Shown piece after piece: positions 1 through 34,183 of a stretch of DNA of 34,183 nucleotides (within the stretch, counting starts at the first letter, position 1; each line of letters opens with the position of its first letter). Both the position numbers and the translations under genes were made by a program. A model generated the notes under the pieces. It did no database searches and had not been told where the DNA came from. It saw only the letters and a list, made by a program, of their open reading frames with translations. The stretch covers positions 1 through 34,183 of the forward strand of contig DATEJD010000458.1 of NCBI GenBank assembly GCA_035278325.1, read 5' to 3'. This stretch comes from Gemmatimonadales bacterium (GTDB lineage Bacteria > Gemmatimonadota > Gemmatimonadetes > Gemmatimonadales > GWC2-71-9).

Positions 1-788
1 TCGGCGCCATCGGCCTCGGCGCGCGTGCCGACCAGGATGAGTCCCCGTACTCGGCTGCGCCAACGGCGAAGGAACTCGAAGATCACGTAACCGCCCATGG
101 AAAGGCCGCACAGTACCACGTCGTCGACACCCAGGGTATCGAGCAGCGCCGCGAGGTCGTCGGCGTAGATGGCCATCCCGTAGCCGAGGTCCGGCGCGTC
201 CGATTCGCCCATGCCGCGAAGGTCGGGCGCAATGCGGCGGTAGCCCTCGAGGGCATCCATCTGGTCGCGCCAGATGCTACGGTCGAACGGGTAGCCGTGC
301 ACGAACAGGATGGCGGGACCGTCGCCCCGGATCTCGACCGCGAGGCTCACCCCATTGACCGTGAGCCGCTGCGCGCCGCCGGAGGCGCGCCGCGCGTGCA
401 TGAACTCGCCGAACTCCGGCGGCACCGGGATGGGGCGGCCATCGCGGTTGATGCACACGAAGACGAACTCGGCGGTGGCGATGAGCACGTCGTCCCTCAC
501 CCGGCGGGCCGTCTGCCGCATGGTGAAGCTGGTACGGCCGTGATGGGTCAGCGCCTGGTGGAAACGGAGGACGTCGCCGGGGAAGGCGGCGGCGTGATAG
601 TCGATCACCGTTTTCCGCACCGCAGGCCACGCGCCGGCCCGGGTGAAGACATCGATGCCGGGGCCCCGCACCAGCATCTCCCACCGGGCCCGCTCGAACA
701 GGCTCAGGAACGAGGCCTGGTTCAGATGCCCGAACGCGTCACACTCGTCGGGATAGACCGTGAGGTCGATCTCGCTGGGATGGAGCAT
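1..788 (-). CDS. Hotdog-fold (4HBT/YbgC-like) acyl-CoA thioesterase fused to an alpha/beta-hydrolase; C-terminus runs off the left window edge
   Basis: Absent from the ORF track because it is edge-truncated. Hand translation of the minus strand gives MLHPSEIDLTVYPDECDAFGHLNQASFLSLFERARWEML...RFHQALTHHGRTSFTMRQTARRV (4HBT-like), then ...RLTVNGVSLAVEIRGDGPAILFVHGYPFDRSIWRDQMDALEGYRRIAPDLRGMGESD...VVLCGLSMGGYVIFEF. The GxSxG nucleophile elbow is encoded at about 90-107. ATG at 786-788, in-frame stop upstream at 840-842, no stops down to nt 1. Confidence 0.8.
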   Translation of the reverse strand, partial: MLHPSEIDLTVYPDECDAFGHLNQASFLSLFERARWEMLVRGPGIDVFTRAGAWPAVRKTVIDYHAAAFPGDVLRFHQALTHHGRTSFTMRQTARRVRDDVLIATAEFVFVCINRDGRPIPVPPEFGEFMHARRASGGAQRLTVNGVSLAVEIRGDGPAILFVHGYPFDRSIWRDQMDALEGYRRIAPDLRGMGESDAPDLGYGMAIYADDLAALLDTLGVDDVVLCGLSMGGYVIFEFLRRWRSRVRGLILVGTRAEADGA

Positions 789-905
789 GGGAACAAGATA
801 CGTGGCCGCGGCGCGCCGAGCGAAAACGTGGTCGGGCGGCTACACTTCCGGCGACCGCCCGGAGCCCAGCGTTCCGCTACCCCTCATCCTCATTCCCCAC
901 CACCT

Positions 906-1082
906 ATGAAGCCCGCCACCGACTACATCCGGCACGCCGCCCGGCTCGCCCGCAAACTGCAGATGGACGCGGCCATGGGCGGGACAGCACCCCAGCCCGA
1001 CGCGGAGTTCTATAAGACGCTGTCGAAAGCGTTGGACGAGATCGCCGCGGGGCTGGAGCTGGTGTCGAAGCCACGTGAGTGA
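906..1082 (+). CDS. Small hypothetical protein (58 aa), translationally coupled to rnd
   Basis: ATG at 906. Very high GC3 across all 58 codons. Helical-looking sequence MKPATDYIRHAARLARKLQMDAAMGG...LDEIAAGLELVSKPRE. Its stop overlaps the rnd GTG start by 8 nt (GTGAGTGA). It is the 3' part of track ORF 297..1082, whose upstream part is antisense to the thioesterase gene. No obvious SD. Confidence 0.5.
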   Translation: MKPATDYIRHAARLARKLQMDAAMGGTAPQPDAEFYKTLSKALDEIAAGLELVSKPRE

Positions 1083-2250
1083 CGTTCCACTGATCCAGTC
1101 GCAGCCGGAGCTGGAGTCGCTGTTCGAGCGCCTCCGGCGCGAGCCGCTGCTGGCCGTGGATACAGAGGCCGCGAGCTTCCACCGGTTCACTGACCGGGTC
1201 TACCTGCTGCAGGTGAGCTCGCGGCACGAGACCGCGGTGGTCGATCCGCTGGCTACCCGCGGCCTGGGCCCGCTGGGAGCGGTCCTGGCCGACCCCGAGA
1301 TCGAGATCGTGTTCCACGACGCGGACTACGACCTCCGACTGCTGGATCGCGAGTATGGCTTCCGGGCCACCAACGTGTTCGACACCAGGATCGCGTCCCA
1401 GCTGCTGAACGAGCCCGGGATCGGACTCGCGGCGCTGCTCGAGAAGTATCTGGGCGTGCGCCTCGACAAACGGTTCCAGCGCGCCGACTGGTCGGCCAGG
1501 CCGCTGTCGCCGGCCATGCTGGAATACGCGGCGTCCGATACCCGGCACCTGCCGGAGCTGCGGGACATCCTCAAGGCCCAGCTCGAGGGCAAGGGACGAC
1601 TGGGCTGGGCCATGGAGGAGTTCGCGCTGGTGGACGACATCCGTGGGACTCAGCCGGACACCGAGCCCGGCTATCTCCGGATCAAAGGGGCGAAGGCCCT
1701 CAAAGGGCGGGAGCTGGCCGTGCTGCGGGAGCTGTTCGCGTGGCGGGAAGGGGTGGCCCAGCGAGCCGACCGGGCGACGTTCCGGGTGCTCAACAACGAG
1801 CCGATGCTGGCCCTGGCGAAGCATCCCCCGGCTGATCTGGCCGCCCTCAGGACCATACCTGGCATCAGCGCTGATCAGGTCGAGCGGCGCGGGCGCGACA
1901 TCCTGGCGGCCGTGCAGCGGGCCATGGAAATGCCGGACCGGGATCTACCCCGGATCGAGCGGGCACCGCGCCGGGCCTACGACCCGGCGTTCGACGCCCG
2001 GCTCGAGCGACTGAAGGCGGCTCGGAACCGGCTGGCCGGCGACCTCGATCTGCAGCCGGGTGTGCTCTGCCCCAACGGCACGCTCGAGGCGATCGCGAAG
2101 GCGAATCCCGCGGGCCTGGACGAGCTGGCACAGCTGCCGGAGCTCCGGCGATGGCAGCTCCGAACCATCGGGGAGGCGCTGCTGGCCGCGCTCAAGGCCC
2201 CGTCCGGTACCGACGCCCCGTCGGACGACGCCTCACGGGTCAGTCGGTAA
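1075..2250 (+). CDS. rnd: Ribonuclease D (DEDDy 3'-5' exonuclease domain plus HRDC domain)
   Basis: LLAVDTEAASFHRF (Exo I DxE), FHDADYDLRLLDREYGF (Exo II), YAASDTRHL (Exo III Y-x3-D), and a C-terminal HRDC-like region. GTG start. Confidence 0.85.
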   Translation: MSDVPLIQSQPELESLFERLRREPLLAVDTEAASFHRFTDRVYLLQVSSRHETAVVDPLATRGLGPLGAVLADPEIEIVFHDADYDLRLLDREYGFRATNVFDTRIASQLLNEPGIGLAALLEKYLGVRLDKRFQRADWSARPLSPAMLEYAASDTRHLPELRDILKAQLEGKGRLGWAMEEFALVDDIRGTQPDTEPGYLRIKGAKALKGRELAVLRELFAWREGVAQRADRATFRVLNNEPMLALAKHPPADLAALRTIPGISADQVERRGRDILAAVQRAMEMPDRDLPRIERAPRRAYDPAFDARLERLKAARNRLAGDLDLQPGVLCPNGTLEAIAKANPAGLDELAQLPELRRWQLRTIGEALLAALKAPSGTDAPSDDASRVSR

Positions 2251-2333
2251 CTGCATGCAAATCAACTGGTTGATTGGCAGCTGGCGCCGAGATGGTTTGA
2301 TGATGGCGCGATGGAGTTGCTTTCAGTCACCGG

Positions 2334-2672
2334 TCAGAACCCCAGAAACGCCCTGACCCGGGGATCCATCTTCTCCGGCGTCCAGTAGGGGTCCCAAACC
2401 AGGTCCACATCGACCGACTCGACGCCTTCCATGTCGGTCAACACCCGCTTCACATCGTCGAGGATCTCGGTCCCGGCCGGACACCCCGGACTGGTGAGCG
2501 TCATCTTGACGCGGACCCGGCCGTGATCGGCCACCTCTACATCGTACACCAGCCCGATGTCGATGATGTTCAGGTTGAGCTCCGGATCCTTCACGGCGCG
2601 GAGCGCCTTGCGGACGGCATCGGGAGCGGGAGCCGGGGGGGCGGGGATCGGATTGGGAGTGGGGTCGGTCAT
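2334..2672 (-). CDS. DUF59/MIP18-family Fe-S cluster assembly protein (SufT/PaaD-like)
   Basis: 112 aa. VKDPELNLNIIDIGLVYDV...VKMTLTSPGCPAG...VDVDLVWDPYWTPEKM is the typical DUF59 signature. AGGA about 7 nt upstream of the ATG. Confidence 0.8.
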   Translation of the reverse strand: MTDPTPNPIPAPPAPAPDAVRKALRAVKDPELNLNIIDIGLVYDVEVADHGRVRVKMTLTSPGCPAGTEILDDVKRVLTDMEGVESVDVDLVWDPYWTPEKMDPRVRAFLGF

Positions 2673-2742
2673 ACCCGTATCCTAACGGCTTGCCGGCAGC
2701 CTGCCACTCAGGGGCCCGGGCACCGGGAGGGCGAGGCGCCGG

Positions 2743-3924
2743 TCAGCAGCGAGCCACCAGCTCCTGCTGGCAGCCGTGCGGGACCAGCCGGACCGTGGCG
2801 TCGCTGAGCGTTGCCCGCACCACCTTGAGCTCCTTGACCGATTCCCGGATGCGGGGGTCGAACGCCCGGTTGGTCAGGAAAACCAGGAAGAGATCGCGGG
2901 CAGGGTCGATCCACAGCTCGGTGCCGGTAAACCCGGTGTGGCCGTAGGACGCGTCGCTTACCAGGGTCCCGAACACGCTCGGCTCGTCGGGCTTGACCTC
3001 GGGTGTATCCCAGCCGAGGAGGCGCGGGCCGCTGCGAGGTCCCTTGGTAAGAAACCGCCGGACCGTTTCGGGGCTGACCCACTGACCTTTCGGCCCGGCG
3101 CCCGAGCGAAGCCAGACTTGCGCATACCGGGCGAGATCCATCCCGGTCGAGAATACGCCCGCATGTCCCGCCACACCGCCCATGGCCACGGCATTCTGAT
3201 CGTTTACGTCGCCCGGCACCGGCTTGCCCCGCCAGATCCCGCTGGGCGCGATCCGGCGTTTGAGCCTGGCGGAAGGACGGTACATCGTCTGAGTCAGGCC
3301 GAGCGGCTCGAACACCTCACGGCGGGCCAGCTGGTCGAGCGGGATGCCCGCGACCTTCTCCTCGATGAGGCCGAGAAACAGGGCGTTGAGATCGCTGTAC
3401 TCGGCGCTGTCTCCCGGGGTGCGGATCAGCGGCTGGGCATAGAGCAGGTCGACCGCGCGTGCCCGACTGCCGCGGGCCTTCACGTAGAACGGCACGTAGC
3501 TCTTGAGGCCACTGGTGTGGTCCAGCAGCATGCGGACCGTGACGTCGTTCTTGAGGCCACCCACGAATCTCGGCAGGTAGCGACGCACGGGGGCGTCGAG
3601 ATCCAGCTTCCCCTTGTCCACCAGCCGCATGGCCACGCTGGCGGTGCTCACCACTTTGGTGATGGAAGCGACATCCCACAGCGTCGAGTCAGGATCCGGG
3701 ATCGGGGAGGAGGGGCTCCAGGTGTAGTGGCCGTAGCCCCTGGCGTACATCAGCGAATCTCGCCGGCCAATCACCACCACCGCACCGGGGTAGATCCCTT
3801 TTCGAATCCCGTCCTGCACGGCGGCATCGATCTCGGAGAACGATTGAGCCCGCGCGGGGGTCGGTCCCAGCGCCATCAGGAGTGCCCCGCACCCGAGCAT
3901 CGTCGACCACGTGATCGACCCCAT
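2743..3924 (-). CDS. Secreted serine hydrolase, beta-lactamase/penicillin-binding-protein fold (class C-like)
   Basis: SxxK motif in ASITKVVSTASVAMRLVDKGKLDLDAPV. Start preferred at the internal ATG 3924 (MGSITWSTMLGCGALLMALGPTPARAQS signal peptide, GGAGAG 5 nt upstream) rather than the track start 4002. Confidence 0.8.
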   Translation of the reverse strand: MGSITWSTMLGCGALLMALGPTPARAQSFSEIDAAVQDGIRKGIYPGAVVVIGRRDSLMYARGYGHYTWSPSSPIPDPDSTLWDVASITKVVSTASVAMRLVDKGKLDLDAPVRRYLPRFVGGLKNDVTVRMLLDHTSGLKSYVPFYVKARGSRARAVDLLYAQPLIRTPGDSAEYSDLNALFLGLIEEKVAGIPLDQLARREVFEPLGLTQTMYRPSARLKRRIAPSGIWRGKPVPGDVNDQNAVAMGGVAGHAGVFSTGMDLARYAQVWLRSGAGPKGQWVSPETVRRFLTKGPRSGPRLLGWDTPEVKPDEPSVFGTLVSDASYGHTGFTGTELWIDPARDLFLVFLTNRAFDPRIRESVKELKVVRATLSDATVRLVPHGCQQELVARC

Positions 3925-4160
3925 GCGACTCTCCGCCTTGCAGACATGGTTCGCACCCGGCGCGTTGAGGATGCCGGCCTGCGCCGGCTGGCCGCGCTCC
4001 AATTGTCACCCGGCAGGGATCGCGACGCCAAGTGCGAAACCGAGCTTTGGGCCAATGGGACCGGGAAGGGACCAGACGCAGCCGCCGCTTTCACAGGCAA
4101 CCATCGTGCCCGAGGCTGCTGTCGCCGAATTCATTGGCGATGATCCGGCGGCGGAGGCGG

Positions 4161-4982
4161 CTACTGCGCCTCGTCGGAAATGTCCCGTACGGGGCCGGGA
4201 GGCAGGCGATAGAGCACGGCCGCCGTTCGGCGATCGCGATCGGAGAGGGTGCTGGTCCGCGTGGCCGGGTACATCACGTCGTTGGAGTCGGCCGAGTGTG
4301 GCAGGCCGATAGCATGCCCGGTCTCGTGCACGGCCACGGACAGGAGGGCATCGTCGGGCAGCACGACGCCGGCGTTGGTGCGCAACGCGAGCGAGACGAG
4401 GGCGCGGCGCACCCGGCCCGATTGGTCCCAGGTGAGGTCGGTCTGGCCGGCGCGGTCGAAATCGAAGTGATCGATCCATCGCACCAGGATGTCGGCCTTG
4501 CTGGTGTCGCTCACCACCTCGAAGCGCAAGCCGATGCCGAGGCTTTCCCACCGGTCGAGTGAAGTCCGCACGTAGCCCGAGAGCTTGGGCGACCAGTTGG
4601 GCACCCCGCCCTCGATGATGGCCACGCGGATCGGGGACCCCCAGCGGTCGGGCCAGCGACGCACGACCGAATCGGTGCTGAGGATCAGGGAGTCGAGGTA
4701 GGTCGAATTGGCTTCGCGGCTGAGCGCCTCCCGCGCGGCAAGGCGGGCCAGCCGCGCTTCGCCGGCGGACCGGGTGGGGCGGGAAGCCACACGGGTGCCG
4801 CTGCCAGCGTCGCCCGCGCCCAGCTTGGGCGTCGCGCTGCTGGTGGCCCTGGTAACTGGCTCGGCGGCGGCCAGCCGGCGTCGGGTGGCCTCCAATGCCC
4901 GGTCGGCCAGAACCAGGAACAAGAGGCCCAGGGTGACCAATGGCAGGAGATGATTGCGCCGCATGCGCACAATATGGAGCAC
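4161..4982 (-). CDS. Membrane-anchored matrixin-like (M10 family) zinc metalloprotease
   Basis: HExxHxxGxxH in VAVHETGHAIGLPHS with a Met-turn (DVMYP). N-terminal hydrophobic anchor LLPLVTLGLLFLVLA. GTG start at 4982 preceded by AGGAG with 6-nt spacing. Confidence 0.75.
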   Translation of the reverse strand: MLHIVRMRRNHLLPLVTLGLLFLVLADRALEATRRRLAAAEPVTRATSSATPKLGAGDAGSGTRVASRPTRSAGEARLARLAAREALSREANSTYLDSLILSTDSVVRRWPDRWGSPIRVAIIEGGVPNWSPKLSGYVRTSLDRWESLGIGLRFEVVSDTSKADILVRWIDHFDFDRAGQTDLTWDQSGRVRRALVSLALRTNAGVVLPDDALLSVAVHETGHAIGLPHSADSNDVMYPATRTSTLSDRDRRTAAVLYRLPPGPVRDISDEAQ

Positions 4983-5094
4983 TTTCCGCTCCTGCCGCCA
5001 GCCGTCCCCCCGGCTGGCGCCGGAACCCTCGGCCGTCTAACATTTTGCCACCTTTTGAGGCGGACCGAGGACCCGGGAGGACGCTCTGAACCTG

Positions 5095-7383
5095 ATGGAC
5101 CGATTCGCCCGGGCGCTGGTGCGTTGGCGCTACGCGGTGCTGGTGTTCTGGGCGGCGGTCGGGACGGTCGCAGCCGTTCGTGCCCCGGCGACGCCGGGCC
5201 TCCTCAATATTCGGGGTGGGAGCAATCGGCCGACGGAGGCCTCCCGCACCGAGGACCTGCTCAACACCCGTTTCAGCCGGCCGATCGGCGAGTTCTTCGC
5301 CGTCACCCTCCAGGCACCAGCCTCGTTCGACTCCGCCGGGCCCCGCGCCGTCCTCGACACCGTTCTCGGAGCCCTGCGACGCCAGCCCTACGTCCGCGGG
5401 CTGGTCTCCTACCGCTCGACCAACGACACCACGTTCGTGAGCCGGGACCGTCGCTCGACCTTCGTCATCGTGGCGCTCGAGGCGACGCCGGGAGACAGCT
5501 CGGGCTCGCTGGTTCAGCCGGTGCGCGATCTCGTCAAGGCAACGATGGGCCGGCTGCCCGACGGTGAGCGGTACCGGGTCCGCGTGACCGGCCGGGCACC
5601 GCTCGACCTCGACGTGCGCACCATCGTCGCGCGCGACAGCGCGGAGGGCGAAAAGCGTCTGCTGCCGCTCACGCTCCTGATCCTGGTGCTCGCCTTCGGC
5701 GCGCTGGTGGCCGCCGCGTTGCCGCTTGTCGTCGGCGTGCTGGCGATCGCCGTGTCACTGGCGATCATCGGGCTGCTCGCGCGGGTGACACCGATGTCGG
5801 TGTTCGTGCTCAACATGACCACGATGATCGGGCTGGGCGTCGGGATCGACTACTCGCTGCTGGTGGTCACCCGGTTCCGGGAGGAGCTGGCGCGGGGCGC
5901 GCGACGCCAGATCGCGGCGGTCAACACCCTCGCGACCGCCGGTCGCGCCGTGATCACCTCGGGGCTCACGGTGGTGGTGGGCTTCGGCGCGCTGCTGCTC
6001 ACGCCGCTCATCGAAACCCGGAGCGTCGGCATCGGGGGGCTCATCGTCGTCGCGGTGGCGGTGAGCCTGTCGATCACCCTCCTCCCCGCCCTGCTCGCCA
6101 TCCTCGGCCGGGAGATCGACCGCCCGAAATGGCTGGCGCGACGGCTCGCCTGGTATCACGCGCCCCAGGTGTGGGAAAAGTGGGCGCGCACGCTGAGCCG
6201 GCATCCGGTTCGCGCGATGGGCTACGGCGGCGCGATGATCGCCATCCTCACGTTCCCGGTCTTCTTCATCAAGATCGGACTGCCCTCGCGTCACTGGTGG
6301 CCCACCGGCACGGAGGCCGGCGAAGGGCTCGACGTGCTGACGGCGATGGGCGTGGCGGGATTCATCCAGCCGGTTCGGGTGGTGGTCCAGGTACCCGAGG
6401 GCCGCTCCGCGGTCGATGCCACCGCTCTCCGGGGGCTCATGACCCTGAGTGACTCGCTCCGGGCCGACCCCCGCGTGCGCGAGGTCCGGAGCCTCGTCAC
6501 CATCGAGCCCAAGGGCAGCCTGCTGAGCTATTCGGTGCTCTACAGCGATCTGCCGGCGGCGCGCGCCAAGTACCCCGACTTTCTCGATGCCTACCTGAGC
6601 AGCGACCAGCGCCTGGCGCTGCTGGACGTGATCCTGGCCGACACCACCTCGCTCACCACGGCGACGGATGTGGTGCTTCGGGCCCGGCAGCTCGCCAAGG
6701 CCGAGCTCCGGGGCACCAAAGGCATGCAGGTCACGGTTGGCGGTTACTCGGCCGCCGCGCTCGACTTCCAGGAAGACCTGCTGGCCCGCTTCCCGCTGCT
6801 CGTCATCCTGATCCTCGGCGCCACGGCGGTGATGCTGGCGATCGCGTTCAAGTCGGTGCTGGTGCCCGTCAAGGCCATCATCATGAACACGCTGTCGGTG
6901 AGCGCCACCTTCGGCCTTCTCGTGCTGGTGTTCCAGCACGGGGTTGGGTCCGGGATCTTCGGCCTCACCGGTCCCACCTCCGCGATCTTCGTCGCGGTGC
7001 CGGTCCTCGTGTTCGCCGTGGTATTCGGGCTCAGCATGGACTACGAAGTGTTTCTGCTGAGCCGGATCAAGGAGGCCTTCGACCGGAGCGGACGGAACAC
7101 CGAGGCCACCATGGAGGGCCTGAGCGCCACCGCCTCGGTGATCACCTCGGCGGCGCTCATCATGATCCTGGTGTTCGGGATCTTCGCCTTCGCGCGCGTG
7201 CTCGCGATGCAGCTCATGGGGTTCGGGCTGGCCGTGGCGGTGCTGCTCGACGCCACCGTGATCCGGATGGTGCTGGTGCCCGCGTTCATGCAGGCGATGG
7301 GACGGTGGAACTGGTGGCCCGGGGTGCGGCGTATCCGGCCCAAGAACCGGCTGAGCTCGGAGATGCCGGAGCTGCAGGGGTAA
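5095..7383 (+). CDS. MMPL-family (RND superfamily) membrane transporter
   Basis: 762 aa with two blocks of about 5-6 TM helices each following a large soluble loop. Motifs typical of MMPL exporters (GIDYSLLVVTRFREEL, GLSMDYEVFLLSRIKE). Confidence 0.85.
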   Translation: MDRFARALVRWRYAVLVFWAAVGTVAAVRAPATPGLLNIRGGSNRPTEASRTEDLLNTRFSRPIGEFFAVTLQAPASFDSAGPRAVLDTVLGALRRQPYVRGLVSYRSTNDTTFVSRDRRSTFVIVALEATPGDSSGSLVQPVRDLVKATMGRLPDGERYRVRVTGRAPLDLDVRTIVARDSAEGEKRLLPLTLLILVLAFGALVAAALPLVVGVLAIAVSLAIIGLLARVTPMSVFVLNMTTMIGLGVGIDYSLLVVTRFREELARGARRQIAAVNTLATAGRAVITSGLTVVVGFGALLLTPLIETRSVGIGGLIVVAVAVSLSITLLPALLAILGREIDRPKWLARRLAWYHAPQVWEKWARTLSRHPVRAMGYGGAMIAILTFPVFFIKIGLPSRHWWPTGTEAGEGLDVLTAMGVAGFIQPVRVVVQVPEGRSAVDATALRGLMTLSDSLRADPRVREVRSLVTIEPKGSLLSYSVLYSDLPAARAKYPDFLDAYLSSDQRLALLDVILADTTSLTTATDVVLRARQLAKAELRGTKGMQVTVGGYSAAALDFQEDLLARFPLLVILILGATAVMLAIAFKSVLVPVKAIIMNTLSVSATFGLLVLVFQHGVGSGIFGLTGPTSAIFVAVPVLVFAVVFGLSMDYEVFLLSRIKEAFDRSGRNTEATMEGLSATASVITSAALIMILVFGIFAFARVLAMQLMGFGLAVAVLLDATVIRMVLVPAFMQAMGRWNWWPGVRRIRPKNRLSSEMPELQG

Positions 7384-7390
7384 GGCGCGT

Positions 7391-7891
7391 CTACCGGGGG
7401 CGGAAGCTCACCACGCTGGCGGCGAAAGCGCTGAGGCGCGAAGCGAAGGTCACGATGGCCCAGCCGACCACGGCGAGCAGCACCAGCGCCCAGGCGAGGC
7501 CCATGGCGGCATAGCGGCGGGACCGATCGCGCGGCGGGCCGCTCGGCGGGCGGGGCGGCAGCCCGGCGGCGCGAACCCGGGCAAAGGCCTCACGGCGGCG
7601 TGCGAGTCCGTCGTCATCCTCCGGCAGGCTCCGCACGAGCGCGGTCACCGAGGGCAGCGGAGGCAGCCCCAGGCCGGGCGTCGCGGGCCGGTAGCGGAGG
7701 CGATCTTCCCACGCTCCGCGAATCTCGGGGTGCACCCCGAGCGGCTGCCAGCTCTGGCGCGCGACGTCGAACAGCGCCGACGTCGGCTGGACCAGGGCGG
7801 CTTCCAGCGCGTCGAGCACGGCCTCGACGTCGGCGAACTCGAGGTCGCCGGCATCGGGATCGGTACAGATGAAGCGCGGCGATCGACTCAT
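7391..7891 (-). CDS. Hypothetical membrane-anchored protein, N-terminal GYF_2/DUF4339-like domain (tentative)
   Basis: 166 aa. The ATG overlaps the polA stop (ATGA at 7888-7891). Single C-terminal TM helix (AAMGLAWALVLLAVVGWAIVTF). N-terminal region ...ALFDVARQSWQPLGVHPEIRGAWE resembles GYF_2 domains. Codon bias is coding-like. Confidence 0.6.
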   Translation of the reverse strand: MSRSPRFICTDPDAGDLEFADVEAVLDALEAALVQPTSALFDVARQSWQPLGVHPEIRGAWEDRLRYRPATPGLGLPPLPSVTALVRSLPEDDDGLARRREAFARVRAAGLPPRPPSGPPRDRSRRYAAMGLAWALVLLAVVGWAIVTFASRLSAFAASVVSFRPR

Positions 7892-10806
7892 CGCTTGGCG
7901 TCCAGCCAGTTGGGGCCCACCCCGATATCCACCACCAGCGGCACCCGCAGCTCCACCACGTGCTCCATGTGCTCGCGCACCAGCCGGCCCAGGGCCTCGA
8001 TCTCTTCGGGCGGCGCCTCGAAGACCAGCTCGTCGTGGACCTGCAGCAGCATGCGGCTCCGAAGCTTGTGCTCCCGAATCGCGTCATGGATCCGGATCAT
8101 CGCCAGCTTGATGAGATCGGCCGCCGAGCCCTGGAGGGGTGAGTTCTGCGCGTTCCGCTCACCGTAGGCCCGCATGTTGAAGTTGCGGTCCTTGATCTCG
8201 GGGATGTAGCGGCGGCGCTTGAAGATGGTCTCGACGTAGCCCTGCTCGCGCGCCAGCCGGATCTGGCGATCGAGGAAGCCGCGCACCCCGGCGAAGCGCT
8301 CGAAGTACCGGGCGATGAAGTTCTTCGCGTCGTCCATCGAGATGCCGAGCTGCCGGCTGAGCGCGAACGGGCCCTGGCCGTAGATGGTGGCGAAGTTGAT
8401 GGTCTTGGCCCGCGCCCGCATGTCGGCCGTCACCTGCTCGAGCGGGACGTTGAAGATGAGCGCGGCCGTCTGGCGATGGATGTCGCCACCCTGGTGGAAC
8501 GCTTCGATGAACGCCGGGTCGCCCGAGAGATGCGCCATGATGCGCAGCTCGATCTGCGAGTAGTCGGCCACCAGGAACTGCCAGCCGGCCCGGGGCACGA
8601 ACCCACGCCGGATCTCTTCTCCGCGCGGGGTGCGGACCGGGATGTTCTGCAGGTTGGGGTCGGACGAGCTGAGGCGGCCGGTAGCGGCGCCGGTCTGGTT
8701 GAAGCTGGTGTGGATCCGTCCGGTGTGGCGGTTCACCGTGGCGGGCAGCGTGTCGACGTAGGTGCTCTTGAGCTTCTGCAGCTCGCGGTAGTCGAGAATG
8801 AGGCGCGGCAGGGCGTGCCCCATGGCGGCCAGCTGCTCGAGCACGTCCGCGTCGGTACTGGGGCCGGTCTTGGTGCGCTTGAGCACGGGCAGCTGCTGCT
8901 TGTCGAACAGGATCGTGGCGAGCTGCCGCGGCGAGTTGAGATTGAGGGCCTCGCCCGCCACCGTGGCGATCTCCCCCTCGAGCCGGCGGAGCTCCGCGCT
9001 CAGCTCGGCGTCGAGCCGGGCGAACACCGCCGGGTCGATCGAGATGCCGTCCCACTCCATGTCGGTGAGCACCGGGACCAGCGGCATCTCGATCTCGCGC
9101 AGCAGCGGCTCCATCGCGATGTCCCTGAGCGCGGGCGCGAAGTAGTCGTGCAGGGCCAGCACGGTCGTCGCATCGCTGCCGCAGTAGCTCGCCGCGGCCG
9201 GCACCGACACCTCGGCGAACGGGATCTGCGCCTTGCCCCGGCCGGTGAGATCGGCGTAGGTCTGGAGGGTGCGGCCGAAATGCTCCAGGCAGAGCGTATC
9301 GATCGCGTGCGATCGGCGGCCGGGATCGAGGACGAAGCTCGCCAGCATCGAATCGTAGGCCACGCCCGCCAGCTCGACGCCCGCGCGCCGCAGCACCTGC
9401 CAGTCGTACTTCACGTTGTGGGCGGCCTTCTTGACCGACGGATCCTCGAGCAGTGCCACCAGGGGCGCCATGGCGAAATCGCCGATGGGCGGCAGGTTCT
9501 TCACCGGCTCCGGTGCCGCCAGCTCACCCCCCGACGGCACGTGGCCGAGCGGCAGATACCACACCTCCGTCGGGCTCGCGGCCAGCGAGAGCCCCACCAG
9601 CTCGGCGTCGTGCGGGGCCAGCGAGGTCGTTTCGGCGTCGAGACCGACCAGGGGAGCGGCGCGGAGCCGCGCGATCAGCGCAGGCAGCTCATCCGGGTCG
9701 TCGAGGACGGTGACCTCGAGCGTCCGCTCCTCGTCGAGCGCGTGCCAGTCGGCGGCGGTCGCCGGGAGCGTCGCGGTGGCCGCCTGCGCGGCTTCGCCCG
9801 CGCCCGACTCGGGCGCCGGCGCGCCATACGAACCCGCGCTGTCGTCGGGCACCGTCGCCGGCGTTGCCGCGGCCGGCGGGACGGTTTCGGCGGTCCCCGC
9901 TCCCCCCGGGCCGCCCAGCCGCTTGGCCAGGGAGAAGAATTCGAGCTCGGTCAGGATCCGGATGAGCGCGTCCCGGTCCGGCTCGCGCAGCACGAGATCG
10001 TCCACGTCGAGCTCGACCGGCACGTCGCGCTTGATGGTGACGAGCTCCCTCGAGAGCCGGGCGTTGTCGGCCTGGCCGATCAGTGCCTCCCGGGTACGCT
10101 TGGCGGTGATCTCGGAGGCGCGTGCGAGGATGGTGTCCAGGTCGCCGTAGTCGGCGAGCAGCTTCTGCGCGCCCTTCTCGCCGATGCCCTTGACGCCGGG
10201 GACGTTGTCGGAGCTGTCGCCCACCAGTGCCAGGAAATCCACCACCTGCTGCGGGGGCACCCCCAGCCGCTCGGCGCCGTTCGACTCATCCACCCACACC
10301 TCGTCCACCGCCGCCGGGCCGCCGCGCCCGGGGTTCAGCAGGGTGATGCCCGGACCGATGAGCTGATAGAAATCCTTGTCGCCCGAGACGATTACCGAGC
10401 GGAGGCCGCGGGCCGCGCCGGCGGTGGCCAGGGTACCGATGACATCGTCGGCCTCGTAGCCGCGCACCGCCACCAGCGGAATCCGGAACGCGTCGAGCAG
10501 CGCGCAGATCCGCTCGACGGCGCGATCGAAATCGGCCTGCAGCGAGTCGTCCAGCTTCTCGCGGGTGGACTTGTATTCGGGATAGCGCGCTTCGCGGAAC
10601 GAGGTGCCCGCGTCGTTGACCCAGGCCACGTAGTCGGGCCGGTACTTGTCGCGCAGCCGAAGGAGGAAGTTCACCACGCCCCAGGCGGCGGAGGTGTTCT
10701 CCCCCTTGGTGGTCCGGAGCGGTCTCGCGATCATCGCGAAGAAGGCGCGATAGATCAGCGCATAGCCGTCGATGAGGAAGAGCTGGGGCGGAGTGTGGTT
10801 GGGCAT
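7888..10806 (-). CDS. polA: DNA polymerase I (5' nuclease, 3'-5' exonuclease and polymerase domains)
   Basis: 972 aa from ATG 10806 (MPNHTPPQLFLIDGYALIYRAFFA...). Exo motifs LVGLDAETTSL, HNVKYDWQVL, YCGSDATTVL. Pol motifs DYSQIELRIMAHLS, RARAKTINFATIYG, QVHDELVFE. The track ORF 7888..11373 is extended upstream into the neighbouring gene in another frame. Confidence 0.95.
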   Translation of the reverse strand: MPNHTPPQLFLIDGYALIYRAFFAMIARPLRTTKGENTSAAWGVVNFLLRLRDKYRPDYVAWVNDAGTSFREARYPEYKSTREKLDDSLQADFDRAVERICALLDAFRIPLVAVRGYEADDVIGTLATAGAARGLRSVIVSGDKDFYQLIGPGITLLNPGRGGPAAVDEVWVDESNGAERLGVPPQQVVDFLALVGDSSDNVPGVKGIGEKGAQKLLADYGDLDTILARASEITAKRTREALIGQADNARLSRELVTIKRDVPVELDVDDLVLREPDRDALIRILTELEFFSLAKRLGGPGGAGTAETVPPAAATPATVPDDSAGSYGAPAPESGAGEAAQAATATLPATAADWHALDEERTLEVTVLDDPDELPALIARLRAAPLVGLDAETTSLAPHDAELVGLSLAASPTEVWYLPLGHVPSGGELAAPEPVKNLPPIGDFAMAPLVALLEDPSVKKAAHNVKYDWQVLRRAGVELAGVAYDSMLASFVLDPGRRSHAIDTLCLEHFGRTLQTYADLTGRGKAQIPFAEVSVPAAASYCGSDATTVLALHDYFAPALRDIAMEPLLREIEMPLVPVLTDMEWDGISIDPAVFARLDAELSAELRRLEGEIATVAGEALNLNSPRQLATILFDKQQLPVLKRTKTGPSTDADVLEQLAAMGHALPRLILDYRELQKLKSTYVDTLPATVNRHTGRIHTSFNQTGAATGRLSSSDPNLQNIPVRTPRGEEIRRGFVPRAGWQFLVADYSQIELRIMAHLSGDPAFIEAFHQGGDIHRQTAALIFNVPLEQVTADMRARAKTINFATIYGQGPFALSRQLGISMDDAKNFIARYFERFAGVRGFLDRQIRLAREQGYVETIFKRRRYIPEIKDRNFNMRAYGERNAQNSPLQGSAADLIKLAMIRIHDAIREHKLRSRMLLQVHDELVFEAPPEEIEALGRLVREHMEHVVELRVPLVVDIGVGPNWLDAKR

Positions 10807-10821
10807 CAGAGGGAAGATAAG

Positions 10822-10860
10822 GGCGAAAAGCGAGGGCGCCCTGCCCTGGCGGGCGCCCTT
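10822..10860 (-). terminator. Rho-independent terminator downstream of the GWxTD gene
   Basis: GGGCGCCC (10834-10841) pairs with GGGCGCCC (10851-10858); the 8-mer is self-complementary and the loop is 9 nt. On the minus strand it is followed by CTCGCTTTTCG. Confidence 0.6.
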
Positions 10861-10862
10861 GT

Positions 10863-10899
10863 CCCGGAGGAAGCCCCTGCCCCGGAGGAAGCCCCCTGC
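10863..10899. repeat. Tandem 18/19-bp direct repeat (CCCGGAGGAAGCCCC(C)TGC x2 plus a degenerate third copy to 10916)
   Basis: Read directly. It lies immediately 3' of the GWxTD stop. On the transcribed (minus) strand it reads GGGCAGGG...GGGGCAGGGGG...GGGGCAGGGG. Confidence 0.8.
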
Positions 10900-10916
10900 C
10901 CCGAGGCTTCCCTGCC

Positions 10917-12254
10917 CTAGCTCTGGCGCCGCAGCCTGGCCAGCGTGCGCTCGTAATCCGCGCGGCTGGTGGGGAGGAGCCGGAGGCGTCCGAATCCGCT
11001 CTCGTCCCGGAAGAAGAGCTCGAGCCGCAGGTTGATATAGCTCCAGCGCAGGATCCGGTTGGCGGTCGTGCCAGGCGTGTTTTCGACCACTTCGTCGGGC
11101 GGGCCCAGGTTGACGTAGACCTCGCCGCGATCGGTGCGCCAGCCGGGCACGCCCTCGTCGTTGAACCGCTGGTTGGCCTGGGCGATCCGGGTGAAGTACG
11201 AGTTGAGCGCTTCGTTCTCGGGCGTGGCGGTATTGGGATCGGTCGAGGTGTAGAATTCCCGCCACAGGCGCGCCCGTTCGGATTCGGGCGCCTTCCGCAT
11301 CGCGTTCACCTCTTCGTCGTGCCCGAAGTAGCGCAGCAGATCCAGCATCTCGTCGAAATTGGTGACCACCCACGCATTGGTGAACGAGACGAGAGCGGAG
11401 ACCTGGCGTTCGTTGGTCCCTTCCCCAACGATCAGCTTGAGCTCGCCCAGTGCCACGCTGTCCGGCGACAGTCGAACCACCTGGCTCTCGACCGGGTGGC
11501 CGCCGCGGAAATGGAGCTCATTCTGGTGCACCACGTTCTGCTGCTCGTCCACCACCTTGAACGGCACGGTGGTCGGCTTGGTGAAGGCGTAGCCCTCGAT
11601 GTAGGCCAGCAGCGTGTCGCTGCCGTACCCCACCGAGCCACGCGGATTCAGCACCAGGTTGAGTGGATCGGTCAGGGTCCCCCGCCCCGTCGCCTGGTAC
11701 GCGAGGATGGGGGCGCTGGTGGTGCCGGCGGCAAAGCTCGGCGCGGTGAAGTCGGCCTGGGCGCGGCTCTCGGACGTGGATCCGACGTCGCGCACCGTCG
11801 CGCTCACGTGGTAGGTACCCGGCGTGAGCCGAAGGATCTGCTGAAACAGGATGCTCTCGTCGGCCCGCTGGGTCTCCTGGAACGTGGGCACCCGCACGAT
11901 CTCCTCCCGGGCCACGTCCACCGAGGGCACGCCCTCGCGCTTGAATGACAGGCTCACCCGGTACCGCGCCACGAAGACGTTCCCTTCCCGCTGGAACGCG
12001 AGCGACCGGTTCTCGAGCGAGAGGCCGAAGACGCCGATCACGGAGTCCGCCGGCGCCCCTGCGAACGCGACCGTGCCCACGAACGGCAGCGGTTGGTCAG
12101 CCGCCAGACGCCCGAGGCGCTGGTAGTACTGGGTGGTGTTGAGCACCCGGGTGAGGGTTTCCGACGGCGTGGGCTCGCGCTCGCTGCCCACGCGGCTCCA
12201 GCTGCCGCAGCCGAGGGACGCCACGAGCCCGAGTGAGAGAACCAGCCGACGCAT
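10917..12254 (-). CDS. GWxTD domain-containing lipoprotein
   Basis: GWRTDRGEVYVNLGPPDEV motif near the C-terminus. Start preferred at ATG 12254 (MRRLVLSLGLVASLGCGS, lipobox L-G-C, GGAG 7 nt upstream) rather than the track start 12323. Confidence 0.8.
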   Translation of the reverse strand: MRRLVLSLGLVASLGCGSWSRVGSEREPTPSETLTRVLNTTQYYQRLGRLAADQPLPFVGTVAFAGAPADSVIGVFGLSLENRSLAFQREGNVFVARYRVSLSFKREGVPSVDVAREEIVRVPTFQETQRADESILFQQILRLTPGTYHVSATVRDVGSTSESRAQADFTAPSFAAGTTSAPILAYQATGRGTLTDPLNLVLNPRGSVGYGSDTLLAYIEGYAFTKPTTVPFKVVDEQQNVVHQNELHFRGGHPVESQVVRLSPDSVALGELKLIVGEGTNERQVSALVSFTNAWVVTNFDEMLDLLRYFGHDEEVNAMRKAPESERARLWREFYTSTDPNTATPENEALNSYFTRIAQANQRFNDEGVPGWRTDRGEVYVNLGPPDEVVENTPGTTANRILRWSYINLRLELFFRDESGFGRLRLLPTSRADYERTLARLRRQS

Positions 12255-12379
12255 CGGAGACTCCGGAAGAAAGCGGATGGACGCGCGCGATTGCCGGCGC
12301 GGCGGAAGGTTAAAGTCGCTCACGGGAACGCCTCACGCAACTTGCTGCGAGCACGGATTCTCGGTACCTTGGCGGATCC

Positions 12380-13276
12380 ATGAGCACCGACAACCTGGTG
12401 GGACGGACGGTGGCCGGGTACCACCTCGCGGAGTACATCGGCGAGGGCGGCACGGCCACGGTCTATCGCGCGGAGCACCCCGAGCGTGGCCGCGCCGCGG
12501 TCAAGATCCTGCGGCCTCGGCTGGCGCAGGACCCCATCGCGGTCAAGCGATTCCTGCGCGAAGCGGAGTATGGCGCCCGGGTAAGCCATCCCAACATCGT
12601 GCAGACCTACGACTACGGCGCCACCGACGGATTGCATTACCTGGCCCTCGAGTGGGCCCAGGGCGAGCCGCTGGCCGAGTTCATCAACCGATCGGGGCAG
12701 CTCGCGCCTCCGCTGGTGGCCACCATCGTCGAGCAGCTGGGCGCGGCGCTCGCCAGCGCGCACAAGGCCGGGATCATTCATCGGGACCTCAAGCCCGCCA
12801 ACATCATGTACGATCCCGCGAGCCAGAAGGCCAAGCTGCTGGACTTCGGGATCGCGCGCGACGCGGAGCTCAGCCCGGAGGAGCGACTCACCCGCGCCGG
12901 CTTCTTCGTAGGAACGCTCCAGTATGTAGCGCCCGAGACACTGAGCGGTGAGCTGGTGAACGAGCAGGCCGACGTGTACAGTCTGGCGACGATCGCGTAC
13001 TACATGCTGACGACGGAGTTGCCGTTCACCGGCAAGAGTCCGAGGGAGTTGTTCCAGCAACTACTTACACAGAGCCCGGTACCGCTCAACCAAGCCGTTA
13101 AAGGGCTTCGATTTCCGGCCCCGGTCGAGGCGGCGGTCATGCGAGGGCTGGAGCGGGATCTGACCAAGCGTTCCAAGACGGTGGACGAATTCGCCACCGA
13201 GTTGTGCACGGCCATCCGGAACGGCGGAGGAAAGCGAGGCTTCCTGGCCTCGCTGTTCGGCAAGGGCGGGGAGTGA
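12380..13276 (+). CDS. Hanks-type serine/threonine protein kinase (catalytic domain only, short C-terminal tail)
   Basis: GEGGTATVY (G-loop), AAVKIL (VAIK-like), HRDLKPANIM, DFGIAR, and an APE-like motif (YVAPE). 298 aa, no TM segment or sensor domain. Confidence 0.85.
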   Translation: MSTDNLVGRTVAGYHLAEYIGEGGTATVYRAEHPERGRAAVKILRPRLAQDPIAVKRFLREAEYGARVSHPNIVQTYDYGATDGLHYLALEWAQGEPLAEFINRSGQLAPPLVATIVEQLGAALASAHKAGIIHRDLKPANIMYDPASQKAKLLDFGIARDAELSPEERLTRAGFFVGTLQYVAPETLSGELVNEQADVYSLATIAYYMLTTELPFTGKSPRELFQQLLTQSPVPLNQAVKGLRFPAPVEAAVMRGLERDLTKRSKTVDEFATELCTAIRNGGGKRGFLASLFGKGGE

Positions 13277-13845
13277 GCGACGCGGAACAACTCCGCCGCC
13301 TGTTGCTCGAGCGATCGGTCCGCCGCGGCGACTTCGTTCTCGCCTCAGGGCAACGTTCTTCCTACTACATCGACTGTCGCCCCACCACCATGAGCGCCGA
13401 GGGCCAGGTGCTCATCGGTCGACTGGGGCTGGCCGCGCTCCAGGCGGCGGGCTGGCATCCGCGCGCGATCGGCGGGCTCACCATGGGCGCCGACCCGGTG
13501 GCCTACGCCATCGCGGCCGCGAGCTGGGGCAGCGGCTCGAGCATCGACGCGTTCAGCGTTCGGAAGGAAGCCAAGGGACACGGGACCGGCCGTCTGATCG
13601 AAGGGAACTTCCAGGCCGGCGATTCCGTGGTGGTGGTCGAGGACGTGATCACCTCCGGCGGGTCCGCCGAGCGGGCGATCTCGGCCATCCAGGAAGCCGG
13701 CGGCCGGGTGCTTGGCGTGCTGGCCGTGGTCGATCGGGAGCAGGGGGGCAGGGAACACCTCGCCCAGCTCGGCCATAAGGTTGTTTCCATTACAACTACT
13801 ACAGCGCTCGGCCTGATGGCCAGTGCGGCAGGCTCAGCACAGTAA
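13273..13845 (+). CDS. pyrE: Orotate phosphoribosyltransferase
   Basis: 190 aa from GTG 13273, which overlaps the kinase stop as GTGA. GDFVLASGQRSSYYIDCR and PRPP-binding loop VVVVEDVITSGGS. The track start 13204 lies inside the kinase gene. Confidence 0.85.
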   Translation: MSDAEQLRRLLLERSVRRGDFVLASGQRSSYYIDCRPTTMSAEGQVLIGRLGLAALQAAGWHPRAIGGLTMGADPVAYAIAAASWGSGSSIDAFSVRKEAKGHGTGRLIEGNFQAGDSVVVVEDVITSGGSAERAISAIQEAGGRVLGVLAVVDREQGGREHLAQLGHKVVSITTTTALGLMASAAGSAQ

Positions 13846-13936
13846 AGAGCTTGTACCTGCGTGGCCTGACGGCAGGGCGCGCTGCTGCCCATGCGGTCCG
13901 GCTGGTCCCAAGGACGGATCGGATCACGCGTGAGGG

Positions 13937-16174
13937 TCAGGTCAGCTCGATCCGCACCTGCAGCGGCTCGCCGTCGACGCTGAGAAGGTTGGCCAGCGTC
14001 CGGGTCCCGTGACGCCGGAACTGGAGCGCCACGCGCGACCGGCCGATGGCCAGCCCGGAAACCGTGAGATCGCCGAGGAAGTCCGGCAGGACCGGATCGC
14101 GAACGTGGAGGATCCGCGCCGGAGCTTCGGCGTAGATCCCGAGCATGGCCTGGAGCAGCATGTAGAGCGACCCGGAGGCCCATGCCTGGGGCGAGCAGCT
14201 CACCGGGTAGTTCACCGGACGGGCACTCCGCTGGCGCGTCATGCCACAGTACAGCTCCGGCAGCCGCATGAAGTCGGAATGAACGCCCGCCTCGTACATG
14301 GCTCGCACGATGGGCGCGGCCGCGCGCGCGTGCCCGTGGAGCGCCATGCCGAGGACCATGATGGCGTTGTCGTGCGGCCAGATCGAGCCGTTGTGGTAGC
14401 TCATCGGGTTGAAGACGGGGTGCGACGCGCTCAGCGTCCGCACGCCCCAACCGGAGAAGAAGTCCGCCTCCAACAGTCGGGCCGAGAGTCGTCGCGCCAT
14501 CTCGGGCGTGGGCACCCGACTCCACAGCAGGTGGCCGGCGTTGCTGGCGGCGGTGGGCACCGGCCGCTTGCGCCCGTCCAGGGCGATGGCAAACGTCCCC
14601 AGCTTGTCCATCCAGAACGCCGAGCGGATCCGGTTCCGGAGCTCCGAGGCCTCGCGGCGGAGTGCCGCACTCCGCTCGGGCTGGCCCAGGTGCCGGAACA
14701 GCTCGGCCATCCGCAGCTTGGCGTCGTACACGTAGCCCTGCACTTCGACCAGCGCGATCGGCGGCTCGGGCAGCCGGCCATCGGGGAAGGGGACCCCGTC
14801 GCCCGAATCCTTCCAACCCTGATTCACCAGCCCCTTCGGTGACGTGCGGGCGTACTCGACGAAGCCGTCGCCGTCCAGGTCGCCGTAGCGCGCGATCCAG
14901 TCGAGGGCCCGCTCGGCGTGCGGCAGGAGGTCCCGAGCGAGGTCCAGATCGCCGGTCCAGCGCCAGGCCTCGTGCAGCAGGATGAGCCACAGCGGGGTGG
15001 CATCGACGCTCCCGTAGTAGGGCACGTGCGGGATCTCACCGCTCCGCGCCATCTCGCCTCGACGAAGCTCGTGGAGAATCTTGCCCGGCTGCTCCTCGGT
15101 AAACGCGTCTTCCCGCTCGCCCTGGCGCCGCGCGAGATAGCGGAGCGTATCGACGGCGATGCGCGGCTGGAGCGGCAGGGTCTGGAGGGACGTGATGATC
15201 GAGTCGCGGCCGAAGACAGTCGAGTACCAAGGGATGCCGGCCGAGATGACGGGATCGCCATCGACTCGGACGTACAAGGCACGGAGGTCGTCGGCGGCAC
15301 GGTACAGGAGCGAGTCGAAGTCGGCGACGTCGGTTTCCCACCGGCTGTTCCCCTCGTGCCATGCCCGGTAGACCCGGTCGAGCGCTGGGCGGCATTCATC
15401 CAGCCCGCGGATGGCTGGCGCGACGCGGTCGGTCCCGTCGACCGCCGAGATCTCCCACTCGAGCTCGATGGGACGGTCGGGCTCGAGCCGCAGATTCCAG
15501 CGGGCGCTGTGCTCGGTGAGCCGGTCGGGGCGGCGAGCGAAGCGGATCACGGTTCGGATCAGACGACCGTCGCGGCCGCGGTAGGCGAGCTCGATGGTGT
15601 CGGCCTGCGCGCGGGGAGCGAAATACTGGCCCCGGACCTCGCGCCGCCATCCGCGCACCTCGAAAATGTCCGCGAAATCGGACCCGAAGGCGAGCTCGAC
15701 CCAGTAGTCGGTAGGGACGCCCAGATACCCGGTCAGGGTCACGCGCTCCGCCAGACGGTCGTCGAGCGCGAGCTCCCGGCGGATGTGAACCACGTTCCTG
15801 GGGTCCCAGGGATCGCCACCGAACGCCAGATTGGAGATCGCCAGGTCGACCTGGGCGCCGTACGCGCTGGGCACCTGGGCCGATAGCAGATCGGGGCCGC
15901 CGCCGTGGAAGGACAGGGCGTAGTGGCTCAGGATCCGGGTGTCGTCCTGGAACAGACCCAGCGAGCACACCCCGGCCGGCGCGATGTTGCCGTGGAGATC
16001 GGCCAGCATGAACAGCCGATCGTGCTTGAGCACCAGAGCGCGCTCGGCCAGACGCTCGCTGGCGCACTCGATGGTGGGGTAGCCCACGGCTTCCGTCATC
16101 GAGACGGGCCGCAGGTCGGTGCTCAGGTGCTCTGCGAGCCCCGCGTGCGGGGGGGCTGCGGCCGTACGGCTCAT
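13937..16174 (-). CDS. Amylo-alpha-1,6-glucosidase family protein (GDE_N_bis plus GDE_C (alpha/alpha)6 barrel, archaeal-type debranching-enzyme-like)
   Basis: 745 aa from ATG 16174, which overlaps the GT4 stop as ATGA. GIPWYSTVFGRDSIITSLQ, YYGSVDATPLWLILLHE, GLVNQGWKDSGD, YHNGSIWPHDN are characteristic. The track start 16435 lies inside the upstream gene. Confidence 0.8.
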   Translation of the reverse strand: MSRTAAAPPHAGLAEHLSTDLRPVSMTEAVGYPTIECASERLAERALVLKHDRLFMLADLHGNIAPAGVCSLGLFQDDTRILSHYALSFHGGGPDLLSAQVPSAYGAQVDLAISNLAFGGDPWDPRNVVHIRRELALDDRLAERVTLTGYLGVPTDYWVELAFGSDFADIFEVRGWRREVRGQYFAPRAQADTIELAYRGRDGRLIRTVIRFARRPDRLTEHSARWNLRLEPDRPIELEWEISAVDGTDRVAPAIRGLDECRPALDRVYRAWHEGNSRWETDVADFDSLLYRAADDLRALYVRVDGDPVISAGIPWYSTVFGRDSIITSLQTLPLQPRIAVDTLRYLARRQGEREDAFTEEQPGKILHELRRGEMARSGEIPHVPYYGSVDATPLWLILLHEAWRWTGDLDLARDLLPHAERALDWIARYGDLDGDGFVEYARTSPKGLVNQGWKDSGDGVPFPDGRLPEPPIALVEVQGYVYDAKLRMAELFRHLGQPERSAALRREASELRNRIRSAFWMDKLGTFAIALDGRKRPVPTAASNAGHLLWSRVPTPEMARRLSARLLEADFFSGWGVRTLSASHPVFNPMSYHNGSIWPHDNAIMVLGMALHGHARAAAPIVRAMYEAGVHSDFMRLPELYCGMTRQRSARPVNYPVSCSPQAWASGSLYMLLQAMLGIYAEAPARILHVRDPVLPDFLGDLTVSGLAIGRSRVALQFRRHGTRTLANLLSVDGEPLQVRIELT

Positions 16175-17238
16175 GCGGCGGTGATCGGCCACCGACCGCC
16201 AAGGGTCATCTCTTCCACCGCCTCGTGGTAGAGCCGCTCGTATTCCGAGGTCATTCGCCGGCTGTTGAACCGCGTGGCCGCGCGGGACCGGATGGCCTGC
16301 CGATCGAGCCGGTCGACCGGGCCGCCGGGCCGGATGAACCCGACCAGCTCCTCGAACGTGTCCGCGATCAGCCCCGTCACGCCGTGCTCGACCAGTTCGG
16401 GCACGCTGCCCCGCCGAAAGGCGACAACCGGGCACCCCGACAGCATCGCCTCGATGAACGTCAGCCCGAACGGCTCATTCCACTCGATGGGAGCGACCAG
16501 GGCGCGAGCGTCCCGCAACAGCGGCACCTTCTGGCCGCTGCCGATGCAGCCCAGGTAGGTCACGTGAGGGCGGCGGAGGCGCGGCTCGACTTCGCTGCGA
16601 CCGAAATCGGCGTTCCGGGGATGCGTTTCGCCGGCCACCCGAATGGGCACACCGGCCTGCTCGGCGGCATCGATCGCAATGTGGACGCCTTTTTCGGGCG
16701 CGAACCGCCCCACAAAGCAGACGAACGGGCCCGGGCGCTGGGTCCAGCGGAACCGCGACGGATCGAGGCCGTGGTGGATGATCGTGCAGCGGGCGACGCC
16801 GGTTTCCCGGCGGGACTGATCCCCGGAGATGGCGACGAACGACACCTCCGGGAACTGGGCGTAGTAGGCAGACAGCTCGGGGTCGCGGGCATGGTGCAGG
16901 GTATACACCAGCGGCGTTCCCGGCACGAACCGGCCCATCGCCAGCGCCGCCGCGCCGTGGGCATGGATCACGTCATAGCGACCCTGTGCCACCTCGCTCA
17001 TGGCCCAGGCAGTGTGATTCAGGTCGGTAAAGGATCCGGGTGGCCATTGCGCAGTGGGGTACAACGAGCACAGCGGTGCGCGGGTTCGGGAGTCTCCGGT
17101 CGCGAACAAGGTGACATCGTGACCGCGATCCAGCAGCCCTTCGACCAACTCGTAAACCACCAGCTCCGTTCCCCCGTAGAGTCGAGGGGGCACCGGAACG
17201 AACGGTGTGGACACCATGGCAATTCGCATACGTGGCAT
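16171..17238 (-). CDS. GT4-family (GT-B fold) glycosyltransferase
   Basis: MRIAMVSTPFVPVPPRLYGGTELVVYEL N-terminus. C-terminal EPFGLTFIEAMLSGCPVVA (E-x7-E-like). Start at ATG 17238 or 17229; the track start 17304 is less likely. Confidence 0.8.
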   Translation of the reverse strand: MPRMRIAMVSTPFVPVPPRLYGGTELVVYELVEGLLDRGHDVTLFATGDSRTRAPLCSLYPTAQWPPGSFTDLNHTAWAMSEVAQGRYDVIHAHGAAALAMGRFVPGTPLVYTLHHARDPELSAYYAQFPEVSFVAISGDQSRRETGVARCTIIHHGLDPSRFRWTQRPGPFVCFVGRFAPEKGVHIAIDAAEQAGVPIRVAGETHPRNADFGRSEVEPRLRRPHVTYLGCIGSGQKVPLLRDARALVAPIEWNEPFGLTFIEAMLSGCPVVAFRRGSVPELVEHGVTGLIADTFEELVGFIRPGGPVDRLDRQAIRSRAATRFNSRRMTSEYERLYHEAVEEMTLGGRWPITAA

Positions 17239-17582
17239 GACCCATCTGGAACGGCCCGGGGTCGACGGCCGGCCAATCCCGCACCCGACCCCACGCTTTA
17301 TCAACAGTTACACTCGTGGGCAGGGGTCGGCAACCACCTCGATGCCTGTGGGACTGTCCATGCGCTCCGTCACGTTTCCGTGCAGCCGGTGGCCGCTTTT
17401 CGCACCCAGTGAGCGTGTGCCCACCTTCGACGTGCGAGGGACCATCTGATGATCACACACCGAGTCGGGGCCGTTTTGGCCGCATGGACCGCGGCCAGAC
17501 CTCGTCCGACAGTGGTGCCACCTGGACCGTGGCCTTGGACGGCCTTTACATCAAGCGAAAGGGCTAGCCCGGTCCAGGCCGA

Positions 17583-18212
17583 CTAGTTCGCGATGAGGCG
17601 CAGGGGCCGAAGCGGCGAACGGACCGTGCGGGTATCGGCCATGAGGGCGCGAACCCACCAGCGGTACTCGCCTGGCGGCAGCGCGCGAGCCGAGTCCGGT
17701 GTGGCGGAGGTATCCGCGGTGGCGGCCGATGCGGCGACGGCCCCCGTGCTGTCCAGCAGCTCGACCTCGTAGCGGGTCGCTCCCGCCACCCGGCGCCAGA
17801 CGAACGTGAGTGGCTGGCCCGCCGGCATGTCGGCCTCGGGCTGGACCAACACGACACCGCCAGTCTCGCCGCGGCTGGTATCATCCGCGGGGTGGCGCAG
17901 GAGCTGGCGGCCGAGCCCGACCGCGAGCAGCAGCGTGGCGGCGAGAGCGGCGGGCATGACCCAGCTGCGGCGCGTGGCGCCGCCGGTCGCGACACCGGCC
18001 GCGGTGCCGGCGCGCTCGACGCTACGGAGCAGGTCGAAGTCGCGGCGGCACTCGACGCAGCTCATGACGTGGTCGAGCGTGGCCAGGCGCTCGTCTTCGG
18101 GTCCCTCGCGCCGGGCCAGGGCGGCGAGAGCCTCGGGCGCCGGGTGCGTCGTGCCGGCCGGACGGCCGGCCAGGGACGCCGCATACAGTTCGCGCAGACG
18201 TTCGTCGCTCAC
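17583..18212 (-). CDS. Anti-sigma factor (zf-HC2 N-terminal domain, one TM helix, periplasmic Ig/FN3-like C-terminal domain)
   Basis: HVMSCVECRRDFDLL zinc-finger-like motif. TM helix WVMPAALAATLLLAVGLG. GTG 18212 is preceded by GGAGG at 5 nt and overlaps the sigma stop as GTGA. The track start 18317 lies inside the sigma gene. Confidence 0.75.
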   Translation of the reverse strand: MSDERLRELYAASLAGRPAGTTHPAPEALAALARREGPEDERLATLDHVMSCVECRRDFDLLRSVERAGTAAGVATGGATRRSWVMPAALAATLLLAVGLGRQLLRHPADDTSRGETGGVVLVQPEADMPAGQPLTFVWRRVAGATRYEVELLDSTGAVAASAATADTSATPDSARALPPGEYRWWVRALMADTRTVRSPLRPLRLIAN

Positions 18213-18823
18213 GATGCCTCCTCGGCGCGTTCCCACCCCACCCCCATCTCCTGAAGTCGCTCCCGCAGGTCCGCCAGCCCGCGGTAGAGCAGGTTGCGCG
18301 TCTTGCCTTCGGTCCATCCCATCAGCTCCGCGATTTCCTCCCGCGGGTGACCGGTCAGGTACATCTTGACCACGGATCGGCGCGAGGCGGGGATCGTTTC
18401 GAGGGCCCGAGCGACCTGGTCGGCCACTTCCGAGCCCTCGAGCGCGCCGTGGGGATCGGGCGCGGGCTCCGCGAGGGTCACGGCAGCCCCCTCGTCGTCC
18501 AGGGACTGATGGTGCTCGGCCCGGCGGGAGCGCCGGCGGCGGATCACGTCGAGGGCGGCCGAGCTCGCCGTCCGGTATACGTAAGACGTGGAGACCTCGC
18601 CGATCTGCTCACTGGTGCGCTGCGCCCGCCACAGCCGGATACGGACTTCCTGCAGGACCTCGTCCACGTCGGAATCGTCCAGCCGGTAGCGTCGGCTCAC
18701 CTGACGGACCATGGCGCCGAATCGTGTGAGGACCGCCTCGACCGCGAGCGACAGATGGTGATCGGTTTCCGGCAGGGTCATGCCGGAAGTATCGAAGCCC
18801 CGGGCTGGAGGCGCCAGCGGCAC
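18209..18823 (-). CDS. ECF-type RNA polymerase sigma-70 family factor
   Basis: Region 2 (VRQVSRRYRLDDSDVDEVLQEVRIRLWRA) and region 4 (YLTGHPREEIAELMGWTEGKTRNLLYRGLADLRERL). Alternative start at ATG 18781. Confidence 0.85.
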   Translation of the reverse strand: MPLAPPARGFDTSGMTLPETDHHLSLAVEAVLTRFGAMVRQVSRRYRLDDSDVDEVLQEVRIRLWRAQRTSEQIGEVSTSYVYRTASSAALDVIRRRRSRRAEHHQSLDDEGAAVTLAEPAPDPHGALEGSEVADQVARALETIPASRRSVVKMYLTGHPREEIAELMGWTEGKTRNLLYRGLADLRERLQEMGVGWERAEEAS

Positions 18824-18842
18824 CTGTCCCTCTCAACGGGAA

Positions 18843-18868
18843 GGGGGCGTGCGGTGAGGCACGCCCCC
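18843..18868 (-). terminator. Strong GC hairpin / intrinsic terminator after the cupredoxin gene
   Basis: GGGGGCGTGC (18843-52) pairs with GCACGCCCCC (18859-68): a perfect 10-bp stem with a 6-nt loop, 20 nt past the stop at 18888. On the minus strand it is followed by TTCCCGTT. Confidence 0.65.
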
Positions 18869-18887
18869 TTCGTTGCCGCCCCGACGC

Positions 18888-19718
18888 CTAGCGTGCGGCG
18901 AGCTTCTCGCTCACCTGGAACTCCTGCATCATGCCATGCTGGTAGTGCGCCCGGCCGTCCTTCCGGTCAGTGAGGAAGCAGATGAGCGCATAGCGACCGG
19001 GCTCGAGGTCCACGTGCATGTAGGACGTCCGCCCCACGGCGAGCGGGCTCACGCCGCCCAGGGGCAGGCCGGGCGGTGTGCCCACGCCACGCTCGATGAA
19101 GTCGACCACGTCCTGCGGCGTCTTGCCCGGCGCCAGCTGCACCAGCTCGAACTCGTGCCACTGGGTGCCCTCGTTGCGCACCTCCAGCACGTGCTTGCCG
19201 GCCGAGAGCGGGCGCGAGAGGAAGAACGTGTAGTCGCGGAGCGTCATCACGGCGTCCGCCTTGGGGGTCCGGGCAGGCCTGGACGTGGTCACCACGGTCA
19301 CCTGGCGGACCATGCCCTTCATCATGTGCGACACACCATCCTTGCTCGGAATGAGGCAGGCGACGACGTAGGTGCCGGGCTCGAGCGTCACGGTTACCGT
19401 GGCCTCGCCGCCCTCGGGCCGCGGCGCGTTGGGACCGCCGATATCCTGGAGCCAGCTCGGCAACGGCTGGCGCGCGGCGAGCCCCTTCAGCACGTCGTCG
19501 ATGGTGTGGCCCCCCTCCATGCGGGCCATCCAGATGTGGTGCAGCTCCTTGCCCTGGTTGACCAGGCGGAGGGTCACCGCTCCGGCCGGCAGGGTGTCGG
19601 GGAGCTCGAGGCTGTAGTCATGAGCGGTCACGGTCACGCTAGGCGCCACGGGGGCACGGAACCCGAGCGCCAGGGGCAGGGCGGCAAGACTCAGCAGGGC
19701 GGCGAAGACGGACTTCAT
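18888..19718 (-). CDS. Secreted tandem cupredoxin-like protein (two internally duplicated domains with candidate type-1 Cu ligands)
   Basis: ATG 19718 with AGGAGA 7 nt upstream. Signal peptide MKSVFAALLSLAALPLALG. Domain 1: ...NQGKELHHIW...LEPGTYVVACLIPSKDGVSHMMKGM. Domain 2: ...NEGTQWHEFE...LEPGRYALICFLTDRKDGRAHYQHGMM. The track start 19955 is upstream, inside the cupin gene. Confidence 0.65.
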   Translation of the reverse strand: MKSVFAALLSLAALPLALGFRAPVAPSVTVTAHDYSLELPDTLPAGAVTLRLVNQGKELHHIWMARMEGGHTIDDVLKGLAARQPLPSWLQDIGGPNAPRPEGGEATVTVTLEPGTYVVACLIPSKDGVSHMMKGMVRQVTVVTTSRPARTPKADAVMTLRDYTFFLSRPLSAGKHVLEVRNEGTQWHEFELVQLAPGKTPQDVVDFIERGVGTPPGLPLGGVSPLAVGRTSYMHVDLEPGRYALICFLTDRKDGRAHYQHGMMQEFQVSEKLAAR

Positions 19719-19807
19719 GGGTGGTCTCCTGGGGTGGATGTCGCTCGTGTTTCCCGTCAGACGACCCTTGGTCCGAATTCTTCTCACGGCGCCCGCGGCC
19801 GGACTGG

Positions 19808-20251
19808 TTACTCCTTGATAAAGGCAGCTACGGCGGGATCCCGACGGAGCGCCGCCAGCGCCGAGGCATCCGGTCGCTCGGGCACGTCCCGATCGCAATC
19901 CACCATGCAGAGGAAGCCGAGCGGCTCGTCGCCCCACGTCTGGAACTGGTGCCAAGTGAGCGGCGGGACCCGCACGAGATCGTGGGTGCGCGCCTCGACG
20001 ATGTGGTCGCCGACGAACACGCGCGCGGCCCCTCGGATGACCATGACCGCATGCGCGTGATGATGCCGCTCGAGCGATGACCAGCCACCCGGCGCGACCT
20101 CGAAGTAGCGCAGCTCGCAGCCGAGCCCGTCCCCTCCCTGAAACAGCACCTGGCGGGTGATGCCCGAGAAATGGGTCCCCTCGCCCTTGTAGGGCTTGAC
20201 CTCGATGCCGTGCCAGCGGAACGGCTGCGTCTGGCGAACGTGCTCGCTCAT
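19808..20251 (-). CDS. Cupin-domain protein (147 aa), translationally coupled to the RuBisCO-like protein
   Basis: MSEHVRQTQPFRWHGIEVKPY...FEVAPGGWSSLERHHHAHAVMVIRGAARV...THDLVRVPPLTWHQF (cupin motifs 1 and 2). ATG 20251 overlaps the RLP stop as ATGA. The track ORF 19808..20917 is an out-of-context extension. Confidence 0.8.
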   Translation of the reverse strand: MSEHVRQTQPFRWHGIEVKPYKGEGTHFSGITRQVLFQGGDGLGCELRYFEVAPGGWSSLERHHHAHAVMVIRGAARVFVGDHIVEARTHDLVRVPPLTWHQFQTWGDEPLGFLCMVDCDRDVPERPDASALAALRRDPAVAAFIKE

Positions 20252-21372
20252 CGGACGGCCTCCGCGGCGGCCCGCGCGACTCGATTCACCAGAATGCGGG
20301 TGCGCTCGAAGAGGTCCTGGTCGCCCTCGTAGAGACTCCCGCCGATCAGCAGGATGGCCTCGGTACCGTAGAACTCGAGCAGCTCGGGCACGCGCTCCAC
20401 CTTGATGCCGCCGGCGGGCACCGGAAACGCCGAGCGGACACAGGGATGCTCGGCCCGGAGCTGGGCGGCTATCGCGCGGCAGGTCTCGGGACTGTATGCG
20501 AACCGCCCGCCGGCATGGGGATAGATCACCGCGTCGGCGCCGAACCAGCGGAACAGCTTGCCGACGAGCGTCGGCTCCTCCGCGCGGAGCACGCCCCCGA
20601 ACGATGGATGCGCGAGCAGCGGCAGTCCCTCCGGGAGCGCCGCGAGCTGCGCCAGCAGGGGCAGCCCCAGCACCATGGGCGAGACGAGCGCGAGCTTGAC
20701 GCCGGTGTCCCGGGCGAACTCCAGCTGGCGCGCGATGCGGTCGGGCGTGCCGATCAGGTTGGGGACGTACACCGAGGTTCGACCAGTCTCGCGCGCGGCG
20801 TCTTCCACCGCCCGGAGGCAGGCCTCTACCCGAGCCTCGAAGGGACAGAACGGGTGGTCGGCCAGGCCGTGGTCGTCCTTGATCAGGTCCATGCCGGCAC
20901 GCGCGAACAGGCCGCACAGGGCCGCGAGACGGTCAGGGCGAAGTCCCATGGGCTTGAGCGCGGTCGCGAGCAAGGGCCGGCCGGTCGCGCCGGCAAGCTC
21001 GCGGATGCCGGCGATGCCCGCCCGAGGCCCTGGCAGCCAGGCGAAAGCCGACTCGGGCAGCTCGATATCGCCCAGGACCACGTCCGGCTGGAGCGAGCAG
21101 TTGCCGAACGCCACGTTGAGCAGCTGCGCGGGGTCGCCCACGGTCGCAAGCGGCTGCGCGATGGTCACGCGATAGAGCTCGTCGCTCACGGGCTCGATCC
21201 CCTCGACGCTGCCGAGGATGTGGCCGGCCACCCACGCGTCGCGTGCCGCGGTGGAGCGGGGAAGCTCGACGGTCTGCTCCAGCATCAGGGCCTCGGCGCG
21301 GGCCGCGATCTGGCGCGCCGGGGCACGGACGAGGTACGTGACCCGCAGCGCCTCCTCGCTCCTCAAGGGCAC
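20248..21372 (-). CDS. Form IV RuBisCO large-subunit-like protein (RLP)
   Basis: 374 aa. ATALKPMGL (K175 equivalent kept, K177 position is M). DLIKDDHGL (K201 and D203 kept, E204 position is H). LLAHPSFGG, IYPHAGGRF, PVPAGGIK, LLIGGSLY match the RuBisCO large-subunit barrel. GTG start. Confidence 0.85.
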   Translation of the reverse strand: MPLRSEEALRVTYLVRAPARQIAARAEALMLEQTVELPRSTAARDAWVAGHILGSVEGIEPVSDELYRVTIAQPLATVGDPAQLLNVAFGNCSLQPDVVLGDIELPESAFAWLPGPRAGIAGIRELAGATGRPLLATALKPMGLRPDRLAALCGLFARAGMDLIKDDHGLADHPFCPFEARVEACLRAVEDAARETGRTSVYVPNLIGTPDRIARQLEFARDTGVKLALVSPMVLGLPLLAQLAALPEGLPLLAHPSFGGVLRAEEPTLVGKLFRWFGADAVIYPHAGGRFAYSPETCRAIAAQLRAEHPCVRSAFPVPAGGIKVERVPELLEFYGTEAILLIGGSLYEGDQDLFERTRILVNRVARAAAEAVR

Positions 21373-21406
21373 CTCCGCAGGGGTAGAAGGGTGGAGCGCG
21401 GTCCTT

Positions 21407-21419
21407 GGGTATTATACCC
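21407..21419 (-). promoter_or_regulatory. 13-bp palindrome GGGTATtATACCC containing a perfect TATAAT on the minus strand, about 35 nt upstream of the RLP start
   Basis: Read directly. The minus strand reads GGGTATAATACCC. No good -35 element at 17-18 nt, so the promoter assignment is tentative; it could equally be an operator. Confidence 0.3.
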
Positions 21420-21481
21420 GCGCACCGACCGATGACGACGGGTGCTTGCCAATCCTCTCGTGAGCCGACACGTTGCCTGCC

Positions 21482-23071
21482 ATGCCGACACCCATCCTCG
21501 CGTTCCGCCTCGCCGCCGCCACCGCGTCGGCCGCACTCTTCACCTCGACCGCCCAGGCTCAGAAGCCGGTCGCGCCGCCGCCGGGGTTCGACGGGTACGT
21601 CGCGCAGGTGCTCAAGACCTTCACGGTCCCCGGCGTCGCGATCGCCATCGTGAAGGACGGGAAGGTGGTCCTCGCGAAGGGATACGGCGTGCGCCGCCTG
21701 GGTGATCCCACGCCGGTGGACGGGCAGACCCAATTTGGTATCGCGTCGAACACGAAGCTGTTCACCGCCACGGCTCTGGCGACGCTGGTCGAGGCCGGCA
21801 GGATCGAGTGGGATGCCCCGGTCATCCGCTATCTACCATCCTTCGCGATGTATGACCCCTACGTCACCCGGGAGCTCACGGTGCGTGACCTGCTGGTGCA
21901 CCGGAGCGGGCTCGGGCTCGGCGCGGGAGACCTGCTCTGGTGGCCCGCGTCCACCTACGACCGGCAGGAGATCGCCCGGCGGCTCCGGTACATCAAGCCG
22001 GCGACCTCGTTCCGAACCGCGTACGCCTACGACAACGTCCTCTACCTCGTGGCCGGCGAGCTGATCGAAGCCGTCTCGGGGCAGAGCTGGGAGGACTACG
22101 TTCGTACCCACATCCTCGAGCCCGCGGGGATGACCCACAGCGATGTCCGCCACTCGGCGGCCGGGCGCGGGGGCAACGTGGCGACCCCGCACGCGGAGGT
22201 AAACGACACGGTCCGCCCCGTCGCGCCGTTCCTGAGCGACAACACCAACCCGGCTGGCGGCATCGTGTCGGGCGCGGAAGACCTCGCCAGATGGCTCGTC
22301 ATCCAGCTCGATTCCGGCCGGGTGGCGGGGGGTGCCGCGATCTTCTCGCCGGCGAGCACACGCCAGCTCTGGCGTGAGGTGACCCCCGAGCCGATCGGCG
22401 ATCCGACGCCCGGCCTGGAGGAGCTCCGGCCCCGTTTCCTGGGCTATGCGCTGGGGGTCGAGACGCGGGACTTTCGCGGCAAGCAGATGCTGACCCACAC
22501 CGGCGGATTGCCGGGATACGTCTCGAGGCTCGCCATGATCCCGGAGCTGCGCCTGGGCGTCGCGGTGCTGACCAACCAGGAGTCGGGCCTTGCATTCAAC
22601 GCGCTGGTCTATCGGGTGCTGGATCATTACCTGGGCGCCAAGTCCCCCGATTACGTGGGGATCTACGGCCGGCTACTGGCACAGAACCGGTCCAAGCTCG
22701 CCGCCGATGCCGCCGCCGCGTCCGCGGAGCGGGACTCGACGTCGGGCCCGTCTCTGGCGCCGGCCAGGTACGCCGGTCTCTACCGCGATGCGTGGTACGG
22801 CGATGTCAGCATCGCCCAGGAGAACGGCGGCCTGGTCATCCGCATGAAGCAGACGCCGGGGATGGTGGGCGACCTGCGGCACTGGCAGCACGACACGTTT
22901 CTGGCGCGCTGGCGCGATCGCGAGCTCCGCGCCGACGCGTACGTGACGTTCGCGCTCAACCCCGACGGCAGCATCGACCAGGTGAGAATGGCGCCCGCGT
23001 CGGCGGACGTGGACTTCAGCTTCGACTTCCAGGACCTCCTGCTCCGGCCGGTCGCGAGCGGAGCACCCTGA
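21482..23071 (+). CDS. Secreted serine hydrolase, beta-lactamase fold with C-terminal lipocalin-like (DUF3471-type) extension
   Basis: SxxK in FGIASNTKLFTATALATLVEAGRIEWDAPV. Signal peptide MPTPILAFRLAAATASAALFTSTAQAQ. ATG 21482 preferred over the TTG at 21473 used by the track. Confidence 0.8.
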   Translation: MPTPILAFRLAAATASAALFTSTAQAQKPVAPPPGFDGYVAQVLKTFTVPGVAIAIVKDGKVVLAKGYGVRRLGDPTPVDGQTQFGIASNTKLFTATALATLVEAGRIEWDAPVIRYLPSFAMYDPYVTRELTVRDLLVHRSGLGLGAGDLLWWPASTYDRQEIARRLRYIKPATSFRTAYAYDNVLYLVAGELIEAVSGQSWEDYVRTHILEPAGMTHSDVRHSAAGRGGNVATPHAEVNDTVRPVAPFLSDNTNPAGGIVSGAEDLARWLVIQLDSGRVAGGAAIFSPASTRQLWREVTPEPIGDPTPGLEELRPRFLGYALGVETRDFRGKQMLTHTGGLPGYVSRLAMIPELRLGVAVLTNQESGLAFNALVYRVLDHYLGAKSPDYVGIYGRLLAQNRSKLAADAAAASAERDSTSGPSLAPARYAGLYRDAWYGDVSIAQENGGLVIRMKQTPGMVGDLRHWQHDTFLARWRDRELRADAYVTFALNPDGSIDQVRMAPASADVDFSFDFQDLLLRPVASGAP

Positions 23072-23117
23072 GGCGCCGGCCCGCGCCCCGTCGCGCGGCG
23101 TTCTGAGGAGTCACCTC

Positions 23118-24062
23118 GTGCAGCACCCGATTCGCCACCTGCATCACGTCACCGCCACCGTGGCCGAGGCCCGCCCCGATCTGGCCTTCTGTCGCGGACT
23201 GCTGGGACTTCGTCTGGTCAAGCGCACCGTCAACTTCGACAATCACAACGTCTACCATTTCTACTACGGCACCGAGCAGGGCGCGCCGGGCACGATCTGG
23301 ACCACCTTCCCGTACGCGGGCTGGCAGGTGCCGCCGGGGACGCAGGGCGCGGGGCAGATCGTCGCGACCGCCTTCTCGGTGCCAGCCGGCAGCCTGGAGC
23401 TGTGGCGAGCCCGGGTGACCGCCGCCGGCCTCCCGGCCAACGAGGGTCACGATCCATTCGGAGCTCCGCAGCTGGCGATTCGCGATCCGTCCGGCCTGGT
23501 GCTCGAGCTGGTCGCCGACGAGCGCGATCGCCGCGCGCCGTGGCCCGGCGGTGGCGTCGACCGCGCGGCGGCGATCCGGGGCCTTCACGGCGTGACCCTC
23601 CTCCTCCGCGAGCGTGCACCGACCATATCCCTGATGACCGGCCTGCTCGGCTTCGCGGTGGTCGATGAAGGCCCCAACCGCACCCGGCTGGCCGTCGGCG
23701 GGAACGCGCCGGGACACCTGGTCGACCTCGTCGTCTCCGCGGATGCGCCACCGGCCCGGAACGGCCTCGGGACCGTACATCACGTGGCGTTCGCGATCGC
23801 CAGCGCGGAGGAACAGCTTCGGCTGCGCGCCGAGCTGGTGCGGCTGGGCCATGAGGTGACCCCGGTCCGCGACCGCACCTACTTCCAGTCGATCTACTTC
23901 CGCGAGCCCGGCGGGGTGTTGTTCGAGGTGGCCACGATGTCACCGGGCTTCACCTTCGACGAGCCGCTGGATCGACTGGGCAGCGGCCTCAAGCTGCCGC
24001 CGTGGGAGGAGCCGCACCGCGCCGCGATCGAGGCCGCGCTCCCGCCGCTCGGCCCAGAATGA
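23118..24062 (+). CDS. VOC-superfamily ring-cleaving dioxygenase / glyoxalase-family protein (two-module)
   Basis: IRHLHHVTATVAEARPDLAFCRGLLGLRLVKRTVNFDNHNVYHFYYG, a second module with VHHVAFAI, and YFQSIYFREPGGVLFEVAT. GTG start with GAGGAG 7 nt upstream. Confidence 0.75.
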   Translation: MQHPIRHLHHVTATVAEARPDLAFCRGLLGLRLVKRTVNFDNHNVYHFYYGTEQGAPGTIWTTFPYAGWQVPPGTQGAGQIVATAFSVPAGSLELWRARVTAAGLPANEGHDPFGAPQLAIRDPSGLVLELVADERDRRAPWPGGGVDRAAAIRGLHGVTLLLRERAPTISLMTGLLGFAVVDEGPNRTRLAVGGNAPGHLVDLVVSADAPPARNGLGTVHHVAFAIASAEEQLRLRAELVRLGHEVTPVRDRTYFQSIYFREPGGVLFEVATMSPGFTFDEPLDRLGSGLKLPPWEEPHRAAIEAALPPLGPE

Positions 24063-25288
24063 GCCGGAATCTGACGGTCCGGGTCCTCGTCGCCATCGTG
24101 CTGGGAGTGGCGGTCGGCGTGCTGTGGCCCGGGGTCGGGCAGGCCATGAAGCCGGTGGGCGACACCTTCGTGAACCTGGTCCGCATGGTGATCGCGCCGA
24201 TCATCTTCCTGACCATCGTCCTCGGCGTGGCGCACACGCGCGATCTCAACCGGGTCGGCCGGCTCGGACTCAAGGCGTTCGTGTACTTCGAGGTCGTCAC
24301 CACCTTCGCGCTGGCCATCGGCCTGATCATCGTGAACCTGGCGCGGCCGGGGCAGGGCATCGACGCGAGTCATCTGTCGGCCACGGACGTCGCTCGGGTC
24401 ACGAGCCAGGGCCAGGAGCTCCGGTTCGTGGACTTCCTGACCCACATCGTCCCATCGAGCGTGGTCGGCGCGTTCGCCCAGGGCGAGATCCTTCAGGTGG
24501 TCTTCTTCTCGATCCTGTTCGGCGTGGCGCTGGCCTCGCTCGGAGAGGCGGGGCGGACGGTCATCGGCCTGCTCGACGGCCTCATGCAGGTGTTCTTTCG
24601 GGTGGTCGCGATCGTCATGGTGGTGGCCCCCATCGGGGCGTTCGGAGCGATGGCCTACACCGTCGGGACGTTCGGCGTGGCCTCGCTGCTGTCGCTCGGG
24701 CGCCTCATGGCCTGCGTGTATGCGACGATGGCGCTCTTCATTCTGGTCGTCCTGGGGATCATCGCCCGGGTGTGGGGATTCAGTCTGTTTCGTCTGCTGG
24801 CCCACATCAGGGAGGAGATTCTCATCGTGCTGGGCACCTCCTCCAGCGAAGCGGTGCTTCCCCGGATGCTCGACCGGATGGAGCAGTTCGGCTGTGACCG
24901 CTCGGTCGTGGGCCTGGTGATCCCGGCGGGGTACTCGTTCAACCTGGACGGCACCTCCATCTACCTTTCGATGGCCACCCTGTTCATCGCGCAGGCTTAT
25001 GGCGTTCACCTGTCGGTAGGACACCAGCTGGCGGTGCTGGCCGTGCTGATGGTGACCTCGAAGGGAGCGGCGGGGGTGACCGGGTCGGGCTTCATCGTGC
25101 TGGCCAGCACCCTCTCGGCCCTGCGGGTCGTGCCGGTGGAAGGGGTGGCGCTGGTGCTGGGCGTGGACCGCTTCATGAGCGAGGCGCGCGCGATCACCAA
25201 CCTGATAGGCAACGCCGTGGCGACGGTCGTCATCGCGAAGAGCGAGGGCGCGTTCGCCCCTCACCTCAACCCATCCCCCGATGCCTGA
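24059..25288 (+). CDS. dctA: Dicarboxylate/amino acid:cation symporter (DAACS family, DctA-like)
   Basis: 409 aa from ATG 24059, which overlaps the upstream stop as ATGA. VRMVIAPIIFLTIVLG, GTSSSEAVLPRM, IPAGYSFNLDGTSIY, SKGAAGVTGSGFIVLA are DAACS hallmarks. Confidence 0.85.
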   Translation: MSRNLTVRVLVAIVLGVAVGVLWPGVGQAMKPVGDTFVNLVRMVIAPIIFLTIVLGVAHTRDLNRVGRLGLKAFVYFEVVTTFALAIGLIIVNLARPGQGIDASHLSATDVARVTSQGQELRFVDFLTHIVPSSVVGAFAQGEILQVVFFSILFGVALASLGEAGRTVIGLLDGLMQVFFRVVAIVMVVAPIGAFGAMAYTVGTFGVASLLSLGRLMACVYATMALFILVVLGIIARVWGFSLFRLLAHIREEILIVLGTSSSEAVLPRMLDRMEQFGCDRSVVGLVIPAGYSFNLDGTSIYLSMATLFIAQAYGVHLSVGHQLAVLAVLMVTSKGAAGVTGSGFIVLASTLSALRVVPVEGVALVLGVDRFMSEARAITNLIGNAVATVVIAKSEGAFAPHLNPSPDA

Positions 25289-26747
25289 CCGTCCGAAGTC
25301 GTGGCCCAGCAGTCTCCCTGCGGCGGCGTTGGCCCTGCTGGCCCCGCTGTCGCTCGCCGCTCAGGCGATCGGCCCCGAGGAATACGCCGCCCGGCGCGAT
25401 TCGCTCGCGGGCCGCCTGGGCGACGGCGTCGTGCTGGCCTTTGGGGCGCCGGCGCCGACCGGGGTCGAGCGCCAGGCCCAACTCCCCGCGTTCCGCTGGC
25501 TCACCGGCTTTCTCGAGCCGGACGCCGCGCTGGTGCTCGTTCTCAGTGGCGGCCGGGCGCGCGGGATCCTGTTCACCCAACCCCGCGATCCCCGTCGCGC
25601 GCTGTACGACGGCTTCCCTCCGGACTCGACCGCCGTCGCGCGTGCCACCGGGATGGAGGCGCGCTCGATCGCGGCGCTCGCCCCGATGCTGGACTCGCTG
25701 GTCGCCAGCAAGCCGACGCTGTTCACCCTCCGCGACTACGCGGGGAACGACTACGCGGAGAGCGATTCCCTCACACGGGGCGTCGCCTTCATGCGCGCCT
25801 TTTCGGCGCGGCATCCCGGGCTCGAGGTCCGCGACGCGCATCCCGTCACCGACAGCCTCCGGGCGCGGAAGAGTCCCGCCGAGCTGGCGCTGTTGCGCCG
25901 GGCGATCGACGTGACCGTGGCCGCGCAGCGCGAGGCGATGGCGATGGTGCGCCCGGGGGTGTGGGAGTATCAGATCGACGCCCTGTTCGCCGCCGCCTTT
26001 CGGCGGACCGGCGGCGACGGGCCGGCGTTCGGCTCGATCATAGGCTCGGGCCCCAACTCCACCCAGTACCACTACGAGACCAACAACCGGCAGATGCGGG
26101 CCGGCGACGTCGTGGTAATGGACGTCGGCGCCGGCTGGGCGGGCTACGCGGCGGACGTGACCCGCACCATCCCGGTGAGCGGCCGGTTCACCCCCGATCA
26201 GCGCGCGATCTATGAGATCGTCCGCGACGCGCAGCGGGCGGCGGAGCGGGTGGCCGGGCCCGGCGCGCCATACCAGGCGTGGCGCGACTCGGCGCGAGCG
26301 GTGGTGGCGCGCGGGGTCGCCCGGCTGGGCCTCACCGAGGGGGTGGATGCCACGTTCGATCCACCGTGGGCCGACCAGTGCCGGGTGGAAGCGGTGCGCT
26401 GTACCCAGGCGTTCCTCTACATGGCCCACGGCCTCGGGCACGGCATCGGGCTCGAGGTCCACGACCCGCCCCACCCCTGGAAGGCCACCGGGAGCTTCGC
26501 GCCAGGCGACGTGTTCACCATCGAGCCCGGGGTCTACGTGAGCACGCGACTGCTCGACATCCTCCCCGACACGCCGAAGAACCGGTCCATGATCGCCAAG
26601 GTCCGGGCAGCCGTGACCCGCTACAACAACATCGGCATCCGGATCGAGGACGATTACGCCATCACCCCAACCGGCGTCGAGTGGCTGAGCCGCGCTCCGC
26701 GCGAGCCCGCCGAGATCGAGTCCGCCATGGCGCGGCGTGGCCGCTAG
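25281..26747 (+). CDS. Secreted Xaa-Pro aminopeptidase (M24B family)
   Basis: Signal peptide ...LPAAALALLAPLSLAAQA. DVVVMDVGAGWAGYAADVTRT, HGLGHGIGLEVHDPP, VFTIEPGVY, GIRIEDDY (pita-bread metal ligands). 8-nt overlap with dctA. Confidence 0.85.
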   Translation: MPDRPKSWPSSLPAAALALLAPLSLAAQAIGPEEYAARRDSLAGRLGDGVVLAFGAPAPTGVERQAQLPAFRWLTGFLEPDAALVLVLSGGRARGILFTQPRDPRRALYDGFPPDSTAVARATGMEARSIAALAPMLDSLVASKPTLFTLRDYAGNDYAESDSLTRGVAFMRAFSARHPGLEVRDAHPVTDSLRARKSPAELALLRRAIDVTVAAQREAMAMVRPGVWEYQIDALFAAAFRRTGGDGPAFGSIIGSGPNSTQYHYETNNRQMRAGDVVVMDVGAGWAGYAADVTRTIPVSGRFTPDQRAIYEIVRDAQRAAERVAGPGAPYQAWRDSARAVVARGVARLGLTEGVDATFDPPWADQCRVEAVRCTQAFLYMAHGLGHGIGLEVHDPPHPWKATGSFAPGDVFTIEPGVYVSTRLLDILPDTPKNRSMIAKVRAAVTRYNNIGIRIEDDYAITPTGVEWLSRAPREPAEIESAMARRGR

Positions 26748-27360
26748 CGGCGCCCGGCGGTCGGTCTGGCCGCTGCTGCTCGCACTGCTGCTGTTCGGGC
26801 TGGCGGTGGTGGTGGGCCGTGGCGTGGCCCGCGGCGCGGCGCCGCTGCGGCGGCTCACCGGTGAAACCACGGTCAGCCAGTCGGTCGTCGTGGAGCAGAC
26901 CCGCGCGGTCGCTCGGCTGGTGACCAGCGAGACGATGCTGCGCGACGTGGTGATCTACCAGAACAGCCGGCTCGGCTCGACCAAACGCTCGCTGGTCGTG
27001 GTGACCGGCAAGGTGCTGACCGGGTTCGATCTGGACCGCGGCACCGAGGTCACGGTGGATCATCCGTCGCACCGCATCGTGGTCACCCTGCCCCCGCCGG
27101 GCGTCATGGGGGTGGAGATCACCGAGCTCAAGACCTACGACGAGCAGCGGGGACTGTGGAATCCGTTCCACCCCGCCGACCGCGACACCATCTTCGCGCT
27201 GGCTCGCGAGCGGCTGGTGCAGGCCGCCAACGAGGTCGAGCTCGCGCACCACACCGAGGAGAGTGCTCGCCGGCTGCTGGAGGCCACGGTGCGGGCGGAG
27301 GGATACACGACCGAGGTTCGGTTCGGCCTCCCACCCGCGCCGGCCGACACCGAGCGCTGA
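26737..27360 (+). CDS. DUF4230-like membrane-anchored protein
   Basis: N-terminal TM helix (WPLLLALLLFGLAVVV). ...VARLVTSETMLRDVVIY...VVVTGKVLTGFDL...IVVTLPPPGVMGVEI pattern resembles DUF4230. GTG start overlaps the aminopeptidase stop by 11 nt. Confidence 0.6.
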   Translation: MAASGARRSVWPLLLALLLFGLAVVVGRGVARGAAPLRRLTGETTVSQSVVVEQTRAVARLVTSETMLRDVVIYQNSRLGSTKRSLVVVTGKVLTGFDLDRGTEVTVDHPSHRIVVTLPPPGVMGVEITELKTYDEQRGLWNPFHPADRDTIFALARERLVQAANEVELAHHTEESARRLLEATVRAEGYTTEVRFGLPPAPADTER

Positions 27361-27371
27361 AGGAGCCGGGG

Positions 27372-27944
27372 ATGCTGGCGTACGTGTTCTGGCACTGGCG
27401 GCGTCCGACGGTGACGGCACCCGTCTACGAGGAGGCCCAGCGCCGCTTCCATGCCGCGCTGGCCGCGGCGCCGCCGCCCGGGTTCGAGCGCTCGTTCTCC
27501 GTCTCGATCCGGGGCGCCCCGTGGGCGGCCAATCGGGGTGAGGCATACGAGGACTGGTATCTGCTCGACGGATCGGCGGCGCTCGATCCGCTCAACACAG
27601 CCGCGATCAGCGCGTCCCGCCAGGCGCCCCACGATGCCGCCGCCGCGCTGGCCGCCGGGGGCACGGCCGGCCTCTATTCGCTGCGGCAGGGCACGCCGGT
27701 GATACCGCCCGCCACGCTGACCTGGTTCGCCAAGCCAGACGGCATGACCCATCGCGATCTCTTCGCCAGGCTGGAGCCGCTGGTCGGACCGGCCGGTGGG
27801 GCGCTCTGGTGCCGGCAGATGACCCTCGGCCCGGCACTCGAATTCTGCCTTCACAGTCGGGAGCCGATTGGCTTGCCGGCGCCGATTGCGCCGTTCGTGG
27901 TGGGGTGCCGTGGAGTGTGGCCGATAGGGCCGATAGGACGATAG
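27372..27944 (+). CDS. Hypothetical protein (190 aa); last 8 codons and the stop lie inside the octamer repeat array
   Basis: ATG 27372 preceded by AGGAG at 6 nt. MLAYVFWHWRRPTV... Coding-like GC3. Ends ...VWPIGPIGR with TAG at 27942-27944 supplied by the repeat. The track start 27156 overlaps the upstream gene. Confidence 0.6.
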   Translation: MLAYVFWHWRRPTVTAPVYEEAQRRFHAALAAAPPPGFERSFSVSIRGAPWAANRGEAYEDWYLLDGSAALDPLNTAAISASRQAPHDAAAALAAGGTAGLYSLRQGTPVIPPATLTWFAKPDGMTHRDLFARLEPLVGPAGGALWCRQMTLGPALEFCLHSREPIGLPAPIAPFVVGCRGVWPIGPIGR

Positions 27945-27978
27945 GACGATAGGGCGATAGGGCGATAGGGCGATAGGG
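27922..27978. repeat. Left octamer array: 7 tandem units of CGATAGGG/CGATAGGA
   Basis: Units at 27922, 27931, 27939, 27947, 27955, 27963 and 27971, with one extra C at 27930. The last four units (27947-27978) are perfect CGATAGGG. Confidence 0.95.
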
Positions 27979-28014
27979 CGGCGTGAAGCCAGTCGACTCC
28001 CTCATCCCAAGTGC

Positions 28015-28067
28015 AGCGAGGGATCTTCTCCGCGGGTATGGAAGCCCGTTCGAGAAGATCCCTCGCT
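28015..28067. repeat. Perfect 16-bp inverted repeat (AGCGAGGGATCTTCTC / GAGAAGATCCCTCGCT) with a 21-nt loop containing a nested CGGG/CCCG mini-stem
   Basis: Arms at 28015-28030 and 28052-28067, read directly. It sits near the centre of the convergent intergenic region; likely a bidirectional terminator or REP-like core. Confidence 0.9.
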
Positions 28068-28099
28068 CCGCTCGGGACGGGGAACCGCGCTACGGCGGC

Positions 28100-28167
28100 C
28101 CCTATCGCCCTATCGCCCTATCGCCCTATCGTCCTCAAACGCCCTATCGCCCTCAAACGTCCTATCG
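28100..28167. repeat. Right octamer array: inverted copies CCCTATCG x4, then TCCTCAAACG, CCCTATCG, CCCTCAAACG, TCCTATCG
   Basis: 28100-28131 is the exact reverse complement of 27947-27978 (32 bp). The outer units are degenerate, with CAAA insertions. Confidence 0.95.
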
Positions 28168-28172
28168 TCCCC

Positions 28173-29114
28173 TTACGGCGTGACCGTCAGCTGCAGCGTC
28201 ACGAGCGAGCAGCCGATCGGCGTGCTGCAGGCGATCACCTCGAGTCCCGAGCTGGTCAGCGCGGCGATGAGGTCGCCGTTCACGAGGCCGGTGGTGTAGC
28301 TCAGCGCGGGCTGGCCGAAGTACACCGTCCAGGTGTTGGCCGGCGACGCGTTGTCCGTGCCGAGGAGGATGCCCGCGCCGGTCGTGGTGCCGGTTCCGCC
28401 ATCATAGATGAGCTGCGCGACGACCGAGCCGTTGGAGTAGAAGTTGAGCACGCGATCGCCGCTGCCATCGTTGGCATCGAACAACTGGGCCTGCGGGGAG
28501 AAGGTCAGCACCAACGACGTGGTCGTGGCACCGGTGATGGCGCACTTCGAGTGGAACGGGTGCGTCTGCTGCCCGCCCGGGTTGATCCACAGGCCCGGAA
28601 AGCCGTCCGCCGATGTGACGCACTGGCCCTTGCCGTTGTTGCCGGTGCCGCTGGTCCCATAGTCGATGCAGTTCGGATTATGGGGTCCGAAGACGTTACC
28701 GTTCGGATCGGTCCAGAACCCGTTCGCGCTACAGGTACCCTGGCCATAGAGGCCGGTGCCCGAGGTCTTGAACACCAGGGCCGTGCTGCTGCCCGTGGTA
28801 CCGGCGCTTCCGCTGCCGGCCGGGTCGAAGGTGCCGGGGTCCACGGGCTGGATCGTGGGTGGCGTCCCGTCCGGAGAGGTCCAACCCCCATTGGCAACGG
28901 GATCGCCCGCGCCGGTCGTGTCCGGCGGGGGTGTGGACGTGGTGTCGCCCCCGCCGCTGCTGGATCCACCCGGGAAGCCGGGCGTGCGCGGACCCCCGGG
29001 CACCGGGGTGTCGCGGGTGGGGGATCCTGAGGGGGCGGTCAGGGTGTCTGCCTGGGAGCAGGCGGTGAAGGCTAAGGCCGCGACCAGCGCGGTAGCGAGG
29101 CGGTGTCGGAACAC
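28173..29114 (-). CDS. Orphan secreted lipoprotein, Gly/Thr/Pro-rich linker plus Cys-containing C-terminal domain; no recognisable family
   Basis: GTG 29114 preceded by AAGGAG at 7 nt. VFRHRLATALVAALAFTAC lipobox. 6 further Cys (GTCSANGFW, NPNCIDY, GQCVTS, SKCAIT, IACSTPIGCS). The track start 29153 is less likely. Confidence 0.7.
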   Translation of the reverse strand: MFRHRLATALVAALAFTACSQADTLTAPSGSPTRDTPVPGGPRTPGFPGGSSSGGGDTTSTPPPDTTGAGDPVANGGWTSPDGTPPTIQPVDPGTFDPAGSGSAGTTGSSTALVFKTSGTGLYGQGTCSANGFWTDPNGNVFGPHNPNCIDYGTSGTGNNGKGQCVTSADGFPGLWINPGGQQTHPFHSKCAITGATTTSLVLTFSPQAQLFDANDGSGDRVLNFYSNGSVVAQLIYDGGTGTTTGAGILLGTDNASPANTWTVYFGQPALSYTTGLVNGDLIAALTSSGLEVIACSTPIGCSLVTLQLTVTP

Positions 29115-29121
29115 GATGACT

Positions 29122-29250
29122 CTCCTTCGACGTTCACAAGGGTGAGCCGGCATGTAGCCGGCATCAGCCCCTTCGACGGCCAGGCTGTCTCAGAGAGACC
29201 CTTGGCTTTGCGGACCGGCCTCGCGACCGGGGTGCCCTGAGTCGAAGGGA
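29122..29250 (-). promoter_or_regulatory. Structured 5' leader of the lipoprotein mRNA with alternative anti-SD pairings
   Basis: On the minus-strand RNA, UCCCUUCGAC (29250-29241) can pair with GUCGAAGGGG (29177-29168) or with GUCGAAGGAG (29131-29122, which contains the SD). A GCCGGC/GCCGGC hairpin lies at 29146-29162. Confidence 0.4.
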
Positions 29251-29282
29251 ACAGGGAACACTGGTTTCGGACGGGTAGTAAA

Positions 29283-29297
29283 GCAACGTGGGTGCCA
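29283..29297 (-). promoter_or_regulatory. Sigma-54 (RpoN) -24/-12 promoter
   Basis: The minus strand reads cTGGCACccacgTTGCTt, an exact TGGCAC-N5-TTGC with 10 nt between GG and GC. It is intergenic and correctly oriented, about 170 nt upstream of the lipoprotein GTG. My manual scan of both strands found no other TGGCAC-N5-TTGC match. Confidence 0.6.
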
Positions 29298-29444
29298 GAT
29301 CCATAAGCCACTGTCGCGGAAGCACTTGCGCTGCAGCTGACGATCTGGCCGCGGTGTCGTATGCCGCGACATGCGAGGACCCTAGAGAGAATTCGGCCGG
29401 CTGGAAGCTGAACGCCTAGCGCCCACCAATACATTGACAGGACG

Positions 29445-30713
29445 ATGACCCGCCGCCCCCACTACGCCTGGATCACCCTCGCCGTCACGTTCCTGGCGCT
29501 CCTGGCCGGCGCCGGCATCCGGGCCACGCCCAGCGTCCTCATCGTGCCGCTCGAGCAGGAGTTCGGCTGGAGCCGCTCGACCATCTCGTTCGCGATCTCG
29601 GTCAACATCTTTCTGTACGGCCTCATGGGCCCCTTTGCCGGGGCCCTGATGCAGCGGTTGGGCATCCGGCGCACTACGATCGGCGCCCTGACCCTGCTGG
29701 CGGCCGGCGTGGCGCTCGCCACGCGGGTGACCGAGCCATGGCAGCTCGTGCTGGTATGGGGCGTCATCGTCGGCCTCGGCAGCGGGATGGTCGCGCTGGT
29801 GCTGGGCGCCACGGTGGTGAACCGCTGGTTCCGCGCGCGGCGCGGCCTGGCGATGGGCCTGCTCACCGCGAGCACCGCCACCGGCCAACTGGTGTTCCTC
29901 CCGCTGCTCGCGACCGTGATCGAGCGGCACGGGTGGCGGGACGCCGCCCTGGTGGTGGCCGCGGCCGCGGCGGTGATTATCCCGATCGTCGCGCTGTTCC
30001 TTCGAGAGCGACCGTCGGATCTCAGACTCCCACCCTACGGGGCCGCCGAGGTCGAGCGGCTTTCCACCGGCGGACCCAACGCAGCGCGGATTGCGCTGGC
30101 GGCGCTGGGCGAAGGGGCGCGCTCGCGCGACTTCTGGCTGCTGTTCGCCACGTTCTTCATCTGCGGGGCGTCGACCAACGGGCTGATCGGCACGCACCTG
30201 GTACCGGCCGCGCACGACCACGGGATTCCCGAGGTCCGCGCGGCGAGCCTCCTCGCGCTCATGGGAGTGTTCGACCTGGTAGGCACCACTGGCGCCGGCT
30301 GGCTGTCGGACCGGTGGAGCAGCCGGCATCTGCTGGCGTGGTACTACGGGCTGCGGGGACTCTCGCTCTTCTTCCTGCCATTCGCCCTGGGCGGGCCGAC
30401 GGCCGGCCTCTGGGTCTTCGCGGTCTGGTACGGACTGGACTGGATCGCCACCGTTCCGCCGACCCTACGACTGGCGAATGACGCGTTCGGGCCAGAGCGC
30501 GCGCCGATCATGTTCGGATGGATCGGCGCCGGCCACCAGGTCGGGGCGGCGCTCACCGCCTTCTCGGCCGGGTGGATCCGGACCGTGCTGGGCGACTACC
30601 AGGTCGCGTTCTGGGTCTCGGGGATGCTGTGCCTGCTCGCGGCGGTGCTGGCGCTGCAGATAGGAACTCGGCCGGCGCGGGTGGCCGGCATGCCCGCTGA
30701 GGCGGCGGCCTGA
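29445..30713 (+). CDS. MFS transporter (12 TM; oxalate/formate-antiporter or YbfB-like subfamily)
   Basis: 422 aa. HYAWITLAVTFLALLAGAGIRATPSVLIVPLEQEFGWSRSTISFAISV... is typical of this MFS_1 subgroup, with hydrophobic helices throughout. Confidence 0.8.
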   Translation: MTRRPHYAWITLAVTFLALLAGAGIRATPSVLIVPLEQEFGWSRSTISFAISVNIFLYGLMGPFAGALMQRLGIRRTTIGALTLLAAGVALATRVTEPWQLVLVWGVIVGLGSGMVALVLGATVVNRWFRARRGLAMGLLTASTATGQLVFLPLLATVIERHGWRDAALVVAAAAAVIIPIVALFLRERPSDLRLPPYGAAEVERLSTGGPNAARIALAALGEGARSRDFWLLFATFFICGASTNGLIGTHLVPAAHDHGIPEVRAASLLALMGVFDLVGTTGAGWLSDRWSSRHLLAWYYGLRGLSLFFLPFALGGPTAGLWVFAVWYGLDWIATVPPTLRLANDAFGPERAPIMFGWIGAGHQVGAALTAFSAGWIRTVLGDYQVAFWVSGMLCLLAAVLALQIGTRPARVAGMPAEAAA

Positions 30714-30746
30714 GCGATCGGAACGTGGGGCCCTGGGCGAGCGGAA

Positions 30747-30770
30747 TCCTTCGCGTCCTTCGTCCCTTCG
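30747..30770. repeat. Short tandem array TCCTTCG-cg-TCCTTCG-TCCCTTCG (minus strand CGAAGGGA CGAAGGA CGCGAAGGA)
   Basis: Read directly in the MFS / ATP-grasp convergent intergenic region. It is followed at 30812-30842 by CCCCTTCGCTTCGCTCAGGCTGACTCAGGC. Confidence 0.7.
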
Positions 30771-30874
30771 TGGTGAAGAGCCGCCGGATGCGAGCATGCT
30801 CCAATGCATGTCCCCTTCGCTTCGCTCAGGCTGACTCAGGCTAAGACGCCTCACGTCTCCGTGGTTCCGACGCC

Positions 30875-32329
30875 CTACGCCTCGCCCACCACCGGCCGCG
30901 ACCGGCTCACCAGCACCCCGCAGAGCCCGCCGTGCTGCGCCACGTTCACCACCTGCTTTTGCGATGCCCGCGCCAGGATCGCCACGCCGTCCTCCCCCGC
31001 CGCGAAACCCATCACCGTATAGAACGGCTCCACGTGCACTACGCCGTCGCTCCCCACCACCGGGAACTCGCGCACGGGGATCGTCGCCACCTGCTGGACT
31101 ACCCAGCGGTCGTCTTCGTCGGCGAGGGCAGTGGCCAGCGCGGCATCCCACTCGTCGCGAGTCACCGCCGGCCCGATCACGATGCCGTCGCCGCCATAGG
31201 CGCGGTTGGGCTTGAGCACCAGCGCTTCGTGGTGGCCGCGGGCGAAGTCCAGCAGGTGGCCCGACTGCCCGTCGGGCAGGGTCGTGCGCCGGTCGCCGAG
31301 CACACGGGTCCACAGGATGTGGCGTTGGAAGATCTGCCGCTCCGCCGGCGTGAAGTGCTGGCGGCACAGGCGCGGATCGGTCAGGACCTCCCAGCACGCC
31401 TTCTGGTCGAGGTCCGCCGCGATCGAAGAGACGACGCGATTCTCCCTGAGCAGCATGCGCATGGGCTCCACGTCCACGCCATCGGCCGCGAGCTCCAGCA
31501 GGTCCACCACACCGTAGTCGCGATAGGCGAGATCGACCCGCTGGTCCAGATACCACACTGCGCCGTCGCGCAGGGTGAGCTCCGAGGGGTCGGCGTGCAT
31601 GACGGTGAGTCCGTGGCGCTCGTGCAGGTAGCGCGCGAGGAGCGCCTGCTCGTCGGGTCCGTTGCCGGCGTACTTGGGCTCGACAAAACAGACGCCGGGT
31701 CCGGCGCCGATCGCGGCCATGTGCTCGAGCAGCACCCCGGTGAGCAGCTCCCGGATGTCCTTCCCCGCGGCCAGGTCCAGCCCGGTGTCGCCGCTTCGGA
31801 GCACCGGGACCACGATGCTCTCGATCAGCCGCTCGCAGGCCGGCACGATGTGCAGGCCGCCGATACCCATCATGTTCGGCTCGACGAACCGGAGCGACTC
31901 CTTCCACATGGGGCTGGTGAAGTCCACCAATGCGTCCAGCCGGCCGAATACCGGATTGCTGACCTCGTGACCCGGCCCCCAGCATTCGCGCAGCCAGGCT
32001 TCCTCCTCGTCGGGCAGCCGCAGGATCTCGCGCACGGTGAAGTCGTGGAGATAGAGCGACGGCAGCCGCTTGAGCGCGTTCTGCACCGTGAGCGTCACAT
32101 GGTGCACGTACGCCAGCTGGTCGGGCAGGATGGTGATGGGCGCCGGCAGGATCCGGATCGGCTCGACGTCGCCCTCGTGCAGGTACACCACGTGATCGGC
32201 GACGGCGCCGGCTCTGAGCCGCTCGATGATCCCGGCGAGCTCGGTGGGGGCCAGGCGATAGAGCGCGTGCTGGACCCGGCTGGCGAGCGCCAGCCCGGCG
32301 AGGCCATGCTCCTCGGCAGGGGTCAGCAT
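30875..32329 (-). CDS. ATP-grasp-like protein (circularly permuted type-2 ATP-grasp / glutathionylspermidine-synthase-like superfamily), function unknown
   Basis: 484 aa from ATG 32329 (GGAG 6 nt upstream). FGRLDALVDF...LRFVEPNMMGIGGL, LVLKPNRAYGGDGIVIG and QKQVVNVAQHGGLCGVLV resemble those families. Assigned from motif memory only. Confidence 0.55.
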   Translation of the reverse strand: MLTPAEEHGLAGLALASRVQHALYRLAPTELAGIIERLRAGAVADHVVYLHEGDVEPIRILPAPITILPDQLAYVHHVTLTVQNALKRLPSLYLHDFTVREILRLPDEEEAWLRECWGPGHEVSNPVFGRLDALVDFTSPMWKESLRFVEPNMMGIGGLHIVPACERLIESIVVPVLRSGDTGLDLAAGKDIRELLTGVLLEHMAAIGAGPGVCFVEPKYAGNGPDEQALLARYLHERHGLTVMHADPSELTLRDGAVWYLDQRVDLAYRDYGVVDLLELAADGVDVEPMRMLLRENRVVSSIAADLDQKACWEVLTDPRLCRQHFTPAERQIFQRHILWTRVLGDRRTTLPDGQSGHLLDFARGHHEALVLKPNRAYGGDGIVIGPAVTRDEWDAALATALADEDDRWVVQQVATIPVREFPVVGSDGVVHVEPFYTVMGFAAGEDGVAILARASQKQVVNVAQHGGLCGVLVSRSRPVVGEA

Positions 32330-32424
32330 CGGCACTCCGTCGCGGCGGGTGACGGGGGAACATGTGTATGTTACTCCCGGACCATCCCCACGCAACGACG
32401 GCCCGCTCACCCCTCAAGGACTTC

Positions 32425-33936
32425 ATGCGCGCGGACCAGGCCTACGACCAGCTGATGCAGCGGGTGCGGGAAGAGAGCATCCTCACCAGCATCGAGGCGC
32501 TCCTCGAGTGGGACGAGGAGACCTACATGCCGGCCGGGGGCGTCGAGAACCGGAGCGAGCAGCTCGCGCTGGTGGCCGGGCTGCTCCACTATCGCGGCAC
32601 CGATCCACGGCTGGGCGAGCTGCTCGATGCGCTGGAAGGCTCGGAGCTCCTCGCCGACCCGTCGTCGCCGGCGGCGGTGAACGTGCGGGCGGTCCGCCGC
32701 GAGTACGACCGATTCATCCGGCTGCCCCGCCGGCTGGTGGAGGACGTCGCCCGGACTACGGCGTTGGCCCAGACCGCCTGGGCCGACGCGCGCGCCGCGG
32801 CGGACTTCGCCCGCTTTCGACCTTGGCTCGAGCGGATCGTGAGCCTCAAGCGGCAAGAGGCCGAGTGCGTCGGGTACGCCGATGAGCCGTACGACGCGCT
32901 GCTCGAGGACTACGAGCCCGGCCTGCGGAGCCGGGTGGTGGCCCGCCTGTTCACCGCCCTCCGGCGCGAGCTGGTCCCGCTGGCCGCGCGGATCGCGGAT
33001 GCGCCTCGCCGTCCCGACCCGTCCGTGTTGCGGCGGCACTTCCCGCGCGACCGCCAGCGGCGATTCGGCGAGCGGGTGGCCACCGCGGTGGGGTTCGACT
33101 TCCGGCGCGGACGCATGGACCTGGGCGTGCACCCCTTCTGCACCGGCCTCGGGACCGGCGACTGTCGGATCGCGGTCCGGTTCGATGAGCGCGACTTCGC
33201 GGGCGGGCTGTTCACGATTCTGCACGAGGTGGGGCACGCGCTGTACGAGCAGGGCCTCGACCCCGAGCACTACGGGACGCCACTCGGCGAGGCAGCCTCC
33301 GTCGGGATGGACGAGGCGCAGGCGCGGTTCTGGGAGAACCGCGTCGGCCGCGATCGCCATTTCTGGGAGCACTTCTATCCCCAGGCGCGAGACCACTTTC
33401 CCGAGAGCCTGGGCGACGTGCCCCTGGATGAGCTGCACTTCGCCGTCAACCGGGTGGCGCCGTCGCACGTCCGGGTCAACGCCGACGAGGTCACCTACAA
33501 CCTCCACGTGATGATCCGATTCGACCTGGAGCGCGCCCTCATCTCGGGGGCATTGCCGGTGGCGGAGCTGCCGGAGGCCTGGAGCGCCGCGTGCCGCGAG
33601 ACGCTCGGGCTCACTCCCCGAAACGACGCCGAGGGCTGCCTCCAGGATGGCCACTGGGCCGATGGCATGATCGGCTACTTCCCCACCTACACACTGGGCG
33701 ACGTGTTCGCGGCCCAGCTCTTCGCGGCCGCCGAGCGAGCGCTCGGCCCGCTGGGCGAGCAGTTCGCCCGAGCCGAGTTCGCGCCGCTGCTCGGCTGGCT
33801 CGGCCGCACGGTGTACCGCCAGGGCGCCCGGTACCCATCGGCGCGCCTGATCGAGGTGGTGACCGGCTCGCCACCCGACCACCGGCCGCTGGTGGCGATG
33901 CTCAAGGCCAAGTACGAGGAGTTGTACGGGATCTGA
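32425..33936 (+). CDS. M32-family (Taq-like) zinc carboxypeptidase
   Basis: 503 aa from ATG 32425 (AAGGA 4 nt upstream). GVHPFCTG, GDCRIAVRFDE, LHEVGHALYEQG (HExxH), GMDEAQARFWEN, VNADEVTYNLHVMIRFDLE, IGYFPTYTLG. Confidence 0.9.
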   Translation: MRADQAYDQLMQRVREESILTSIEALLEWDEETYMPAGGVENRSEQLALVAGLLHYRGTDPRLGELLDALEGSELLADPSSPAAVNVRAVRREYDRFIRLPRRLVEDVARTTALAQTAWADARAAADFARFRPWLERIVSLKRQEAECVGYADEPYDALLEDYEPGLRSRVVARLFTALRRELVPLAARIADAPRRPDPSVLRRHFPRDRQRRFGERVATAVGFDFRRGRMDLGVHPFCTGLGTGDCRIAVRFDERDFAGGLFTILHEVGHALYEQGLDPEHYGTPLGEAASVGMDEAQARFWENRVGRDRHFWEHFYPQARDHFPESLGDVPLDELHFAVNRVAPSHVRVNADEVTYNLHVMIRFDLERALISGALPVAELPEAWSAACRETLGLTPRNDAEGCLQDGHWADGMIGYFPTYTLGDVFAAQLFAAAERALGPLGEQFARAEFAPLLGWLGRTVYRQGARYPSARLIEVVTGSPPDHRPLVAMLKAKYEELYGI

Positions 33937-34125
33937 GCAGGAATTGCAGCGCGCGTATTGCGGCGTGCTTCGGGGCGCCGCCGTTGCAATCGGTTGGGCA
34001 GGGGTAGGCGAGCGGGCTGGAGGTTCCGAAAGGGCGCATCGGAACGCGCCGGGGAGGAGACCGGGCGCAGTTTGCCCGGGCTCCGTACCAGATCGGTCCG
34101 CAGCGGCCTGAAGGACCTCCCAACC

Positions 34126-34153
34126 CGTCCCTCCGTCCTTCCGTCCGTCTCCC
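34126..34153. repeat. Octamer-type tandem array CGTCCCTC CGTCCTTC CGTC CGTCTCCC
   Basis: Read directly at the right edge of the window. The minus strand is G-rich (GGGAGACG GACG GAAGGACG GAGGGACG). Confidence 0.7.
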
Positions 34154-34183
34154 GAACATCCGCCGAACCCGCTATCCTTCCCC

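Follow-up and report, generated by a model that had tools for sequence, protein, structure and literature searches.

Two pairs of a RuBisCO-like protein (RLP) and a cupin have been described that are closely comparable to the locus presented here. In Rhodospirillum rubrum, an RLP of the DeepYkr clade (Rru_A1998) serves as the 5-methylthioribulose-1-phosphate (MTRu-1-P) isomerase and a cupin (Rru_A2000) as the 1-methylthioxylulose-5-phosphate (MTXu-5-P) sulfurylase (PMC4958253), for which PMC4958253 and PMC5893883 cite Erb et al. 2012 together with Warlick et al. 2012. Experiments in vivo as well as in vitro assigned the same roles to the adjoining genes RPA2169 and RPA2170 of Rhodopseudomonas palustris (Miller et al. 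2018, PMC5893883). Meiothermus and others have also been reported to carry the R. rubrum-type pair (North et al. 2016, PMC4958253), and KOfam models for the RLP isomerase and the cupin enzyme are in survey use (PMC10663253). Published work already covers the pathway, the two enzyme families and their linkage, and the pair occurs widely in public genomes.

Here, we analyzed such a pair from a soil Gemmatimonadales MAG (3.7 Mb, 519 contigs, 92% complete), located in a window of 34,183 nucleotides (i.e., the whole stretch of DNA that was analyzed). We consider it quite likely that the pair is a member of the known methylthioadenosine (MTA)-isoprenoid shunt, on account of its homology and clade placement, of residues and a gene order that are conserved, of natural fusions, and of the mtnA, metY and dxs genes found elsewhere in the genome. 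A module of this type had been named in the original prediction, and the assignment appears to hold, as the RLP falls in a KDDH-type, cupin-linked clade, the best match of the cupin is Rru_A2000 and mtnA is found in the genome.

Gene organization of the RLP-cupin pair

Both open reading frames were located on the minus strand where a 374-aa RLP and a 147-aa cupin had been predicted (Table 1), with a small correction to the start of the former. The 374 residues are counted from a GTG at 21372, and the TTG at 21366 (372 aa) is the more likely start because a GGAGG lies 5 nt upstream of it and the database gene call (P0003) is 372 aa long. Judged by their Pfam scores (RuBisCO_large, PF00016, 82 bits for the RLP; Cupin_2, 44 bits for the cupin) and by full-length matches to PDB structures, the two are real genes and no chance reading frames of high-GC DNA. 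The window as a whole has a high GC content, and many of the long open reading frames in it are spurious.

The stop codon of the RLP gene (TGA, 20250-20248) overlaps the start codon of the cupin gene (ATG, 20251-20249), an ATGA arrangement that the original prediction had also recognized and that amounts to translational coupling of the two genes. Upstream of the pair, a promoter-like site with 10 of 12 matches (0.0 sites expected from shuffles) has its -10 element inside the palindrome GGGTATAATACCC, and TATAAT or TATACT is similarly placed upstream of the RLP gene in four relatives (L028, L029, L030 and L018). The region following the cupin gene yielded no terminator-like site.

Table 1 Position of the RLP-cupin pair and associated sites within the window
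Feature	Position	Strand	Remarks
RuBisCO-like protein (RLP)	20248..21372	-	DeepYkr/KDDH clade, predicted 5-methylthioribulose-1-phosphate 1,3-isomerase; ORF 21372->20248
Cupin	19808..20251	-	predicted 1-methylthioxylulose-5-P methylsulfurylase; 147 aa, ORF 20251->19808
ATGA stop/start overlap RLP-cupin	20248..20251	-	read directly from the sequence
Promoter-like site TCGTCA-16 nt-TATAAT	21411..21438	-	about 35 nt upstream of the RLP start; putative function

Relationships and active site of the RLP

Comparison with solved structures places the RLP nearer to the DeepYkr clade than to YkrW, Photo and other RLPs or to true RuBisCO (296 bits to 3QFW versus at most 135). The match to PDB 3QFW, which we take to be R. 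palustris RLP1, spans residues 7-367 against 6-366 (E 3.5e-87), and the RLPs of Rhodoblastus and of a Bradyrhizobium MAG, at 318 bits, match this structure no better than the window RLP does, which adds nothing in favor of that origin of 3QFW. YkrW-type enolases (4NAS, 2OEK, 2ZVI) score 109-135 bits, i.e., less than half of the 3QFW value, Photo-type RLPs (1YKW, 2QYG) 79-84 bits, and true RuBisCOs lower. The gene is the sole member of the RuBisCO family in the genome.

Residue correspondences were taken from an alignment of the RLP with two form I RuBisCOs from related genomes. The form I motif KPKLGL aligns with KP-MGL in the RLP, whose loop is one residue shorter, and KDDE aligns with KDDH. 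RuBisCO K175 is kept as K140, K201 as K165 and D203 as D167; K177 is absent, with M142 in its place, and E204 and R295 are replaced by H168 and P256, respectively. Both substitutions named in the original prediction (K177 to M and E204 to H) are therefore borne out, as is its statement that this protein is no true RuBisCO: a bona fide enzyme of forms I-III was rejected on the loss of K177, the E204 to H and R295 to P replacements and a score of 104 against a cut-off of 497 for the form III model TIGR03326. The RLP nevertheless has homology to the catalytic domain of the RuBisCO large subunit with K175, K201 and D203 retained, and it bears the signature of DeepYkr-clade RLPs, i.e., KDDH, a residue other than Lys at position 177 and a short chain of about 370 aa without the C-terminal extension of form I.

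The same motifs recur throughout its relatives. The window RLP reads LKPMGL and IKDDHGL where 3QFW has LKPQGL and IKDDHGLAD, and in a homologue set of 271 sequences, drawn from searches of 90%-identity and 50%-identity clusters, KDDH is present in 247 and KDDQ in 15, and position 177 is occupied by M in 148, followed by V, L, Q or I. Seven positions (K140, K165, D166, D167, H168, H255 and P256), all present in the window RLP, are at least 90% conserved in an alignment of 39 sequences with 31-70% identity. KDDH is the norm of the whole clade, 3QFW included, and no hint of new chemistry, so the suggestion in the original prediction that this substitution could point to a different RLP reaction is not sustained.

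An RLP tree (quick IQ-TREE run, 95 rows, 374 columns) was computed without Rru_A1998 and RPA2169, for which Meiothermus and the Rhizobiales stood as proxies. In it, a KDDH group of 92 rows that includes Meiothermus stands apart from form I RuBisCO and a second Rhodoblastus RLP (SH-aLRT 97). Judged by this tree together with the structure matches and the motif counts, the window RLP groups with the KDDH/cupin-linked clade and in no clade of other established function. Within this group, it belongs to a Gemmatimonadales clade of 17 rows (SH-aLRT 95) that is sister to a Rhizobiales trio (SH-aLRT 91), and its nearest relatives outside Gemmatimonadota are these Rhizobiales (Rhodoblastus, Bradyrhizobium). 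The RLPs of other Gemmatimonadales genera (L022-L027, 39-45% BLAST identity) form a separate basal clade. Given this separate clade and the patchy occurrence of the RLP (in the order it is found in 19 of 151 genomes, and within the genus in 5 of 10 others), a lateral acquisition would fit.

The cupin

Among solved structures, the cupin is best matched by 3JZV (E 1.4e-42, 148 bits), an entry deposited under the name 'uncharacterized protein Rru_A2000', with 3IBM and 3KGZ about equal to it and the next cupin at only 28 bits. Both the RLP and the cupin are covered by solved structures of about 50% identity. It can be aligned to Rru_A2000 over 136 of its 147 residues, a result that agrees with the kinship to the R. 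rubrum methylsulfurylase expected in the original prediction. The window cupin has all 19 residues that do not vary among 73 RLP-linked cupins. These include E61, H63, H65, H67 and H101 of the metal site as well as C115, and the counterparts of all six are aligned in Rru_A2000. The conserved cysteine of the cupin is reportedly catalytic, a finding ascribed to Warlick in 2012. A methylsulfurylase activity is thus predicted for this protein.

Linkage of the two genes in other genomes

A pattern scan with one genome per prokaryote species recovered at least 594 genomes that encode a KDDH-type RLP. Among the best 80 of these, all named genomes, the cupin lies directly 3' of the RLP on the same strand in 62, and 3 further loci end at a contig edge. 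Related RLP genes without a cupin within 4 kb make up about 14 of the 80 and come mostly from Verrucomicrobia, Eremiobacterota and Rhodothermaceae. The best 80 include Gemmatimonadales, Rhizobiales (Rhodoblastus acidophilus, Bradyrhizobium), Verrucomicrobiota, Caldilineae, Myxococcota, Rhodothermales, Betaproteobacteria (Thauera, Azoarcus, Aromatoleum, Burkholderiaceae), Eremiobacterota/Vulcanimicrobiota, Acidobacteriota, Actinomycetota and Meiothermus. Within the order of the window, the RLP-then-cupin order is seen in 10 of 12 loci, the window's own locus counted.

The two domains also occur in one protein, since 8 of 10 long homologues tested are single chains of RuBisCO_large plus Cupin_2, and such natural fusions are independent evidence that both activities belong together. 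A divergent upstream gene for a serine hydrolase accompanies the pair in the four closest relatives and no other neighbor in the window does; as nothing else travels along, the unit is one of two genes. Operon membership was also considered for the cupredoxin-like gene downstream and for the ECF sigma factor, and was rejected, since neither is found with the pair in any relative.

Metabolic context in the genome and the order

The original prediction had noted the absence of mtnP and mtnA from the window. This is correct, the matches of the genome being on other contigs, and the wider search for the genes of the pathway had a divided outcome: mtnA was found, and canonical mtnP and mtnK were not. 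The mtnA gene (TIGR00512, 355.7 bits against a cut-off of 279) is on contig C2 with its tail on C123, followed by glpK, and so methylthioribulose-1-P can be made from 5-methylthioribose-1-P (MTR-1-P). In a relative (G139), mtnA is flanked by a recF-like (SMC_N/AAA) open reading frame and gyrB on one side and by glpK on the other. The genome also encodes an O-acetylhomoserine sulfhydrylase (MetY, TIGR01326, 600.7 bits against a cut-off of 495) and two dxs genes over the cut-off, dxs alone covering the MEP side; given these two genes, the shunt would supplement Dxs and not replace it.

In this 92%-complete MAG, the best match to the canonical MTA phosphorylase MtnP (TIGR01694) reaches 79 bits against a cut-off of 275, and neither MtnK (MTR kinase, TIGR01767) nor MtnN (MTA nucleosidase, TIGR01704) has any match. 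There are two trimeric purine-nucleoside-phosphorylase paralogues that are 45% identical, PNP-A (C355:7958-8698) and PNP-B (C72:8704-9594). Across 151 genomes of the order, a set that takes in two unpublished ones (G077 and G090) on which no conclusion specifically depends, mtnA is present in 120 and canonical MtnP in 4, where it adjoins mtnA each time. Two or more PNP-like genes were counted in 112 of 120 mtnA-positive genomes versus 7 of 31 mtnA-negative ones (a hand tally that ignores relatedness). As PNP-B occurs in nearly every genome (140 of 151), it is PNP-A whose presence follows that of mtnA. We therefore regard PNP-A, as an MTA or methylthioinosine phosphorylase, as a candidate entry enzyme. 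An MTA phosphorylase fused to mtnA or clustered with it was also looked for and rejected, as the extended reading frames at mtnA and PNP-B have no extra Pfam domain and are high-GC read-through. Given that mtnA is found in 120 of the 151 genomes and the RLP in only 19, mtnA must serve another route in most relatives, and its presence hence argues for the shunt weakly.

From these elements we postulate the following route, with the chemistry adopted from the studies of R. rubrum and R. palustris. MTA from polyamine synthesis and other SAM reactions would be converted elsewhere in the cell, possibly by PNP-A, to MTR-1-P, from which MtnA would form MTRu-1-P. The RLP, which retains the Asp and the carbamylatable Lys found at the metal site of RuBisCO and lacks K177, E204 and R295, would then carry out a 1,3-proton-transfer isomerization to MTXu-5-P and some 1-methylthioribulose-5-P (MTRu-5-P). 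The cupin, probably metal-dependent through its His/Glu ligands and equipped with the invariant Cys, would use a thiol to strip the methylthio group, releasing 1-deoxyxylulose-5-P (DXP) for the MEP pathway and methanethiol, which MetY would turn into methionine. In this scheme, the activities of both proteins, the identity of the thiol and that of the MTR-1-P-forming enzyme are inferred. By class definition, a DeepYkr-clade RLP converts MTRu-1-P to MTXu-5-P and MTRu-5-P at about 3:1, and the same is predicted for the window RLP. Isomerase activity on MTRu-1-P is likewise a prediction for this protein, whose identity to proteins of the characterized clade is about 50%, so that its substrate specificity comes without guarantee.

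Alternative functions

The same enzymes and chemistry might serve another substrate, the pair, or the RLP alone, making DXP directly from 5-deoxyribulose-1-P (derived from the radical-SAM by-product 5'-deoxyadenosine) or handling another 5-substituted pentulose phosphate. We consider this improbable. A genome without canonical MtnP, MtnN and MtnK is consistent with it, MtnP/MtnA-type enzymes of the DHAP shunt take both MTA and 5'-deoxyadenosine according to PMC10986504 and PMC12632272, and the RLP genes that have no cupin within 4 kb are what a cupin-independent role predicts. However, a deoxy substrate needs no cupin and the cupin is translationally coupled to the RLP here, with the invariant Cys and the metal site of the methylsulfurylase retained; moreover, we found no report of such an RLP activity in the literature, and the idea comes from chemical reasoning only. 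Rather unlikely, too, is a broader proposal, namely that Gemmatimonadales feed MtnA (and here the RLP-cupin pair) via PNP-A, without MtnP, MtnN or MtnK, and that the same entry enzymes might pass 5'-deoxyadenosine, with the RLP making DXP directly from 5-deoxyribulose-1-P.

That the KDDH and KPM substitutions denote a new RLP chemistry, unrelated to the isomerization of methylthio-sugars, is very improbable, given that KDDH is shared by most of the homologue set and by 3QFW, and that both gene order and fusions link the KDDH clade to the Rru_A2000-type cupin. E204 and K177 of RuBisCO are indeed replaced, and RLP clades do differ in function, an example being the RLP decarboxylase for which NCBIfam has the model OiaX, yet this model gives only 79 bits here against a cut-off of 700. 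Scarcely credible, finally, is a role as a YkrW/MtnW-type 2,3-diketo-5-methylthiopentyl-1-phosphate enolase of classical methionine salvage. The solved YkrW enzymes stay below half of the 3QFW score, mtnK is missing, and no mtnB reaches the cut-off in the genome, where only a class II aldolase (65-86 bits) was retrieved; the mtnW model PRK09549 is the best NCBIfam match by E-value (1.1e-49), but its 169 bits fall well short of the cut-off of 409, as do the 124.5 bits of TIGR03332 with respect to 513.6. Membership of the pair in the MTA-isoprenoid shunt is thus the reading that we retain.

Significance and comparison with known systems

A soil lineage of Gemmatimonadales can probably recycle the sulfur of MTA without oxygen-dependent chemistry, with methanethiol coming out and DXP being topped up. 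The original prediction had seen in a non-phototrophic host an extension of the range of the pathway; this is no longer tenable, as Meiothermus and others are already covered in PMC4958253 and the RLP type is found in at least 594 species genomes. Some close RLP homologues have been named S-methyl-5-thioribulose 1-phosphate isomerase by JGI, and the importance of the pair goes little beyond correct annotation. The remaining question lies upstream of it, i.e., which enzyme makes MTR-1-P where mtnA is common and canonical mtnP nearly absent.

Compared to the Bacillus/Geobacillus YkrW (MtnW), the enolase acting on DK-MTP-1-P, the window RLP has a RuBisCO-like fold and a place in methionine salvage in common, and the nearest named NCBIfam model is that of MtnW. 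It is nonetheless far below the equivalog cut-offs and has K177 and E204 replaced, and YkrW, which catalyzes a different reaction, has no cupin partner.

With RLP1 (RPA2169) and the cupin (RPA2170) of R. palustris, the window genes share the arrangement as an adjacent RLP-cupin pair of the DeepYkr clade, and the nearest relatives of the window RLP in the tree, outside its own phylum, are Rhizobiales. Unlike the MAG with its single RuBisCO-family gene, R. palustris also has MtnP, the Ald2 DHAP shunt, a second (Photo) RLP and true RuBisCOs.

With respect to R. rubrum, the genes overlap (ATGA) here, whereas the tags A1998 and A2000 are those of genes that are not immediate neighbors. The host also differs, being a Gemmatimonadales MAG in which canonical MtnP was not found, whereas R. 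rubrum uses Rru_A0361, and the activities of the pair described here are predictions. The two systems are alike in both protein families, with Rru_A2000 as the top structural match of the cupin, in the His/Glu metal ligands and the GFLCMV cysteine of the cupin, in an RLP of about 370 aa and KDDH type, and in a genome that contains mtnA, an O-acetylhomoserine sulfhydrylase and the entry enzyme of the MEP pathway.

Distribution and partners of the RLP–cupin pair

Eight RuBisCO-like protein (RLP) homologues, at 36–49% identity, carry RLP and Cupin_2 domains on one natural chain: P0142, P0158, P0160, P0166, P0167, P0178, P0156 and P0203 (530–552 aa in six, 611 aa and 785 aa in one each). In another homologue, P0165, the RLP is fused N-terminally to an inositol-monophosphatase-family domain instead of a cupin. 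Among the best 80 KDDH-type RLP genes, taken from at least 594 species genomes encoding one, about 14 had no Rru_A2000-type cupin downstream within a flank of up to 4 kb (shorter in L050, L051 and L101); most of these loci belong to Verrucomicrobia, Eremiobacterota/Vulcanimicrobiota and Rhodothermaceae. The RLPs of L024 and L025, both from a second, basal lineage of Gemmatimonadales RLPs, likewise showed no such cupin in that flank, and we consider that the RLPs of these loci may have a different partner or role.

Directly 3' of the cupin, several close relatives carry a glyoxalase/VOC-family gene whose product shares 34–38% identity with the VOC protein of the window, and this gene may be accessory to the pair. 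Upstream of the RLP, a palindrome overlaps a promoter-like site; the core of the palindrome is kept in L028 (GGTATAATACC), and TATACT occupies the same position in three further relatives. The palindrome may be an operator overlapping the RLP promoter.

The pair was also recovered from L056 and L072, records titled "MAG: Klebsiella pneumoniae". In the tree, L056 is grouped with L058, from an uncultured proteobacterium, and L072 is sister to both. The species name given to these bins seems doubtful.

Features of the window, its own genome (G000) and related loci
Feature	Location	Strand	Remark
VOC gene after cupin	L029:3486-3773		relative
VOC gene after cupin	L032:3907-4839		relative
VOC gene after cupin	L021:1405-2250 (= L037)		relative
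VOC protein	window 23118-24062	+	beyond divergent serine hydrolase
Palindrome GGGTATAATACCC	window 21407-21419	-	upstream of RLP; contains -10-like TATAAT
Promoter-like site	window 21411-21438	-	-35-like TCGTCA 16 nt upstream of -10-like TATAAT
RLP genes with no cupin in the downstream flank	L047, L048, L050, L051, L052, L057, L062, L071, L073, L077, L080, L084, L101, L107		
PNP-A	G000:C355:7958-8698		purine-nucleoside-phosphorylase paralogue
PNP-B	G000:C72:8704-9594		purine-nucleoside-phosphorylase paralogue
mtnA, two pieces	G117:C1:527927-528866		232 and 139 bits, both below cut-off
Class II aldolase/adducin-family protein	G000:C134:5331-5861 (L007:1402-2031)	-	

A candidate phosphorylase and a possible second branch

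Across the order, mtnA (MTR-1-P isomerase) was found in 120 of 151 Gemmatimonadales genomes, and canonical MtnP (MTA phosphorylase) is nearly absent (4 of 151). A second purine-nucleoside-phosphorylase (PNP) paralogue co-varies with mtnA in this set, at least two PNP-like genes being present in 112 of the 120 mtnA-positive genomes versus 7 of the 31 mtnA-negative ones (a hand tally, uncorrected for phylogeny, which takes in the unpublished genomes G077 and G090). Given that PNP-B is near-universal in the genomes tallied, the co-varying copy is PNP-A, a candidate non-canonical MTA or methylthioinosine phosphorylase. In G117, a relative with one PNP-like gene, mtnA appears as two neighbouring pieces, possibly a decaying gene.

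The window's own genome also encodes a class II aldolase/adducin-family protein that falls under every NCBIfam cut-off, with 3-oxo-tetronate-4-P decarboxylase as the top model (128 bits), ahead of fuculose-P aldolase (113 bits) and MtnB (86 bits). One possible role is that of an Ald2-type MTRu-1-P aldolase in the DHAP shunt, in which case the product of MtnA would have a second fate.

Follow-up and report, generated by a model that had tools for sequence, protein, structure and literature searches.

The DNA analyzed here (the window, 34,183 nucleotides of a Gemmatimonadales contig) carries two convergent genes whose stop codons are separated by 228 bp (27945-28172), the distance already given by the first-pass annotation. 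The upstream gene (27372-27944, + strand) encodes a 190-aa protein and the downstream gene (28173-29114, - strand) encodes a 313-aa putative lipoprotein, neither of which has a Pfam match. Both gene limits match the gene calls on L043, another contig (ENA metagenome assembly), on which an identical module lies between the genes. Because two different contigs carry the same module, an assembly artefact is unlikely. The module is a nested palindrome at 27922-28170 with octamer arrays outside and a hairpin inside, as read directly from the sequence, and the earlier description of an octamer-array palindrome of about 250 bp around a 16-bp hairpin was confirmed. Its left array reaches into the upstream gene and supplies the TAG stop, as first described, but encodes six to seven sense codons ((P)IGPIGR) before it rather than eight. 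Homologues of the upstream protein are mostly 184-185 aa long and end in ...VWP plus 0-1 residue. On the other side, the stop codon of the lipoprotein gene lies 2 nt past the right array.

The left array (27922-27980, + strand) contains 7.2 copies of CGATAGGG (in the GCGATAGG register) at 94% match, which agrees with the seven units counted previously. It is G-rich on the + strand, and its outer units are 9-mers (GCCGATAGG). The right array (28100-28170, - strand) shows CCCTATCG units on the + strand and is G-rich on the - strand. It consists of four perfect units and TCCT, followed by an 18-nt period, also reported by TRF, that combines an octamer with a CAAA-containing 10-mer; two such 10-mers are present, and they are the CAAA variants that had been noticed in this arm. 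Parts of the two arrays form a perfect inverted repeat (27943-27978 pairing with 28100-28135, 100% complementary), which encloses 121 nt as the first-pass annotation stated but is 36 nt rather than 32 nt long. A variant unit (AGGA/TCCT) occupies an equal position in both arms of this repeat. Two-unit matches were observed eight times in the window vs 0.02 expected by chance. The exact array copy number is uncertain because both contigs look like short-read metagenome assemblies, in which unit counts could be collapsed.

Inside the arrays, a left spacer (27981-27999) without complementarity to the right spacer (28083-28099) leads to two 31-nt arms (28000-28030, + strand, and 28052-28082, - strand) that are 84% complementary. 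The central stem (28015-28030/28052-28067), with 16 perfect pairs as originally reported, lies within these arms, and the 21-nt loop between them (28031-28051) holds the small nested stem that had also been seen. The left arm is composed of the tag CCTC (28000-28003), ATCCCAAG (28004-28011), the loop TGCAG (28012-28016), CGAGGGAT (28017-28024), and the tail CTTCTC. The reverse complement of the right arm is CCCCGTCCCGAGCGGAGCGAGGGATCTTCTC, in which the tag region has decayed (CCCC...GT).

REPs are among the commonest bacterial repeats, and to our knowledge the GTAG class is the only one with a known enzyme, the RAYT transposase. The first-pass annotation held that the module matched no standard REP, CRISPR, or iteron layout. 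A CRISPR array or iteron origin was indeed rejected, as the units are 8 nt long and abutting, and neither a cas nor a rep gene was found in a Pfam scan of the seven flanking ORFs (24002-32426) or among the Pfam matches on the 17 called genes of L043. The centre of the module, however, fits a CGTC-type REP dimer in head-to-head orientation, with the arm (C/T)GTC-ATCCCGAG-CGNAG-CGAGGGAT-CTT. CGTC-tagged REPs and their head-to-head dimers, including Neisseria dRS3 and Rickettsia RPE-4 and RPE-6, were described by Di Nocera, De Gregorio, and Rocco (2013; PMC3733652), who defined them by a stem of 8-9 bp starting with A,T, a loop of 4-5 nt, and a 3' tail with the consensus CCA, and who stated that this class "apparently lack[s] a dedicated transposase". 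The units found here share with them an unpaired terminal tag (CGTC, TGTC, or CCTC; CCTC in the left arm of the window and TGTC or CGTC in its relatives), a stem beginning with A,T, and a 5-nt loop (TGCAG in the window, consensus CGNAG). Furthermore, in both cases two inverted units with the tags outside form a single long hairpin, occur mostly as multi-copy head-to-head dimers, and lie between convergent or same-direction ORFs, at times supplying gene ends. Certain CGTC dimers are likewise nested in longer palindromes (PMC3733652), and REP-encoded peptides are found in both (VIPAKAGI in Rickettsia, VIPSEARDL here). In contrast, the 8-position stem ATCCCAAG/CGAGGGAT is imperfect, with ATCCC/GGGAT followed by tandem G.A/A.G and then G-C; the family consensus has five plus one Watson-Crick pairs, and the window copy has five, its sixth being an A.C mismatch. 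In place of CCA, the tail reads CTT in Gemmatimonadales and CTG in most metagenome copies, the outer palindrome is built of tandem 7-8-nt arrays, and Gemmatimonadota is outside the five phyla reported in PMC3733652. Finally, whereas CGTC REPs were described as enzyme-less, those of this family regularly flank a GIY-YIG gene, as do those of 10/10 other loci read.

By its sequence, the module is a gene-less copy of a dispersed Gemmatimonadales repeat family. At the unrelated loci L019 and L027, arms identical in type to those of the window stand between (GCGATAGG)n and (CCCTATCG)n, and the BLAST similarity of the unrelated loci L010, L019, L027, L173, and L187 to the window is limited to 27919-28194; the copy search proposed by the first-pass annotation returned further copies. 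The context is convergent in the window, L010, L027, and L187. L187 contains three array-REP-X-REP-array modules in 20 kb, where X stands for a loop of ~35 nt, an IS3-family insertion, or a GIY-YIG ORF, and L173 has the order heptamer array, REP, GIY-YIG ORF, REP, inverted heptamer array. The GC3-based gene caller missed real genes and was used solely alongside sequence reading. The arm was matched in at least 120 metagenome stretches, with loops of mostly 13-56 nt among the matches listed. Arrays are missing from 169 of the 196 metagenome arm copies, which counts against the explanation favoured below, and the spacers between arrays and REPs are unlike among the window, L019, and L027, indicating that no recent copying of the 250-bp unit as a single block took place. 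The target-site duplications sought after the first reading were absent from the family copies examined, because the flanks simply extend the palindrome (ACT-GTCAT...ATGAC-AGT). Neither a blastn search of PLSDB with the full element nor a scan of viral contigs for three octamer units gave a match. One-sided (GCGATAGG)n arrays with no inverted partner and no REP occur in Burkholderiales, Streptomyces, Chloroflexi, and Bacteroidales; the scan in other phyla used the GCGATAGG unit only, so no conclusion was drawn from them.

Full-length copies contain a gene for a UPF0213-type GIY-YIG nuclease of ~100 aa between the two REPs, at the spot that corresponds to the loop 28031-28051 of the window. These ORFs match PF01541 with E values of 1e-11 to 1e-15 and consist of the nuclease domain only, and the nearest solved structure is the UPF0213 protein BH0048 (PDB 1ZG2). 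Existing annotation calls the gene just "GIY-YIG nuclease family protein" or "UvrC-like", and NCBIfam has no specific name for it. We know of no catalytic-domain-only GIY-YIG protein of 100 aa that is a transposase. Four of five tblastn matches in hairpin loci were within ~120 nt of an arm, a near zone that amounts to 7% of the DNA. The exception is L162, where the nearest consensus arm is ~500 nt off and the gene-adjacent REP is a diverged variant. Approximately 30 of 71 homologues end in (D/G)PSLRSG-stop, the product of in-frame reading through the arm, and this type of ending is shared by at least 13 of 149 representatives (<= 50% identity). The nuclease family is large, with 13,385 cluster representatives at E <= 1e-3. 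In a PLSDB protein search, CGTC-, TGTC-, or CCTC-tagged REPs adjoined the gene in 10/10 plasmid or chromid loci read (Azospirillum, Neisseria, Novosphingobium, Sinorhizobium, Planktothrix, Spirosoma, Shinella, Sphingobium, Photobacterium, and Rhizobium), which belong to Alpha-, Beta-, and Gammaproteobacteria, Cyanobacteria, and Bacteroidota. The published census lists just two CGTC-1 head-to-head dimers on Azospirillum AZO_p3, and two dimers of this kind flank the sole GIY-YIG gene found there. Where alphaproteobacterial REPs accompany genes of this family, their stems are 9 bp long and perfect.

This arrangement is similar to that of REPIN/RAYT systems, or REPtrons (Bertels & Rainey, 2011; PMC3116915), in which two inverted REPs form a hairpin as a non-autonomous repeat, the enzyme gene is flanked by cognate REPs, and copies take intergenic 3' positions. 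It differs in that the GTAG tag is absent, the gene is GIY-YIG (PF01541) and not an IS200-like Y1 transposase, and the GIY-YIG genes seem multi-copy and fast-diverging in at least some genomes rather than single-copy. No GIY-YIG gene is present within the 34-kb window, and its copy has only 21 nt between the REPs; it thus relates to the enzyme-bearing relatives as a REPIN or MITE does to its partner. MITEs such as the Neisseria Correia elements are small, non-coding, intergenic elements with terminal inverted repeats, and their long RNA hairpin can terminate or destabilise transcripts. The module resembles them in its 84% complementary 31-nt arms, its size of ~250 bp, and its non-coding nature, but has no target-site duplication, its partner is not a classical IS transposase, and its flanks are tandem arrays. 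Cyanobacterial STRR heptamer arrays are also intergenic and lineage-specific with 7-8-nt units arranged head to tail, whereas the arrays here are mirror-image pairs around a REP dimer with fixed strand polarity.

The module is absent at five syntenic orthologous loci in related lineages. At these loci, 59-81 bp separate the same convergent genes and hold a hairpin (AAAGGGGG...CCCCCUUUG) with a stability of -34 to -56 kcal/mol, the stems of which vary by compensatory changes, and 2-3 GGGCGATA-like units (a seed) are found on the left-hand side only. In a sixth relative, the contig breaks off inside a (GGGCGATA)n array at the corresponding place. The ancestral AAAGGGGG...CCCCCTTT hairpin is entirely lost in the window. 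Since five orthologous loci have a conserved GC hairpin instead of the module, the module is, to judge from these loci, specific to this lineage, where it was gained in place of a terminator-like hairpin. The first-pass annotation had considered the case of a single-copy, unconserved element absent from orthologous loci; the absence was borne out, but the family is multi-copy and conserved. Among the roles it had listed, a novel small mobile element fits best, given the dispersal at unrelated loci and the absence from the five orthologous ones.

The seed at the empty orthologous sites means that the arrays may belong to the host site and not to the element, and part of the left array may predate the REP dimer. 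Array palindromes might then be native simple-sequence terminators into the centre of which a REP dimer, bare or carrying its GIY-YIG gene, enters via structure-specific cleavage and repair, the arrays serving as dispersed homology. Such a history would agree with the REP-less array palindromes and single arrays in the same genomes and for the central position of the REP dimer in an array palindrome at the window, L019, L027, L173, and L187; REP dimers nested in longer palindromes are known for other REP families (PMC3733652), and an IS3-family element also entered such a loop in L187. We nevertheless regard this course of events as unlikely, since the empty orthologous sites contain only the left-hand seed and not array palindromes, and two mini copies in L187 have the same variant of the right arm and resemble each other in the spacer between arm and array, which is compatible with array and REP being copied together.

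Folding of both transcript orientations, as suggested by the first-pass annotation, predicted very stable structures for 27915-28175, at -178.2 kcal/mol for the + strand (z -13.9) and -186.7 kcal/mol for the - strand (z -15.2), and the same region as DNA gave -96.8 (z -11.8). A simple terminator scan of 27300-29400 left the module unflagged, and the module has no U-tract, with no T-run after either side; the orthologous hairpins have TTT at most and are also under the threshold of the scanner. An Rfam gathering scan of the whole window and a scan of 27850-28250 at E <= 10 matched the module to generic long-hairpin models only, far under thresholds. The sole real Rfam match in the gathering scan was a c-di-GMP-I riboswitch elsewhere in the window. 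Like bidirectional intrinsic terminators, the module has the position of the orthologous hairpin and a very stable stem on both strands; unlike them, it lacks an A- or U-tract, is five times longer, and is repeat-derived. A purely local origin, in which slippage added octamer arrays to a terminator hairpin that remained an ordinary bidirectional terminator with no mobile-DNA link, would agree with the 2-3 GGGCGATA units already beside the terminator-like hairpin at orthologous loci, with the REP-less array palindromes at L033, L038, L017, and L187 (3590-3671), and with the exact fit of the module between two convergent stop codons. However, the inner hairpin is not ancestral but matches a conserved arm that recurs both at unrelated loci and in 120 or more metagenome stretches; the ancestral hairpin is wholly gone; and the U-tract and terminator scan results were negative. 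For the module centre, these comparisons largely refute the local origin already, and as a whole it is very unlikely.

The arrays show a marked polarity: 25 of 27 are oriented such that their G-rich strand runs toward the REP. Stop codons occur in 11/27 array units on the G-rich strand vs 1/27 on the other strand, and several genes end within arrays (...AIGR-stop). Unit and period vary among genomes and modules (GCGATAGG, GGTGAGC, GCGGGGA, GGTAAGC, GGGAACC, and GGCTAGTT); sister modules use heptamers, e.g. GGTGAGC and GCGGGGA, most of which have no G3 run in each period. Because the array unit is not conserved between genomes, a conserved array-binding protein is disfavoured, contrary to the protein-binding array listed among the early suggestions, and KOPS, Chi, and CsrA-sponge readings of the unit were dropped for lack of conservation across modules. 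The canonical G-quadruplex spacing that had been pointed out is present as written (G3-N5 x4): GGGCGATA x4 at 27951-27978 on the + strand, with its mirror on the - strand, matches a motif of at least four G3 runs 1-7 nt apart. It is not a family property, and neither the G-quadruplex nor the protein-array reading finds support in the unit sequences across the family. It is also very unlikely that the arrays are the functional core, acting in DNA or RNA as a G-quadruplex or a protein-binding site, e.g. to pause replication, to bind a nucleoid protein or regulator, or as a CsrA-like GGA sponge, with the hairpin incidental: on the sense strand of either gene (GGGCGATA)4 agrees with the G3-N1-7 motif, the polarity toward the REP is strongly non-random, and the same octamer occurs at several Gemmatimonadales gene ends, but unit and period vary, most units are without a G3 run per period, a perfect duplex of 36 bp is predicted to sequester the G-rich arm (as RNA or extruded DNA), and Rfam offers nothing beyond generic long-hairpin models.

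The explanation that we consider probable starts from the architecture, family membership, dispersal, absence from orthologous loci, and REP/GIY-YIG association, all of which the sequences show directly, and adds several inferred steps. The module, a gene-less REP-dimer copy with GIY-YIG-bearing relatives, would have reached this lineage at a site with a terminator-like GC hairpin and a GGGCGATA seed of 2-3 units, displacing the hairpin. The GIY-YIG nuclease would spread REP dimers, by cleaving REP/cruciform DNA or by homing. The arrays would lengthen by replication slippage, and copying across the palindrome would keep them mirror-symmetric. A role of the module as a terminator or RNA-stability element is plausible from its position because it replaces a conserved terminator-like hairpin. 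The whole structure may now act as a shared 3'-end hairpin of both convergent genes, serving as a transcription barrier and RNA stabiliser, and its G-rich arrays would halt translation in all three reading frames, given that TAG returns every 8 nt.

The literature searched contained no paper that ties together octamer or arm repeats, REPs or MITEs, and GIY-YIG proteins (UPF0213/COG2827/YhbQ), and both the array decoration and the GIY-YIG link appear to be undescribed there. We tentatively propose, with slightly less than even confidence, that CGTC REPs are partners of UPF0213/COG2827 GIY-YIG nucleases and form a second nuclease-based "REPtron" parallel to GTAG-REP/RAYT, the Gemmatimonadales version of which builds or homes into mirror-image array palindromes at gene ends. 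The picture is consistent across six phyla or classes, in which a small GIY-YIG gene of unassigned function lies in or between CGTC-type REP dimers, and it provides a candidate role for a very large orphan protein family. If true, the REP-nuclease partnership answers the question of the CGTC REP enzyme raised in 2013. The mirror-image 7-8-nt arrays with fixed strand polarity in Gemmatimonadales appear to be undescribed for REPs in the literature searched; they replace ordinary terminators, add a few codons to genes, and would provide stops in each reading frame. In genome annotation, the presence of such modules explains why contigs break, why spurious short ORFs (VIPSEARDL, DPSLRSG) are called, and why some proteins have odd C-terminal tails (...AIGR-stop). 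If the proposal is right, the Gemmatimonadales system creates all-frame translational stops and giant bidirectional 3' hairpins.

The module at 27922-28170 lies between two convergent genes, encoding a 190-aa protein (27372-27944, +) and a 313-aa putative lipoprotein (28173-29114, -), and it is a nested palindrome, as reported in the first-pass annotation and recovered by sequence reading of 27300-28300, a repeat finder, and Tandem Repeats Finder. The left array (27922-27980) consists of 7.2 copies of CGATAGGG and the right array (28100-28170) of complementary CCCTATCG units, whose outer half has an 18-nt period due to two CAAA-bearing 10-mers, the insertion variants already recognized in this arm. 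The perfect inverted repeat (27943-27978/28100-28135) extends over 36 nt instead of the 32 nt first proposed and includes a variant unit (AGGA/TCCT) at the equivalent position of both arms. The perfect 16-bp central stem also described earlier proved to be the core of longer arms (28000-28030/28052-28082) with a 21-nt loop. The window contains 8 two-unit octamer matches, where 0.02 would be expected. As RNA, a 261-nt stretch folded at -178 kcal/mol for one strand (z -14) and at -187 kcal/mol for the other (z -15); as DNA, it gave -97 kcal/mol (z -11.8). The identical module sequence, with gene calls of equal limits, is also present on another contig, which comes from an ENA metagenome assembly; the structure is therefore not an assembly accident, but the copy number of the arrays, derived from short reads, may be collapsed. 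The left array does supply the end of the upstream gene, but with the terminal residues IGPIGR and the TAG stop rather than the eight codons claimed; homologues finish at ...VWP. Elsewhere in the window, an 18-nt tandem repeat (CCCTGCCCCGGAGGAAGC, 3.6 copies, 80% match) was found at 10839-10903, and a c-di-GMP-I riboswitch (RF01051, 43.8 bits vs a gathering score of 35) at 29172-29246 (-), immediately upstream of the lipoprotein gene that borders the module with its 3' end. A small hairpin (GTCTC...GAGAC) within the riboswitch is conserved and was also found in the orthologous locus L046.

The arm consensus tGTCATCCCGAGCGnAGCGAGGGATCt was present in at least 120 soil-metagenome stretches of 40 to 73% GC, mostly as an inverted pair with a loop of 13-56 nt. 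CGTC-tagged REPs have an 8-9-bp stem with A,T at its start, a 4-5-nt loop, and a short tail, are in most cases head-to-head dimers, some of them nested within longer palindromes, and are sited between convergent or same-direction ORFs (PMC3733652). The Gemmatimonadales arm, parsed as tag/ATCCCGAG/CGNAG/CGAGGGAT/CTT, agrees with them in tag, A,T start, loop length, dimer form, and location, whereas its stem is imperfect and its tail different. The encoded peptides are also of the same kind (VIPSEARDL here; VIPAKAGI and others in the supplement of PMC3733652). Because these features fit, the module center is classed as a CGTC-type REP dimer in head-to-head orientation whose stem and tail deviate, and the earlier statement that the layout is not a standard REP fails for this part. 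Tandem partial duplications with a period of 17-23 nt, comprising the REP outer half and a few flanking bases, were seen at the boundary of the element in members of several phyla (L073, L090, L113, L124, L180 2833-2880, and L194 735-800), suggesting that slippage or repair recurs at the ends of REPs.

The proposed comparison with relatives showed that the module belongs to a multi-locus family in unrelated contexts and is absent from syntenic orthologous loci. A scan of one genome per species yielded 42 loci with three octamer units, with a concentration in MAGs of Gemmatimonadales and in one Chloroflexi MAG. Those from Gemmatimonadales have their arrays at gene ends, with units that vary (GCGATAGG, GCGAGAGG, GCGATGGG, and others) and, in many cases, an inverted partner array. 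Two loci (L019 and L027) have the full layout of the window, that is, an array, the same hairpin arms, and an inverted array, and in a third (L010) an array is accompanied by a short palindrome built from arm ends. BLAST similarity of these three to the window is restricted to 27919-28194, and therefore their contexts are unrelated. The L010 palindrome (5880-5902, CATCCCGAGCGCAGCTCGGGATG), beside a 4-unit octamer array, has a perfect 10-bp stem, contains only the outer halves of two REPs, and may have arisen by interior deletion or as an excision footprint.

Homologues of the 190-aa protein carry Gemmatimonadales names, and five syntenic orthologous loci (L044, L045, L046/47/48, L049/50, and L172; 75-82% protein identity) were read. 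In all five, both convergent genes are present and separated by only 59-81 bp, a gap occupied by a GC hairpin with short A-run and T-run flanks, for example CAAAGGGGGTGAGCC-CGGC-GGGCTCACCCCCTTTGG. Its stem shows compensatory changes between lineages and folds at -34 to -56 kcal/mol; it is a terminator-like element under selection, though these hairpins scored under the threshold of a simple terminator scanner. Neither the right-hand array nor the central hairpin of the window occurred at any of the five loci, and one to three GGGCGATA-like units (GGGCGATAGGGCGATAGG in L044) directly follow the stop codon. In a sixth relative, L171, which is by a small margin the closest to the window protein, the contig terminates within (GGGCGATA)n at the equivalent spot. 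The module was thus gained specifically in this lineage, where it took the place of the ancestral hairpin at a site already carrying an octamer seed.

A small ORF adjoining the array in L013 was used as a tblastn query against all collected loci. Four of the five matches in hairpin loci lay within ~120 nt of an arm; in the exception, L162, the nearest consensus arm is ~500 nt off and the REP adjoining the gene is a diverged variant. In L158, two perfect inverted arms enclose the ORF exactly, and it is in frame with one of the two. These ORFs match PF01541 (GIY-YIG), and their nearest solved structure is the UPF0213 protein BH0048. The homologues of the L158 ORF include proteins with Gemmatimonadales names; approximately 30 of 71 end in (D/G)PSLRSG*, a translated arm. 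An exhaustive search (E <= 1e-3) gave 13,385 representatives, and at least 13 of the best 149 have this same arm-encoded peptide at the C-terminus. The complete array-REP-GIY-YIG-REP-array architecture is visible in Gemmatimonadales: L173 reads (GGTAAGC)x4, 20-mer x5, REP, GIY-YIG ORF, REP, and (CCGCTCA)x4, and L187 has three modules within 20 kb, each bracketed by GGTGAGC- or GCGGGGA-type heptamers. One of these, with a ~35-nt loop, is a direct analogue of the window module (-121 kcal/mol), the second has a GIY-YIG ORF in the loop, and in the third an IS3-family element (HTH_Tnp_1 + rve, 18808-20003) is inserted in the REP-dimer loop with the heptamer arrays kept on both sides. The GIY-YIG gene of L013 itself (3900-4229, -), from a Gemmatimonadales MAG, lies between convergent genes, has no recognizable REP arms, and is ~90 nt from a CCTATCGC array, which encodes the C-terminus ...GERAIGR* of a gene (4336-5067, -) whose predicted product, judged from sequence alone, reads like a MutY-type glycosylase.

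REPs accompany the GIY-YIG gene in other phyla as well. The Gemmatimonadales protein matched 36 PLSDB records by tblastn, and at all ten loci read (L190-L199; proteobacterial, cyanobacterial, and Bacteroidota) REPs tagged CGTC, TGTC, or CCTC lie next to the gene. The gene is nested between two inverted REPs in Novosphingobium pNL2, Shinella, Sphingobium, and Rhizobium CIAT894, and between two dimers in Azospirillum lipoferum AZO_p3, Neisseria gonorrhoeae (dRS3), S. meliloti pSymB, and Planktothrix; a REP dimer lies ~70 nt upstream of it in Spirosoma, and two REPs ~150 nt downstream in Photobacterium. In A. lipoferum 4B, the unit (AZO_p3 255118-256178, L190) is located between sufB and sufC. 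The 2013 census listed only two CGTC-1 head-to-head dimers on this 648-kb replicon (PMC3733652), and the single GIY-YIG gene that we found there is flanked by two such dimers. No link between GIY-YIG and REPs emerged from the literature searched, although one may have been described elsewhere. A nuclease-based REPtron for CGTC REPs is a serious possibility, to which we give slightly less than even weight.

In the 120 hairpin loci analysed, the density of tandem arrays of 5-12-nt units (mostly 7-8 nt) was 3.8 times higher within +-200 nt of an arm than in the remaining sequence. An outer-side array lay within 130 nt of 27 of 196 arms, and its G-rich strand reads into the REP in 25 of these 27, observations that are not all independent. 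Stop codons occur in 11/27 units on this strand vs 1/27 on the opposite one; since neither 7 nor 8 is divisible by 3, a stop-bearing unit halts all three frames within three units, and several genes terminate within arrays. The arrays may travel with the element by co-copying, as favored by arm-to-array spacers common to two L187 copies, or may be its landing site, as favored by the octamer seeds, the seed at this locus being older than the REP dimer, and by the existence of arrays without REPs. Because units differ between genomes, the arrays are not a conserved recognition sequence. The G-quadruplex spacing noted earlier is not a family property, G3 runs not being common to the arrays, and neither G4 formation nor array binding as the family's purpose, nor a canonical intrinsic terminator (the module was unflagged by the terminator scan), nor a structured RNA family (Rfam scan) was supported.

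Inverted pairs of other 8-nt arrays also form hairpins without a REP (L187 3590-3671, L033 2805-2975, and L038 311-544; units CACAGAGG/CCTCTGTG, GCGAGAGG, and GAGCGATA/ATCGCTCA), and such pairs seem to be a general feature of intergenic DNA in Gemmatimonadales. A further repeat of ~58 nt (gcgaaccgaaggtacgagtttctcgcgtggactccttccacctc...), common to two contigs of one Gemmatimonadales MAG (L001 3749-3806 and L004 2196-2253), directly follows a (GCGATAGG)n array. One-sided (GCGATAGG)n arrays of up to 13 units were found in Pandoraea, Paraburkholderia, Cupriavidus, Casimicrobiaceae, and Streptomyces, and mixed GCGATAGG/GCGATAGT/GCGATAAT arrays in a Chloroflexi MAG (L025, L030, L040, L024, L028, and L008/L022/L039), in a scan that targeted the GCGATAGG unit only and gives no enrichment estimate.

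Taking these results together, the module is real and exceeds a terminator oddity. Its core is of a known kind, the CGTC-type REP dimer. New, as far as we checked, are the outer palindrome of tandem arrays and the partnership with GIY-YIG. The nuclease may spread REP dimers or home into them. The arrays would have expanded via slippage and been made symmetric by copying across the palindrome, as supported by the variant unit shared within the 36-nt perfect match, whereas each of the older REP arms departs from the consensus at two positions. The module would now act as a common 3' hairpin of both convergent mRNAs.
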